Part shown: positions 1-64,000 of the stretch, in pieces
Numbering within the stretch: position 1 is the first letter of the stretch
Layout of the letters: the number at the start of each line of letters is the position of its first letter
IMG/VR virus record: IMGVR_UViG_3300028591_000076
Coordinates: 96,001-160,000 of that record
DNA: 64,000 nt
DNA from: a virus
Lineage: Duplodnaviria; Caudoviricetes
Strand: one strand, 5' to 3'
The notes under the pieces: generated by a model
Database searches by the model: none
The model's input: the letters and a program-made list of their open reading frames with translations, nothing else
Told to the model about the DNA's origin: nothing
Program-made: the position numbers and the translations under genes

Positions 1-8
1 GCGATGTA

Positions 9-668
9 ATGGGTGCAGCTGATGCTACAATGGCAGCAGGCGCAGCAGTTACAGGTGCAGAAGGCGATGCTAATGCTTTAGCAACTCCAACAGCTCCAGT
101 TCCACAGGAAGTAGTTGACCAGATTTCTCAGGTAAAATCAGCAGTAGATGCTCTTGCAGCTTCTGCAGGTATTGCTTCACCAGTAGATATGGGTGCAGAC
201 CCTAATGCAGGCGTTCCAGCAGTTACAGGTGCTCCAGCTGAAGGCGAAGCTGCTCCAGTAGCAGATCCAAATGCAGCTATGGCTCCAGTAGTTGAATCTT
301 CTTCAGAAAGATTAGATGCTTCAGCTCAGAGAATTGAAGAGTCTAAAATTGAAGAAGCTAAGACTGACGAATCTAAGCCTGGTATCGTAGTTCCTCCAGT
401 AGAAACTATTCTTAAGGGTACAGTTTCTGGTGCTTCTAAAGAAGCAGCTCCAGCTGATACATGGCCTACAAAACCAATTAATGATGTTCCAGTAGGAAAG
501 AAACTTGGCAATGTAAAAGAATCTGAAGAATTCTCTCCTGATACAGAAGAGAATAAAGAAACTTTAGAGGAATCTAAAGGTCTTGCAGAACAGAGACTTG
601 AAGCTGAGCTTGCTAAGAGAAACTTCAAATGGAGTGACTTCTTAAAGTCAGGCTTTAATAAGAGATAA
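9..668 (+). CDS. Acidic Ala/Pro-rich probable prohead scaffold/internal head protein (likely 5'-partial)
   Basis: Frame is open back to the window edge; low-complexity repeats (AVTGA x2, ADPNA x2); several hydrophobic-X-ES sites (VVES, IEES, VKES, LEES). Confidence 0.4.
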   Translation: MGAADATMAAGAAVTGAEGDANALATPTAPVPQEVVDQISQVKSAVDALAASAGIASPVDMGADPNAGVPAVTGAPAEGEAAPVADPNAAMAPVVESSSERLDASAQRIEESKIEEAKTDESKPGIVVPPVETILKGTVSGASKEAAPADTWPTKPINDVPVGKKLGNVKESEEFSPDTEENKETLEESKGLAEQRLEAELAKRNFKWSDFLKSGFNKR

Positions 669-684
669 TTAAAACACTAATCTC

Positions 685-723
685 TTAAGGGGATAGGGAG
701 TTATCCCTATCCCTTAATTTTTT
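685..723 (+). terminator. Intrinsic terminator
   Basis: TTAAGGG(G)ATAGGGA-GTTA-TCCCTATCCCTTAA followed by T6. Confidence 0.75.
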
Positions 724-740
724 AAGGAGCACATTAAAAT

Positions 741-2504
741 ATGGAAACAGGTACATTAGCAGATCAAATAGAATTATCAGAAGTGCCAGACTTCATGAAA
801 ATAGATGATATTGAAGGTATGGCTTTAGACTTCTGGGAAGCTTATGATAATTCTACTAGATTAAATGGTCGTTTAACAGAATCTCTAAGAGGAACAGTAT
901 ATAAATATTTCTTAGATACATTTGATGACCAAGCTAGAAGAAGCTATGATGACTTCTGTAGTTCTGGCGCAAATACTGGTAATATTAGTAAAAAAGCATT
1001 TACTGACGCTTCTTGGGCAGCTAAGCAGTGTACAAAAGATAAGCTTGAAGCATTAGTATCAAAAGAAGGCACTAGCTCATTAGCAAGTCCTGTAACAAAC
1101 GGATTTGGTGAAGTAATTGACCCTAATAATGATACTAGAGCAGAATTAGATGATACAGATAATGAGTCGGATACAAAAGATGTAGCATTCTTAAAACAAA
1201 TGCGTAGAGCAGTTGATAATTTTGACTCAAAAGAATTAACTATAGAAGAAAGGGTTAGAGAATACTTTCAGAAGTTATATGACACAGTTGAGCGTGTTGC
1301 TTCTGGTAGAGCTCTTAAAAGACATGCATTTATTTATGGTGATGCTGGTATTGGTAAAACACATACTGTTGGTAAAGCTGCAAAGGCTGGTCTTGAAAAA
1401 TGGGCTGGTCAGGGTAAAAAGCCTAGCTTAGTAACTTATTATGGTTCTATTGGTAAATCACTTACTCCATTACTTATATTCTTCTTCCAGAATAGTAAAA
1501 ATAGAGTAATTATTCTTGATGATGCTGATGGATTCGTAAAAAATGATGATGATGACGTTCAGAACTTCTTAAAAGCAATGCTCGATCCAGAAAATCATAA
1601 AGTTACAACTCCTCCAACAGTTCGTAAATCTGCAAATAAGCTTTATAAAGATGAAATTGCTGAGTCAAAGAAGCTTATGTCAGTTGATACGTCTAAACTC
1701 GATGAAAATACTGTAGTTGTTACAGTTGGTAATAAAATATTTGAGTATACCGTATCTGATGAGCAAGATAAAGCACAACTTAGAGAAAACTTTCCAGCTC
1801 ATAAAGTTACAAAAGAAGAAAAAGATGTTATAACATCTTTAAGAGAGTCAAGAAAAACAAATAATACTATTAAATATAATAAATTCGGAAAATTGGTAAC
1901 AATTAAAGAATCTGATATATTTGATGATATGGATTTATCTTCAATTGAAGATGACCCATACGCAGCAAAATTAGCTGAAGTACCAGCTGATGATGACCTT
2001 GACCCAATTCCAGAAGAAATTCCAACATCATGGTATTTTACTTCTTCTCTTGTTATGGTATCTAACTTAAATTCAAGTGACTTAAATGATGCTATTAAAT
2101 CAAGATGTGACTGTCGTGGTATTTCACTAACGCCAGATGAATTTATGGTACGTGCAGAAATGATTTTACCAGAATTCCAAATTGGTAAAGGCTCTGCTAC
2201 TGACCCACAATTGATAAATTGGGCAAAGTTTGAATCATTTGCTATATTAAAAGCTTGTTTTGAAGACTTAAAGTTTAAGAATTCAAAGATTAAAATGGTT
2301 ATTGGTATTAACCTTGAATTACGTATTATTCCAACTCTTGCCGGCTTACTTTTAGCAAGATATGATAGATGGCATGAAGCAAATAATATGCAGGGTGATA
2401 CACCAGATGTTCTTCAGAAATTCGAAAAAGACCAAGCAGCAGCTTATATTAAGTTTGACTTATTACCTGTAATGGCTGGTGATAAAGCATTAAACAGAAA
2501 ATAA
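741..2504 (+). CDS. Phage AAA+/P-loop ATPase with large internal insertion
   Basis: Walker A GDAGIGKT, Walker B IILDDAD, LKAMLD, sensor/Arg-finger region VSNL...AIKSR; SD AAGGAG. Confidence 0.75.
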   Translation: METGTLADQIELSEVPDFMKIDDIEGMALDFWEAYDNSTRLNGRLTESLRGTVYKYFLDTFDDQARRSYDDFCSSGANTGNISKKAFTDASWAAKQCTKDKLEALVSKEGTSSLASPVTNGFGEVIDPNNDTRAELDDTDNESDTKDVAFLKQMRRAVDNFDSKELTIEERVREYFQKLYDTVERVASGRALKRHAFIYGDAGIGKTHTVGKAAKAGLEKWAGQGKKPSLVTYYGSIGKSLTPLLIFFFQNSKNRVIILDDADGFVKNDDDDVQNFLKAMLDPENHKVTTPPTVRKSANKLYKDEIAESKKLMSVDTSKLDENTVVVTVGNKIFEYTVSDEQDKAQLRENFPAHKVTKEEKDVITSLRESRKTNNTIKYNKFGKLVTIKESDIFDDMDLSSIEDDPYAAKLAEVPADDDLDPIPEEIPTSWYFTSSLVMVSNLNSSDLNDAIKSRCDCRGISLTPDEFMVRAEMILPEFQIGKGSATDPQLINWAKFESFAILKACFEDLKFKNSKIKMVIGINLELRIIPTLAGLLLARYDRWHEANNMQGDTPDVLQKFEKDQAAAYIKFDLLPVMAGDKALNRK

Positions 2505-2520
2505 TTTGAAGCTTAAAAAT

Positions 2521-2549
2521 AAAAAAGGCTCTTTAATAGAGCCTTTTTT
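2521..2549. terminator. Bidirectional intrinsic terminator
   Basis: A6-GGCTCT-TTAAT-AGAGCC-T6 between convergent genes. Confidence 0.85.
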
Positions 2550-2572
2550 ATTTTTAAATAAATTTTTAATTA

Positions 2573-2902
2573 CTAGCCACGACCTTTTATTAATTCCGTA
2601 ACAGCATCCGATAAGTAATGCCAACATCTAGGGTCTGCAAAATAATCTTTACCCAATATATCTTTTAATATTGCAATTTTATTGGATACGCCATAAAAAT
2701 TTTCGAAGTCACTAGAAACTGTATTCTCTAAAGCTTCAAATGACTCAGTGTCATCATAATTGCCAGTATCATAATCGTCAGGCATTTCTTCATTTAAGAA
2801 CTTAGTTCTTTTACCTTCTGCTTTAACTAAATTCTTAAAAGCATCACTGAAAATTGAAGTTTTATATATTTCTTCAAAGTCAGATTCATTAAGTATTACC
2901 AT
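2573..2902 (-). CDS. Hypothetical protein (possible internal head protein)
   Basis: SD GGAG, upstream ACTAATT motif, N-terminal ILNES. Confidence 0.6.
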   Translation of the reverse strand: MVILNESDFEEIYKTSIFSDAFKNLVKAEGKRTKFLNEEMPDDYDTGNYDDTESFEALENTVSSDFENFYGVSNKIAILKDILGKDYFADPRCWHYLSDAVTELIKGRG

Positions 2903-2928
2903 AGTTATTTCTCCAATTTTAAATTAGT

Positions 2929-2957
2929 AAAAAAAAAGGTCCCAAAATTATGGGACC
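2929..2957 (-). terminator. Intrinsic terminator of the groEL operon
   Basis: GGTCCCA/TGGGACC stem followed on the minus strand by a long U tract. Confidence 0.75.
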
Positions 2958-2981
2958 AAAATTATACTATTTTAGGGACAA

Positions 2982-3458
2982 TTATTCTTTGTTGCCTTCA
3001 ACAAAGCCTTCAGGATTTTTATATTCAATATCTACTGATACAGTTCCCAAATTTAATTCAGGTATTGGATTACCTTCTTTATCTAATATAAGGTCTCCCT
3101 TATTATCTCTTACATAAACAATTTTCTTTGTTTCTATTCTAATTGGGTCACCATTTTCATCTAGAACTAGCTTTCCATTTTCATCTTTTTTATATGAAAT
3201 ATCTACAATTGTTCTTGGCTCTTTTTGAGCTTGCATATAATAGTCATTAAGACAGCTCATACAAATAAGATTATTATTATTTACAACAGTTTTTCTATTA
3301 TTTTCAAGAATTGTTGCATAATTTAAGTAAATACTTCCTTCAGAAATATCACCATGTTTAGAGCACATGATACGGATATTTTTTACTTCTTTTCCATTAA
3401 TCATCATTGGCTCTTCTTTCTTTGGTTGTGTAATTTCCTTATTTTCGTTATTTTCCAT
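2982..3458 (-). CDS. Hypothetical protein with possible Zn site (CxxH...CxxC) and short DxxG beta repeats
   Basis: CSKH and CMSC motifs; KDENGKLVLDENG / RDNKGDLILDKEG repeats; overlaps the upstream gene. Confidence 0.6.
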   Translation of the reverse strand: MENNENKEITQPKKEEPMMINGKEVKNIRIMCSKHGDISEGSIYLNYATILENNRKTVVNNNNLICMSCLNDYYMQAQKEPRTIVDISYKKDENGKLVLDENGDPIRIETKKIVYVRDNKGDLILDKEGNPIPELNLGTVSVDIEYKNPEGFVEGNKE

Positions 3459-3849
3459 CTTTATCCTTCTTATTAAATAAATCTTCCAAAATTATATTTG
3501 GCATACTATCGCCCATATCTAAAGCACCTTGCTCAAATAATAGCCTCATTTGATCGCCAGTAAGATATATTTCATCTTTGTTATCATCATTTTTATGCTT
3601 CTGAAATTCCTGTTCAGCTTTATTATAAAATGAGTTCATATACCACTTAGGTAAATTATTAATAACAAAAATTGCTGCGCTAGCTATAAATAGGCTTATG
3701 ATACCAGCGATAATTTGCTTAAAACATAAGCCTACTATACCTAATACTATAAATAATCCAATAATGGAATAAACACTTAATCTAAATCTTTTCTGAGTTT
3801 TATTAAGATTTCTCCATCTTGCTGTAATACGGCGTCTATCACTACTCAT
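3448..3849 (-). CDS. Small membrane protein (2 TM)
   Basis: Basic N-terminus followed by two hydrophobic segments. Confidence 0.6.
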   Translation of the reverse strand: MSSDRRRITARWRNLNKTQKRFRLSVYSIIGLFIVLGIVGLCFKQIIAGIISLFIASAAIFVINNLPKWYMNSFYNKAEQEFQKHKNDDNKDEIYLTGDQMRLLFEQGALDMGDSMPNIILEDLFNKKDKDGK

Positions 3850-4141
3850 TATCTATTTCCATTTCGGTAACAATAAGCGGTACAATAGCAGTTTTAATTT
3901 TTTTATCATCCAAATTACCATCTTCTGTTATCGCATCACTTGGTATATCACCGTTTTTAATAAGGTCTCTTACAAAAACTCTAAGAAACTCAACAGCATC
4001 TTTTTCAGAAAGAAATACATTTTGAGCATAAAATGGATATGTTATTCTTTCAGAATGAAATCCAACTCTAATAGGCTGATTGTAAAAGACCACAGGCTGG
4101 AAATAATCTGGGTCATTAACTGATTTTTTTCCTGTAACCAT
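3842..4141 (-). CDS. Hypothetical protein
   Basis: ORF directly downstream of groEL in the same operon; no GroES motifs. Confidence 0.55.
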   Translation of the reverse strand: MVTGKKSVNDPDYFQPVVFYNQPIRVGFHSERITYPFYAQNVFLSEKDAVEFLRVFVRDLIKNGDIPSDAITEDGNLDDKKIKTAIVPLIVTEMEIDNE

Positions 4142-4150
4142 TCTTATACC

Positions 4151-5833
4151 TTATTTAATTATATTCGACCTGTCCTCATCTAAGAGTGGGTCAATTGCTT
4201 GAACGCCAACGTTCATAGCCTCATCAAAAATAACACAATTTGTAGAAATAAATGTACCCGCAATAGATGTTGCATAAGAAAGAGCCGTTTTTGTAACAAG
4301 TATTGGATCAATTACACCGTCTTCATACATTGTTTCTGATAACTCTTCTTTCTTTGCGTTATAGCCGAAATTTATATTATTTGTTTCTTTAATCTTTTCA
4401 ATTATATAGTCTGCTTTTTTACCGGTAGAGTCGATAATTCTTTTGGCTGGCATCTCACAAATTGAAAGGAATGTTTGATATCCTTTTTCTTGAATTGCAT
4501 CTTCAAGAGGCTTATGCATTGCAGATACTTCTTTTACTGCATGTAAAAGTCCAGTACCACCACCAGAAATAACACCTTCAGAAATTGCAGCATTTACAGC
4601 ATTTATAGCGTCTTCATATCTATCTTTCTTTTCTTTCAATTCAACAGCAGATAAAGCGCCAATATGAATTGTTGCAATACCACCAGAAAGGTTAGCTATT
4701 CTTTCTTTAATTAAGTCAATATCAATAAGAGACTTAACCTCATCATCTACGTCAGAACTGCCCTTTTTAATTTCAGCTTGTAATTCATTTACTCTCGCTT
4801 CAATTTCTTCGTCAGTTCCACCACCACCAGTAATTACCGTCTTTTTCTTAGTAACCGTAATAAGCTCAGCAGTACCAAGCATAGTATTTGGGTCAAAATT
4901 ATCAATAGTAAGTTTTGATTTACCCTCTAATACTTTAGCACCAACTTGAATAGCTAAATCTTCAATAAACTGGTCAATAGAAACTCTATCCTGTCCACGT
5001 GGGTAAATTAAAGCGCCAGAAATTTGCTTTTTATCAACTGCTTCGATAAAGTCAGACCTAAACTTATCTTCATATACTGGAGCACAAATAACAATACTCT
5101 TATTCTGGCGTTTTACAATTTGTATAATTGCCTGAATTTCCTCTATTTGCTTAAGAGGCTTACCATAAACGAGAATAAGTGGATTATGTAGCTCACATGT
5201 ACTATTATTTGTATTTACAAATGAGCCAGAAATAAGGCCCTTATCTATTTCCATACCAGTAGTAAATGTAATAGAAGTCTTACCAGAACGGTTATTTGCG
5301 CCAATTGCATTTACGATACCACCATCGCCAATTGATGTAAAAGCTTCTGCAATTATTTTACCAATTTCACTATCATTATTTGCAGAAATTGTAGCTACGT
5401 GTTCAATATCCTTTTCGCCGGAAATAACTCTCTTTTGCTTATCAAGCGCGTTTAATATGTCACCGCAAGCCTTTTCAAAGCCCCTTTTTACTTCAATTGC
5501 GTCAAGGTTCATATCTACAAGCTTTGTGCCAGCTTTACAAAGTTCGGATGTAAGTAAAGTAGATGTCGTTGTACCATCACCTGCTACAGCATTTGTTTTA
5601 GTAGCGCCTTCTTTAACAATAGAAGCACCAATATCCTTATATTTATCTGAAAAATAAATAAAACGAGCAACAGAAACACCATCTTTCGTGACTATTGGAT
5701 GGCCATTACCTGTAGATAGTATTACTGTATGACCTTTAGGTCCTAATGTTGAAATTACCGCTTCTTCTAACTCAGAAATACCTTCAAGCATTTTATTTCT
5801 TGCTTCCGAGCCAAATGTAATTATTCTTCCCAT
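4151..5833 (-). CDS. groEL: Group I chaperonin GroEL (phage-encoded)
   Basis: TLGPKG, VTKDGVSVA, AGDGTTT, ERIANLSGGIA, GGGTG, GVIDP motifs; no C-terminal GGM tail. Confidence 0.96.
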   Translation of the reverse strand: MGRIITFGSEARNKMLEGISELEEAVISTLGPKGHTVILSTGNGHPIVTKDGVSVARFIYFSDKYKDIGASIVKEGATKTNAVAGDGTTTSTLLTSELCKAGTKLVDMNLDAIEVKRGFEKACGDILNALDKQKRVISGEKDIEHVATISANNDSEIGKIIAEAFTSIGDGGIVNAIGANNRSGKTSITFTTGMEIDKGLISGSFVNTNNSTCELHNPLILVYGKPLKQIEEIQAIIQIVKRQNKSIVICAPVYEDKFRSDFIEAVDKKQISGALIYPRGQDRVSIDQFIEDLAIQVGAKVLEGKSKLTIDNFDPNTMLGTAELITVTKKKTVITGGGGTDEEIEARVNELQAEIKKGSSDVDDEVKSLIDIDLIKERIANLSGGIATIHIGALSAVELKEKKDRYEDAINAVNAAISEGVISGGGTGLLHAVKEVSAMHKPLEDAIQEKGYQTFLSICEMPAKRIIDSTGKKADYIIEKIKETNNINFGYNAKKEELSETMYEDGVIDPILVTKTALSYATSIAGTFISTNCVIFDEAMNVGVQAIDPLLDEDRSNIIK

Positions 5834-5867
5834 TTAAATAAAAATCCTCTAAAAATAGTTATATAGA

Positions 5868-5878
5868 ATTATATTAGC
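5868..5878 (-). promoter_or_regulatory. Putative promoter GCTAATATAAT (class shared with 11344, 50355, 59846)
   Basis: Same or near-identical 11-mer upstream of several gene starts. Confidence 0.5.
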
Positions 5879-5909
5879 AGAATAATTTTTTACATATTAC
5901 TAAATATAT

Positions 5910-8177
5910 ATGAGTAGAATAATTATAACTGATAATGAAGAAGCCAAACAAATTGAGCCTAAAGTTTTGGCATGTTTATATGTATTACAAGTTCCTCTTA
6001 ATAAGGTTCCAGACTATAACGAAGCTAATCAATATGTTAAAAGTCATACTTTTGTAGGTCATGATACTCTTGTTAAATTACTTAATAGTGAAGAGTCAAC
6101 TATAGAACATAGTAATATAGAGTTAGATAAAGATGACTTCAGATATGCATTAAAATATTATACTAAAAACGATAGAATAAGACAAGTAGCCGTTAATAAA
6201 TTCGTAAATATTCAACCTGATATTTGGGTAAATAATTTAGTTAGCGAACACTTAGACACATTTAAGGTTATTGATAGAACTATAGAAGACCTAAAATCTC
6301 GTGTAGTTACTCATGAATTCTTAAAAGATGACTTATATGCAGAAATAAAATCTAAAGAAGCTCTAGAAGCTTTCTGTAATCTAGACTTTGAAAAAGTAGA
6401 AAAATGTATTAGTGAAAGAAATGCGGTAGATAAGGATGAAGTAGAAAAAACAACTGAAGCAGAGTCAAACTCTAAATCGCACGGTATTTATAAAATTGCA
6501 AAAGATAAATGGGGCGCAATTTCTAAGGGTCTTGAAAGATGTAAAGAGCTATTAGGTGAAGAGTTCTCTTACGAAATAACCGGTGAAGATGTTGTAGAAC
6601 AAAACAATAATAGACAATATTATGATGGCGGTGGACAAGACGGTTGGTCAAGTGAGTTTATTAAGTCTAAAATACCAGTTTATATTGTAGAAATAAATTG
6701 TAAAGTTAGAGAACAAGAATGGGAAGTAGCCGCAATTGTAAAGCATACTGAAGGACAAGAGGGCGTAATAGTTACGCCTATTAATAAAGACTTAGAAGTT
6801 CCAGAAAAATATAATTATATTACTAAGATTGACTGTGACCACTGTCATGCGCCAAGAAAAAGAAACTTAGGATTTATAGTTTATAATCATAATACTAATG
6901 AATATAGAATTGTTGGTAGCGACTGCTTAAATGTATATACTAAAATAAATCCTTCTGGATTATTAGCTCTTAATAATGTATTCAATGAAATTGAAAGTAC
7001 TGTAATCGATGTAAGACGTGGAAAAACTATATATGATGTAAATGAAACACTTATTACAGCACAAGCTGCTATTGCATTATATGGCTATAAAAAAGCAGAG
7101 GTAAATCAATGGGGCGGAACAGAAGATCCAAATGTAGAGTCTACAAAAGAAAGAGTTAGATATGTTATAGATGATAAGCTTTTTAGCTCAGTAGTAGAAG
7201 ATACTCATTCTTCTATGTGGGGTGTTAAACAAGCTGCTAAAGCATTATTAGCTGTTCTTTCATCTATTGTTGAATATATCGAAAATAATAGAGATGAGCT
7301 TACTAAAAAAGCTCTTGAAATTAGAGAGTTCTATAAAAACCTTGATACTTCAAATGACCCATTCCAGCAAAAATTAAAAGTTGCACTTAGCGGATGGACT
7401 ATACCAAAAGAACAAGTTGGTTTAGTAGCATGTATTCCTCACTTATATGCTAAGTCTAAACAAAAAGAAGCTGAAATGGCTGCTAAAAAGGCATCTTTAG
7501 AAAAAGATAATATTGAACTTACTAATAGCCAGCCTGTAGGTAATAATAACCTTGGAGGTAATGTTACTGACTGGGATGAAAGTACTCGCTGTGAAATCAA
7601 AATTACTAAAGATGCAATTTATAAAATAATTGTTAGCGAAAATCAAACAACTTATGGCTCATATCCAGTAACTATTTATGTTCGTGGTAATGATGGTGAT
7701 AATAACAAATGCGGAAGAATTCAAACATTTGTTAATGAGCGTTTTGATCCAGAAACAATAGAAATGATAACAGGTAAAGCTAATGGTATAAATTACTTTA
7801 GAGATACTTACTCTGGTAAATTAAATTATGCTAAATTCTGGACAAAAGAAATGGTAGAAAAAGCTAATTCTTCTGATGACTCAGATAAAGTAGAAAAATA
7901 TAAAGAAAAAGAACGTATAGTAATTGAAGTAAAAGAAGTTAGCAGAGGACAAATTTATGCTTCTGGTTATGGTTATAATGGCGAAGGCGAATATGCTGTT
8001 TTAACTATTAAAGATAAAAATGACGATACATTCAAATGGTCTTGTTCAACAAGCCTAATTTATAATCCAGACTATTTAGTAGGTAAAAAATTAAAAGCTA
8101 CTGTTAAACAAGTTAAAAAAGACGCATTTGATAGAGTTCTTATGTATATAATTACTAGAGGTACCGTTTTAGATTAA
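5910..8177 (+). CDS. Conserved-type phage protein with CDHC...VGxxC Zn motif and probable C-terminal OB-like fold
   Basis: CDHCHAPRKRN...IVGSDCL; 755-aa ORF; ACTAAAT 4 nt before ATG. Confidence 0.55.
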   Translation: MSRIIITDNEEAKQIEPKVLACLYVLQVPLNKVPDYNEANQYVKSHTFVGHDTLVKLLNSEESTIEHSNIELDKDDFRYALKYYTKNDRIRQVAVNKFVNIQPDIWVNNLVSEHLDTFKVIDRTIEDLKSRVVTHEFLKDDLYAEIKSKEALEAFCNLDFEKVEKCISERNAVDKDEVEKTTEAESNSKSHGIYKIAKDKWGAISKGLERCKELLGEEFSYEITGEDVVEQNNNRQYYDGGGQDGWSSEFIKSKIPVYIVEINCKVREQEWEVAAIVKHTEGQEGVIVTPINKDLEVPEKYNYITKIDCDHCHAPRKRNLGFIVYNHNTNEYRIVGSDCLNVYTKINPSGLLALNNVFNEIESTVIDVRRGKTIYDVNETLITAQAAIALYGYKKAEVNQWGGTEDPNVESTKERVRYVIDDKLFSSVVEDTHSSMWGVKQAAKALLAVLSSIVEYIENNRDELTKKALEIREFYKNLDTSNDPFQQKLKVALSGWTIPKEQVGLVACIPHLYAKSKQKEAEMAAKKASLEKDNIELTNSQPVGNNNLGGNVTDWDESTRCEIKITKDAIYKIIVSENQTTYGSYPVTIYVRGNDGDNNKCGRIQTFVNERFDPETIEMITGKANGINYFRDTYSGKLNYAKFWTKEMVEKANSSDDSDKVEKYKEKERIVIEVKEVSRGQIYASGYGYNGEGEYAVLTIKDKNDDTFKWSCSTSLIYNPDYLVGKKLKATVKQVKKDAFDRVLMYIITRGTVLD

Positions 8178-8194
8178 ATCTTAATTAGGTCCAT

Positions 8195-8222
8195 AAAAAG
8201 GCTCATATTTGGGCCTTTTTTT
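8195..8222 (+). terminator. Intrinsic terminator
   Basis: AAAAAGGCTCA-TATT-TGGGCCTTTTTTT. Confidence 0.8.
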
Positions 8223-8372
8223 ATTTTAAATGTGAATTTTTTTAAAATGAAGTTATATTAATTAATGTATAGTAAGAAGGAGTATAGCTCAGGCTTGCGT
8301 AGCGCCAATTAATATGTGTTTTTAAATTTTTTATTACATATTATAAATAATTAATGTAATAGGAGATTATAA

Positions 8373-8672
8373 ATGGGTTGTTATATTAATAAAGTAAATA
8401 AGGAAAATTTTCTTGAAGCTAATGGTAAATTTCACTTAAATATACCTATGTTTGGTAAAGTTAGTGTTCCTAGTTATTCTGAACTTTCTATAGATAATAA
8501 TTTACCAGTTGTTTTAGTGGATAATGGACCATTTACTGCTGCAGCCGTAGCATTTGATGAAATTGAATATAAAAGATTTACTGGTGAAGATGATGGTAGG
8601 CCTAGACAGCTATGGACTTGTAATAAAGAAAAGTTACGTAAAGTAGTAGATTGTCCAGACTATTTAAGGTAA
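8373..8672 (+). CDS. Hypothetical phage protein
   Basis: SD AGGAG; PVVLVDNGPFTAAAVA motif. Confidence 0.65.
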   Translation: MGCYINKVNKENFLEANGKFHLNIPMFGKVSVPSYSELSIDNNLPVVLVDNGPFTAAAVAFDEIEYKRFTGEDDGRPRQLWTCNKEKLRKVVDCPDYLR

Positions 8673-8680
8673 AAATTTTT

Positions 8681-8965
8681 ATGACAGTTTTATGTGCTGA
8701 ATGTCCTAAATGCCGAGCTATTATTTATAGTAGGTCTTATCATGATATGAAATATTGTCCTTGTGGCGCAATTTTTATTGATGGTGGCCCAAATAGCGAT
8801 TATATTAGAGTTGGAACTTCGTTGCCAGAAATTTGTACATCTAATATAAATATATCTAAAAGAGAAATTGATGCAACTGAAGAAGAACTATATAATGATT
8901 GGAATTGCAATATTAATAAATTTGGTATTATAGAAGATTCACACTTAGATAATTATTGGAGTTAA
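8681..8965 (+). CDS. Small Zn-ribbon phage protein
   Basis: CPKC...HD...CPCG...IDGG; ATG at 8681 preferred over the upstream TTG. Confidence 0.65.
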   Translation: MTVLCAECPKCRAIIYSRSYHDMKYCPCGAIFIDGGPNSDYIRVGTSLPEICTSNINISKREIDATEEELYNDWNCNINKFGIIEDSHLDNYWS

Positions 8966-8966
8966 A

Positions 8967-10148
8967 ATGGCTTATACTTATGTTGACTTAGATTGGATTG
9001 ATATAAACTTAAAATGTTGTAAAAAGGACCTAAGATATTTTAAGTATCTCAGAAAAACAGATAATTTTAGAAATCTTATTACTCTTACTATAGGGACATC
9101 ACTTTTTAAGAAAAATAATAAAAAATGGATTAGTATTAAAGCTTTAATATCCGATAAATATTATAATGTTGTAGACGAGCCAATATTTTATATTTGTATT
9201 CCTTACTTAAAAAATGTAAATTATAGTATTCAGTATAAGGATATTAGAAACTTACAGTATATTACCAAAGATTTTAGTAATGATAATAGCTATAGCATAT
9301 CAACTAAAAATAAATTTACTTTTAAATCTGATAATCTAGAAATTACAAAATGGATGGATCCAAAATTTGCTAAAAATAAATTTAAGTATTTACAAAAAAA
9401 TAATTTAATTGGAAAAATCTTTTGGGATAAAATTGATAATGAATATGATATTACCTGTCATACTTGTAAATATCCAACTGATGACTGTTATATGGCGCTT
9501 TCTTGTCCATCTACAGGTTTTGTAGAATTAAAAAAAGAGCATATAACGTATAATATTGAAAATAATCTTCTTAAAGAAGGTTTCACTTATAATAGAAATC
9601 TTTATAAAAAAACACCAAATAAGGAATGGTCTTTTTTAACTTATTGGAATGAAAAAGAATATGAAGATATTAGACATAAATATACTACGCTTGACGAAAG
9701 AGCTTGGGTAGAAGATGGAAAACTAAATAATACTGAATATTCTGAGTCTGTTAAGTCCGCGAATGCTGAATGGCCAGAGTTTAATTCACTTTGGCAGAAT
9801 ACTGACCAGCTTTATCGACCAATAGGTTCAGTTAATCCAAAAGAAATTTATAATTCAAATGATATAAAAAGATTTAAAAATATAAAATTTGAAAAAGTTC
9901 TTACTAAAGGCTGGCATTGTACACAAAATCCTAATCTCGTACCATGTCCTGTTTGTGAAGATTTATATGACATTGCTCGCTCATATAATATATATGGAAA
10001 ATTTAGGTCTTTCTTATTAAGAGTTAAAGATATATTATATATTTTAAGAAATCCATATATTATTAAAAATAAAATATGCAAAAGTCTTTCATTAAAATTT
10101 AAAAATAAAACATTTGACCATTGGAAAAATGGTCAACAAGAAATTTAA
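8967..10148 (+). CDS. Hypothetical protein (Cys clusters)
   Basis: 393-aa ORF; SD GGAG; CHTC and CPVC. Confidence 0.55.
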   Translation: MAYTYVDLDWIDINLKCCKKDLRYFKYLRKTDNFRNLITLTIGTSLFKKNNKKWISIKALISDKYYNVVDEPIFYICIPYLKNVNYSIQYKDIRNLQYITKDFSNDNSYSISTKNKFTFKSDNLEITKWMDPKFAKNKFKYLQKNNLIGKIFWDKIDNEYDITCHTCKYPTDDCYMALSCPSTGFVELKKEHITYNIENNLLKEGFTYNRNLYKKTPNKEWSFLTYWNEKEYEDIRHKYTTLDERAWVEDGKLNNTEYSESVKSANAEWPEFNSLWQNTDQLYRPIGSVNPKEIYNSNDIKRFKNIKFEKVLTKGWHCTQNPNLVPCPVCEDLYDIARSYNIYGKFRSFLLRVKDILYILRNPYIIKNKICKSLSLKFKNKTFDHWKNGQQEI

Positions 10149-10828
10149 AAAATTATTGGGTGGAAAAATTGAAAATCTCAAAAAAGATAATAGTAGTACT
10201 TGTATTACTATTTATTATTTTAATTGTTGGTGCTATTTTTGCAACTAGATATTTTACATTAAAGGAAGTTGGCTTGGTTAGTAATAATTACTTAAGCGTA
10301 ATTGAGCAGCCAAAGCATATAGAAAATTTTAATAATCCTTTTAAGTCATTTCTAGATGATGAAAAAGCAGAATTTATTATTATAAACTGTAAAAATTTCA
10401 GGGTAAATCCTATTACAGTTGTAAGTATTCTTGAAAAAGAAAATCCTACATTAAATTGTAAAGCTACATCGGAACCTAATGAAAATGGTACAAGAGATTT
10501 AGGCTTATTTCAGCTTAATGATAAGTCTCTTTTTGAGAAAGGTGGCTTTATTGATATGTGGTGGCCAAAAGATTTTGGTGAGTTTAATCCTGATAACTGG
10601 AGACATAGTACATATTTAGCTATAAAATATATACAGGATTTACAGAAAACTTTTGGTGAAGATAATATTTATTATATAGCAGCGGCATATAATGCTGGAA
10701 CTACTAGAGCTTATAATGAATGGCTACAAGTAGAAAATGCAGAAAAACTACCTTATAAGACAAAAATGGATTATGCGCCTTCTGTGAATAATAATTTTAA
10801 TAAATGGAAAAATATTACAAACTCATGA
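10121..10828 (+). CDS. Lytic transglycosylase (SLT/GH23-like) with N-terminal TM anchor
   Basis: ILEKEN (catalytic Glu region), NENGTRDLGLFQLN, AAAYNAG; true start possibly TTG at ~10169. Confidence 0.85.
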   Translation: MEKWSTRNLKNYWVEKLKISKKIIVVLVLLFIILIVGAIFATRYFTLKEVGLVSNNYLSVIEQPKHIENFNNPFKSFLDDEKAEFIIINCKNFRVNPITVVSILEKENPTLNCKATSEPNENGTRDLGLFQLNDKSLFEKGGFIDMWWPKDFGEFNPDNWRHSTYLAIKYIQDLQKTFGEDNIYYIAAAYNAGTTRAYNEWLQVENAEKLPYKTKMDYAPSVNNNFNKWKNITNS

Positions 10829-11001
10829 TGGGATATAAAGAAATCTTAAAAAAATATAAAGAGTTCAAACGCAGAAAATATAATGATTCAGAAATTACAA
10901 CTACTGAAAAAGAACTTTTATTAGAAAAATATCGTAAGTATGAAGAAGCGTTTAATAATAAAAATATGGATGTTATTATACAAGAATATTTTGATAGTTA
11001 G
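10804..11001 (+). CDS. Small hypothetical protein
   Basis: Short ORF packed into the operon. Confidence 0.45.
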   Translation: MEKYYKLMMGYKEILKKYKEFKRRKYNDSEITTTEKELLLEKYRKYEEAFNNKNMDVIIQEYFDS

Positions 11002-11012
11002 AGGAAAATAAA

Positions 11013-11315
11013 ATGAGTAATGTTCTTATTTTTACTGAAGATGATAAAATAGAAAGAGCTTTTGTAGATGCTTCAATGGAATTCTTTAAAAATGATAGTG
11101 GCCAAATTGTAATAAAAATAAATAATATTTATTTCCCTACTAATATGGATCAATTATATGTAGATATGAAGGCTTATAATGACAAAATATCATGTAATCC
11201 ATTTTGCTTAAGAAGAACTTCAAATGTTGAAAGACTTTATGAATTATATGATTCCTATTTTCTCGAAAATGATATTGTATGTACCGATGATTTTGTTCCT
11301 CAAAATGATTATTAA
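11013..11315 (+). CDS. Hypothetical protein
   Basis: SD GAGG; operon position. Confidence 0.55.
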   Translation: MSNVLIFTEDDKIERAFVDASMEFFKNDSGQIVIKINNIYFPTNMDQLYVDMKAYNDKISCNPFCLRRTSNVERLYELYDSYFLENDIVCTDDFVPQNDY

Positions 11316-11393
11316 ATTTGAAAGCAATATTGTATTTGTGTAAGTTAATATAATTTAGGATTTTAATTTTTAAGAATTTGAAAGAGGATAATA

Positions 11394-12875
11394 ATGGTAA
11401 ATACAAGCTATGATACTGTAATAGTGGGTGCAGGACCAGCTGGTCTTTATACTGCTTATGGGCTAATAAATAAAAATCCTAAACTTAAAATTTTAATTAT
11501 TGAAAAAGGTAAATCTATAGGTAAAAGAAAATGCCCATCTATCGAAAAAGGTATAAAATGTATAAATTGTAAAGTATGTTCAATTATGTCAGGCCTAGGT
11601 GGAGCTGGCTCATTTTCAGATGGCAAATTTCCAATTACAAATGACTTTGGTGGTAGTCTTTGGGAAAAAATTGGAAAAGAAAAATCATTAGAGCTCCAAA
11701 AAAAAGTAGATAGTATAAATAGACTGTTCTATTATGAAAATATTGGTTGTAAAAATGAACATAATATTAGTTGGCTAGAATATAATAAGCCAGAACAGTC
11801 TTTTCCAAAGTTATATTCTTCTAAAAATTCTTCATATAAAAAAATTTGTACTCAGCATAATTTGCATTTACTTAACGCTGAAATTAGACATCTTGGTACT
11901 GATATCGGTCAAGTTATCTATGGTAAGCTTTATGATTTTCTTGTAGAAAATGGAGTTCAGTTTAAATTTGAAACGGATGTTAGTACAATTAAACAAGTAG
12001 AAGAAACTATAAACGTAGACTCTATTAGTGATAGAAAATATCATTGGGAAGTACGTTGCTCAAATAATAAAGTTTTTGAAGCGAATACAGTTGTTGTTGC
12101 CGCGGGTCGTTCAGGAAGTGAATGGGTAGAGCAGCTTTGTCAAAACTTAAATATTCCAACAAAATCTAATAAAGTAGATATTGGTATTAGATTTGAGTGT
12201 CCAGATGAAATATGGAGTCATATTACTAAAGATTTATATGAGTCTAAAATTGTTTATAAAACAAAGCTCTATGAAGATGAAGTAAGAACTTTCTGTATGA
12301 ATCCATCTGGCGAAGTTGTTACTGAAAATACAAATGGCCTTATCACCGTAAATGGTCATGCTTTTGAAGATAAAAATAAAAAAACAAATAACACAAATTT
12401 TGCTTTATTAGTAAGTAGAACATTTACAGAGCCATTTAAAGATAGCACAAAATATGGAAATGCAATTGTAGCTCTTTCTAATATGCTTGGTGGTGGGGTT
12501 ATTGTTCAACGTTATGGTGACTTAATTAGAGGTAAGCGCTCTACAAAGGAGCGTATGAAGCATAACACAGTAATTCCTACCTTAAATGCTGAGCCTGGAA
12601 ATTTAGGTGATGTTTTACCTAAAAGAACATTGGATGATATTCTTGAGATGATTGAAAAATTAGATCATCTTGTTCCAGGCATGACAAATGATGATAATTT
12701 GCTTTACGGCGTTGAAGTAAAGCGCTATAATATGACTGTTGATGTAAATGAAAATCTTGAAGCAAAAAATTATAAAAATTTATATTTTATAGGTGATGGA
12801 TCCGGCTGGACGCATTCATTAAGTCAGTCATCAGCTTCAGGATTATATATTGCAGAAAAAATTTTAGATAAATAA
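11394..12875 (+). CDS. NAD(P)/FAD-dependent oxidoreductase (COG2509-like)
   Basis: GAGPAG Rossmann motif, GGAGSFSDGK, RHLGTD, RTFCMNP, VNGH, NFAL, YGVEVK, IGDGSG; N-terminal Cys cluster. Confidence 0.9.
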   Translation: MVNTSYDTVIVGAGPAGLYTAYGLINKNPKLKILIIEKGKSIGKRKCPSIEKGIKCINCKVCSIMSGLGGAGSFSDGKFPITNDFGGSLWEKIGKEKSLELQKKVDSINRLFYYENIGCKNEHNISWLEYNKPEQSFPKLYSSKNSSYKKICTQHNLHLLNAEIRHLGTDIGQVIYGKLYDFLVENGVQFKFETDVSTIKQVEETINVDSISDRKYHWEVRCSNNKVFEANTVVVAAGRSGSEWVEQLCQNLNIPTKSNKVDIGIRFECPDEIWSHITKDLYESKIVYKTKLYEDEVRTFCMNPSGEVVTENTNGLITVNGHAFEDKNKKTNNTNFALLVSRTFTEPFKDSTKYGNAIVALSNMLGGGVIVQRYGDLIRGKRSTKERMKHNTVIPTLNAEPGNLGDVLPKRTLDDILEMIEKLDHLVPGMTNDDNLLYGVEVKRYNMTVDVNENLEAKNYKNLYFIGDGSGWTHSLSQSSASGLYIAEKILDK

Positions 12876-12879
12876 TTAA

Positions 12880-12906
12880 AAAGCTCAAGGGTAAACCTTG
12901 AGCTTT
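12880..12906. terminator. Bidirectional intrinsic terminator
   Basis: AAAGCTCAAGG-GTAAA-CCTTGAGCTTT between convergent genes. Confidence 0.85.
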
Positions 12907-12911
12907 ATTTT

Positions 12912-15900
12912 TTATAGGATTTTATTTACTATTTCTGACTTATATGTTCGAGTAATTTCTTGAACATTAGAATAATTATAGTCTACTGTCGTATCAAAAT
13001 AAGTAGTTATTGAGGCAGGTGATCTTAAGCTAACATCTAATCTATTTGGCATTATTATACTACTAGCATTTGCTATATTACTCATAGTAAATTTATAGCT
13101 ACTATCAATATATTTACCGCTTTGTTTATTACTACTATTATCAATAGATGCATTAAGCTGAAAATCAACAGCATCTTTAATTTTTTTATAGTCCGATAAA
13201 TTGTCTGTTATACTTACTAGACCATAATTATAATTATTAGCTATATAATTTAAGGTGAGACTACCCTTAGTGCCAGAAGTATTATAGATTACGCTACTTA
13301 TATTTATAGATCTAGGCTCTTCACTAATACTTTCAGAAAATTCTGTAATACAGTATTTATTTATAATATTGCCATTATAGTTAACTGTAGCTTCTTGGCT
13401 TAATGCGCTTGTGACATTAGCTACTTGAGATGTAGTAGACAAATCAAGTGTGATAATATTATTAGCGCTCGTTAAAATGAGATTATTACTTGAAATTGAT
13501 GGTGTATATGTGGCAGTAGCCCAAGTTGGAGATCCATTAACTACAGTTCTCTTTTGTATTTGTATACTACCAGTTGATATGAAAGTAAGATTACTATCCA
13601 CGTAAAACGAGATTGTTCTAGAATTATTACTATTTACTCTATATATCTCATCATCACTAATTTTTATTTGTTGACCTTGTGTTGGTAATGTTACCGTTAT
13701 CGTATTTATGTAATAATTTTTTAATGAATTAGCTGGTTTACCTAAAATCAATGAATTTACAGAAGCACTATTAGTTAGCTCTATTATATCATTATATGCA
13801 GTTCTAGGAACTAATTCACCATTAACAGTAGATGTTCTATCTGTTAGTTTTGTTCCATCATTTGTATAGAATACGTCTTTCTTATTTTCTAATTCTATGA
13901 TATTTTTACCATTAGAGAGCACATTTGATATATTTTCTATTACTCTTTGCTTATAAGTAATAAATGCTGATTTTCCAGATTTATTATAAATAATAGGTGT
14001 AATTTGGATAGTATGTTCTTTACCATCAAAATTATCAATAACATAAGTAAAAGTATTATCGCTTTTTTCTATAATAGAAATATCACCATTAGTAATAGCT
14101 ACTTTATCAGCATTAGCGGATATCTTAATGGCTAAGTCCTTATTAGATAATTCTGCGCCATTACTTGCAAATTCTACATTAGTAAGAGTAGCATCATCCT
14201 GATTATCATAAACTTGATAGCTCTGTATCCAGCTAATTGATACCCTATTAGTATTATTGTCAATATTAGTAATTGTTCCAATATAAGGCTTACCTAATAT
14301 TTGATTATCACCAAAAGTTTTCTCTGGTATAATAATAACTGTCTGATGGTTATTATCTACTTGGAAAGATCCAAATACTTCAGCTATAAGATTTGTATCT
14401 TTAGTACCCAAATTAGAAGATATACTAGCATTTGGATTTGTTGTTGATAAATAGAAACCAGTTGCGCCATCTTTTAAGTTATTAGCCAAAAGAGCAACTC
14501 TTAATGTATTATCTGTATATGTTATATTTATATTATTTAAATCTAAACTTGGCTCATTTCTTTTAAATATAGCCTTTAAGTATAAATCATCAGAGCTAGT
14601 CTCATTAGACCATAAGTCTCTAGTAATCGATGTAATATAATCGAGGCTATATGTACTATTTTTACCAAACTTATATTTATATCCAATAAATCTATATGCA
14701 TCAAAATCTGGATTTAATAAATCTACTGGTATATCAGTAAGCTTATTATTAGCCTCATAATATTGAGACCTTAATACATTAGAAATGCCAAAGTTATTTT
14801 CATCATAATTTTCAGATTCAATATGTATTATTGGTAATTTATAAGTATAAGTACGTCTAATTCTAGTATCACAAGTAAATAAATGTGTATCAATGCTTTC
14901 ATCTGAAATAATATCATCAGCATTTGCTGACTCGATTTGCCAATTAGATGTTTTAATAGATGCATGATTTGTTATACTAGGTACTTTACTAGCACCAAGA
15001 TATGAATTATATGGAATATCAACAGAGTAAATATTTGGCTCAAATATATTTTGTCCGCCCACAGTCCAACTACCAGCATTATTTAAGTCGAATGTAATTT
15101 TAATTAACTTCTTTCTATAAGTAAACTTAATAGTATCATTGCCACTAATAGTTACTGTTTTACCAGAGCTATTACAAGAATATCCATTTGTTGGGTATTC
15201 ATCATTAAATAGAGGATATACTGTTATAGCTTGGCCAAATTTACAAGAAATAGTTGACTCAGTAGCAGAACCAATCTCATTAAGAGATGTTCTGTATAAA
15301 GTATTATATGTTATACTAGAATTAGAGCTATTTTCTGTTGACTCGTATTCATCTACAATTTTTACATTACAGATATTTCTATGTATATATATTCTAACAA
15401 TACTAGAGCCATCACCTTTTATAATTGCATTTTCAATTCTAGATAAAGAAAATCCTTCTGGTACTTGATAATTTTCTGGAAAAAGTGCATTACTAAAATT
15501 TGTTTTATCCCCAGTTTTACCATGAGCAGTTTCAGACTTAATAAGTCTATAAGAGCAAGTATCATTATTAGCATCAGTAAATATACCAGTAGACTCAGGA
15601 GTTTCTTCCCAAGTTTGAAGTTCAAATGAAGTTGTATTAGACTCAGACCAAATAGCCTTTAATGTTATATCATGGTCTATTGTATCCGCAGGCGTAAATG
15701 TATTTCCTGATATTGTACCATCTGTAGCTTGGCTTAATGACCAGCCTTCAAAATTATAACCAGCTTTAGAAGGCTGTCCTAACTTAATAGGCTCGTTAGC
15801 TTTTAATATGAATTTATCATTATTGGCTATAATACCACCCTGTAAGTCATAGTCTAAATGAAAATCAGCTTTTTCCCATTCGGCTACAAGAGAAACGGGA

Positions 15901-17153
15901 CTATTCATATTTGCAAAATCTTCTGGATTTATAATAAATTGATGAACTAAGCTACCAATAGTCCAACCATTAAATTTATAGCCATTTCTTCTTGGAATAG
16001 GTAATGTAAATGTTGTGCCATACTTGTAAGTATTTATTGTATCATCTGAGCCATCTAAATTACCACCATTAAGATTATAATTTAATTTATATACATTAGG
16101 CTCAAAATGAGGCCTAAGATAAATATGTCTATCTATATTTTCATTTGATGCTTCAAAAATCTGGTCATATACATTATTTAAGTTTTGGTCGCTCTTACAA
16201 GTTATTACCTGGCCAAACTTATCTGTTGTAGTCCAATAATCAAGTGTATGGCCTGCTTTAGTAGGTAAAATAATATTAGTATCATCTACAGAAGCTTCTA
16301 ATAGTGTAGTATTTTTATTATATTCTATAGATGGACTAAATATTGACTCATTACTTGCATTATAACAAGTTACTTCATAATTATTACGAATCCAATTTGC
16401 TACACATAATGTATCATAATTTGTTCCAACTGGAATCATTGAATCAACAGAAATATTTTCATTTAACTGTTGAGAATGTAAATCATCTGTAATCTTATAT
16501 ATTTTCCATCCATTAAATGTATAGCCTAGTTTAACTGGCTGTGGAGCAACATATGCGATAGAGTTTACAAAACTTGTTCTACCCTCATTACCACTATTCC
16601 AAGAACCACCATCTAGGTCATATCTAATAGCGAATACTTGAACATTGCTTACTTTATTCTGAACTTGTTTTCCAAATTCTTTTAAGTTTGTAATAAGAGC
16701 CTTTTTTGTAACTAGTGAGTCCAAATCGTCTTTATCACGATGTTCCTTTATATATTCCTCTGGGCTTAATTTTCCCATATAATTTACAATATAGAGCCTG
16801 CTAGTTGTATCGTTTATTTCTGGGGTTAAAATAAGTTTAATAAAGCAGTCTCTTACTTTAGTTTCTATATTTTCATTAGCCTCTAAAGTAGTTTTAAGAG
16901 TAAACTTAACTGTTATATCATATTTATGATTTGTTTCTTTAACATTAGACGTTGGCTTAAAAATAAACTTAGTATTTGTGCCCTCACCAGCTTTTTCGCA
17001 ACTTGCAATACCATTGTTGCTTATATATACGCAGCTTATTTCATTAAATGTTTCATTTTCTGGTATATTAAAAATGTCATTTAATGGAACATCAAATGTT
17101 GTTCTACCAGCCACATAATTATCTAGAGTGATTTTCTTTATATTGTTAGCCAT
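12912..17153 (-). CDS. Large virion/surface protein with InlB B-repeat (Listeria-Bacteroides) domains
   Basis: Repeated YxLxGG...PxKxGYxFxGW units (PVKLGYTFNGW, PTKAGHTLDYW, PRRNGYKFNGW, PSKAGYNFEGW); last gene of a tail operon. Confidence 0.7.
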   Translation of the reverse strand: MANNIKKITLDNYVAGRTTFDVPLNDIFNIPENETFNEISCVYISNNGIASCEKAGEGTNTKFIFKPTSNVKETNHKYDITVKFTLKTTLEANENIETKVRDCFIKLILTPEINDTTSRLYIVNYMGKLSPEEYIKEHRDKDDLDSLVTKKALITNLKEFGKQVQNKVSNVQVFAIRYDLDGGSWNSGNEGRTSFVNSIAYVAPQPVKLGYTFNGWKIYKITDDLHSQQLNENISVDSMIPVGTNYDTLCVANWIRNNYEVTCYNASNESIFSPSIEYNKNTTLLEASVDDTNIILPTKAGHTLDYWTTTDKFGQVITCKSDQNLNNVYDQIFEASNENIDRHIYLRPHFEPNVYKLNYNLNGGNLDGSDDTINTYKYGTTFTLPIPRRNGYKFNGWTIGSLVHQFIINPEDFANMNSPVSLVAEWEKADFHLDYDLQGGIIANNDKFILKANEPIKLGQPSKAGYNFEGWSLSQATDGTISGNTFTPADTIDHDITLKAIWSESNTTSFELQTWEETPESTGIFTDANNDTCSYRLIKSETAHGKTGDKTNFSNALFPENYQVPEGFSLSRIENAIIKGDGSSIVRIYIHRNICNVKIVDEYESTENSSNSSITYNTLYRTSLNEIGSATESTISCKFGQAITVYPLFNDEYPTNGYSCNSSGKTVTISGNDTIKFTYRKKLIKITFDLNNAGSWTVGGQNIFEPNIYSVDIPYNSYLGASKVPSITNHASIKTSNWQIESANADDIISDESIDTHLFTCDTRIRRTYTYKLPIIHIESENYDENNFGISNVLRSQYYEANNKLTDIPVDLLNPDFDAYRFIGYKYKFGKNSTYSLDYITSITRDLWSNETSSDDLYLKAIFKRNEPSLDLNNINITYTDNTLRVALLANNLKDGATGFYLSTTNPNASISSNLGTKDTNLIAEVFGSFQVDNNHQTVIIIPEKTFGDNQILGKPYIGTITNIDNNTNRVSISWIQSYQVYDNQDDATLTNVEFASNGAELSNKDLAIKISANADKVAITNGDISIIEKSDNTFTYVIDNFDGKEHTIQITPIIYNKSGKSAFITYKQRVIENISNVLSNGKNIIELENKKDVFYTNDGTKLTDRTSTVNGELVPRTAYNDIIELTNSASVNSLILGKPANSLKNYYINTITVTLPTQGQQIKISDDEIYRVNSNNSRTISFYVDSNLTFISTGSIQIQKRTVVNGSPTWATATYTPSISSNNLILTSANNIITLDLSTTSQVANVTSALSQEATVNYNGNIINKYCITEFSESISEEPRSINISSVIYNTSGTKGSLTLNYIANNYNYGLVSITDNLSDYKKIKDAVDFQLNASIDNSSNKQSGKYIDSSYKFTMSNIANASSIIMPNRLDVSLRSPASITTYFDTTVDYNYSNVQEITRTYKSEIVNKIL

Positions 17154-17159
17154 TTATTT

Positions 17160-20100
17160 TTATTCCTCAATCCACTGAATGTCAATTCTTCCAAAGTCTA
17201 CATCAGATGTTGTATCATCATCTTCATTATCTGACTCACCATCGCCACTTGCTGTGGCTCTATTTTGTAAGCCTAATAAACTTCCAGTTATATCTTCAAG
17301 AGCATTAAGTCTGTCATAAATTGACATTTCTCTAGGAAGATTTAACTGTTCAAAATTATTATAATTTAATGATTTTTCTTCACCATCAATTGTAACTTTA
17401 GATGTTTTATATCCATGATAATTAGTCTCAGTTCCGAGCTCTCTACTAATATCTTTAATTGCATTATCCAAATTGAATATAAGAGTAAGAAGATTTATAT
17501 CCTGATTTGGAGTACCAGAATGGCCATATGGAGATTTAGCAGAAGCTTCATTATCTGTATAAAGGTTGCCGTTTCTTGTAGCATTTGCTGAGAACTTATG
17601 TCCAGCTAATTCGCCTTCACCAGTGATTAAGAACTTTCCGCCATATTTTGTTTCTGATGCAACAGAGTCAGAAATCTTATCATTTGTTCTTTCGTCTATA
17701 ATTTTATCTAGACCAAGTAAACTTCTTAAGTGTCTAATTTCATCTTCGAGTACTTCAAAGCGAGACTTTCTATATGCGTTCTCATTACCAAGGAAATCAT
17801 TAAATAATGTATTACGGTTATTATAACCAATAGCATGACCAGTTCTACCCTCATTTTTTGTATTTTCATGAGACTGGTTTTCATAGTCATAATTATATCG
17901 GCCACTATCAATATCATAGTAAATATGATTTTTACCATTACCAGTTGCATAATTAACATTGATAGAGTCATTAACTGTTTCTTTACTCTGCTCAACTGTT
18001 TCATCAGATAAAGCTTTATCGCCATAATTTACTGGCTGTGGCACATAATACATTTCATGTACTATATCGTCAATAATATTTCTTGTATCACCATTACCTG
18101 AGAATCTAGTATTTGCATTATCATTTACTTCAGAAGTAGTTTTTGATAATGTATATTCCGCGGTAGTATCAGAAGTACCATCATTATAGTTAACTACTAT
18201 TACGTTTCCTTTTATTTCAGCAACTGTACCAAATACTACTTTTAATGCGTCTTCGGTATATACTTTATCACCTACTTTTGGACTTAAAGTAGTATAGAGC
18301 TTTTTAGTTAACTTGGACTCATTAGTCCACTCTTTTGAACCTAAATATCCAGCTGTACTTATATTAGAACGGTGTTGGTAATTTGTTTGAATTGTACCCG
18401 CAGAGTTTTCGCTACTACCAGCTATACCAGAGTCAGTACCATAAATTGTGAGTAACAAGTCTTTAACATCATCTGTTAAAGTATAATTCTTTCTTATGTT
18501 ATCAAAATTCTGAGTACCATCTGCATTTATACGTAATTCATCATAATTATCTAATGCATTATCAGTAGCATAATCTTTACCAAGTATCTTTCTTACTGCG
18601 TCATCGTAGTGTTCTGTTTCTCTTAATCTCTTAAGAAGCTGCTTTATTACATAGTTTGCATTAACAATAGGATTTGCAGTATCTAAGTAATAGTTATTAT
18701 TAGGTATCTGTTTATATGTAATAATATCTGGCGCAAGGCTAGAAGCATCTTCTACTAACTCATATTCACCAGTATCAGCATTTCTGATATATACATTTTC
18801 TGTATCATTAGATGTGTTTACAATATATGTTACAGGTAAACTGTCATCATAGCCAGCAGCAAGTTCAGCGCTTCTTTGTACATCCCAAGCATTATTATCT
18901 TTACCAAATACTGATAAGCCTAACCATTTATTGAGAACAAATATAAACTCTTCAATAGAATAAGTTTTATTTTTCTTATTAGGATTTTGTGCATCATCAC
19001 TGTAGTCCGTAGATATAGTATCATCATTTAGAGACTTATTAGTATCTGTTTCAAATGCTGATTTTTGGCAGAGCTTTCTTACCACATTATCGAGTTCAGA
19101 CTCAATTTTTTCAAGACGAGTAGTAATAGTTCTTGTATCACGTAATGTCTGCTCAGATAATACTGTGTCTGTATTATCATATATCTGTCTAAAATATGCG
19201 GGACCAATAGCGTCAATAAGAACATCAATAATACTTGCGTAATTATATTCTTCTATTGAGTCTGGTACATTTATTTGTACACTTACATTTTTATTTTGGA
19301 TAGCAGAACCATTAACATTATTAACAAGAGTATCCTCACTTGTTATCTCGCCTGTTCTATCATATTCTGTTTTACCTTCTTCATGAATTGGCTTACCAAT
19401 ACCACTAATAAGAAGATTTTTGCCATTAAACTTACGTCCAAGAAGAACTTGATTTACATCACCTTCTCTATACTGAATTGGACTATCTACTTTAGATGTT
19501 TTTCCGTCTTCAGTAATATTTTCACCATTTAATGTATAATTATGCTCATCATGTCTTGTAGTTAAGATATAATTATATAAATCACGAGAAAGTTGGTCAA
19601 ATCTAGAAAGTCCAGTATATGTAGATTTCTGTTCATATGGCTTAGAAGACTGCTCTACGCCTTCTGCTATATCTAAATCTTTATATCTTTCAGACTCTAT
19701 TTCATTTTGTGTAGTTGCAACACCATTTTCTACATTAGTTGTTGGCTCGCCATCAAAATAAGCTTCTCTAATAAGAGTTCCTATATTAGCTCTTATTGTA
19801 TTAAGACGTCTTGGGGTAGAGTCAATATTATCTGTGCCATTTACTGTATATGTAAGAGCATTTACTTTTGTGCAGATACGAGCTAATGCATCAATTAAAC
19901 CATTAAATTCATATCTTTCATTTTCAGGTACAAGGTTATTTTCTGTATTAGACTTAAATGTATCACCATCTTTTTCGAAAGTCTGATTTTTCTCTAAGTC
20001 TACTTTTGACCAGTTACTATGAAGGTCAGCAGTTTCTTCTTCAGCGTCTTTCTTTGCTCTACCAGTAATTGGGTCATATATTGTAGGATCAATATTATTT

Positions 20101-23100
20101 TCTTGTCCGTCATCATTACCTTTATGTGTTTCATTTATTTCATAAGGATATGTTGAAGAATCTAATATTGATATATTATTATCAGAAGAACTTGCCTTAA
20201 TATCTTTATCAAAAGTTGCGCCTTCAATCTCTTTTTCTAATTCGTCTATTCTAGAAAATGAAGTTTGTGTTGAGTTATCATCTTTACCATTTAAGTCATT
20301 AAGTGGGTCAGCAGTACCATAAAGTTCTAATGACATTGCTCTGATTAAGCGGTTTAAACCAAGATGCGTAGCTTCTGGAGTTACTTCTGGAAAGTTAGGT
20401 AATTCAATTTTATCTCTATTACCTGGAATAGTTGTTGCGTCAGAACCAAATGTAGATGCTTCAACTTTTAATAAACGCTCTTGTGTTTCTTTTGCTGCCC
20501 TTAAAAGAAGGCCAACTGAAGAAATTATACTTTGAGTATTTTCAGCATTATCTGTAATTGCATTTAAGTAATTCTTTATTGACTTAAGCTCTTCATCAGT
20601 ATAATTAAATGTATTATCTTCTGTGTAGTGTTGAGTAGAGCCCCAATTTAAGTCTTCAGAATTGAAAATGTCTCTCTTATCTTCACCTGATAAGTTATCT
20701 CTAGCATCATTTACTCTTTCAATAATTATACCGATATATTTTTTATACCAAGATGGCTCATTTTTATAACGCCAGAATGCTAATGGCATTTCATATGCTG
20801 CTTGTAATGCTGAGCCAATATAATCATCTTGGGTATCATCTGCCATTAAGTTTGTTGTATAATTAAATCCGCCAGCGTTATTCAAGTCGCTAGATGTGAG
20901 ACTTTGTTTATCTTCACCATATACATTCTTATATGCTACCTTAGAACCAACGCCTATATTACCAGCTGTAATATTTATTGGTAGGCCATTTTCGTCAACA
21001 AATGATATAGATTTATTATCTTCGTCAGTTATACCAAAATTATATTTTGATATGATTTTTGCATTTCTACCTTTAATGCCCTTAATATCATCAAATGTAG
21101 AAATTTGAGAAGCTATTGTCTCAATATGAGATAATCCAGTATTTGTTTCATTTACCTTATACTGTTCTGATGAGTAGAATGGTATTTCAGTACCTATTAA
21201 GCTATCGTTTTGGTGAACTTCAATACCTTCACTAGAAGTAATATATCTTTGTCCTTTACCTTCACCAAGAGGATCATCACCATAATATCTATATGGAATA
21301 TAGGATGCTGTACTTTCATCAGTACTTGTGGTCTTATTTAGCTCACTGTTAATAACGTCATTTGACTTTAACTGTGTACTATTATGTGTAGCTAAATAAA
21401 GATTATTTAATTTAGAAGCATCAATATTACCACCGATACCAAAATTCATACCGTGTACTGTATTTGGACTAACAGCTTCATTTGGTTTAACAGCATTTTT
21501 ATTTTCGTGCTCTAATACCTGAGCTTTAGTAACTAATGCATTATCTGGCATTAAAGCAATAGGAATTACATTTCTTTGATTACCATGGTCATCTACACTA
21601 GCATTTATAATAAAGTTTTCAATAGTATATGTTTCCGTGCCAGTATTAACATCAGATGCCTCGTAAGTAATAAATTGATTTTTTGTTAAGCCTTCTGGAA
21701 GACCAATACCAAATCTAATCTTAGTATCACTCTTAATAGGTAATTCGTCTTTTGCAGCAATATTGACTGTCTTAGCTGGCTCATCTTCTTTACCAATAAG
21801 AATCTCGCCAATATCTTTTCTTGCTACAAGCTTTTTAACATTATATCTTGTTTCAATAGCGTCTAATACTGCAAGACCAGTTACTGCTTTAGTAGTGTAA
21901 GGATTATTATTTTCATCTAAAATCTTATTTTTTAGGTATGCAGAAATAACACCATTTAAGTCAAATTGTTGTTTAAGAGTTTCTCTTCTACTAACTACAA
22001 TTTTCCATGGTTTTCCTGCCATACTTGTTGGTACAACATTACTAGAAGTTTGGTAATAAATACCCATACCATCTTTTATGTCCGTACTTAAATAGTATGT
22101 TGAGTATATATTTACTGAGTTTGCAACTTCTTTCTCGATTTTCCATTCGAAACCATAAGTAGTTGTATTATTAAAGCTACTAAATCCACTTCTGATTTCT
22201 ACCCAATGATATAAGCCATCAGTACGTGATGTTTCGCCATATTCTGGGTCAATATATAAATGGATATCTAAATTCTCTAATGTTGGGTCTTCAATACCAT
22301 CAATTTTTGTACATAAATCACAAATAGCCGATATATCAAATCTATCATCTATTACATAGTCTTTTTCTGCTGCGCTAACACCCTTTGGATTATGTACAGA
22401 ATATTTTGCAATCTGAGGATATGATATTCCTGGTAATTTACCATTTATCTGAATTTCGTTATTATCACCAGCATCAAAGAAATTACCAAATTTTCTTATA
22501 TATGGAATTCTAGGCGTAGACTCATAAATACCAGAATCTGCAGCTTTAATCTGCATTATATTATATTCTGAATATTCTGTTGATGATGTACATTTTGGAA
22601 TTATAAAGTGGTCTTCTTCCTCATATATAGGATTACCTTCATCATCTTCACCAATTTTATATTTTCCAATATTTAATTTACTTTCTGGAAACCAAGCCTT
22701 TAGTCTTGTTAATAATTTTTCATAACTGGCAACAGCATAACGAGTCTCACCATCCATAAGTAAGAACCCATATTCTGCTGCTGGACTTTCGCCACAATAA
22801 GGAGCAGGCTTCATATATCCTACTGGTAAATCACCAGTATCGTCTCTACGTCTTGCATTATCACAATGGATTAAGAGCTTATTTGAGTCTTGTACATCTA
22901 ATACTTTTACAATTGTATCATAAGCTTCTAATGGCATGTCTATTACACGGCCATTTCTACCTAAGAAGTATTCTTTTCCTAACTCTTGATATTCATTGGT
23001 TTTATGAGTGAATAAACCATCATGCATGAATAAACAAATAGTTCCCTTAGGCACTACTTCATCAAGTTTATTATTGTACCATACACCTATAATATTTTGT

Positions 23101-24410
23101 CTTGATCTTAATCTACAATCTGCTGTTACAACAGTTCCTTTATTGTAAGAAGAACCATTATGGAAAGTAACGCTATCTTCAAAGAGTGGCTCAGCAGAAT
23201 TAGATATATACATATAGTAATATCCACCTGGCTCAGAAGACTCAATATCAAAACATAAAACGCCTTCTGAAACATTTGAATTATCCACTGATACATTTAA
23301 GTTTACACCTGTAAGGTCCATCCATGCAGTCTTAAATGCATTTTCTAAACTTGCTTTTGAAAGATTTAATACGTCAGCATCTAAAGTATTCCTTAGATCA
23401 GCCTTAACAATTTTTATTGCATGTTCAGCTTCGTCTTCTGCTAGGTTTTTATTAAGCGCATCATTATATAATTTTGCAATAGCTAGGAAAGCCGCATCTT
23501 CTTGAACCATAGAATTCTGAACTTCAGCAATACTAAATTCATCGCTAAATGTTACAAGAACGGTTTCTCCATCCATTTTTTGGAAACCAATAAAAGATGT
23601 TTTTGGATTATAATTATAATTTGGATGAACAGCAAAAATGATTTTGCTCTTAAATGCAACGTCTTCTTCAGAGCCTAATGCAAATACACGACAAGGGTCA
23701 GATGATGGTACTAAAACGTCTTCACCTAAAACGCCCTCTAAAATAGTATTATCAATAGGACCTCTATCATCACCCTGTATAGCTATTTCAATTTTTGTTT
23801 CAACTTGGTCAGAATTTTTAACTGGGGCGTCAGTTAAATATCCAAGGAGAATAAAATTATTATAAGTCTTATAAATATTTGACTCATTAACTGTTAATGA
23901 ACCTGGCTCTACACCATCAAATTCAGCATTTGCAACGTAGACTTTTTTACCTACATCTTTATAAGTAAATCCAGGATCATAAACTAATCCATTTTCTATT
24001 TCTTCACTATCAAGGTCTTTATTATAAGTAAAACTACCAAAACCTTGAACATGTATTAATTTTTTACCTAATTCTTCTTCTGTAACTGGCTCATGTGCTA
24101 AACCAATACATCTTGTATGTTTTGACGTATCAGTAGGAACTATATATGAGTAAGGGTCATCATTTAAGAAATAATTTTCATTATTAAAATATTTAAGACC
24201 AGCTTCTTTTAAGTCTGCCTCAGTAGCAACTGAAACTGCAAAACCTCTTTTTATAGGAAGAGCTGCTCTATATGAGCTTAAAGGCTGAGACCACTGGATA
24301 AATTCATCTTTATCCGCATATCTAAGTTGATTATTTCTATCATCAATGAAAGTTAAGCCTTCTTTCATTCTTTTTGTTAAATCTTCTGAGTTATTTAATA
24401 CGTCTGACAT
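17160..24410 (-). CDS. Giant tail fibre-like protein (tail collar-like and S74 chaperone-like segments, coiled coils)
   Basis: LPVGYMKP...GFLLMDG...YEKL collar-like motif; WRYK...YIGIIIERV...GLLLRAAKETQERL S74-like motif; repeated RxxxLE heptads. Confidence 0.65.
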   Translation of the reverse strand: MSDVLNNSEDLTKRMKEGLTFIDDRNNQLRYADKDEFIQWSQPLSSYRAALPIKRGFAVSVATEADLKEAGLKYFNNENYFLNDDPYSYIVPTDTSKHTRCIGLAHEPVTEEELGKKLIHVQGFGSFTYNKDLDSEEIENGLVYDPGFTYKDVGKKVYVANAEFDGVEPGSLTVNESNIYKTYNNFILLGYLTDAPVKNSDQVETKIEIAIQGDDRGPIDNTILEGVLGEDVLVPSSDPCRVFALGSEEDVAFKSKIIFAVHPNYNYNPKTSFIGFQKMDGETVLVTFSDEFSIAEVQNSMVQEDAAFLAIAKLYNDALNKNLAEDEAEHAIKIVKADLRNTLDADVLNLSKASLENAFKTAWMDLTGVNLNVSVDNSNVSEGVLCFDIESSEPGGYYYMYISNSAEPLFEDSVTFHNGSSYNKGTVVTADCRLRSRQNIIGVWYNNKLDEVVPKGTICLFMHDGLFTHKTNEYQELGKEYFLGRNGRVIDMPLEAYDTIVKVLDVQDSNKLLIHCDNARRRDDTGDLPVGYMKPAPYCGESPAAEYGFLLMDGETRYAVASYEKLLTRLKAWFPESKLNIGKYKIGEDDEGNPIYEEEDHFIIPKCTSSTEYSEYNIMQIKAADSGIYESTPRIPYIRKFGNFFDAGDNNEIQINGKLPGISYPQIAKYSVHNPKGVSAAEKDYVIDDRFDISAICDLCTKIDGIEDPTLENLDIHLYIDPEYGETSRTDGLYHWVEIRSGFSSFNNTTTYGFEWKIEKEVANSVNIYSTYYLSTDIKDGMGIYYQTSSNVVPTSMAGKPWKIVVSRRETLKQQFDLNGVISAYLKNKILDENNNPYTTKAVTGLAVLDAIETRYNVKKLVARKDIGEILIGKEDEPAKTVNIAAKDELPIKSDTKIRFGIGLPEGLTKNQFITYEASDVNTGTETYTIENFIINASVDDHGNQRNVIPIALMPDNALVTKAQVLEHENKNAVKPNEAVSPNTVHGMNFGIGGNIDASKLNNLYLATHNSTQLKSNDVINSELNKTTSTDESTASYIPYRYYGDDPLGEGKGQRYITSSEGIEVHQNDSLIGTEIPFYSSEQYKVNETNTGLSHIETIASQISTFDDIKGIKGRNAKIISKYNFGITDEDNKSISFVDENGLPINITAGNIGVGSKVAYKNVYGEDKQSLTSSDLNNAGGFNYTTNLMADDTQDDYIGSALQAAYEMPLAFWRYKNEPSWYKKYIGIIIERVNDARDNLSGEDKRDIFNSEDLNWGSTQHYTEDNTFNYTDEELKSIKNYLNAITDNAENTQSIISSVGLLLRAAKETQERLLKVEASTFGSDATTIPGNRDKIELPNFPEVTPEATHLGLNRLIRAMSLELYGTADPLNDLNGKDDNSTQTSFSRIDELEKEIEGATFDKDIKASSSDNNISILDSSTYPYEINETHKGNDDGQENNIDPTIYDPITGRAKKDAEEETADLHSNWSKVDLEKNQTFEKDGDTFKSNTENNLVPENERYEFNGLIDALARICTKVNALTYTVNGTDNIDSTPRRLNTIRANIGTLIREAYFDGEPTTNVENGVATTQNEIESERYKDLDIAEGVEQSSKPYEQKSTYTGLSRFDQLSRDLYNYILTTRHDEHNYTLNGENITEDGKTSKVDSPIQYREGDVNQVLLGRKFNGKNLLISGIGKPIHEEGKTEYDRTGEITSEDTLVNNVNGSAIQNKNVSVQINVPDSIEEYNYASIIDVLIDAIGPAYFRQIYDNTDTVLSEQTLRDTRTITTRLEKIESELDNVVRKLCQKSAFETDTNKSLNDDTISTDYSDDAQNPNKKNKTYSIEEFIFVLNKWLGLSVFGKDNNAWDVQRSAELAAGYDDSLPVTYIVNTSNDTENVYIRNADTGEYELVEDASSLAPDIITYKQIPNNNYYLDTANPIVNANYVIKQLLKRLRETEHYDDAVRKILGKDYATDNALDNYDELRINADGTQNFDNIRKNYTLTDDVKDLLLTIYGTDSGIAGSSENSAGTIQTNYQHRSNISTAGYLGSKEWTNESKLTKKLYTTLSPKVGDKVYTEDALKVVFGTVAEIKGNVIVVNYNDGTSDTTAEYTLSKTTSEVNDNANTRFSGNGDTRNIIDDIVHEMYYVPQPVNYGDKALSDETVEQSKETVNDSINVNYATGNGKNHIYYDIDSGRYNYDYENQSHENTKNEGRTGHAIGYNNRNTLFNDFLGNENAYRKSRFEVLEDEIRHLRSLLGLDKIIDERTNDKISDSVASETKYGGKFLITGEGELAGHKFSANATRNGNLYTDNEASAKSPYGHSGTPNQDINLLTLIFNLDNAIKDISRELGTETNYHGYKTSKVTIDGEEKSLNYNNFEQLNLPREMSIYDRLNALEDITGSLLGLQNRATASGDGESDNEDDDTTSDVDFGRIDIQWIEE

Positions 24411-24431
24411 TTATAAAATCCTATTAAATAA

Positions 24432-26999
24432 TTAGTATTTTACATGAATAATTGGAATTCTTACATGGTCGAATATATATCGCCAAGTACCATCTGCAGC
24501 CATGTAAACATCAGATGAAGAATATTTATTTTGATCTCTATTTATAGCTTCCGCATCACCATATGTACTATCTGTGGCTTTACTATATGGAGTACCCTCA
24601 AATTCTGCACCAGTACCCGACTCAGGAGTACCAGTACCAAATTGGTTAAACCATGTATTTGGATTTGCAACATTAAAGTTATAATTTCTATGGAACTGAT
24701 AAAGAGAACCAGCCTGTGCATTATCTCTAGTATTCTTTTCTATTCTACCACCAGAAGGTAAGTCGGGATATTCTTCATCCTCATTTAGGTCCTTAGAAGA
24801 AATAAATTTTATAAAGTTATTATTTTTATCAAAAACAGCATAATTATCATCTGAAGTTACTAATCCCAGTTTACCAGTAACACCAAAGTTTTCTTTTATA
24901 AATCTTGCTAAAGTAATAATATTAAATTTATTACCTTTTACAAATGCTTCTAATTCTCTTAAAGAATATGGTACACGTCTTGGCGCCCATAATTCAGCTA
25001 CAGCCGCTGTTACTAGCTGTCCATCAGCAATAGTATTATTATTCGTACGTCCAGAATCTTTAGAATCCCAGGCAGTGAAATTAAATACTGATCTTTCTTT
25101 TGTTTCTGTATTATCAAAAGTAGTAATATCTTCTGATAACTTCTTAATTGCGCCAAATAATGTATAAGCAATAGCATCATTGCTATTTACAACTTTCGTT
25201 ATGTCAATAGTTTGATTATTACTTTCATCTATACCAGTTTCTATACCAATGATATCACCATAAATATTATGAACGCCATTTTTATAGTCTAATGTATATT
25301 CCGTTTCTGGAACACTATTTAAGCGAGTATCTTCATCATTCTGTCTCTTTTGCTTTTCATTTGTACCAATAGGTATAGCATTATCTTCATCTGCAACTGA
25401 GTCTTTACGGTATTGAGTTGCGTTATTTGCATCAAGGAATACGTCCGATTTACGTCCAGATGTAAGCTCTTTTAAGTATACCCATAGTTCATCAATAGTT
25501 GGAGATAAGATACGTCCATCCATGAACAAGTTACCGGTAGATGGAACAATAGTTGGTAAGTGTCTTAAATTTTTTTCAGCAGAGTCCGCAGATAATTGAT
25601 ATTCTGTAGAGTCTTTTTTAGACTCAGGGTCCCAATAGCCTGGCTGTGTGATATGACTATCACCAGTTCTTGTTTCAGAAGCCATTAGAATTCCACCAAT
25701 TACAGAGTCATCTTCATCACCTTTCTCTATTATGCTATTTATTTCAGTATCTGAAAGTGAAGATAAGTTTTTACCTTTATCTAGACCAGCAAGTTTTCTT
25801 GTAAGTATATCAACGGAAGGACTTGCAACGGGTACATAAGGTAATGATGATATATCTTTTACTGAGCCATCCGTATCAAGGTCATATCTATTAAAATCTG
25901 AAGTAGCACTTAATACAATATTTCTATGTTTAACGTCTGCTTCTTGGTTTAAGTCTTGATTGAAAACATTTGGCATGATATAATCACCAAATATTGGCGA
26001 TTTAATCCAAATAAATGTATGCTCAAGAATTTGTCTCCAAAGGCTATCCCTAGAAATAGCAGAAGAAAAACTATAATTCTTATTATCTATTATACTTGGT
26101 AATGTACTAAATACAAATTGAACAATATCAGTTCCAAAGTTAGGCGCAGTTTTATTATATCCAGTTTGCTCAGTATTTATCCAGAACTTACCATCTGTAA
26201 TAACCTTAAAGAAACCTGTAGAATTAGATCTCGAATATGTTATTTGGTCCTGAAGCGATTTCAATACTAAACCCGCGGTCCAAGTATTATCATAGTTAAA
26301 TAAAATTCTATTAAAAGCACTATATTCTGGCGTTGTACTTAATGTACCACGGAATCCAGTATCTTCTGATAACAAATAAATTGGATATACAAGCGCATCT
26401 TCATTATTTGTTAAAATCCTATCAACATAAGGAGGTACATATCTACCACTCGGAATATAATCAGTATTAAAATCACCAGCAGCTTCTGTTACGTAAAGGC
26501 CACGTTGTACGAATAGTACATCACTAGATGGCTCTAAAACTGACTTTTTATCATGTAATATAATCCTATTATTTTGAAAAATGCTCACATCAGCTTTATC
26601 AGATAAGTCATTATCAAATAATAATTTTATTACATCTTCTGTTGTTAGCGACTTACTGAGCGTACGATCAGCTATAATTTCTTTACACTTAGCACGACTG
26701 TCATATTGAGCGATGGATGCGTCTATACCAAATACATTATATAAACCGGTAGCTTCATAGTTTTTATTATTAATTGTTACAGCGGCAGTATCTTGGTATA
26801 TAGAACCACCACCACGATATAGAATGCTATTATAACAAATAATATTATGTTTTAATGAAAGACCACTTCTTTCTTTTGCACGTAAAATACCATCATTAGT
26901 ATATAACAAATCCCATAAAGAATGTAAAGATAATTCGGATTTTGTAGGAATGGTCTCAAGCGTTGCTTTCCATGAATTTTGTAGTGTTGATGTAGCCAT
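24432..26999 (-). CDS. Probable virion (tail/baseplate-associated) protein
   Basis: First gene of the 14-kb operon with the fibre; SD AGGAG; ACTAATT upstream. Confidence 0.5.
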   Translation of the reverse strand: MATSTLQNSWKATLETIPTKSELSLHSLWDLLYTNDGILRAKERSGLSLKHNIICYNSILYRGGGSIYQDTAAVTINNKNYEATGLYNVFGIDASIAQYDSRAKCKEIIADRTLSKSLTTEDVIKLLFDNDLSDKADVSIFQNNRIILHDKKSVLEPSSDVLFVQRGLYVTEAAGDFNTDYIPSGRYVPPYVDRILTNNEDALVYPIYLLSEDTGFRGTLSTTPEYSAFNRILFNYDNTWTAGLVLKSLQDQITYSRSNSTGFFKVITDGKFWINTEQTGYNKTAPNFGTDIVQFVFSTLPSIIDNKNYSFSSAISRDSLWRQILEHTFIWIKSPIFGDYIMPNVFNQDLNQEADVKHRNIVLSATSDFNRYDLDTDGSVKDISSLPYVPVASPSVDILTRKLAGLDKGKNLSSLSDTEINSIIEKGDEDDSVIGGILMASETRTGDSHITQPGYWDPESKKDSTEYQLSADSAEKNLRHLPTIVPSTGNLFMDGRILSPTIDELWVYLKELTSGRKSDVFLDANNATQYRKDSVADEDNAIPIGTNEKQKRQNDEDTRLNSVPETEYTLDYKNGVHNIYGDIIGIETGIDESNNQTIDITKVVNSNDAIAYTLFGAIKKLSEDITTFDNTETKERSVFNFTAWDSKDSGRTNNNTIADGQLVTAAVAELWAPRRVPYSLRELEAFVKGNKFNIITLARFIKENFGVTGKLGLVTSDDNYAVFDKNNNFIKFISSKDLNEDEEYPDLPSGGRIEKNTRDNAQAGSLYQFHRNYNFNVANPNTWFNQFGTGTPESGTGAEFEGTPYSKATDSTYGDAEAINRDQNKYSSSDVYMAADGTWRYIFDHVRIPIIHVKY

Positions 27000-27071
27000 T
27001 AAATAATATAACTCCTGTAATTTATATTTTAATTAGTGAGTAGTACTATTTAATTTAATTTTTTAAAAAAG

Positions 27072-27096
27072 AAAAGGCCCTAAATTTAGGGCCCTT
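27072..27096 (-). terminator. Intrinsic terminator
   Basis: Perfect palindrome GGCCCTAAATTTAGGGCC with minus-strand U tract. Confidence 0.75.
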
Positions 27097-27100
27097 ATAT

Positions 27101-27469
27101 TTATTCGATTTCATTAAGAACTGGCTTAATATATTTATCTTCCAAATATTCAGATAATAAGTTATATTGATTTTGTACTGCATTAGTATAAAGCGTTTTA
27201 AAATTATCTGAAACTGCAACTAAGGGGTCTAAGTCTAGGGTTTCTTTTCCATTTTCATCCTTTATTAAACCCTTATTTCTTAATAAAATATGTCCAAAAT
27301 ATGGGATATTTATATGTTGAGCTTTATCTGGATTTTCAGCAACTCTTAGTAATATTGTAAAAATTGTAAATTCCCATACTTCCCGTACAATTTCACTTTT
27401 AACGCCCATCGTAGCAGATATTTCTTGAAGCATCTGCTTTGTATCAGCGTCCATATCAAAATTTTTCAT
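27101..27469 (-). CDS. HU/IHF-like DNA-binding protein
   Basis: Two N-terminal helices then INIPYFGHI (cf. HU VxLxGFGxF); size fits. Confidence 0.55.
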   Translation of the reverse strand: MKNFDMDADTKQMLQEISATMGVKSEIVREVWEFTIFTILLRVAENPDKAQHINIPYFGHILLRNKGLIKDENGKETLDLDPLVAVSDNFKTLYTNAVQNQYNLLSEYLEDKYIKPVLNEIE

Positions 27470-27485
27470 GTATATACACCTTCAA

Positions 27486-28688
27486 CTAGTTTTCAGAAAT
27501 ATAATTCTTAATTATATCTTTATCTATAGTAGCATAATACATGTTTCCTTTGTATACTAAAAGAGGTACATTATTATAAGTCATAGCTGTAAGTCTGCTC
27601 ATTACAGTATTTAAGGTCACTCTATCCATATTAATCCTATCCGCGCTGAGTAAAGGATTATTTAATGGGTATTCATTATTGTTATTTAATGTTACATTAT
27701 TAAATAATTCATCAATAAGCAATAAAACTTTATCCATTATTTCTTTAGATGTACGCCCAAAATTATATGGTATAGTATTTTCTGTTATCTCGGAAACCCT
27801 CTTAACGGGTCTTAAATTCGCAGCAGCAGAATCTTCTGGAACAGGGATAGTTGAGTCTATAAAGTCATCCAAGCTTGTTCTCTTTACTTCTTTAACAGCT
27901 ACTTCTTCTTTCTTGGTTGCATCAAGCTTTTCTTTTAAGATATTTAAGTCTTTTTTTAGCTCTACATTATCTTTTGTAAGTCCTGTTATACTTACCTCTT
28001 GAAGCTTAATTTTATTATTTAATTCTAGCTTTTCAGCTTCTAATTTAGCCAGCTCAATTTCTTGCTTCTCAATAACGTCTTCCACAAGATGTTTAATAGT
28101 TTTATAAGTCTTTTCTTTTAAGTTTAAATATTTTTCTTTTTCAGCATTAACACTACTTAAAAGCTCATCATATTCTTCAGACTTACTAAGTAAATCATCT
28201 TTTAATGATGCAATATTATTTTCAGATGTTACTTGTAAATCCTCATACTTATTTAGAAGCTCTTTATAAACAGCGCTATCATTATTTAATATTTCTTTTA
28301 TACTGTCCTTTGAAGGTGTATTTGTAAGTTCTTCTTCTTTTGCTTTTAAGGAGTCTTTTAACTTAATAATTTCATTTTTTAATGACGTAATATCAGTTTC
28401 ATATTTTTGTGCAGAACTATTAAGTTCTGATATTATATTTTCTTTATTAGAAAGAACTTCTTTTAAGCTATCATATTCATCTTTTAATTTATTAAAGTCA
28501 TCATTTAAGGTTTCGCTTTTAGAATTGGCGTCATTATAGCTAGACTGTAATTCTTCAAGCGACTTTTTAAGTTCATCTCTTTCCTTGTTAACTAATTCCG
28601 TCTCAGTCTTAAAACGAGTTTTTTCTTCTAAATACTTTTTATGGGTTAATTCTACTCTTTCAATAAGATTATCTATATTCAAAGCCAC
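27486..28688 (-). CDS. Long coiled-coil protein with small C-terminal globular domain
   Basis: About 270 aa of K/E/L heptads. Confidence 0.6.
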   Translation of the reverse strand: MALNIDNLIERVELTHKKYLEEKTRFKTETELVNKERDELKKSLEELQSSYNDANSKSETLNDDFNKLKDEYDSLKEVLSNKENIISELNSSAQKYETDITSLKNEIIKLKDSLKAKEEELTNTPSKDSIKEILNNDSAVYKELLNKYEDLQVTSENNIASLKDDLLSKSEEYDELLSSVNAEKEKYLNLKEKTYKTIKHLVEDVIEKQEIELAKLEAEKLELNNKIKLQEVSITGLTKDNVELKKDLNILKEKLDATKKEEVAVKEVKRTSLDDFIDSTIPVPEDSAAANLRPVKRVSEITENTIPYNFGRTSKEIMDKVLLLIDELFNNVTLNNNNEYPLNNPLLSADRINMDRVTLNTVMSRLTAMTYNNVPLLVYKGNMYYATIDKDIIKNYISEN

Positions 28689-28691
28689 TTT

Positions 28692-30659
28692 TTAGCTCCT
28701 TAAATCGTCTTCAAAGCTATTTAATACTTCATTAAGTCTTTCCAACTTAGATTCACTATCATCTTTTACCGCTCTAGTAGCAATAGTATCAGATTTTACT
28801 ATGGTATTATCAGAATTATTATTTTGTAAAGTATGAGCGATTTCTACTGTGCCAGGGTCCATACTCATTTCTTTTGGTACCTTTTCTAAATTAATAGTAG
28901 GCTCAGCATTATCTACATCTGGCTGTTCTACTTCAGTAATTGCTGGTGTTGTATCTTTACTAGTATAAATAACATCACTCTGAATTTTCTGTAATTGGGA
29001 CTTTTCAAACTCTTCAATCTTTTTATTTAGGTTTTCAATAATTTTATCTTTTGATTTATTATTAAGTTCTAAAACATCTATTTTGTTTTTATTATCATTT
29101 ATAGATTCTGTATATTGCTTTTTTAATTCGTCGAATGATGCCTTTTCAGCTTTATTCTTTTTAGAATATCTTGCAATAACATCATCAACATCATCTTCCA
29201 TAAGCTCAACGCACTTACGTGCTTTTGCTTCAAAATCTTTCTGGTTAATAATACCTTTCTTAAGATAATCTTTATAAGTTTTTAACAAAAATAAGTCAAT
29301 ATTAAAATTTTCACCAAAGTAAGCATCAAATCTCGAAAGCATCTTACGATCAATAGTTGATTTAGGTGTAAAAAGCGCAATTAAAAATTCCTGTACAATA
29401 CCAAAAATCATAATAAGTATCATCATCATGATTTCAGTAGTTCCAAAAGAAGATACGCTTACTTTTTGACTATAAGCCTCAGAAATATCTGTTGCCTTTG
29501 TCTTCTTCATACTTTCTAATGTTGGACCAATAAGCATAAACATCTTTGCTGACTCTCCAACATCGCCAGTATCATTTTCATAGGCCGCTTTAATATCACT
29601 TAATAAATTTATAGAGCCAGAAATATTATTTGGATCAAAAACAACAGGCTCATCTGAACCTGGCATATAATATCTGCCCTCTAAGTTCTTAATTTCTTGA
29701 ACAGCTTTATCTTTAGTTTTATCTGCGAGTTCAGTTAACTCTGATAATGAATTATTTTTTACAGACTCTTCAATTTCAGTCTTAATTCTTGTTGCTAAAA
29801 CTGCTTCACTGGTTATATTACGAATTTGATTTATACTTAAAGTATACCCCTTAGCTTTGACATTACTTACAACTAATGAGTTCTGCTTATCCCAATATTC
29901 ATCTGGTATAATTGTTTGTCCTCTGAAAGTAACTTCTTCTTTAGAACCAAAATTATTTCCAAACTCTGCCTCAAATTCAGACCTCTCAATACGATAAGCT
30001 TCAATAATAGGCCAGATTTCAGCAGCTGTAGTAGCGGCTCTAGTACCAGCAGTACTTGATGCAGCTGTACCATCAACTAATGCCTTAAATTGAACATCAT
30101 CTGATGTATCTGTTGTATTATAATATTTTGTTATTTTTTGGATATCCTCATTAGCTCTTTTAATAACATTCTGATTTTTACGAATAGCGTCGCCAATAGA
30201 AACTACTGATAATGAAATAGATGTAATAAGGGAAACTGTTATTAAAAACTTATGTGCAATATGCCATTTAAGCTTAAGCTTATTAAGATTTTTATACCAA
30301 GCATATTTATCATTTTTTAATCTAGTCTGTAATTCATTTATTGCACCAAGCTGCATAGCACACCAGAACTTAGCTGATGTGAAACCTAATGACATTATAG
30401 AAAATAAAACACCTGCTGCAACTTTTACCGTAGCTACAGTATACCAAGATTTAGATAATCCGCTAAAGAAAACTAAATCAATAAATCCTGATACTATAGA
30501 TAGCGCAATACAAGTTATTAAAATTCCACTTATCAATACATTTGTCGTATTTAATGTTGGCTTAATTTTTTCACCTTTTTTAGGCCATGTAATTGAAAAA
30601 GGTATTGCTATCTTTTTTGGCATTTTAGTAGCATTATTAGTATTATTATTTTTAGACAT
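28692..30659 (-). CDS. Multi-pass membrane protein with coiled-coil regions
   Basis: Three N-terminal TM segments, a fourth at IMMMILIMIFGIV, coiled-coil C-terminus. Confidence 0.65.
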   Translation of the reverse strand: MSKNNNTNNATKMPKKIAIPFSITWPKKGEKIKPTLNTTNVLISGILITCIALSIVSGFIDLVFFSGLSKSWYTVATVKVAAGVLFSIMSLGFTSAKFWCAMQLGAINELQTRLKNDKYAWYKNLNKLKLKWHIAHKFLITVSLITSISLSVVSIGDAIRKNQNVIKRANEDIQKITKYYNTTDTSDDVQFKALVDGTAASSTAGTRAATTAAEIWPIIEAYRIERSEFEAEFGNNFGSKEEVTFRGQTIIPDEYWDKQNSLVVSNVKAKGYTLSINQIRNITSEAVLATRIKTEIEESVKNNSLSELTELADKTKDKAVQEIKNLEGRYYMPGSDEPVVFDPNNISGSINLLSDIKAAYENDTGDVGESAKMFMLIGPTLESMKKTKATDISEAYSQKVSVSSFGTTEIMMMILIMIFGIVQEFLIALFTPKSTIDRKMLSRFDAYFGENFNIDLFLLKTYKDYLKKGIINQKDFEAKARKCVELMEDDVDDVIARYSKKNKAEKASFDELKKQYTESINDNKNKIDVLELNNKSKDKIIENLNKKIEEFEKSQLQKIQSDVIYTSKDTTPAITEVEQPDVDNAEPTINLEKVPKEMSMDPGTVEIAHTLQNNNSDNTIVKSDTIATRAVKDDSESKLERLNEVLNSFEDDLRS

Positions 30660-30730
30660 TTTACTTATATATCCTTTATATACATATTTTAAATTAACAG
30701 GAATTAGTATGTAATATTTGCTAATAGAAA

Positions 30731-30916
30731 TTATCTTAAATAGATATTGGTAATTAGAACATAATTACTTAAACTTTTTTGTAATCTAAGTCGAGGCGTA
30801 TTATATAAATATTTTATACTATAATTTGCATCTGCGACAGAATGAAAAGAACCAAAAAAATTTGTACCGTCATAAATATAATATTCATTTTTACTTTTTA
30901 CTATTTGATAAGACAT
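30731..30916 (-). CDS. Small hypothetical protein (leaderless)
   Basis: GCTAATT motif 5 nt before ATG. Confidence 0.45.
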   Translation of the reverse strand: MSYQIVKSKNEYYIYDGTNFFGSFHSVADANYSIKYLYNTPRLRLQKSLSNYVLITNIYLR

Positions 30917-31022
30917 ATCTTAATTAGCTATTATATTTTTTTAAATTTAATAACATATTATAGCTAATAAAAATTAAAATAAAAGGAGATTATCGGATTT
31001 TTCCTGATAAAATTAAGCCAAT

Positions 31023-31304
31023 ATGGGAGATGTAGAACCATTATATGGAACATGGGTTCCATCATTTGCTGGGTGGAAACCAAAACCACTTAAATGGTAT
31101 CAAAAGGTTTGGTATAGTATTTATAATGTGAGAGATGAAATAGCTCTTATTGCAATACTCCTACTATGGATTGGCGGTATTGTTTTCTTATGGCTGAAAG
31201 GCTATGGTCGATATATCCCATTTGCCGTTATACCTGGTTTAATTACAGGAATAATGATTGGTATTGATAGTGGACATTATTATCCTATGTATCATAGGCG
31301 ATAA
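31023..31304 (+). CDS. Small membrane protein (2 TM)
   Basis: Two hydrophobic segments; followed by a terminator. Confidence 0.55.
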   Translation: MGDVEPLYGTWVPSFAGWKPKPLKWYQKVWYSIYNVRDEIALIAILLLWIGGIVFLWLKGYGRYIPFAVIPGLITGIMIGIDSGHYYPMYHRR

Positions 31305-31319
31305 TTAATAACTAGATAA

Positions 31320-31351
31320 TAAAAATCCTCAGTTTAAGCTGAGGATTTTTT
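31320..31351. terminator. Bidirectional intrinsic terminator
   Basis: AAAAAATCCTCAG-TTTAAG-CTGAGGATTTTTT. Confidence 0.85.
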
Positions 31352-31369
31352 AATTTTTTTAAGCTTTAT

Positions 31370-31957
31370 CTAACACCTAAAAACATGGTCACTATTAAGC
31401 TCATTTTCTAGCATTTCAATTTTCTTAAGAAGTTCCGCAATAATGTTTATTGAAATAATATTATTCATAGCCGAATAATCATGATAATCATAGCTTTCAC
31501 CATTAGAATCACAAGTGGAATTAGCTTTTTTATATAATTCTATCGCTTCATCAATTCTTTTTTGATGAGCGTCTTTTTCTTCTTTGTTTTTTATTTCTTT
31601 AAGCTTTTTCTCAACAAGAGGCTTAACTTTATTTGAATATACATCATAAGACATATCATAGGGCATTGGCCAATTAGGGTTATTCAAAGTAATTTCGACA
31701 CATTCATCAGCCCACTCGTTAATTTGTTCCTCAGATGGGTTTTTATTTATTTCTTCTATATAGCATTCTCTACAATAATTTTTATACTGTGGATATCTTT
31801 TAGCCCAAACCATTTCTGAATTTGCGCTTCTATATAACTTACCACATTTTTCACACTTTTCTGTATATTTTGGATTTATAAATTCCTCAAGTTCTTCAGA
31901 ATCAAAATTTCCAAGCGTAAATTTTTTACTTGGCGTACTAATAAATTCACTAGGCAT
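31370..31957 (-). CDS. Hypothetical Zn-finger protein
   Basis: CEKC...CREC; SD GGAG. Confidence 0.6.
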   Translation of the reverse strand: MPSEFISTPSKKFTLGNFDSEELEEFINPKYTEKCEKCGKLYRSANSEMVWAKRYPQYKNYCRECYIEEINKNPSEEQINEWADECVEITLNNPNWPMPYDMSYDVYSNKVKPLVEKKLKEIKNKEEKDAHQKRIDEAIELYKKANSTCDSNGESYDYHDYSAMNNIISINIIAELLKKIEMLENELNSDHVFRC

Positions 31958-32007
31958 TATTTAACACTCCGCTATAATTTACTTAAATATTAACAAGAAA
32001 GCTGCCA

Positions 32008-33111
32008 TTACTTCCTGCCTTTTACCCAGCCGCTATCTAAATACTCTTGTAAATTTTCTTTTCTTATTCGCTTAATTTCAGAACTATTATGTACCCAGGC
32101 CATAGCAGGCTGCTTAATTCCCTTTCTTGATGTTCCATATGTTCCGCGAGTCCAGCCATCAGAAAGATAACTATCTAATTCATCTAACTTAATTTCTTTT
32201 ACTACACCATCTTTCTTTACATAACAAGAATTCTTACGGCGCTCAGATAACTTCTGCTTATACTCTTCAGTCTGCGCATAACCTTGTATATTTGAACGGC
32301 CCCTAGACCAGCCCTGATTAGTATATTCTTCAAGTTCAGACTCTTGTATCATCTTTGTATCTACGCCATTTGTAATCCAAATACCCGTTGAGCCATGTGC
32401 AATTCCCGTATTAGCATCTATAATACGTTTTGCATACTCTGGGTCTTCCCATCTTTTTGCAACATTTAGCGCACGCTGTTTTTTATATTCTTCTTTTTTT
32501 AGTTTTAAGTATTCTTCAGCATGTGCTTCACAGCATGCAAAAGAAGTTTCGCTATTAGCTTGATGACATATTGGGCAGTCTTTAATTTGTGAATATCCTA
32601 TCCAGCTACCTTGACCTAAATTTCTTTCAAGTATTCTTACTGGTTTCTGAGTAGCTTTTTGAACCCAAATTCTTTTAGCGTTCATTTTAAGTGTGCCATC
32701 CTTAAATGACTTACCAGCATTAACACCCTTTTCTAATTTTTTATTTTCTAAAAATTTTATTTTTAAATCGGCAGATATTTTTTGAGCTTCTTCATCTTTT
32801 AGCCATTCTTCTAACTTAATCTTTTTCCAATTAGAAAATTTACTTTTACCATGGCATACTAGCCATGCTGCTTGTATATTCGCAACATAACCCTGATGAT
32901 TTTTATTCTGTTCACATTCTAATGCGAGTAAATAATGTGCATAAACATGTTCACCAATAGTAAGTAATACTAAATTATTTTTATCATCAGTACCACCCAT
33001 ATTTTTAGGTATTATATGATGAAGCTCATAATATATACTTCCACCTTTTTGTCTAAACTCTTTTTGAGCATTATTAATTAAATCATTATAAGTCTTAAAA
33101 TCTAACAGCAT
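32008..33111 (-). CDS. Free-standing HNH homing endonuclease with C-terminal repeats
   Basis: ELHHIIPKNMGGTDDKNNLVLLTIGEHVYAH; three repeats ending Y..GWxxG(R). Confidence 0.85.
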   Translation of the reverse strand: MLLDFKTYNDLINNAQKEFRQKGGSIYYELHHIIPKNMGGTDDKNNLVLLTIGEHVYAHYLLALECEQNKNHQGYVANIQAAWLVCHGKSKFSNWKKIKLEEWLKDEEAQKISADLKIKFLENKKLEKGVNAGKSFKDGTLKMNAKRIWVQKATQKPVRILERNLGQGSWIGYSQIKDCPICHQANSETSFACCEAHAEEYLKLKKEEYKKQRALNVAKRWEDPEYAKRIIDANTGIAHGSTGIWITNGVDTKMIQESELEEYTNQGWSRGRSNIQGYAQTEEYKQKLSERRKNSCYVKKDGVVKEIKLDELDSYLSDGWTRGTYGTSRKGIKQPAMAWVHNSSEIKRIRKENLQEYLDSGWVKGRK

Positions 33112-33139
33112 ATACTTCTCCTTTTATTTTAAAATAAAA

Positions 33140-33173
33140 ATAACCGCTAACTTATATTAAATTAGCGGTTATT
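33140..33173 (-). terminator. Terminator hairpin with embedded GCTAATT promoter motif
   Basis: AATAACCGCTAA-11 nt-TTAGCGGTTATT then U-rich tract on the minus strand. Confidence 0.65.
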
Positions 33174-33224
33174 ATGAAAAAGTAAAGTATACTTTTTAGT
33201 TTTTTAAGGTGGCTTCTAGGCCAC

Positions 33225-35987
33225 TTATTCTTGGCTTAGGTTCTCAAAAATTAAGAGTACAGTTTCACTATATACATATACCTTACAAGTAACCTTGATA
33301 ACGAACTGGCGTTTAGCCATAGTTGTAGGTGTATTCTGACCAGTGATATCAACAGAAGCTGTTGCCCAAATTGGGTCAGGTCCTGTGGTACGTTTGTCAA
33401 GAATAGCTTGTACTTGTTTTGTACGCATATCCATATAGTATGGGCTAATTCTCTTGAATACCTGCTGAGTCATGACTTTATCACGAATTTCGCGTTTACA
33501 AAGGTCAAATGACATAGAGTGTCCAAGGTAAGACCAGTCTGTAACGGTAGCAGGGTCTTGAGTAGATTTCTGAGACTGAATCATAAGACCATAATCTGCA
33601 TCATAAGTAATAGCACAAAGTCCTTTTTCATCGAGGATTTGAAGTGCTTCGTCAGTAAACTGCCATTTAGCTGAAAGAACGCTTCTAGCTAAGCATCCGC
33701 CGAGTCCTGCTGAGTCGTTTGTACCAGCTGGCGCGATACCACCAAGTTTCTTATCCATAATACGAGCGAGCTGAAGGCCAACATCACCGATAGGCTGGCA
33801 GTAGTAATATTTACCAGTATAAGTATCATACTTTCTGAATTCACCGATATACTGAGCAGTACCTTTTGAACGTCCAGAAACTGTAATTGTTTTTGGATTT
33901 GCAAGTTGTGCTTTTGTAATAATCTTTGGTGATATAATTGTTGATGTATCGTGATATACAACACGTAAGCTCATAAGAAGAGATTTGAAATCTTCGTAAC
34001 CCGTAAGTTCCATGAATACTAATGCGTCATCATAAACAGGGTTTTGAGCTTCAATAAGGCCGTCTTTTACAATCTGGTAATATTCATCTCTCCAAGCAGA
34101 ACCAAGAACGCCGTCTTTCTGGTTTTTCTCATTAACGTATGTACAGTATCTTTGACCTTTAAGGTAGTTTGTATAAACATCTTTTGCAGGTCCAATTGGG
34201 TCAACAATTTTTGTACCAGTATAGAAACCTTGGTCATTGATAGCTTTAAGGTCATCAAATGTTGCTTCAGGAACGACTTCCATGAATGTAACAGTTTCTT
34301 CTGGAAGAATATTTGGCCAGTAGATATTTGAACCATATGAGTCAACGCCTGTTTCAGAAAGAGAACCAGTAAATTCACCACCAGAAGTATATTCTCCCGG
34401 AATTACGACTTCTTTACAAGATATTGTAAGTGTATTGTAATTAACGTCTTTCTTTAATGGGTATTTAGGGTCATCTTCTTTACACTGAACAAATTTATGT
34501 CCAGACATACCTTTTACAGAAGCTGAAACAACTTCGTATACGTTGTAAATAAAGTCTTCAATGCCAACTGCTTTAACAGATGTAGTATCTTTAGAATCAG
34601 TAATTCTGCTATTGATATAGAATCTCTGAGTTAAGTAAGACGATGTAACATCAGTAAGAACCTGAGTTGTTGTATCAAGCTTAAAAATACCAAATTTATT
34701 TACGTCGCTATCATGAACTATTACTAATCCGTCTGTATTACCCTGAATAATTGCGCTTGCCCAGCCTTCAGCTAGTGTAAATCCGTTGATATTCTTCATA
34801 GTTGGAATATCAGTTTTTGTGCCTTCTGCAGTAGCGGAGCCCCTTAATGTAGCAATATCTACCCAAGCACAGGACTGGTCATACTTCCATTTATCGTATC
34901 CAATATTAGAAATAGAAACATATGTTGGTGTTTCATTAGGTGACTTCTGATGAACACGAGCAAATGTAATATTCTTAATATTTACACGCCACTGAATTCT
35001 GTTATTTCCAAGTCCATAGAACGCTTCAAAATCACCGATACTTACATCTTCATCAGTTGCAATACTAAACTCTGCTGACTTACCATCAAAAAGTATAGTC
35101 TTAATAGTATCTTCTGCAGCATCAGCTGTGATTACATCGCCATTATTTACCTTGAATGCTCTAAACTCGCCTGTTTCAGTTTTTAATTTAGAGTAATCAA
35201 AAAGATTTTCAAATGTAATATAAGGAGCAGCAGCAGATGTTGTATTATTTGCTGTCTTATCCTTTTCATATCCTTTACCAGTTACGTCAGTTTCACCAAT
35301 ATAAATGGTATATGTACCATCTGACTCTAACTTGTATTCGCCACAGTAGTAATCTTTAATTTCACCATCATCTGGGTCTACATAGTAGAGAACACCCTTT
35401 GTTGCAGAGCCTGATAATGAGTATGTATAAGTGCCAGCATCATGACCATTAGCAACATCATCGCCCCAGTAGTTAAATCTAAGGTAATTTGTTCTAGCAA
35501 ATAATGTAGCACTGAATCCTTCAATTTTAATACAGCCCTGAGTTTTACCTTTATCAGATAATTTAATGATATCTACATAAGCGTTGCCTACGTTATCGCC
35601 CCAAGCGCCGTCTTCACCACCGGCTGAAATACATACTTCAAAAGATGGGTCTTTATCATCTGATACTTCCCAATAATCGAAAGGACCGTGAGTTGTAAGA
35701 TAAACACCACCATAATATGAAGGGTGGTCAACGCCTGTTCCTGGAGGCGCAGAAATATATAAGCCATATTCCTGGTTAAATGCTACAGCTTCATAAATAT
35801 CTATCCAGTTAGCTGTTGGAAGACCAATCATTGCATTTATGGCCTTTTCATTACCATAAGGGAAGTACATAGCTTCTGTTGTACCCTTAGGCGCTCTACA
35901 GACCATATATCCCTTAATTGGAGCTTCTGTAGTATTTATTGTGTAAGAACCGTCAATGTCAATAAATTGGAGACGAAAACTTTTCAT
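33225..35987 (-). CDS. Contractile tail sheath protein
   Basis: N-terminal FIDIDGS...RAPKG; C-terminal sheath-like LDEKGLCAI..GLMIQSQKS...SYLG...VFKRI...NTPTT; strong SD AAGGAG. Confidence 0.8.
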   Translation of the reverse strand: MKSFRLQFIDIDGSYTINTTEAPIKGYMVCRAPKGTTEAMYFPYGNEKAINAMIGLPTANWIDIYEAVAFNQEYGLYISAPPGTGVDHPSYYGGVYLTTHGPFDYWEVSDDKDPSFEVCISAGGEDGAWGDNVGNAYVDIIKLSDKGKTQGCIKIEGFSATLFARTNYLRFNYWGDDVANGHDAGTYTYSLSGSATKGVLYYVDPDDGEIKDYYCGEYKLESDGTYTIYIGETDVTGKGYEKDKTANNTTSAAAPYITFENLFDYSKLKTETGEFRAFKVNNGDVITADAAEDTIKTILFDGKSAEFSIATDEDVSIGDFEAFYGLGNNRIQWRVNIKNITFARVHQKSPNETPTYVSISNIGYDKWKYDQSCAWVDIATLRGSATAEGTKTDIPTMKNINGFTLAEGWASAIIQGNTDGLVIVHDSDVNKFGIFKLDTTTQVLTDVTSSYLTQRFYINSRITDSKDTTSVKAVGIEDFIYNVYEVVSASVKGMSGHKFVQCKEDDPKYPLKKDVNYNTLTISCKEVVIPGEYTSGGEFTGSLSETGVDSYGSNIYWPNILPEETVTFMEVVPEATFDDLKAINDQGFYTGTKIVDPIGPAKDVYTNYLKGQRYCTYVNEKNQKDGVLGSAWRDEYYQIVKDGLIEAQNPVYDDALVFMELTGYEDFKSLLMSLRVVYHDTSTIISPKIITKAQLANPKTITVSGRSKGTAQYIGEFRKYDTYTGKYYYCQPIGDVGLQLARIMDKKLGGIAPAGTNDSAGLGGCLARSVLSAKWQFTDEALQILDEKGLCAITYDADYGLMIQSQKSTQDPATVTDWSYLGHSMSFDLCKREIRDKVMTQQVFKRISPYYMDMRTKQVQAILDKRTTGPDPIWATASVDITGQNTPTTMAKRQFVIKVTCKVYVYSETVLLIFENLSQE

Positions 35988-36086
35988 GTATTTTAAACTC
36001 CTTTAATATATAGAAGATATTTTATACCTTTACAAATTAGTTTATGTTTTCTAAAAAGATAATATATAATATGAAAAATTAGTGGT

Positions 36087-37754
36087 ATGATAGTAAATAG
36101 TATAGAGCAATATAACTTATTAAAAGCAGATACAGTTTTTACTTTTGTATGTAATTCTTGTAATAATACTTTTGAGAAGCGTAAACGACGAGGAAAAAGG
36201 GGCGAAACTTTTAATTTTCTCTGCCAGAATTGTGGTAGAAAAATGACCAATATAAAAAGGTATGGCGCTGAAAACGTATTTGCGTCTGATAGTATCAAGT
36301 CGAAAATAAAAGAAACATGCTTAGAAAAATATGGCGTTGAAAATCCTATGTTTTCTGAACAAATAAAAGATAGGTCTAAGGAAACTTGTTTAAAAAAATA
36401 TAATGTTGCTTACAGTTTCCAGTCTGATAATAATAAAGAAAAGTCTAAAGAAACCCTTTTAGAAAAATATGGAGTTGACCATCCATCAAAGAATAAAGAA
36501 ATTAAAAAGAAAATGGTAGAGTCTTGGTTAAAAACAAAAGAAGAAACACAAGAAAAAATAGAAAAAACTTGTTTAGAAAAATATGGTGTATCTAGGCCTA
36601 TGCAAAATTATAATGTACAATTAAAAGCCAAGAAAAAATATACATATGATAATCTTCAATTTGACTCAAGCTGGGAACTAGCTTTATATATTTATTGTAT
36701 TGATAATAATATAGATTTTGAATATCATCCAAATATTAGTTTTAAATATAAATATAATGATATTGAATATTCTTATTTTCCGGATTTCAAGATAGAAAAT
36801 GATTTTATAGAAATAAAGGGCTTACAGTTTTTTGAAAATAAAGATGTTAATGGAAAAATGATAAATCCATTTGATAGAAGCCTAGATGATAAATTTGAAG
36901 CAAAACATCAGTGTATGATAGAGCATAATGTTAAAATTATTACAGACTGCTCTAAGTATATAAATTATGTAAATAAAAAATATACTTCTGATTTTTTAGG
37001 ACTATTTGAAAATGGCCTCGATTTTCCGTATTTAAATCAAGATTTAAGCGATAAATCCGATATGGGCCTTATTCATCATTTTCATAAATCTATATATATT
37101 GCGTCTAGAAATGGCAAAATTTCCCCGTTAGACGCATGGCAAGATAAAAATATAATTAAAAAAATTGCGCTTAATAGATTAAAATATGTAGGTCATTGTA
37201 GACCATCAGATATTCTACAGGGATTTAATGTAACTAGAATAGCAAATAAAGTATCTGTATTTAACCCGAAACTAGCAGAAAACCTTATTAAGAAATATAT
37301 ACCTAATGCAGATATTATTATTGACCCATTTTCAGGATTTAGCGGAAGAATGTTGGGGTCATATAATTGTGATATACACTATATTGGATGGGATATAAAT
37401 GAGGACCATGTTAGAGAGTCTAATGAAATCGTAGACTATAAATTGATAGGTGATATGTGTGATATAAAAATACAAGATTTAATTACATTTGGGGGTAAGG
37501 ACTGGTCCGTACTTAAAGACGTATGTTTATTTACATGTCCGCCATATGGTGGAAAAGAACATTGGAATAAGAATAATGATGAAATAGAAAAGTCTTGTGA
37601 TGAATGGATAGACTTATGTTTAGAAAAGCATAGGGGATGTATAAAATATTTATTTGTAGTTGATGAAACTGAAAAGTATAAAGATAAAATTGTAGAAACA
37701 ATAACGAATAAAAGTCACTTTGGCTCAAATAATGAATATGTTATAGTTATCTAA
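36087..37754 (+). CDS. Fusion of Zn finger + (K)ETCLEKYGV repeats + TnsA-like PD-(D/E)XK nuclease + SAM-dependent DNA methyltransferase-like domain
   Basis: CNSC/CQNC; repeated KYGVxxP units; FDSSWE...YFPDF...IEIKG; IIDPFSGFSGR (motif I) and FTCPPY (motif IV). Confidence 0.7.
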   Translation: MIVNSIEQYNLLKADTVFTFVCNSCNNTFEKRKRRGKRGETFNFLCQNCGRKMTNIKRYGAENVFASDSIKSKIKETCLEKYGVENPMFSEQIKDRSKETCLKKYNVAYSFQSDNNKEKSKETLLEKYGVDHPSKNKEIKKKMVESWLKTKEETQEKIEKTCLEKYGVSRPMQNYNVQLKAKKKYTYDNLQFDSSWELALYIYCIDNNIDFEYHPNISFKYKYNDIEYSYFPDFKIENDFIEIKGLQFFENKDVNGKMINPFDRSLDDKFEAKHQCMIEHNVKIITDCSKYINYVNKKYTSDFLGLFENGLDFPYLNQDLSDKSDMGLIHHFHKSIYIASRNGKISPLDAWQDKNIIKKIALNRLKYVGHCRPSDILQGFNVTRIANKVSVFNPKLAENLIKKYIPNADIIIDPFSGFSGRMLGSYNCDIHYIGWDINEDHVRESNEIVDYKLIGDMCDIKIQDLITFGGKDWSVLKDVCLFTCPPYGGKEHWNKNNDEIEKSCDEWIDLCLEKHRGCIKYLFVVDETEKYKDKIVETITNKSHFGSNNEYVIVI

Positions 37755-37759
37755 AAAAT

Positions 37760-37781
37760 AAGCGCCTAATATTAGGCGCTT
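37760..37781. terminator. Bidirectional terminator
   Basis: Perfect 22-bp palindrome AAGCGCCTAATATTAGGCGCTT between convergent genes. Confidence 0.8.
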
Positions 37782-37825
37782 TTAATTTAATTTCTTAATT
37801 CATATATAACTAGGTTAAAATATTT

Positions 37826-38113
37826 TTATACATCTAACTCTGGTTTTTCTGATAGAATATTAGGAAGTTTATAATAAGCATAAGGTTTATAGCCCCATTG
37901 TGTTTCTATATTTGCTTCCTTTTCACAATTTTCATCATAATAAAATCCTATACGCTTTTCATTTTTAGGCTTTAACCAGTCATCACCATCTACCCAAAAA
38001 TATGCTATCATAAAGTAGCTATTACCATTATAATGATATTTTATCAGATATTGTCCAGTTTCTTTAGGATATGTTGAAATATCCCCTGCTCGCATATTTG
38101 TAAAATTAATCAT
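37826..38113 (-). CDS. Hypothetical protein
   Basis: SD GGAGG; overlaps the upstream gene. Confidence 0.55.
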   Translation of the reverse strand: MINFTNMRAGDISTYPKETGQYLIKYHYNGNSYFMIAYFWVDGDDWLKPKNEKRIGFYYDENCEKEANIETQWGYKPYAYYKLPNILSEKPELDV

Positions 38114-38501
38114 TAAAATAATCCTCCGCTAATTTTTCATCTGACATTACTACATAATTTTCTAAAAAAGCATCTCTATGATGAATAGTTTGCTTTATTG
38201 TATTTTCATCATATTCTGACCAGCTTTTTATAGCTTCTAATAATGTATAGACTCTATCAATATTATTATTTGCTAAATATTCTACTGCATTATTTAGGTT
38301 ATCAAATGTGATAAGTTTATATGCATACTCACTAAGCATATTATCTAAAGAATGTGTGGTATTATCAAAATATTTATCTACTAATCTAATTTTTCTTATT
38401 TTATTATCTAGCCCAAAATATACTTTATATAAAAAATCTCGTCGTAATGAGATTCTAACAAAAAATGAGTCAATAGATTTTTTAAAGCATATAATTTTCA
38501 T
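38106..38501 (-). CDS. Hypothetical protein
   Basis: ACTAAT motif just upstream. Confidence 0.5.
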   Translation of the reverse strand: MKIICFKKSIDSFFVRISLRRDFLYKVYFGLDNKIRKIRLVDKYFDNTTHSLDNMLSEYAYKLITFDNLNNAVEYLANNNIDRVYTLLEAIKSWSEYDENTIKQTIHHRDAFLENYVVMSDEKLAEDYFND

Positions 38502-38567
38502 AAATTATATATTAGTAATTTTATATATTTTTTTGTTAATCTACATATTATTCATAAGGAGTTAACT

Positions 38568-40490
38568 ATGGCAAAATTTAGTACACTTACACATAATGGC
38601 CCAATATTTCCACCAGAATATGAAGTAAAGGGATTTAAGTTAGCAAATGAAGAGCTTTCGCCACTTGCGGAAGAAATGATGTGGCATTATGCTGCTAAGC
38701 GTGATACTGATTATGTAAAAATTGAAAGATTTAATAAAAACTTTTATAGTTGTCTTAAGCCGGAGCTTACAGCAAATCAGCAGCTTCTCGAATTTCCTAA
38801 GGACTATAAAAAGCTTATTGATGATATGTTTAATAAAAATCAGCAGATTAAGGAACAAAAAGCAAATTCAGCAGTAAAAAAAGTAACAAAGAAAGAATGG
38901 AAACTCGCAGAAGAAGATGCATCTCTTAAAAAGAGACTCGAAGCTCGCCAGAAAAAATATGATGAAGCAGACGCAGAAAAAACTGCAATGAAAGAAAAGT
39001 ATGGGTTTGCTTTTAAGGATGGCAAAAAAGAGCCTCTTGGCAGTTTTATGATTGAGCCTCCGGGAATTATTATGACTCGTGGCGATTCGTCTATTCTTGG
39101 TATGTGGAAATATCGTACTGTACCAGAAGATGTAATTATTAACTTTATTCCACTTCCAGAAAAAGAATGGGATGCTCTTCCAAAATCTTATCAGGATGTT
39201 GTTCTTGGTAAAGCTGAAATGAATACACTTTTACCTGAAGATCAGGAAAAACTTAAGGAGATGAAAATTCCATTTGCTCCAAGAGCTCCGGAAGGTCATA
39301 ATTGGAAAAAAGTAGTTTCTGATAATAATTCTTGTCAGACCGTAATGTATTTTGTTCAGGTTGGACGTCCAGAATTTGGTATCAGCCCGCGCTATAAAAG
39401 AATTATTTTCGCTGCTAAGTCTGATACTAAAAAAGAAAAAGATATGCTTAAATTTGAAAAAGCAAGAAAGCTTGTTCAGATGTGGCCAGATATGGAAAAG
39501 CATATTATGAAAGGTATGGTTTCAACTGATGCAAAACGTCAAGAAGCTGCAACTATCGCGTCTCTTATTAAAACGACTGGTATTCGTGTAGGCAATGAAA
39601 AAGATGAATCAGCCGGATATGCAGAAACAGTTGGTGCATCTACTCTTGAAGTAGGTAATATTGAACTTATTGCTGATTACAAAGTGAAGCTTGACTTTAT
39701 GGGTAAGGACTCAGTTCACTATGAAAATACTGTTCAGCTTGACCAGCTTACTTATAATGCGCTTAAAAAAATTATTGGAAATCGTTCAAAAGACGAGCTG
39801 GTATTTAAGAATGCTTCATCAAACGATGTTGCGGCATTCTTGAAAGAGTTTATGCCAGAATGTTCACCTAAACTTTTCCGTTCAGCTTATGGATGTAAAC
39901 TTATTTCAGAAGAACTCCATAAGGCAGAAAAAGATGGAAAACTTACGAAGGCTATGCCAACTTCAAAGAAAATTGCAGTTTATGATAATGCTAATCTTGA
40001 AGTTGCTAAAAAATTAAATCATCAGCGTGCGCTTCCTAAGAACTTTGATGCTCAAATGGAAAAGCTTGATAAGCAAATTGAAGATGCTATTAAGAAAGAA
40101 GCAGAAGTAAAAGCTAAAGCTGAAGCAGAACTTAAGAAAGTCTTAGAGCAGGCTAAACTTGCTAAGAAAGAATGGGAAGGTGAAAAGCTTACAGCAGCGC
40201 TTGAAAGGATTAAAGAGCGTAAAGATAAAATTACCGCTAAAGTAGAAAAGTCGGAAGAAAAGATTGAAAAGCTTAAAGATAAGCGCGAAATGAAAGATAA
40301 AGCAAAAAACTATTCTCTCACCACATCCCGTACTGCTTATTCTACACCAGCTCTTGCGGTAGCTTTCTGTAAAAAGTTTGATATTGATATTTCAAATATC
40401 TATTCTAAGTCGCTTCAGGAAAAATTCAATTGGGCAATGGATACTCCAGAAAGTTATTATGATAATTTCCCTAAAGAAGCTAAAAAATAA
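38568..40490 (+). CDS. top1: DNA topoisomerase IB, long (eukaryote/archaea-like) form
   Basis: TLTHNGPIFPPEY, IEPPG..TRG, PEDVIIN, GHNWKKV, KFEKARKL, IRVGNEKD, FMGKDS, KLFRS, NHQR, coiled-coil linker, TSRTAY, IYSKSLQEKFNWA; SD AAGGAG. Confidence 0.93.
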   Translation: MAKFSTLTHNGPIFPPEYEVKGFKLANEELSPLAEEMMWHYAAKRDTDYVKIERFNKNFYSCLKPELTANQQLLEFPKDYKKLIDDMFNKNQQIKEQKANSAVKKVTKKEWKLAEEDASLKKRLEARQKKYDEADAEKTAMKEKYGFAFKDGKKEPLGSFMIEPPGIIMTRGDSSILGMWKYRTVPEDVIINFIPLPEKEWDALPKSYQDVVLGKAEMNTLLPEDQEKLKEMKIPFAPRAPEGHNWKKVVSDNNSCQTVMYFVQVGRPEFGISPRYKRIIFAAKSDTKKEKDMLKFEKARKLVQMWPDMEKHIMKGMVSTDAKRQEAATIASLIKTTGIRVGNEKDESAGYAETVGASTLEVGNIELIADYKVKLDFMGKDSVHYENTVQLDQLTYNALKKIIGNRSKDELVFKNASSNDVAAFLKEFMPECSPKLFRSAYGCKLISEELHKAEKDGKLTKAMPTSKKIAVYDNANLEVAKKLNHQRALPKNFDAQMEKLDKQIEDAIKKEAEVKAKAEAELKKVLEQAKLAKKEWEGEKLTAALERIKERKDKITAKVEKSEEKIEKLKDKREMKDKAKNYSLTTSRTAYSTPALAVAFCKKFDIDISNIYSKSLQEKFNWAMDTPESYYDNFPKEAKK

Positions 40491-40495
40491 AAATC

Positions 40496-40514
40496 AGGGC
40501 TCATTTTGAGCCCT
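40496..40514 (+). terminator. Hairpin after top1 (weak U tract)
   Basis: AGGGCTCA-TTT-TGAGCCCT. Confidence 0.5.
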
Positions 40515-40569
40515 ATAAATAATGAAAAAGCTTCATACTAGAGATTTTGGATATAATAGGAATTAAATT

Positions 40570-40935
40570 ATGAGTGATGTTGTTAGGGATATTTATAAAG
40601 AACTTGGGAATAAAATGCCTAAAAAAATTTATAAAAAATATTGTTTTTGTAAATGCAAGGGACCAAATTTTGGTTCCTGTAATAACTGTGGAAATGATAA
40701 TAATGATATGATTTTTTGTCCCGTGTTTATTTTAGCTATAATTGGCATATTAGCTGTAATAGGATTTGCTATATCTATAACTTCGAGTAACTTTAGCTAC
40801 TTTATTAAGATATTTATTATACCTTCTACTATATTTATTGCCGGACATTTTATAATAGGATTTTTACGATATAAGATAAGAAATATTAAGAAGTTTAATG
40901 ATTGTTATTCGGATTATATAAGCCATGAAAACTAA
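40570..40935 (+). CDS. Cys-rich membrane protein
   Basis: Cys cluster followed by two TM segments. Confidence 0.55.
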   Translation: MSDVVRDIYKELGNKMPKKIYKKYCFCKCKGPNFGSCNNCGNDNNDMIFCPVFILAIIGILAVIGFAISITSSNFSYFIKIFIIPSTIFIAGHFIIGFLRYKIRNIKKFNDCYSDYISHEN

Positions 40936-41563
40936 TGAAATATCGAGTTTATTAAAAAAATATCCTTTTCTTATAATAAAAGACTATAATGGTAAATCTG
41001 CCTATTCAAAAAAAGATTTACTAGACCATAATTATTATACATATTGGGATAATACTGGCTGGTCGAATATTTGGAAAGATTTTTTACATAGTGTATTTGT
41101 TATTTATGATAGTTTAAATGACCATGATAAAAGTTTAATAAATATTTGGGAAACAAAAGAAAAATATGGCTATTTAAGAGTTGATTTAACATATCCATCT
41201 AGTATTAGTAAGAGCGAAGAATTGGATGACTTAATTAACCAGCTAGAATTATTATCTAGCGTGACTTGTGTTAATTGTGGTAAAATACCTAAAAATAGTA
41301 AAGGTCAGTCTATTATTTGGCGAACACGTGGATGGATAGCGCCTTTTTGTAAGAAATGTGCTAGAAATCAAATGATAGAATCTGGTTATACTAAGTCTGA
41401 AATAAAAGCAAAATTAAAAGCAATTAGGGAAGTTAGTCCTTTATTTATAATAAAATCAAGCTCTTTATCAGTATCTACAGAAAAACAATATGTTTTAAGT
41501 AATAATAAGCTTAAATTAAAAAAGAAAATTATAACAGAAATAGCACAAGTAAACAAAGAATAA
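40925..41563 (+). CDS. Conserved-type phage protein (KEKYGxLR...CxxCG...CxxC)
   Basis: ETKEKYGYLRVD, TCVNCG, GWIAPFCKKC. Confidence 0.6.
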   Translation: MKTNEISSLLKKYPFLIIKDYNGKSAYSKKDLLDHNYYTYWDNTGWSNIWKDFLHSVFVIYDSLNDHDKSLINIWETKEKYGYLRVDLTYPSSISKSEELDDLINQLELLSSVTCVNCGKIPKNSKGQSIIWRTRGWIAPFCKKCARNQMIESGYTKSEIKAKLKAIREVSPLFIIKSSSLSVSTEKQYVLSNNKLKLKKKIITEIAQVNKE

Positions 41564-41590
41564 GCAAATATATAATATTAGGAGTTTAAA

Positions 41591-42370
41591 ATGGCAGTTC
41601 ATATAAAATCTAGAGAAGATATAAATGACGCAATTCGTTATATTGTAAAAGAAAAAGGTGGCGGAGACTTAGAATATAAAGGAAGAGTTGTAACATTTAC
41701 ATTAAATGGTTTTGACTTATTTATTTCTAATTCGCCATATAGTTTTAAGATTAGGTCAGTTGATTATAAAGAAAGTTTACAAGACGTTTATTATGCAGTA
41801 GAACATCAGCTATGCGTAAAAGAACAGTATGAAAAAGTTCTTACATCACATGATGAGTATGGTAATAAGCTTATTTATTATTATGATAAAACTCATAATA
41901 AAGTAGTTATGATTAAAGCAGTCCTTATTAAGGAAGGCGATAAAGTAGTAGGCTATAATTATAAATTTTTTAGAGAAGAAAAAAATATTCCTAGGTATAA
42001 AGAAATTTATGATAGATATGAATATTATAATAAAGATTATGGTATAGTAGACGATAATTATGTGCTCCAGGAATGGGATAAGGAAACAATTAAAGATACC
42101 GATATCGATCCAGAAGACTATAGACGCTATATTATAAACGAGTTCAAAGGTAAAAAGATTTCACCGAATAATACGCCTAATCTAGGAACTTATCATTATA
42201 AGTTCTATTTTAAATGTGATAATTGTGGAGTTGATACTTGGGAATGGCATGTACATAATTCAGGTGCTCTTATAGACTATTTTCCTCCATTTTTATGTAA
42301 AGAATGTAAAGAAAAACAAAAAAATGGTATATTAGGTCAGCTTAGAAATCAGCCAGGAAGATTTAATTGA
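41591..42370 (+). CDS. Hypothetical protein with C-terminal Zn ribbon
   Basis: SD AGGAG; CDNC...CKEC. Confidence 0.6.
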   Translation: MAVHIKSREDINDAIRYIVKEKGGGDLEYKGRVVTFTLNGFDLFISNSPYSFKIRSVDYKESLQDVYYAVEHQLCVKEQYEKVLTSHDEYGNKLIYYYDKTHNKVVMIKAVLIKEGDKVVGYNYKFFREEKNIPRYKEIYDRYEYYNKDYGIVDDNYVLQEWDKETIKDTDIDPEDYRRYIINEFKGKKISPNNTPNLGTYHYKFYFKCDNCGVDTWEWHVHNSGALIDYFPPFLCKECKEKQKNGILGQLRNQPGRFN

Positions 42371-42897
42371 AAAAATTAACTTTTTCAGCGCCAGTAACAA
42401 TATTTTTAATTATAATTTCATTTATAATTCTTGTTACTGGTAAGTCTGCTTTATGCGCAACACATAATAGAATTGACCAAAATTTAATTTTACATATTTT
42501 TGGTCATTCTAATTTTAATCATTGGTTTGGTAATATTACACTATTAGCTATAATAGGCCAGTCGGTAGAAGATAAATATGGCAGTTGGACTACATTAATT
42601 TTAGTAATTTTAGATGCTATAATTGTGGGATTAGCTTATTGTTTTTTACAGCCTGTAAGCTGTTATGGTTTATCATCTGTAGTATATATGTTTGTTGTAT
42701 TGAATACATTTCCCTCTAAAAAGGATAATAGTATATCAATACTTACTATACTAATAATGATTATTTTTATTTGCCCAGAAATTATTGGCCTTATAAGGAA
42801 TAATGATAATATTGGACATTTGGCTCATCTTATTGCGGGATTAAATGGGCTAATTTTTGGTATTATATATAGCGCATTAAAATTAAGAAAAGAATAA
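42367..42897 (+). CDS. Rhomboid family intramembrane serine protease
   Basis: HxxxxHxxxN (HSNFNHWFGN), GLS catalytic Ser, AHLIAG catalytic His; multiple TMs; TTG start overlapping the previous stop. Confidence 0.8.
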   Translation: MKKLTFSAPVTIFLIIISFIILVTGKSALCATHNRIDQNLILHIFGHSNFNHWFGNITLLAIIGQSVEDKYGSWTTLILVILDAIIVGLAYCFLQPVSCYGLSSVVYMFVVLNTFPSKKDNSISILTILIMIIFICPEIIGLIRNNDNIGHLAHLIAGLNGLIFGIIYSALKLRKE

Positions 42898-42901
42898 AAT
42901 T

Positions 42902-42926
42902 AAAAAGCTCCTATTTAAGGAGCTTT
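42902..42926. terminator. Bidirectional terminator
   Basis: AAAAAGCTCCT-ATTTA-AGGAGCTTT. Confidence 0.75.
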
Positions 42927-42930
42927 AATA

Positions 42931-43956
42931 TTATCTATTAGCTATTTCTTTAACAATACAATTTAATAAGTCTAGCTTATTTGTTTTCCACTCAGCTAAC
43001 TTTGACTCTTCAATTTTATATTTATTTGAAATATGGTTTATGAAAGCTTCCTTAAAGTCAGACTCTGCTAATTCTTCATCTGTAGGGCTATAATTATCTA
43101 ATTCTTCTTCAATTTCAGCCGATGCTTCGTCTTCTTTTTTAGCTTGTAAGACTTTTTCATTATCGCCAACTGTAATTTGAATAGGTACATCATTTGGATT
43201 TACTATATCTATATGAATATCATTTTCTTCATCTTCATATGTATCTGTATTAGCTGGAATATTATCATCTTCATAGATATCTGAATCATCTAAATAGGCA
43301 GAATAATCAATTTCATCATCACTTGTAATTTCTGGATTATCAATTTTATTTAAAGTAACATCTGAAAAGTCTAGTCCACTTGTAGCCTGTTGATTACTAG
43401 CTTGGAAATGTGACCAGTCCGCATCATCTAAATGATTTTCTATATCTACTGGTGTACCTGTAACTGCTGTTGACACTTGAGCTGGTATTGTATCGCCATA
43501 AAGCTGTTCTTTATCTTCTTCTATATCAGATTCTGACTCATATTTAACTAAAACTTTAGAGTTGCCAATTTCGTCAGCTAAAATACCAGTCGCAGCTACA
43601 GCTTTTTGAGCGGCTACAAATTTATCTTTATACTGCCCAGGCTGTAATTTAACGCCAGCTTTTTTTAATTCTTTTTCTCTAGCATCTCCGACTTTTTCTG
43701 CTTCTTTATCTTTCATCTTCATTATTCTTTTTTTATCAAGATTTTTGAAGTCGTTATTTACTATATCTGAAACATTTTTATCCATATCAGACTCATTAAA
43801 TTGATATGTATTGTCAATTTGGATATCTGTCATTTCTGATAAATAGCATTTTTCGCCTGTTATAAATGGATTATTATTCTCATCAAAAATAACATATCCT
43901 ATAACATCTTTATTATTAAATTTGCCTTTAATACAAGTTCCTTCATTAAAAGTCAT
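42931..43956 (-). CDS. Acidic hypothetical protein (possible internal head protein)
   Basis: FNEG, FNES, LAES, IEES sites; ACTAATT/ACTAAAT upstream. Confidence 0.55.
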   Translation of the reverse strand: MTFNEGTCIKGKFNNKDVIGYVIFDENNNPFITGEKCYLSEMTDIQIDNTYQFNESDMDKNVSDIVNNDFKNLDKKRIMKMKDKEAEKVGDAREKELKKAGVKLQPGQYKDKFVAAQKAVAATGILADEIGNSKVLVKYESESDIEEDKEQLYGDTIPAQVSTAVTGTPVDIENHLDDADWSHFQASNQQATSGLDFSDVTLNKIDNPEITSDDEIDYSAYLDDSDIYEDDNIPANTDTYEDEENDIHIDIVNPNDVPIQITVGDNEKVLQAKKEDEASAEIEEELDNYSPTDEELAESDFKEAFINHISNKYKIEESKLAEWKTNKLDLLNCIVKEIANR

Positions 43957-44067
43957 AATTTTTCCTCTAATACCTATTTAGTAATATAGTAGCATTTATT
44001 AATCTTTTATAGAATTAGTGACTATTTTTTTTAATAGGTTACTAAATATACTTAGGAGATACTCATA

Positions 44068-44994
44068 ATGAAAATCGAATTTACAAAATTAGTTACATCC
44101 GAGGAAAATATAAAAGTAGATTTTGGTGATGGAAATGGATTTAGAGAATATCCAGTAAACGACGCTAAAAAGAATGGAATTACTATTCCTAATAATATAA
44201 CAGAATTTAATAATATAAAAATTAAAGGAAGCGCTAACGTAATTCCAAATCTTGAAGTTATGAAATCCTTAAAGTTTGGACCTCAAAATTATGAAATTCA
44301 TATAAAGGATTATTATCCTTTTATTGAATGGTACCATTATCAAGGACTTTGTTTCAATAATCTAACATATCCAGATATATTAAGTAATACTAGTGATTAT
44401 GGAAATTTCTTAAAGATGCTACTTTATATAATTCAAGCGCAGCTAAACAGTATTTATTATAATAATGACCATAATAATAATTTACTTCAGATTAATAATA
44501 GTAACCTTTACAGCGACTATAATTATACAACGCCTTTTTATATTAAATATATAGATTCTAAGGATAATAATACCTTACTTATACCCTTTTGTTGTCCTAG
44601 CTATGGGTCCTCTTTCCATTTAATAGGGCCAGATTTTTTTTATAAATCAACAGATGAAATACAAAATGAGGATTCATCTATAGTAATAGATGAGAATATA
44701 GGTGATTATATTCGTAATATTACGTCTTATGATACCTATTACCTTGATTTAATATCTCAGCTTAAGCAGGGCATGACTATATATTATAAAAATCCTGATG
44801 ATGAGTCTCTAAGTGATACTAATATAAAAATAGTTATTGATAATGATATAGAATATTCAGTTAGTACGCCTTTTGGATATAATGAGGATACAAGTAAATA
44901 TGAGAGAACTATTATAGCAGATAATAATACGGGACTTACGCATACTGTAGATGATAATTTTTCTGCTGGTACAGCTTATATAGTAGAATGTTAA
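44068..44994 (+). CDS. Hypothetical protein (possibly virion-associated)
   Basis: ACTAAAT motif and SD AGGAG. Confidence 0.55.
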   Translation: MKIEFTKLVTSEENIKVDFGDGNGFREYPVNDAKKNGITIPNNITEFNNIKIKGSANVIPNLEVMKSLKFGPQNYEIHIKDYYPFIEWYHYQGLCFNNLTYPDILSNTSDYGNFLKMLLYIIQAQLNSIYYNNDHNNNLLQINNSNLYSDYNYTTPFYIKYIDSKDNNTLLIPFCCPSYGSSFHLIGPDFFYKSTDEIQNEDSSIVIDENIGDYIRNITSYDTYYLDLISQLKQGMTIYYKNPDDESLSDTNIKIVIDNDIEYSVSTPFGYNEDTSKYERTIIADNNTGLTHTVDDNFSAGTAYIVEC

Positions 44995-45806
44995 ATTTAC
45001 TTATTTGTAATAATAGGCTTGAAGACGTAGAAAATATTAATAAAAATATAGCGCTATTCAAGTCTATTTTTAATGAATCTAATATATTTATATTTCATGA
45101 CTCTGATATACAATGTGATAGCTATGATAAAAGAACTGTTGTTTTCAGTATTAATAAAAATATTGGATTATTAGCGGGTAGAAAATATTTGGTAGAGCAT
45201 ATACCAGAAAAGTATAATAATGAATATTTTATATGGTTAGACTCTGATGATCTATTATTACCACAAGAGCTACAAAGGGGATATGATGAAATATCTAAAA
45301 ATGACTGGGATTACTATGGTTTACTAGATAGTGATAGGGTTTGGAATAAAATTTATAGATTATCACTTTTAAAAGAGGCATATGAAGTAATCCCACAAGA
45401 TATGTTTGGATTTAAAATTCTTTATCAAGAAGATAGTTTTATTAAATCTGTAATACTTGATATAGCTGTAAAAAGACAATTTAATAATATTAAGTCAGCA
45501 GATATTAGATTTATAAAGTATAATGGATATCATGCGCCAAACTTATCTAACCCTGAGTCAGCTAAAAAGTTTTTTGAAAGTTTTTTCATAAAAGAAATTT
45601 GGGGCATTAATAAAGTTGGACCATTTAAGATTTTGCCTAGACAATTATCAATTATAATTTATAATGATATAAAACATTATGGTGAAAATTATATACTTGG
45701 TATTATTAATGATATAATAAGTAAATTACCAGAAAAATATCATAGCTATTTTAAGGATATTATAGATAGCGCACAAAAATTAGATTTAACTCTAAATACA
45801 AAATAA
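44988..45806 (+). CDS. GT-A fold (family 2-like) glycosyltransferase
   Basis: NIGLLAGR...YFIWLDSDD (DxD), VWNKIY, QED. Confidence 0.65.
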   Translation: MLNLLICNNRLEDVENINKNIALFKSIFNESNIFIFHDSDIQCDSYDKRTVVFSINKNIGLLAGRKYLVEHIPEKYNNEYFIWLDSDDLLLPQELQRGYDEISKNDWDYYGLLDSDRVWNKIYRLSLLKEAYEVIPQDMFGFKILYQEDSFIKSVILDIAVKRQFNNIKSADIRFIKYNGYHAPNLSNPESAKKFFESFFIKEIWGINKVGPFKILPRQLSIIIYNDIKHYGENYILGIINDIISKLPEKYHSYFKDIIDSAQKLDLTLNTK

Positions 45807-45832
45807 AAAAAGTCCCCAATTAAGGGGACTTT
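45805..45832. terminator. Bidirectional terminator
   Basis: AAAGTCCCC-AATTAA-GGGGACTTT. Confidence 0.8.
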
Positions 45833-45836
45833 CTTG

Positions 45837-47717
45837 TTATGCATCTTTTACTTCATACTCAACGTCATCTGATGTTCCACTATTTGGCGCAGTATTAGTA
45901 CTTTGATTAGCCTGCTGACTTTCATACATTTTTTGACCAATAATATATGAAGCCTGCTTAGCATCTTCCAGAGCTTTTTTCAAGTCACTAATATTATTTT
46001 TATCTTTCTCTTCTTTCAATTTAGAAAGCGCAGCTTCTACTTTAGATTTTTCATCCGAAGATAATTTATCGCCATAATCTTTTAATGACTTTTCGGTAGA
46101 GTTTATAAGTGAATCAGCCTCATTTTTTGTATCTGCCATTTCCCTTATTTTTTTATCTTCTTCCGCATGCATCTCAGCATCCTTCTGCATTTTTTCAATT
46201 TCTTCCTTTGAAAGGCTAGAAGAAGCTGTAATTGTAATTTTCTGGTCCTTACCTGTTCCTTTATCCTTTGCTGAAACGCTAAGAATACCATTACTATCCA
46301 ATTCGAAGGATACTTCAATTTGTGGCAGTCCTCTAGGAGCTGGTGGAATACCATCAAGATTAAAATTACCAAGTGTCTTATTATCAGCAGCCATAGGTCT
46401 TTCGCCCTGTAATACATGAATAGTTACAGCTGTCTGATTATCTGCATATGTAGAGAATACTTGACTTTTCTTTGTAGGGATTGTAGTATTCTTATCAATA
46501 ATTTTTGTAAATACACCACCCGCAGTTTCAATACCGAGTGAGAGAGGTGTTACATCAAGAAGAACTAGGTCTTGTTTTACGTCACCACTAAGTACACCAC
46601 CCTGAATTGCAGCTCCAATAGCAACAGCTTCATCAGGATTTACTGATTTATTTCCTTCTTTACCAAATACTTCCTTTACAAGAGCCTGAATAGCAGGAAC
46701 ACGCGTTGTACCACCAACAAGGAGAATATCATCAATATCTGAAGTTGATAATCCAGCATCTTTCAAAGCTTGAAGCATAGGAGCACGATGACGTTCTACT
46801 AGCGGAGCAATAATTTGCTCGAATTTTGCTCTGGAAATTTCCATCTGCAAATGCTTTGGACCTGTTGCATCCGCGGTAATAAAAGGTAGGTTAATAGATG
46901 TAGTAGTTGAGCTAGAGAGTGCAATTTTAGCATTTTCTGCTGCTTCCTTAATACGCTGAAGAGCCATAGGATCATTCTTCAAATCTACACCATTTGTTTT
47001 CTTAAAGTCATCACAAATGTAGTCTACAAGCGCATTATCAAAGTCGGTACCACCAAGCTTTGCATCGCCCGAAGTAGCCAAAACTTCAAAAACACCATCA
47101 GAAACATCAAGAATTGAAACATCAAAAGTTCCACTTCCGGCGTCGACAACAGCTAGCTTCTTATTAATATCCTTTTTATCAAAACCAAATGCTAATGCTG
47201 CAGCAGTTGGCTCAGCTACAAGACGTTCTACTTCCAAACCTGCAATTTTACCAGCATCCTTTGTTGCTTGTCTTTGCTTATCATTAAAATATGCTGGAAC
47301 AGTAATAACAGCTTTTGTAACAATTTCGCCCAAATAGTCTTCTGCTGTTTTCTTCATTTTCATCAAAATTTGAGCAGAAATTTCTTCTGGGGATAAATCT
47401 TTTCCATCAATGTTTATCCTAGCTGCTCCATTAGCGCCTTCAGTAACCTTATATGGAACAATATTTATCCAGTCTTTCATTTCTGAATAATTATTTCCCA
47501 TAAAACGTTTAATAGCATAAATAGTATTTTTTGGATTTGTAATTGCCACATTTTTTGCTGACTTACCAACAATTATTTGTCCATCTTTATATGAAACAAA
47601 AGAAGGAGTTGTTCTATCGCCCGCATCATTAACAATAACAGTTGGCGTTCCATTTTCAATTATTGATACACAACTATTACCTGTGCCTAAATCGACACCC
47701 AAAATCTTATTAGTCAT
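45837..47717 (-). CDS. dnaK: Hsp70 chaperone DnaK
   Basis: [56 protein letters not shown]. Confidence 0.97.
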
Positions 47718-47719
47718 TA

Positions 47720-48817
47720 TTATTTCCTCTTAAATTTTTCTTTCCAATTTTTTCCAAATTTAGATTCCATATAAGAAAAACAGTCTCTTAAATCAGCACT
47801 TTTTAAGATTATGACATTATTATCTCTTATGCATTGCGTTTTAGCTAATGTTTTTTCAGTAATAGAAAACGTATTTCTATCTAAAATAATGCCATTTTCA
47901 TTTAATAATGCGTCATTTTTTATTTCATAAAGAACATTATCCATAATAAAGTCTGGATAATACATATGTTCTTTACCGAGACTATCCACATATGGTATAC
48001 TATAGGGCTCTCTAATAATATTATGGCCTAAGCTTAAATGATAGATATAAAATGCTAATTCCCAGCTAGAATCAAATAATATATCATTATAAATATATGA
48101 AGAATGCGTACCTATAAAAGCTAATTTACCATATTTTTGTATTTGTGTATCCATAGACTTTTTAAGTACATTAGGGTCACATAATGCGCTAGGCCCTCCA
48201 TATCTTTCAATATTTGTAGCTATTTGTTTTTTTCTAATATCATTATTTTGAGCTGCAAAATCTACGCCATATCTTTCATTCATTGTTTGAATACGCTTTG
48301 CTAATATTCTTGGGTCCTCTTGAATATTTCGGTATCCATATAATTTTTCACATGTATCCCGACCTTTTTCTAAAAGTTCTCTAGATGCAAAACCTGTTCC
48401 GCCATATTTCTCAATATTAGTTTTTTTAGTTTTATTTTTTATTTCTTTAATTTTTTGAGGATTATCAAATCCTTTGCCATAAGTATCTTCTAATGAGGCT
48501 TTTACTTTATCAGCTAAAGTTTTTGAAGCAAATCCAATACCGCCATAAAGTTCAGTATTAGTTTTAATTCTTTGCTCTTTTATTTTAAGTTTTTCCTCTT
48601 CTGTTTTAGACTGCCATGCCATCGTTCTAGCGCAATCCCTACATAAAAAAATACTTCTTGGTCCCATCCTTTTAAGTTGGTCTTTGCGCCTTTTAAAAGG
48701 TTTTTTACAAATACTACAATTGGTCTCAAAGTATGTACTACAAGTAATATTATTTAAAATTTGTAATTTATCATTATCTGATAACTTTGTGTCTATTTTA
48801 ATAATCTTCTGTTCCAT
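47720..48817 (-). CDS. Free-standing endonuclease: Zn finger + YG repeats + TnsA-like PD-(D/E)XK domain (paralogue of 36087 N-terminal half)
   Basis: CSIC/CRDC; TNxExYG repeats; FDSSWE...YYPDF...YEIK. Confidence 0.7.
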
Positions 48818-48889
48818 ACAATAATTAGTAGTTCCTAAATATAGGTACTGGTAATATTTGTAAGCTTTTATAAAACTAAAATAACTATT

Positions 48890-48921
48890 ATAGCCCTTAA
48901 TAGAATTATATTAAGGGCTAT
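48890..48921 (-). terminator. Hairpin downstream of hsp20
   Basis: TAGCCCTTAATA...TATTAAGGGCTA. Confidence 0.55.
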
Positions 48922-48933
48922 TTAGGTAAAGAG

Positions 48934-49464
48934 TTATTCTGAGTCTTTTTCAGTTACTTCTACATCTTCTGCGTCTTTCGCATTTGCAATCTGCTTTGGT
49001 TCTTCTTTCTTTCCAAAGAGAACGCGATTCTTAGCAAGTTTTTCATTGCATGGAACCATAATGCTGAAAATACCATTTTTCAAATCAACCGTTGCTTTAT
49101 CAGCATTAAAGTAAGTTGGGTCAATATAGAAAGAGATATCTGATGCTTCGCGAGAATATTTAATTCCGCCCTGAAGATACTTTCTCTTTTCTGTTGGCTG
49201 TTCTTTCTTTAATGTAACAGTAATATAGTTGTCTTTATAATCGCACTGAATTTCATCTTCAGTATAACCGGCAACTGCGCATTCAATATGAAGCGCGCCA
49301 TCTTCTGTTCTATAAATATCTGATTTTGGATAGTTAGATGAACAGATAGAATTTGTTACTTTAGTGGGAATATCACTAAAACCAATTGAGAAAAATGGAT
49401 CATTGAAAAATGAATCAAGAATAGAAGCTGCTGTTACAGCTGCGGGATAGTTACGATTACTCAT
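48934..49464 (-). CDS. Small heat-shock protein Hsp20/alpha-crystallin
   Basis: NYPKSDI, IECAVAGY, KYLQGGI, ATVDLKNGIFSI. Confidence 0.88.
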   Translation of the reverse strand: MSNRNYPAAVTAASILDSFFNDPFFSIGFSDIPTKVTNSICSSNYPKSDIYRTEDGALHIECAVAGYTEDEIQCDYKDNYITVTLKKEQPTEKRKYLQGGIKYSREASDISFYIDPTYFNADKATVDLKNGIFSIMVPCNEKLAKNRVLFGKKEEPKQIANAKDAEDVEVTEKDSE

Positions 49465-49484
49465 AGTACATCGTCCTTATAAAA

Positions 49485-49544
49485 TGTTACCCTATTATGA
49501 GCCCTAGGTAACTGGGCATCAATATCTCCCTCATACGAGGCGAG
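49485..49544 (-). promoter_or_regulatory. Structured hsp20 5' leader: hairpin plus H-type pseudoknot
   Basis: CTC(G)CCTC-GTAT-GAGG-GAG hairpin; then GCCC/GGGC stem whose loop GTTACC pairs with downstream GGTAAC. Confidence 0.6.
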
Positions 49545-49605
49545 TTTTTATATTAAAAAAGTATCCAAAATAGATTTGCAATACTTCTATAATATTCACA
49601 ATATT

Positions 49606-49648
49606 ATATGTAAATTAGTTACATTTTGCGTAAAACTAATTTACATAT
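49606..49648. repeat. Perfect 15-bp inverted repeat with 13-nt spacer
   Basis: ATATGTAAATTAGTT...AACTAATTTACATAT. Confidence 0.85.
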
Positions 49649-49661
49649 TAATTAGTACATT

Positions 49662-50351
49662 TTAAATAGTAGCATGCGGAGCCTTAAGTATGTGCGCCCA
49701 TTTTACTAAGCTATTATTATAAGGCTTTAGCTTTGTAATAAAATCTATAAAGTTAACCTTTTCTACAGGCTTATTAAATCGCTTTATATATATTTCCTCT
49801 GGATAAGTATCAGTTTCAATACTTTTTAGCATTTCTGCTCTTTCAAAATAATTATTCTTACTAGGTATTGCATCATAGTTAACACAGAAATAAGTTCCAA
49901 ATATACAAGCTATCTCATATGAATCATCAAACTTGCCAGACACTACAATTGCGGACCCATTAGAAACTTTAGAACTAATATCTTTTACGGGTATTTCGGT
50001 AAAAGTATCAATTTCTTCACCAAGCCATAAATTTATACCTTTAGCTAAAACCTCATGCACTTCCCAAGGCTTGAAACTATCAGAATAATGACCTTTATAG
50101 CCTTTATATAAAAGAGGCGCAGTATCCTTATAGATATTATCTATTTCATCGGAAGTTTCAAAAAAAGATAGCATTGCTTGACTTGGTCTATCACACATAC
50201 CAACTGGTAATACATAGCCCATTGCAGTAAGAGCTGAACAAATAACGCTACAAATTCTTTCATCTACTGGTATATTTTCATTAGATGATAAATCTAACTT
50301 TTTAGAAATATAATTTTCTGGACCTACTAAATTTAATTTTTCTATTTTCAT
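49662..50351 (-). CDS. Hypothetical protein, weak papain/C39-peptidase-like resemblance
   Basis: CSVICSAL...AIVVSG; no clear catalytic His. Confidence 0.35.
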   Translation of the reverse strand: MKIEKLNLVGPENYISKKLDLSSNENIPVDERICSVICSALTAMGYVLPVGMCDRPSQAMLSFFETSDEIDNIYKDTAPLLYKGYKGHYSDSFKPWEVHEVLAKGINLWLGEEIDTFTEIPVKDISSKVSNGSAIVVSGKFDDSYEIACIFGTYFCVNYDAIPSKNNYFERAEMLKSIETDTYPEEIYIKRFNKPVEKVNFIDFITKLKPYNNSLVKWAHILKAPHATI

Positions 50352-50459
50352 AAAATTATATTAGCATTCTATATTATTATATGGACTTTTACATATTTTA
50401 ATTATAGATAAAAATAATAGTCTAATCGTTAATTTTTAAATACTTAGGATTTTAATTAT

Positions 50460-52268
50460 ATGTATGTTAGAGAAGATGTATTAGCCGATCAAGCTAGATG
50501 TTGGGCTAGAGATAACTTATCAGAAAATTTTGAATTTAGACAGTACCAATTAGAAACAATTATAATGATACTACAAAATGCGCTTAATAATAGTAAAGTA
50601 CAAGTTATGGAAGCGCCAACTGGCTCAGGAAAGTCATATATTGGTATTATTGTTGCTGGAGTACTTTGGACATATTATAAAAAGCGTTCTTATATTTTAG
50701 CATCTGACCTAGCGCTCTATAAGCAGTATGAAGATACTATAAAAAAATTTAACTTACCATGGGGTATGTTAAAAGGTCAGGATAATTATATTTGTCAAAG
50801 AAATGGTCATCAAGTAAGTATGGGACATTGTAAGTTAAATCAAGTAAGTTTTGCAAGAATTGCTAACCTTGAAAAAAGTGCTTCTTTTGGTTATGCCTGT
50901 GGAAGTTCATGTCAATACGTTTTAGATTTAATTAATGCAGCTAAAGCGCCAGTTACATTGCTAACATATGCTTTATATTTTATTAAGGTTGTTGGCAATA
51001 GAAATAGCGTTTCTCCTATACCAGATTCAGTTAACTTAACTTTAGGTATAAGAGATTTTATTGTATGTGATGAAGCTCATAACTTACCAAGTTTAGTACA
51101 GCAGCATTTTTCGCCAGATATTGATAAAGAAAATCTTAAATTTGTTGATACTATAAATGAATTTGCAGAAAATAATAATGACCATATCAGCTCATCAGAT
51201 ACTATTAAAGAAGTGATTGATTATGCTATAAAGTTTAGTAATCTTAGAAACTTTAATGCTGAAGGCTTAAAACTCTGCTCTACTCGTATAGAACAAATAT
51301 TATCATCTTTAAATAATTATGCTAATGAAGTATTATTACCTGCAGTTAAAACCTGGACTGGCGATGATAAAAAAGAAGCTGCAAAATATGTAAATGCAGC
51401 AGGTACTTTATCTGATTTATATACAAGATTTCAGGTATTTAATGAACTTATAAATACTTATTCTGAAAAAGCAATAGTATCATCGATAAATAAGTCTGGA
51501 CAGGGATTTAAGTTAAATTGCGCTTATGAAGATAAATTAATTTATAATTATTTTCATAAAAAAACAAATTGTGAACTTCTTATGTCTGCAACAATTGGTG
51601 ATTTGGATGTCTATAAATGTTTAATTGGCGCTTCTAATTATACTGGTAATGATTTTTGTCCAATAGAAGTTCCTAGTACTTTTGATTTTTCAAAGTCTCC
51701 AATTTATTATAGTACAAAATATAAAATGAGTATGAACGAAAAAGCCAATTCAATGCCTCACATAATAGGTAGAGTAATAGATATCTGTAATAAAAATAGT
51801 AATGTTCGAGGTATTATACATACGGGCTCATATGAAATTTCTACTGCATTTTATAACGCTCTTCCTAATAGTATTAGATATAGAATTATAAATTATTCTA
51901 GCTCACGTGATAAGCGACAGGCGCTTCAAAGATTTATAAACTCAAAAAATGGTATTTTAGTTGGGCCTAGCTTAATTGAAGGATTATCATTTGACCATGA
52001 TTTGTGTAGATTTAATATTTTTATGAAATTACCATATGCGTCTTTAGGCGATAATCTTGTAGTAGCTAAAATGAAGCTTTTCCCAGACTGGTATTCATTA
52101 GATGTATGTTCTAGACTTGACCAGGGTATTGGTCGTGGCGTAAGAGCTCCAGATGACTGGTGTGTTACTTATATTCTTGATGGATGTATTGATAATATAA
52201 TAAATAGTCCTAACCAAGTTAGGAATTTATGTAAAACAACACGTGAAAGACTCGTAAAATTGGATTAA
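50460..52268 (+). CDS. DinG/XPD-family SF2 helicase with Fe-S cysteines
   Basis: FRQYQ, EAPTGSGKS, LKGQDNYIC, DEAH, MSAT, EGLSF, KLPY, QGIGRGVR. Confidence 0.9.
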   Translation: MYVREDVLADQARCWARDNLSENFEFRQYQLETIIMILQNALNNSKVQVMEAPTGSGKSYIGIIVAGVLWTYYKKRSYILASDLALYKQYEDTIKKFNLPWGMLKGQDNYICQRNGHQVSMGHCKLNQVSFARIANLEKSASFGYACGSSCQYVLDLINAAKAPVTLLTYALYFIKVVGNRNSVSPIPDSVNLTLGIRDFIVCDEAHNLPSLVQQHFSPDIDKENLKFVDTINEFAENNNDHISSSDTIKEVIDYAIKFSNLRNFNAEGLKLCSTRIEQILSSLNNYANEVLLPAVKTWTGDDKKEAAKYVNAAGTLSDLYTRFQVFNELINTYSEKAIVSSINKSGQGFKLNCAYEDKLIYNYFHKKTNCELLMSATIGDLDVYKCLIGASNYTGNDFCPIEVPSTFDFSKSPIYYSTKYKMSMNEKANSMPHIIGRVIDICNKNSNVRGIIHTGSYEISTAFYNALPNSIRYRIINYSSSRDKRQALQRFINSKNGILVGPSLIEGLSFDHDLCRFNIFMKLPYASLGDNLVVAKMKLFPDWYSLDVCSRLDQGIGRGVRAPDDWCVTYILDGCIDNIINSPNQVRNLCKTTRERLVKLD

Positions 52269-52271
52269 ATA

Positions 52272-53543
52272 ATGAATGTAGACACACATGATAATGATAT
52301 AGGAAAATATTCTTTTCCAACAAAGTTTGATAAAGAGCCAGTATCTTCTATTATAATTCTTCAAAAATTGTTTGAGGATAATGTTTATACTGAACAGAAG
52401 TTAAATAAAGCAAGAAGACTATTAAAGTTACCAAAGAAAATGGATAACTTATATGTTTGTATTTTGCTAGAGTTTGTATTATATGATACTGGACATTATA
52501 AAAGTGCATATGAATTTCCCGCATTTCCTTTTGCCCTTTGCGAAAAGGCATTATTAGATTTAACGGATATGGGATATCTTGTTAGGTCGGATAATCCAAA
52601 TAATTATGATGGCGTTATACCAGAATATGCTTTAGCATCTGATTTATTAAAAAACTTAATAAATAATGGCAATCTTAGTAAGGCTAAGTCTAACATGCCA
52701 TTAAAAAATAATAAAATAAAAAATAAATATTTACTAGACCATAATAAAATTAAAAAAGTTGATCTTATCTATGAAAATGATTTAGTAAAAGACTTAAATA
52801 GAATTTCAGAAATACTTGAAGCTGATAATTTAAAGAATATTCAAAGTCGTATTTTAGAGGATAATCAGCATAATGGTATTTGTATTTCTTTTTATGGTCC
52901 TAGTGGTACTGGTAAAACAGAAAAAATTTTACAGCTAGCTAAAGATAGTAAACGAGATGTATATAATTATAAAATTGCTGATACAGAGTCAAAATATTGT
53001 GGTGAAAAACAAAGAATTATAAATGAAATGTTTGACGAATTTAAGCGTATCAGAAATAATTATATTAAGGATAATTTACCTGAGCCTATTTTAGTCTTAA
53101 ATGAAGCGGACGCACTTTTTTCTAAAAGGCATGATGATTCAGATACAGTAGGTTCAACTGCTAATAGAGAAAATAATCAAATGCAAGCTGAACTATTAGA
53201 TCATATAGAAAACTTTGATGGTGTTTTATTTATTACTACTAATAAAATCCAAAACTTCGATGATGCAATGGAACGAAGACTTTTATTTAAAATAAAATTT
53301 GATAGGCCATCTAGGAATATTCAAAAACAAATTTGGAAAAATAAATTTCCAACACTAGAAGACTCTGATATAGATAATATTGTTGATAAATATAATTTTA
53401 CTGGTGGTAATATAAATAATGTTAAAAAGAAAATTAGCATTGAATATATATTAAGTGGCCGAAAAGATAATATAAATGATATATATGATAATTGTAAAAA
53501 TGAGGAGATAGACACCAAAAATAAAAAAACTATTGGTTTCTAA
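52272..53543 (+). CDS. AAA+ ATPase
   Basis: YGPSGTGKT, VLNEADALF, ITTN, DDAMERR, TGGNI, terminal IGF. Confidence 0.9.
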   Translation: MNVDTHDNDIGKYSFPTKFDKEPVSSIIILQKLFEDNVYTEQKLNKARRLLKLPKKMDNLYVCILLEFVLYDTGHYKSAYEFPAFPFALCEKALLDLTDMGYLVRSDNPNNYDGVIPEYALASDLLKNLINNGNLSKAKSNMPLKNNKIKNKYLLDHNKIKKVDLIYENDLVKDLNRISEILEADNLKNIQSRILEDNQHNGICISFYGPSGTGKTEKILQLAKDSKRDVYNYKIADTESKYCGEKQRIINEMFDEFKRIRNNYIKDNLPEPILVLNEADALFSKRHDDSDTVGSTANRENNQMQAELLDHIENFDGVLFITTNKIQNFDDAMERRLLFKIKFDRPSRNIQKQIWKNKFPTLEDSDIDNIVDKYNFTGGNINNVKKKISIEYILSGRKDNINDIYDNCKNEEIDTKNKKTIGF

Positions 53544-53552
53544 ATAAAATTT

Positions 53553-54182
53553 ATGGTAGTAATTTTCGATTCAGTTGATGCAATAGGTAAAGATACACAA
53601 ATAGAAAGACTAGTACAGTCTGCTCATAAAAAAGGTATTATTACGCATATTTTGCATTATTCAAACATTAAGGGACTTGATAACGATAATAAAAATAATT
53701 TCAGAGAATCTTCTGGCGTACATGATTTTTCTAAAGTTCGTGATTTATCAGTTAAGCAGTATCAATCAATATTTACTTTTATGAGAGATGTTGCTATTCC
53801 ATCAAAAGACCTATTTATTTATAATAGAGCACATTTATCAGAATATGTGTATTCACCAATGTATAGAAATTATGATGGATATTATGTATTTGCTCTAGAA
53901 AAAACTATATTAGCAGATAAGTTGTCTGATAATATTTATCTTTTCTCTTTTATAGATGATCCTAAAAGAATAATTGAAAGAGATATAGCTCGTGGTGATG
54001 GTCAGTCTTTTTCATTAGATTTTGATAAAAAACAAGAAGAGCTGAACAGATTCAAAGAAGCATTTAATTTATCTGGAATTTCTAAAAAATATTTAATTGA
54101 TATTGAAGGTAAAACTATTGATGACGTTGCAAGCAAAATTGATTATGCTGTTTTTGATAATTATGGAGAGATAACATGGTAA
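53553..54182 (+). CDS. Thymidylate-kinase-like dNMP kinase
   Basis: Degenerate P-loop DSVDAIGKDT; NRAHLSEYVY. Confidence 0.7.
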   Translation: MVVIFDSVDAIGKDTQIERLVQSAHKKGIITHILHYSNIKGLDNDNKNNFRESSGVHDFSKVRDLSVKQYQSIFTFMRDVAIPSKDLFIYNRAHLSEYVYSPMYRNYDGYYVFALEKTILADKLSDNIYLFSFIDDPKRIIERDIARGDGQSFSLDFDKKQEELNRFKEAFNLSGISKKYLIDIEGKTIDDVASKIDYAVFDNYGEITW

Positions 54183-55039
54183 AGTTTAAGGCTATAATAG
54201 CCATGGATAAAAATGGCTTAATTGGAAAAGATGACCAGCTACCTTGGGGAGTTGGTAATCCAGATACTACATGGGATATGGATAATTTTAAGAGTATGAC
54301 CTCTAATAAAATTGTTATTATGGGATACAATACTTTTAAGGGATTTAAGCGTCCACTAAAAAATAGGCTTAATTTAGTTTTAGCGCGACCTTCTGAAGGA
54401 GAACAATTTTATTCGCTCAAAGAAGATAAACCAGTTTTAAGACATATCGGAGAAAGATTAGATAAAGATTCTAAAGCTTATAAAGAAGCTATAGAAGATG
54501 AAAATGCTTATTTTAATGAGTCACCTAGTAGCCTTGTTAATGATGGTATTATGGTAATGCCATACCAAAATGAAAATAAAAATAATGACTTTTCAAATAA
54601 AGTTAATATGACAGACTATAATATTGATAAGCTATTAAGTTTTATACCAGTAGAAACTTTTGATTATAGATTTATTTATATAGATAAAGCAAAGTTACTT
54701 AATGATGATATAAGAAAAAATAATTTTGAACACTTAAATATCAATTATAAAGCTGCTAAAGATTTATTTATATCATCCTATAAAAACTCTGGCCAAAATA
54801 ATGATTCATATACAAAAATAAAAGATTTTAATCCATCAGAAGTTTTTATAATTGGTGGAAAGAAAACTTATGAACAGTGTATTAATTTTATAGATGAGTT
54901 TTATGTAACTGAGTTCGATAAAAGCTATGAAGGTAATATTTATTTCGATAAAAGCCTTCTTAAAAAATTTAAGAAGTCAGAAACTATTTTTACAGAGCCA
55001 AATGGACTAGGAAAAATAGTAAGATATTATAATGACTGA
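54176..55039 (+). CDS. folA: Dihydrofolate reductase with ~120-aa insertion
   Basis: IGKDDQLPW, DMDNFK, IMGYNTF, RPLKNRLN; C-terminal FIIGG...YVTEF...GNIYF. Confidence 0.85.
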   Translation: MVKFKAIIAMDKNGLIGKDDQLPWGVGNPDTTWDMDNFKSMTSNKIVIMGYNTFKGFKRPLKNRLNLVLARPSEGEQFYSLKEDKPVLRHIGERLDKDSKAYKEAIEDENAYFNESPSSLVNDGIMVMPYQNENKNNDFSNKVNMTDYNIDKLLSFIPVETFDYRFIYIDKAKLLNDDIRKNNFEHLNINYKAAKDLFISSYKNSGQNNDSYTKIKDFNPSEVFIIGGKKTYEQCINFIDEFYVTEFDKSYEGNIYFDKSLLKKFKKSETIFTEPNGLGKIVRYYND

Positions 55040-55280
55040 GTACTTTAAGTTCATAAATACTATTATTTTAGAAAATAGGATAAAAAAGCCTGGTATGTTA
55101 TATTATAAACATCATATCTTACCCCGTAATATTTATCCTCTTCTTAAAAATAAAAGGTGGAATATAGTTTTGCTTACATATAATGAGCATAGAAAAGCTC
55201 ATGAATTATTAGCTAAAGAAACTATGGGAATATGTAAGCAAAAGATGGAAAGGTCCTATAATCAGTATTTTAGGAGCTAA
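55032..55280 (+). CDS. Minimal/truncated HNH nuclease
   Basis: KHHILP...NIVLLTYNEHRKAH. Confidence 0.65.
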   Translation: MTEYFKFINTIILENRIKKPGMLYYKHHILPRNIYPLLKNKRWNIVLLTYNEHRKAHELLAKETMGICKQKMERSYNQYFRS

Positions 55281-55281
55281 T

Positions 55282-55683
55282 ATGAAAAAAATAAATTATA
55301 AAATATATAGAGCTCATGTGGATTTATATCGTCCAACATTTGGGAAATATCATGCGTATCAAAATACTTATTTTCCAACTACAGAATTAAGAAATAGACC
55401 TAGTGAAGGCTCCTATTATGTAAAAGCTATAAATGAACAAAATGCAAAAAGCTTAATAAGGCAAAAAATAGGAAAATTTGGTAGTATAGATGTAATATAT
55501 GACATTACTGAATGGGTATTAAATTCAACTGTTGGCCCATTTAAAATTGATTTAACAAACCCTGGACAAAGGGACTATATGTACTTAAAAAATGTACTAA
55601 AGCCGGAAACAGTTATTAGGTATAGTGATTTATCTAATATTGCAAAGGATTTTTATGGGATAAAAGAAGAAAATGAAGAATAA
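55282..55683 (+). CDS. Hypothetical protein
   Basis: SD AGGAG; operon position. Confidence 0.55.
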   Translation: MKKINYKIYRAHVDLYRPTFGKYHAYQNTYFPTTELRNRPSEGSYYVKAINEQNAKSLIRQKIGKFGSIDVIYDITEWVLNSTVGPFKIDLTNPGQRDYMYLKNVLKPETVIRYSDLSNIAKDFYGIKEENEE

Positions 55684-55960
55684 GTATTTTATTTCCTGGC
55701 AATATTCCTATGAAGATTATCCTACGGATAGGTTCGAGAAAATTACATATCATGGGTTAAAATTTACTAAGATTTCCAGGCCTTTTATTTATAATGGCAA
55801 TAGTAAATCAATTGTTGAGTTAGATAATACTATGCCATCTGTAGAATGGGAACGATTTATTAGAAACTTTGAAAGTGAAAAAGAAAAAGCCATTTTAGCA
55901 CAAAATATCAACCATCGTGAACATGTTCAAGTTTCAGTTGTTAGTATCAATAAATTATAA
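55673..55960 (+). CDS. Hypothetical protein
   Basis: Overlapping operon ORF ending at a terminator. Confidence 0.5.
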   Translation: MKNKYFISWQYSYEDYPTDRFEKITYHGLKFTKISRPFIYNGNSKSIVELDNTMPSVEWERFIRNFESEKEKAILAQNINHREHVQVSVVSINKL

Positions 55961-55986
55961 AAAAAGCACACTTAATAGTGTGCTTT
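55959..55986. terminator. Bidirectional terminator
   Basis: AAAGCACACT-TAAT-AGTGTGCTTT. Confidence 0.8.
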
Positions 55987-56006
55987 CTTATTTTTAAAAA
56001 TACATT

Positions 56007-57608
56007 TTAGTCATGTTCTCTTTCAGCGCAAGATGGACAAAAGTGCTCACCATTTATATAATTGTCAGACTCAGCGTCTAATTCCATTCCACAATTGGCG
56101 CATTCTATATTATGTCCATATTCTTTTTTATAATAATTATTATCTTCGTCAAAGTTACTATTTGACTCAGCTAAACGAGCTTTTTCAGCCATATTATATA
56201 TTGATTCAAATCTCTTAGCATACCTATTATTTGATGTATAAGCATTAAATCTTCTATATAAATCTTCGCTTGGTATACTATTAGTAATAGCTGATATTAT
56301 CTCATTATGACTTCCATTAATATTTAGACTATTTGCTAATTCATCAATTTTTCTAACTTGTTCTATGTACTCAATAATCTTGTCGGTATCATAATTATTT
56401 CTTAAGAATTCGCCATCTCTATTTAGCCTATTAGCTCTAAGCATTTTCTTAAATATATCACTTAATACTAAAACATGACCACTACGATAATCCATTGGTA
56501 CACCATAACCAGTATCAACATTTAATGGATATTTTTCTGTCCTACCACTCTTTCCTAACTCAATATTATAATACCATAATAAGGAGTTTAGGATATTTAT
56601 CATTTTAGCCCTATTTTTAGTACTTATATAATTTGGCTTAAATGTTCTGGCTAGGTCAACTATTTGTTCTATATTTGCTTTATAAGCAGCTTCTTCTTTC
56701 TCTTGTGCTTCTTTTCTAGCTTTTTCTCTTGCTAATCTATCTTTCTCAACACTTTCTAATACAATAGCTTCTGCATTCTTAACCTTAGATAATAATTCTT
56801 CCGCATCCATTGTTGACTTAAGTAAGTTATCTATTTCGTCATCTTCTATTGTATCATCATTAATCTTGTCATTAAAGAAATCAACTATTTTGCTAACTTG
56901 TATTCGGTCATTTGAAAGATTTGCTAAGAGTTTATTTTTATCTTTACCCTTATCTATATCACCATTTTCCTTTATACCATTAGCTAGTCTAATATGATAA
57001 TTTATTTTTAAAAATATATCTTCACTTGCTGTTTTTTGTTTTATCTTCTTAGTTATTTTACGTGCATTTATAACGGCATTTGTATCATTCCTATAATTAT
57101 GGTAAGTTTCATAAATATCGTACCACTCACCAAAATCTTTAAGTGCTTCAGGATTATGTAAGTTTACCTGTATACCACCACAACAAGTTCTTCTTAATTT
57201 AGGGTCCTCACCTCTACCTTTATCCCAGCCTGTTGCAGCTTGCATAATAGCTTCACAAATACATTTTATTACTTCAGATTTTTCTTTGCTACCATCTATA
57301 CCTTTTATTCTACTAGCGCCTACGCCATCTTTTTTATAATAAATGTCATCATCATAAATAGCATTAGCTGCTTCTAGAACACTATCAAATGTATTTTTTT
57401 CTATATTACCTTTCTCATCTGCTGGACTTATGAGTTCAACTTTTAAGTCTGCACTAAAAAGGTCTGGCGAATAAGGCGCATCTAATGGCTCAAATTTATT
57501 TGGGTCATATGCATTCTTTAATTTTTCTACATCTACATCAGTTATCTTTGATGACTTTTTAGCTTTAGCTACTACAGCCTCATTATAAATTGCTTCAAAA
57601 ATTTCCAT
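56007..57608 (-). CDS. Hypothetical protein with C-terminal Zn finger (possible internal head protein)
   Basis: N-terminus MEIFEAIYNEAV; CANC...CPSC; GCTAATT upstream. Confidence 0.55.
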   Translation of the reverse strand: MEIFEAIYNEAVVAKAKKSSKITDVDVEKLKNAYDPNKFEPLDAPYSPDLFSADLKVELISPADEKGNIEKNTFDSVLEAANAIYDDDIYYKKDGVGASRIKGIDGSKEKSEVIKCICEAIMQAATGWDKGRGEDPKLRRTCCGGIQVNLHNPEALKDFGEWYDIYETYHNYRNDTNAVINARKITKKIKQKTASEDIFLKINYHIRLANGIKENGDIDKGKDKNKLLANLSNDRIQVSKIVDFFNDKINDDTIEDDEIDNLLKSTMDAEELLSKVKNAEAIVLESVEKDRLAREKARKEAQEKEEAAYKANIEQIVDLARTFKPNYISTKNRAKMINILNSLLWYYNIELGKSGRTEKYPLNVDTGYGVPMDYRSGHVLVLSDIFKKMLRANRLNRDGEFLRNNYDTDKIIEYIEQVRKIDELANSLNINGSHNEIISAITNSIPSEDLYRRFNAYTSNNRYAKRFESIYNMAEKARLAESNSNFDEDNNYYKKEYGHNIECANCGMELDAESDNYINGEHFCPSCAEREHD

Positions 57609-57646
57609 ATATAAAATTCCTATATCTAATTAGCTTAATTATTATT

Positions 57647-58924
57647 TTATAGTCCACCACGCTGAATAGAAAGTGACAATGGTAAACTATTTTCATGGAA
57701 TAACTCTTTTATTTCCTGTTCTATTGCATCTGCTCTAGAAATCATTTGTTCTGTATTAAAAGGAACATTCTCATCTGTTTTAAGTAAATTACGTAATGCT
57801 CCAAAATTTCTTAAAGCATATGCAGTGCAGAGTCGTCTAATATTAGGTAACTGGTCATATGGTAAATGAGTATAGTCCAAGTCCATACAAAGCCAGTGAA
57901 TATTTAAGAAACCGCCAATAGATGTATATCCCTGAACATACTTCTTACCATACTCTATTACATCTCTAGAATATTCTCTTCTAAAATAATTCATATAGCC
58001 CTGTCTTGTAGCCATAGCCATAAGAGCAGCATCTGAATTCTCTAGTCCAACATATCCCGGAACTGCTTTATGATATCTTAGACCATTTCCCCAGCGGCTT
58101 CCAATACCATAGCTACCCATACCCATCATTTCAGTTCTAACAAAACTAAATGCGGAACTATAGGCTTGTGTACCACCAGCTCCAGCTCCTAATGTCATAT
58201 AAGCATCTGCTTTATAAGCCCTAGCTGTTTTATTTTGTGGAAAATCATGATATTCTACTTTCCAATTTACACCCGCACCTTTATTTCCAATAGCTTCATC
58301 TATTACTAGTGGGAAGTATGAATAATATAAATCTAATGCTGGTCGTATACAAATTTGTGTTACGGTATCCTTATTATATTCTAGTTCGTCCTCATCAAGG
58401 AAAGGCATACCTAATTCAGCCATTATTATTTTATATTCTTCATCTGGTATTATAATTCCTGATGATGTAACGGTATTATCAGCTGTAGACTCAGCAAAGG
58501 GCATAAAGTCATCTGGCACAGTTAAGTCTATATCATCTGAGCCTGAACTAGAGTCTGATCCAGAGTCGTCACTAGAGCTTGTATGAGTACCACCATAAAT
58601 TTTCTTTGCTTCTTCAGGTGTTAAAATAACTCTAAAGTTTGGTGATGCTACACCTTGATAAAAATAGCATGTGCCATCTATAGTTTCTACGTCTGCTTCG
58701 CTCCAGTTTATAGGCTGAAACCCTTTAGCAGTATTTACAATATATTCATATATGCAGAAAACAAAAGCTCCCTTCATAGGGCCTTCTTCTGTAACCATAA
58801 AAAGGTTATCCTTAACATACATTTTTGTGGAATTATTTACTGTCATTCCACCTAATGTCTTCCAGGTGTAATATATCTTTATTGGGTCTACTTTTAATTG
58901 TAAGAGATATTCTAATTTATTCAT
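57647..58924 (-). CDS. Neck (head-tail connector) protein, T4 gp13-like, with N-terminal extension
   Basis: IMAELGMP...; C-terminal IRRLCTAYALRNFGALR...QMISRADAIEQEIKE; Ser/Asp linker. Confidence 0.55.
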   Translation of the reverse strand: MNKLEYLLQLKVDPIKIYYTWKTLGGMTVNNSTKMYVKDNLFMVTEEGPMKGAFVFCIYEYIVNTAKGFQPINWSEADVETIDGTCYFYQGVASPNFRVILTPEEAKKIYGGTHTSSSDDSGSDSSSGSDDIDLTVPDDFMPFAESTADNTVTSSGIIIPDEEYKIIMAELGMPFLDEDELEYNKDTVTQICIRPALDLYYSYFPLVIDEAIGNKGAGVNWKVEYHDFPQNKTARAYKADAYMTLGAGAGGTQAYSSAFSFVRTEMMGMGSYGIGSRWGNGLRYHKAVPGYVGLENSDAALMAMATRQGYMNYFRREYSRDVIEYGKKYVQGYTSIGGFLNIHWLCMDLDYTHLPYDQLPNIRRLCTAYALRNFGALRNLLKTDENVPFNTEQMISRADAIEQEIKELFHENSLPLSLSIQRGGL

Positions 58925-58940
58925 AATAAAATTAGTAAAG

Positions 58941-58968
58941 AAAAAGCTACCTAAATAGGTAGCTTTTT
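58941..58968 (-). terminator. Intrinsic terminator
   Basis: AAAAAGCTACCT-AAAT-AGGTAGCTTTTT. Confidence 0.8.
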
Positions 58969-58972
58969 ATAT

Positions 58973-59818
58973 TTAAGACCAACTGTTTTCTACTAATCTC
59001 TGGTGTAATTCTAGCACAGATGCTTCTAATAATTGTTCAACTTGATGTTCTTTTGCCCACCGTTCCATAAAGAGCCTTTTACTATGTCTGGTTTTTGGTC
59101 CTCTAAGAAAAATTAATAAATAAAGACGAGTCAAAAAGGCATTTTTAGAATTATGCCCTATTACCTCGTCTAATTCATGCATTATTTCTATAATAATATT
59201 TTCGTTACTTTCTTTTGTAAGCTGGTCTTCTATAGTAATATAATCATTCGACCCACAAATTATATTGTCCTCGTAAGTAACGGTATCCCCAATTTCTTTT
59301 GTACCATCATCACTTATGAGTTGGTTTAAGCTTATATGATTATTTTCTGCTTGTAATTTAGGCTTATATATAGCTTCTACGATCTTCCATTTTACCATAC
59401 CCGCAAAAGAAGCGCCAACATAGAAGTCTGGATTTTTATTATATTGACTCATAAATGCTAAAGCAGCTGCAATAGCTTTATCTGAAACGTCCTCTGGCTC
59501 CATAAACTTCTTTTTCTTATTTCTTTTAAGAATGCAGGACCTAGTATATTGATACATAATTGCAAGCATATCTGACCAAACTTTAATTGCGCAATTTTCT
59601 GGCTTCTTTAATCTAGGCTGTCTATGCTCTGAATAAGCGTTTTTTAATTCGGCTTTATATTCTTCGTACTTCTGATTATATATATCTCTTTCAATAAAGA
59701 GCTTTGTTTGTAAAGCAAACAATTCCTGTTCTGTAGGCGGCTTTTCTTCTATTGTACCCCAGAAATTATTTTCTGATATTTTTTGCTTTAATTTACTAAC
59801 TATTTCTTCCTCTGTCAT
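58973..59818 (-). CDS. Divergent sigma-70-like factor (regions 2-3)
   Basis: EDVSDKAIAAALAFMSQYN...SFAGMVKWKIVEAI resembles region 2.2-2.4; ISLNQLISDDGTKEIGD resembles region 3.2 (SLD...LGD). Confidence 0.55.
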   Translation of the reverse strand: MTEEEIVSKLKQKISENNFWGTIEEKPPTEQELFALQTKLFIERDIYNQKYEEYKAELKNAYSEHRQPRLKKPENCAIKVWSDMLAIMYQYTRSCILKRNKKKKFMEPEDVSDKAIAAALAFMSQYNKNPDFYVGASFAGMVKWKIVEAIYKPKLQAENNHISLNQLISDDGTKEIGDTVTYEDNIICGSNDYITIEDQLTKESNENIIIEIMHELDEVIGHNSKNAFLTRLYLLIFLRGPKTRHSKRLFMERWAKEHQVEQLLEASVLELHQRLVENSWS

Positions 59819-59899
59819 GATATCTCTCTTTAAAAGATTAATAAAATTATATTAACAAGAATCTGAATTTACTATAGAAAATTAGAATTTTTTAAAATT

Positions 59900-59929
59900 A
59901 AAAAGCTCACATTTCTAATGTGAGCTCTT
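59900..59929 (-). terminator. Intrinsic terminator
   Basis: AGCTCACATT-TCT-AATGTGAGCT with minus-strand U tract. Confidence 0.7.
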
Positions 59930-59950
59930 AAAAAATTATATAATAAAAAC

Positions 59951-61165
59951 TTATGCGTCACTCTTTATAATTTTAATACATGTTACTAAAACCTTATCTG
60001 ACTCTACAATAAATCCTGTTCCATTTGCTTCACCTATTTCTATAGGTGAATAATATAAGTTTACATCAGTAGCTTCAGACATAAGTTCAAGAATATCCCT
60101 TAAATAGGCAGAACCAATTAAGAAATTACATGTTTCAGAATTTGTAGTATTTTCAATAACTTCAACATCAACAGTTGTTTCAACATGAGCATTATAATCG
60201 CCATGCGAAAATTTAATTTTTGATGAGTCAAGAAGCTCTTTTGAAGAGTCTAGCTCAATATTTGCCCATTTCCAATCAGCCGTAAATACATTATCAAAAT
60301 ATCTTATAGCATCCAATAGGTCATCTTTTTTAACTGATATCTTAATCTGATTTGTTGCAATTGGGTCTACCCATGCTAATTCTTCCTCTGTTGGATATTG
60401 AAACATATTCTGATTTAAAGCTAAAATCATTGAGAAATCAAAATCTTTTACTAAGATATTTACAAATTGATTTGTACTATCAAATATTAGAGACATATCA
60501 AAACCAAAATATGGCTTAATATAATCAATTAATAAGTTCTGTATATAAATATCCTTATCATACGGAGATAGTTCATTTGCAAGTATATATTCAATAATAC
60601 CCTGAGGGTCACAGTACCTTATTATATTTTTATGTATAACTGCAGCATTTACCTCATTTGTTGAAATAGCCATAGACTTACAAATAACTTTCATAAGATT
60701 AATAAATTCGTTATCAGGCTTTATTTCATAAACTTCTTCTGTAAATTGGCTATCCTTAGCTAAATCATAAGCACCTATAATATTCTGTATTTCCTTATCA
60801 GACTTCTTTTCATGTTCTGTAAAAGAAATTACGGTACCTGTTGTAGGATTTGTAACAGTTGTTTCTGTTGCGACTTCTTTATCTTCAATATTAATTACAA
60901 TATAATCTGAACCTTTTATTAGTTTCTGTATAGTTTGTGATAATTGAATTAAATCACATGAAAAATAAGTTAAACTTGGATCAGTTGTTATATTTGACAC
61001 ATCTACATAATATTTTGCAGCAAAAAAGCTACTTTCAAATGCAACAAATAATTTATTTTCCGTTATGGTTAGAATATACTTAGAATTGGTACATATATCC
61101 TTACTTTTTTTAACAAAGCTATCTAATACTTTAGCATTTTCTTTAGTAATTGAGAATGTTATCAT
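59951..61165 (-). CDS. Probable DnaN-like sliding clamp
   Basis: 404 aa with three-domain alpha/beta periodicity; FQYP followed by ISVKKDDLLDAI; C-terminal SAYLRDILE. Confidence 0.55.
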   Translation of the reverse strand: MITFSITKENAKVLDSFVKKSKDICTNSKYILTITENKLFVAFESSFFAAKYYVDVSNITTDPSLTYFSCDLIQLSQTIQKLIKGSDYIVINIEDKEVATETTVTNPTTGTVISFTEHEKKSDKEIQNIIGAYDLAKDSQFTEEVYEIKPDNEFINLMKVICKSMAISTNEVNAAVIHKNIIRYCDPQGIIEYILANELSPYDKDIYIQNLLIDYIKPYFGFDMSLIFDSTNQFVNILVKDFDFSMILALNQNMFQYPTEEELAWVDPIATNQIKISVKKDDLLDAIRYFDNVFTADWKWANIELDSSKELLDSSKIKFSHGDYNAHVETTVDVEVIENTTNSETCNFLIGSAYLRDILELMSEATDVNLYYSPIEIGEANGTGFIVESDKVLVTCIKIIKSDA

Positions 61166-61226
61166 TTTTATTTCCTATAATTTTTTAAAATATTAACAAT
61201 ACAGATTTTTATCACTAATTTTTATT

Positions 61227-62456
61227 ATGGTAGATTTAAAACAAGCTAATAGAGACGTTGCTAATTTTTGTTTCGCAATGAAAAAAGAAATGCGTACATA
61301 TAAAGTATTTTGTGCTGGTGGATATAATTCACAAAATATAAATGAGCAACTATATAATTATATATTAAATAAATCAGAGGAACTTATAAAGCAGATAAGA
61401 ATATCTGTTATAAAATTTTGTAGAGCTAATCCATCTAAAGCTGACCAAACATTTAAGAAATTTGTAGATGAAGGCTTTAATAGTCAAAATATTACTGAAA
61501 AAGTATTTAATGCAACTTTACAGAAGTTTTATGCAATATCTAGTAATACAAGCTCACCTACTAATCCGTCCACTAGTAAACCAGTGGATACATCAAATAA
61601 TGTAGTTCAAACAAAATCTTCATTAAAAATTATTGATGGCTTTATGGTTGATACTAAATCTGGATTTATTCCAACTATAAATTATGTATCAAAAAGATAT
61701 AAAGAATTTAATAAAAAATATTTTGAAGACCAATTACCTAGTGTACCTATAAAAATTGCGGATACTAAAGGCTCAGCTGGCATGGTAAGATTTGCTTATA
61801 GAGGTGGCGTACGTACAATAGTAGATTTTAGAATATCACAAAAATACGGATATCCAGAAGAAGTAGTTTGTAATACTATTTTGCATGAGATGATACATGT
61901 ATACCAACATGCTATTCTACATGAGTCTCACAGAAATAGTGACGCGCATGGTATATCATTTATTAGAGAAATGAGAAGAATTAACGCATTTGGATGGAAA
62001 ATATCTACACATGTCACTGAAGAAGAACATAGTACGGCTATTCTTACAGATTTACAAAAATCAAAATTACATAATTTCAAATTTTATGCATTCTATAAAT
62101 CAAACAAGCTATGTATGGGAAAAATTAGAATTTCTAATTCTTCTAGACTAAAATCACCAGACCTAGCTTGGTTTGCGCCTAAAAAACCAAAATCTGCAGT
62201 ATTTGTTAGTATGCCAGAAACAAAAGGTCTATCATATAGCTATAGTGGTCATCCACTTACAATAGATGAAGTTAAAAAACTTTTAGCGGATGAAGAAATA
62301 TCTCTTATTTCTGCGCCTGATAAAATTAAAGAAAAATTGGGCTTAATAAATAAGGTAAGGGAATCTATTGATAAAGAAGATGAAAATGTTCTATATGTAG
62401 ACGGTGATTATAGAATAGTTATTGAAAATGGTGAAAGAATAGAGGAACTATCATAA
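61227..62456 (+). CDS. SprT-like zinc metalloprotease domain protein
   Basis: FNKKYF, TILHEMIH, AHGISFIREMRRIN; ACTAATT 6 nt before ATG. Confidence 0.8.
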   Translation: MVDLKQANRDVANFCFAMKKEMRTYKVFCAGGYNSQNINEQLYNYILNKSEELIKQIRISVIKFCRANPSKADQTFKKFVDEGFNSQNITEKVFNATLQKFYAISSNTSSPTNPSTSKPVDTSNNVVQTKSSLKIIDGFMVDTKSGFIPTINYVSKRYKEFNKKYFEDQLPSVPIKIADTKGSAGMVRFAYRGGVRTIVDFRISQKYGYPEEVVCNTILHEMIHVYQHAILHESHRNSDAHGISFIREMRRINAFGWKISTHVTEEEHSTAILTDLQKSKLHNFKFYAFYKSNKLCMGKIRISNSSRLKSPDLAWFAPKKPKSAVFVSMPETKGLSYSYSGHPLTIDEVKKLLADEEISLISAPDKIKEKLGLINKVRESIDKEDENVLYVDGDYRIVIENGERIEELS

Positions 62457-63424
62457 TGAATAAAAATATTTTTGAACACATTTATAATAATGCTGTAGAT
62501 AAAAGAATATATGAAGAAAAGCTCACACAAGAAGATAAGATGGATATGTGGCATAATGGTACTAGAGGATTTAATATTGAAGCGGCTAGTACATCTAAAT
62601 TACGTAAAAATCTTAAAATATGTAAGGCTAAAGGATATAGAGCTGAAGCTAGCAAAATAAGAGCTGAAATTAAAAAAAGAGGATTAAAAGTAGAGCTAGA
62701 TGAGTCTGGACTATTAAAGGAAGGCTGGACACCTTCAATTGGTGATTATGATTATACTGGCTCTTATGAAATAGATGATAATGAGTCTGGTGGAAGAGGT
62801 GGTTTAGTATTCTTCTTGGATATAGATAAAAAAATTGTATATAAAATAGCAACATCAGTTTGGTCAGATGCTAAAAAATATGAAAGAGCAGATGCTGAAC
62901 TCACTGCTAGAAACTCATTACCAGAAGGTCATGGTTCTTTTAAGTTAATCGCATATAAACATCTAACATATTCTGATCTATCAAAAGTAATTCTAAAAAA
63001 TACTAAAAAGTCTTATAGCGAATATAAATTATGGCAATGGGCAAATAATGGTGATAATTCTATATTCCTTTGTGGATATAAGCCTAATGGCGAAAAAATT
63101 CCAAATGAAAAGTTTAAAAAGAACTTATTTGATAATCAAGCAGAAACATTTGATGATATAGATGACGTTTTTGAAGATACTAAAACGGGTGACGTATTCT
63201 ATACCACTAAAGAAAAAGAAATGTCTAAAGATGACATATATCATATGGGATATAGTGATGGTTATCAAGATGGAATAGAAGATGATAAAATCAGTTATGA
63301 AAATATGAAACGTAACTGTGAAGAAAATGGCTATAGCTATGAAACTTATAAAAAAGGTTATGATGCCGGATTTAAGGAAGGACGAAAAGATAAAGAGTCG
63401 GGTGAATGGGATAGACACCAATAG
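62456..63424 (+). CDS. Hypothetical protein (possible internal head protein)
   Basis: N-terminus IFEHIYNNAV; C-terminal GYxxG repeats; TAATG coupling to the SprT gene. Confidence 0.55.
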   Translation: MNKNIFEHIYNNAVDKRIYEEKLTQEDKMDMWHNGTRGFNIEAASTSKLRKNLKICKAKGYRAEASKIRAEIKKRGLKVELDESGLLKEGWTPSIGDYDYTGSYEIDDNESGGRGGLVFFLDIDKKIVYKIATSVWSDAKKYERADAELTARNSLPEGHGSFKLIAYKHLTYSDLSKVILKNTKKSYSEYKLWQWANNGDNSIFLCGYKPNGEKIPNEKFKKNLFDNQAETFDDIDDVFEDTKTGDVFYTTKEKEMSKDDIYHMGYSDGYQDGIEDDKISYENMKRNCEENGYSYETYKKGYDAGFKEGRKDKESGEWDRHQ

Positions 63425-63427
63425 AAA

Positions 63428-63454
63428 TAAAAAGCCAGCTTAATGCTGGCTTTT
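63428..63454. terminator. Bidirectional terminator
   Basis: AAAAGCCAGC-TTAAT-GCTGGCTTTT. Confidence 0.85.
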
Positions 63455-63461
63455 ATTTTTA

Positions 63462-63995
63462 TTATTGGCTCTGAATAGGAACTATCTGAAATCCTTTTTG
63501 TGTAAGTGCTTGCTGTATCTGTGGAGTAATACCTGCTGACTGTAAAACCTTTTGAGTTTCTACGTCTTTTTGAGGCTGTTTTTGCACATTATTATTTGTA
63601 TTATCTTGACCAGCATTAGTATTATCTTTTGGACCATCTAGCTTACTAAATATATCTTTAGTATTTTTACATTTACTAATAAATGTATCTAAAGTATTTT
63701 TATCTAGAGGACCACCCATTTTCTGTCCTGTTTCTTTAGCTGTAAGTTTATCAACGTACTTAGATATAAAGCCTATTGTATTTCCTATTGCTTTCTTAAC
63801 ATTTTCTTTTGCTAATATAGCATTTTTAACATCACCTTTAGTCTTTAGGCCTTCATATGCGCTGTAAGACTTTTCTATAGCATCTATAAGACTTTTAACT
63901 TCTTTTGTACCCTGAGACTCTGATAACCTGTTAAAGAAAACTCCTTGAGACCAATTTATAGACTCTTGTTGTTTACCATTAGATGCTACATTCAT
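63462..63995 (-). CDS. Hypothetical protein (possibly 5'-partial)
   Basis: Frame open to the window edge; Q/N-rich C-terminus; LSES site. Confidence 0.5.
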   Translation of the reverse strand: MNVASNGKQQESINWSQGVFFNRLSESQGTKEVKSLIDAIEKSYSAYEGLKTKGDVKNAILAKENVKKAIGNTIGFISKYVDKLTAKETGQKMGGPLDKNTLDTFISKCKNTKDIFSKLDGPKDNTNAGQDNTNNNVQKQPQKDVETQKVLQSAGITPQIQQALTQKGFQIVPIQSQ

Positions 63996-64000
63996 GTCAT

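Follow-up and report, generated by a model that had tools for sequence, protein, structure and literature searches.

Does a bacteriophage carry the long, eukaryote- and archaea-type form of topoisomerase IB (TopIB), and where does such an enzyme belong within its family? This question was raised by an open reading frame in a viral DNA stretch of 64,000 nucleotides (the window), which comprises bases 96001–160000 of a linear IMG/VR record of 239,841 bp (GC 30%, CheckV completeness 76%). Bacteria, poxviruses and mimivirus were regarded as having only the short TopIB. In reviews, the range of the long form is given as eukaryotes together with Thaum-, Aig- and Bathyarchaeota (PMC2621148, PMC8371274). 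The joint occurrence in eukaryotes and Thaumarchaeota was used to date the enzyme to the archaeal-eukaryal ancestor (Brochier-Armanet et al., 2008, PMC2621148).

Gene Structure and Domain Architecture

The long-type topoisomerase IB gene is located on the plus strand at positions 38568–40490 and encodes 640 amino acids plus the stop codon, without an internal stop. A Shine-Dalgarno sequence AAGGAG, as described in the first-pass annotation, can be read from the same strand at 38556–38561, 6 nt upstream of the ATG. Directly 3′ of the stop codon, a GC-rich hairpin of 9 bp was found at 40495–40515 by consensus scan only. It is a possible terminator or RNA end, its function being uncertain since the T-run lies on the minus strand. 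Rfam gave no match in the surroundings of the gene or within the insertion carried by a split relative.

All three Pfam domains of long TopIB score far above the curated cut-offs in the protein. The cap/DNA-binding region was identified by Topoisom_I_N (PF02919; E 6.5e-29, 101 bits compared to a cut-off of 25) at residues 3–193 (38574–39146, plus strand), which are aligned to human residues ~203–400. The presence of a cap, first proposed from short motifs, is thereby confirmed. The catalytic core was found by Topoisom_I (PF01028; E 2.2e-50) at residues 285–516 (39420–40115, plus strand), and the C-terminal domain by Topo_C_assoc (PF14370; E 1.2e-20) at residues 563–630 (40254–40457, plus strand).

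The best PDB match of the protein was human Top1 with an E-value of 8e-54, covering residues 3–193 and 237–631 (phmmer), which agrees with the motif-by-motif likeness noticed before in the intact reading frame. In this alignment, IRVGNEK, DFMGKDS, KLFRS, LNHQRA and TSRTAYSTP are matched to the human segments that contain R488, K532, R590, H632 and Y723, so that the catalytic pentad had been assigned correctly. Its codons are located on the plus strand at 39585–39587 (R340), 39705–39707 (K380), 39879–39881 (R438), 40020–40022 (H485) and 40338–40340 (Tyr591, aligned to human Y723). None of the five residues varies across an alignment of 84 sequences, in which the mean column identity is only 31%. 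The catalytic tyrosine is preceded by Ala590, a position at which most relatives in this alignment have Asn. This exchange could affect drug sensitivity or the balance of cleavage and religation; a loss of activity is not expected.

Between the motifs PEDVIIN and PEGHNWKKV, a lineage-specific insertion of ~36–38 residues was found (residues ~201–238; 39168–39281, plus strand). It is shared with the 647-aa orthologue L011 and is missing in the 605-aa orthologue L013 as well as in human Top1, so this site varies even between close relatives. The gene is under purifying selection, with a dN/dS of 0.08 compared to L013, which is encoded on a 554-kb contig, and of about 0.2 compared to the more distant L011.

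An AlphaFold2 model built on the 84-sequence alignment reached a pLDDT of 96.5 and a pTM of 0.88. In this model, long "nose-cone" helices (residues 78–145, plus strand) are predicted inside the cap region and the insertion is folded into three short helices (pLDDT >94). The long coiled-coil linker that was expected from the sequence is predicted as an antiparallel pair of helices at residues 493–535 and 538–578 (40044–40301, plus strand; pLDDT 94–98). Superposition with the human Top1-DNA complexes 1K4T, 1RRJ and 1A36 using Foldseek gave TMt values of 0.85 to 0.87 and an rmsd of 3.2 to 3.7 Å over ~640 columns, and with the full chains superposed, the predicted linker aligns with that of the human enzyme. 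Thus, the model contains both the clamp fold and the coiled-coil linker. The short-form structures from variola (2H7F) and Deinococcus (2F4Q) cover only the catalytic part of the model, with TMq values of 0.24 to 0.29.

Evidence for a Bacteriophage Carrier

The virus carrying this gene is a tailed phage and not a giant eukaryotic virus. A baseplate wedge gene (phrog_6, E 5e-14) and several tail-fibre PHROGs (up to E 1e-23) were identified in the record. Shine-Dalgarno-like 4-mers are present upstream of 40% of the 267 ORFs in the 240-kb record compared to 4% at random positions, an enrichment of ~10-fold. The virus class rests on these baseplate, tail-fibre and translation signals, since none of the profiles tried detected a capsid, terminase, portal or sheath. 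The profile search gave no match in the record for the sheath (PF04984) or Terminase_6C (PF17289), and the portal was not recognised by the profiles tried. The T4 Gp23 profile (PF07068) likewise had no match in the record, but none was obtained in the control set either. Many large ORFs are without a PHROG match and the record is a fragment; the missed capsid, terminase and sheath were treated as the result of divergence and incompleteness of the record.

Further genes are of a bacterial or phage type. An SLT transglycosylase (window positions 10379–10732) and GroEL (4151–5833) were confirmed as members of the gene context reported in the first-pass annotation, whereas the sheath and the HU-like protein (PF00216) listed there were not detected by profile search. 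In addition, DnaK, Hsp20 and a Listeria-Bacteroides repeat protein are encoded, and homing endonucleases are numerous, one of which splits the NrdD gene. No tRNAs were found in the window, and megablast of 20 kb of it gave no match to known phages. A bacterial flagellin (Flagellin_N/C, E 5e-39) adjoins a spirochaete-type FlaA sheath protein (E 3e-8), which indicates that the bacterial host is probably a gut or rumen spirochaete.

The missing major capsid protein, terminase and sheath could also be read in favor of a virus of archaea or a giant virus of eukaryotes, in which case the long TopIB would belong to a host domain where it is already known. A GC content of ~30% is also compatible with rumen methanogens, and one relative of the protein was binned into a "Thermoplasmatales" MAG. 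However, the myovirus-type baseplate wedge and tail-fibre matches, the flagellin next to a spirochaete-specific FlaA, and the SLT transglycosylase, GroEL/DnaK and Listeria-Bacteroides repeat protein all argue against such a carrier. The NCLDV double jelly-roll capsid (PF04451) had no match in the 240-kb record, while the same profile was positive in the NCLDV-like record G022. The "Thermoplasmatales" contig itself has a baseplate wedge gene and looks mis-binned. Another carrier than a bacteriophage is thus considered very improbable.

The record is linear and was assembled from a metagenome, which leaves room for an assembly chimera or a contaminant joined to phage DNA. Against this, an orthologue with 87% identity was found on a contig of 553,723 bp from another sample, in which both flanks are syntenic. 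The common gene order comprises proteins of 920 aa and 131 aa, Top1, proteins of 209 and 258 aa, a rhomboid protein, a 344-aa protein, Hsp70, a helicase and an AAA protein. A further copy with 69% identity is located on a sheep-rumen scaffold of 940,564 bp from a third assembly. Since the locus is common to three independent assemblies, it is not an assembly artefact. The topoisomerase gene also resembles its phage flanks in GC content and in its Shine-Dalgarno site; the neighbours are small ORFs of unknown function, a rhomboid protease and chaperones. The probability of a chimera is therefore next to nil. Judging from the size of the contig and the scaffold bearing the orthologues, the complete genome furthermore probably exceeds the CheckV estimate by far.

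Relatives in Viral and Metagenomic Databases

A search of 5.8 billion proteins resulted in 276 full-architecture matches, and an exhaustive search of 50% clusters in 368 clusters at E <1e-30. In IMG/VR, 159 viral contigs hold a relative. The homologues in metagenomes thus number hundreds and are undescribed, many of them being located on jumbo-phage contigs, which corrects the first impression of a singleton.

Giant-virus MAGs (GVMAG) account for about half of the IMG/VR matches listed, and their long TopIBs are 27–32% identical to the protein studied here. Two further IMG/VR matches in the same range of identity (1,259,197 bp and 617,453 bp) are presumably Megavirus and CroV. Long TopIB is common in NCLDVs, and the statement that viruses carry the short form consequently applies to poxviruses and the mimivirus enzyme alone. 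The distribution given in the first-pass annotation was right in assigning the short form to poxviruses but has to be extended by the giant viruses of eukaryotes, in which the long form is frequent as well.

Five jumbo-phage records carry a relative together with a baseplate wedge gene (143, 178, 388, 329 and 261 kb), the 329-kb record having terminal repeats and being 100% complete. The NCLDV capsid was found in none of the five. A relative and the same kind of baseplate wedge gene are also present on the 117-kb contig binned as "Thermoplasmatales", which is evidently a mis-binned phage in view of this gene. Two short contigs in bacterial MAGs hold relatives that cluster with NCLDV sequences.

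Among the Nitrososphaeria, an HMM search detected the domain in 53 of the 81 genomes sampled. A pattern scan of GTDB found only one Nitrososphaeria genome and was thus too insensitive to provide a basis for absence from bacteria.

No described phage homologue was found. A tblastn search of GenBank phages (50,697 records) gave no match at 1e-5, where near-identical records are possibly hidden from the search, and at an E-value limit of 10 only a short TopIB of 254 aa appeared (E 0.1). PHROGs contains no family for the protein, full-length matches in BFVD occur only among NCLDV entries and in no phage entry, and in the full-text literature no paper linking long TopIB with phages was found.

Phylogeny and Origin

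Two trees were calculated, one with FastTree from 199 representatives (clusters at 65% identity; 551 columns) and one with IQ-TREE (LG+G4) from 101 selected rows. In both, the protein is placed in the same clade, clade A, with a support of 98 each (74 rows in FastTree, 43 rows in IQ-TREE). The phage-borne branch thus makes up ~74 of the 199 clusters in the sample. Besides the 640-aa protein of the window, clade A contains only compact proteins of <640 aa. Its members include proteins from the baseplate-bearing jumbo-phage records L015, L039 (terminal repeats, 100% complete) and L065. In the members examined, the neighbouring genes code for dUTPase, RecA, NrdD, PolA and 7-deazaguanine functions, as well as for an intein-bearing ThyA, ribosomal protein S21 and a T4 gp10-like baseplate protein; these members are located in phage replication or nucleotide-metabolism modules.

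A second phage clade, clade B (support 95), unites the phage records of 178 and 388 kb with the mis-binned "Thermoplasmatales" contig. The eukaryotes and NCLDVs form a clade with a support of 100, whose labelled members are Smittium, Liquidambar, Entamoeba and Compsopogon. The Nitrososphaeria group by themselves (93 SH-aLRT) and fall on the same side as the eukaryotes of a branch with a support of 95, which divides clade A from all other rows, including those of the Nitrososphaeria and of the joint eukaryote and NCLDV clade. Constraining all 57 phage-like rows to one side gave a tree that was not rejected by the AU test (p 0.54) and was even better by 4.2 log-likelihood units. The protein does not nest among the short bacterial and poxviral TopIBs, whose structures cover only its catalytic part, which is consistent with the earlier proposal of a long-type enzyme. 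In summary, a large and old branch of long TopIB is carried by phages, and the protein is one of its members.

If the gene had been taken up recently from a eukaryote such as a rumen ciliate or fungus, or from a giant virus of eukaryotes, it would be silent on the deep history of Top1. The samples are rumen and gut metagenomes rich in low-GC protists, and NCLDVs carry the same long TopIB architecture, both of which would fit such a transfer. However, the identity to named eukaryotic (P0100) and NCLDV-type proteins is only ~27–32%, and the clade of the window protein (43–74 members) is without a named eukaryote in both trees. It is separated from the eukaryote and NCLDV clade by a branch with a support of 95 to 98. 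In addition, the protein opens with the cap motif and lacks the eukaryotic N-terminal extension, and the gene matches the phage in GC content and Shine-Dalgarno site. Hardly any weight can thus be given to this explanation; a recent transfer from a eukaryote or NCLDV is excluded by the position of clade A apart from both the Nitrososphaeria and the joint eukaryote and NCLDV clade.

The tree is unrooted and was calculated under a site-homogeneous model. In one scenario, all phage-borne sequences make up one side of it, opposite those of archaea, eukaryotes and NCLDVs. If the root were placed on this phage side or adjacent to it, a viral enzyme and not the archaeal-eukaryal ancestor would be the source of the clamp-and-linker Top1. 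Tailed phages would then be a large and ancient reservoir of long TopIB, ancestral to the Top1 of eukaryotes and Nitrososphaeria, and in these megaphages the enzyme would replace the type II topoisomerases as the sole swivel. This far-reaching scenario is tentative and at present rather unlikely.

Proposed Function

The gene product is very probably a catalytically active type IB topoisomerase of the long form and belongs to a tailed megaphage with a bacterial host, probably a gut or rumen spirochaete, where we infer the activity, the role in infection and the host. The earlier proposal of a bacteriophage lineage with a complete long eukaryote/archaea-type TopIB and an intact active site is supported on every testable point.

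Judging from its human homologue, the enzyme would close as a clamp round duplex DNA with its cap (residues 1 to ~280) and its catalytic core (~285–490). Tyr591, helped by R340, K380, R438 and H485, would nick one strand and form a 3′-phosphotyrosyl link. The broken strand could then swivel, with the coiled-coil linker (493–578) acting as a brake, before it is religated. As in the human homologue, positive and negative supercoils would be relaxed without ATP or Mg. During infection, the enzyme would relieve the torsional stress that arises when a genome of several hundred kb is replicated and transcribed, and it may be the phage's own, perhaps only, topoisomerase. Domains of type IIA and IA topoisomerases were not found within the 240-kb record, which is a fragment, and PF00521 had no match in two essentially complete TopIB-bearing jumbo phages. 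These results suggest that TopIB is the own general topoisomerase of these jumbo phages.

The enzyme could instead be active chiefly in recombination or junction resolution, as a virion-packaged early-transcription factor or as a tool for the topology of the host nucleoid. The TopIB of Vaccinia is packaged in the virion and able to resolve junctions, which by analogy may hint at such a role, and the gene lies outside any obvious replisome operon. In contrast, a complete clamp with a linker is the architecture of processive relaxases, and relatives adjoin RecA, NrdD, dUTPase, PolA and helicase genes. The lack of a type IIA domain in the complete TopIB-bearing jumbo phages also suggests a general swivel role. 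Another main role is therefore regarded as improbable, and relaxation of the phage genome as the preferred reading.

The diverse phage-borne branch alters the textbook range of long TopIB and provides a third, viral pool for any scenario of Top1 origin. It also suggests how genomes of 300–900 kb are replicated in bacteria, namely with an ATP-independent swivel that removes positive supercoils, such phage genomes possibly being without any phage type II enzyme. Furthermore, a compact Top1 free of a nuclear localization signal (NLS) is experimentally tractable for mechanistic work.

Comparison With Known Topoisomerases

Rather than a new kind of machine, the enzyme represents a well-known family in a new lineage borne by phages. 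It shares the three Pfam domains and the catalytic pentad with its spacing with human Topo70 (1K4T, 1A36, 1RRJ), and clamp fold and linker are similar in the model. The two proteins are about 26% identical. The charged N-terminal domain and the NLS of human Top1 are missing in the phage protein, whereas its insertion of ~36 residues after PEDVIIN is not found in the human enzyme. The distance from H485 to Y591 is 106 residues compared to 91 in human Top1, and the residue before the catalytic tyrosine is Ala590 in place of Asn722. In the phylogeny, the phage protein branches outside the eukaryote and NCLDV clade that holds the eukaryotic Top1.

The archaeal long TopIB of the Nitrososphaeria is a compact protein of 520–580 aa with the same architecture and, like the phage protein, without the N-terminal extension. 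In contrast to the latter, it is chromosomal and not viral, and it forms a separate clade. A structure of this type is PDB 6Z01, which we take to be the long TopIB of Caldiarchaeum. The long TopIBs of NCLDVs (GVMAG; Dasosvirus and Marseillevirus LCMAC in BFVD) are likewise virus-encoded and of full-length architecture, with TMq values of 0.65 to 0.74. However, they show only 27–32% identity, nest with the eukaryotes in the clade with a support of 100, and belong to viruses with eukaryotic hosts.

Among phages, a "phage-specific topoisomerase I" was described for the jumbo phages PaBG, Lu11, phiRSL1 and Motura (Iyer et al., 2021, PMC7824862). This enzyme and that of the Bacteroides phage BS162P1 are also phage-encoded, have the tyrosine-recombinase fold and are proposed managers of large-genome topology. 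The PaBG/Motura type matches the protein of this study only partially (TMq 0.31–0.37, 13–21% identity; BFVD), and the short TopIB of BS162P1 (254 aa) only at an E-value of 0.1. The short TopIBs of poxviruses and bacteria (2H7F, 2F4Q) share the catalytic chemistry and the core fold. With ~310 aa they have neither cap nor linker, whereas the phage protein of 640 aa has both, and the poxviral enzyme matches only its residues ~310–430 (E about 1e-5; phmmer).

Split TopIB genes

The TopIB gene is interrupted in a 91-kb phage contig (L078, IMGVR_UViG_3300026549_000059; positions 10001-12496). The break lies after the residue equivalent to position 367, immediately ahead of the LDFLGKDS active-site motif, and the gene is split by an insert of 786 nt, which contains an antisense ORF of 234 aa for a GIY-YIG homing endonuclease. 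The two TopIB halves on either side of the insert are ORFs of 303 aa and 280 aa. The same break position was found in database clusters of N-terminal halves of about 306 aa (P0151, P0154, P0155 and P0225) and of C-terminal halves of about 265 aa (P0124, P0170, P0171, P0193 and P0255). Since both sets of clusters break at the site seen in the phage contig, the sequences suggest that two-piece TopIBs are conserved.

Further records with TopIB relatives

A TopIB with 69% identity was identified on a scaffold of 940,564 bp from sheep rumen (L011; ENA ERZ28612970, scaffold_1), where the surrounding gene content is phage-like and largely without annotation. If this scaffold is a single genuine phage genome, its length would exceed the currently quoted size record of 841 kb (bioRxiv 10.1101/2025.02.27.640493); it could instead be a concatemer or a mis-join.

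Three viral contigs with TopIB relatives appear to be mis-binned into public MAGs. One is a jumbo-phage contig of 117 kb in a 'Thermoplasmatales' MAG (L095, CAZYLG010000001.1), on which a baseplate gene is present; the others are two short NCLDV-like TopIB contigs in 'Rickettsiales' and 'Catalimonadaceae' MAGs (L096 and L097). The TopIB of a 156-kb IMG/VR record labelled 'provirus' and 100% complete (L083/G021) groups tightly with the chromosomal enzymes of Nitrososphaeria. Instead of a phage, this sequence may represent part of an archaeal chromosome or a provirus of an archaeon.

Other genes of the phage

A full chaperone set is encoded within 45 kb of the phage, namely GroEL (window 4151-5833; phrog_5725, 5e-122), DnaK/Hsp70 (45837-47717; about 60% identity to bacterial DnaK) and Hsp20 (48934-49464). 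Two giant ORFs are located on the minus strand. The ORF of 1413 aa (window 12912-17153) carries Listeria-Bacteroides repeat domains (1e-21), and for that of 2416 aa (17160-24410) no Pfam match was found.

Beyond the window, NrdD, the anaerobic ribonucleotide reductase, is encoded in two pieces, an N-terminal part of 476 aa and a C-terminal part of 376 aa (L007:12529-16212; record positions 172529-176212). An unusual phage cargo consists of genes for an intact bacterial flagellin (Flagellin_N/C, 5e-39; L008:18413-19261; 198413-199261) and for a filament sheath protein resembling spirochaete FlaA (L008:15724-16557; 195724-196557; 3e-8), and it provides a clue to the host.

Proteases

The third gene downstream of TopIB encodes a rhomboid intramembrane protease (window 42367-42897; PF01694, 1e-15), and its position relative to TopIB is kept in the 554-kb relative L013. 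Two SprT-like metalloprotease genes were detected, one at L008:17469-18335 and one in the window (61227-62456), 21 kb from the TopIB gene. In eukaryotes, trapped Top1-DNA adducts are cleared by SprT-family proteases (Spartan/Wss1), and by analogy the pairing of TopIB with SprT in the phage may therefore be functional.
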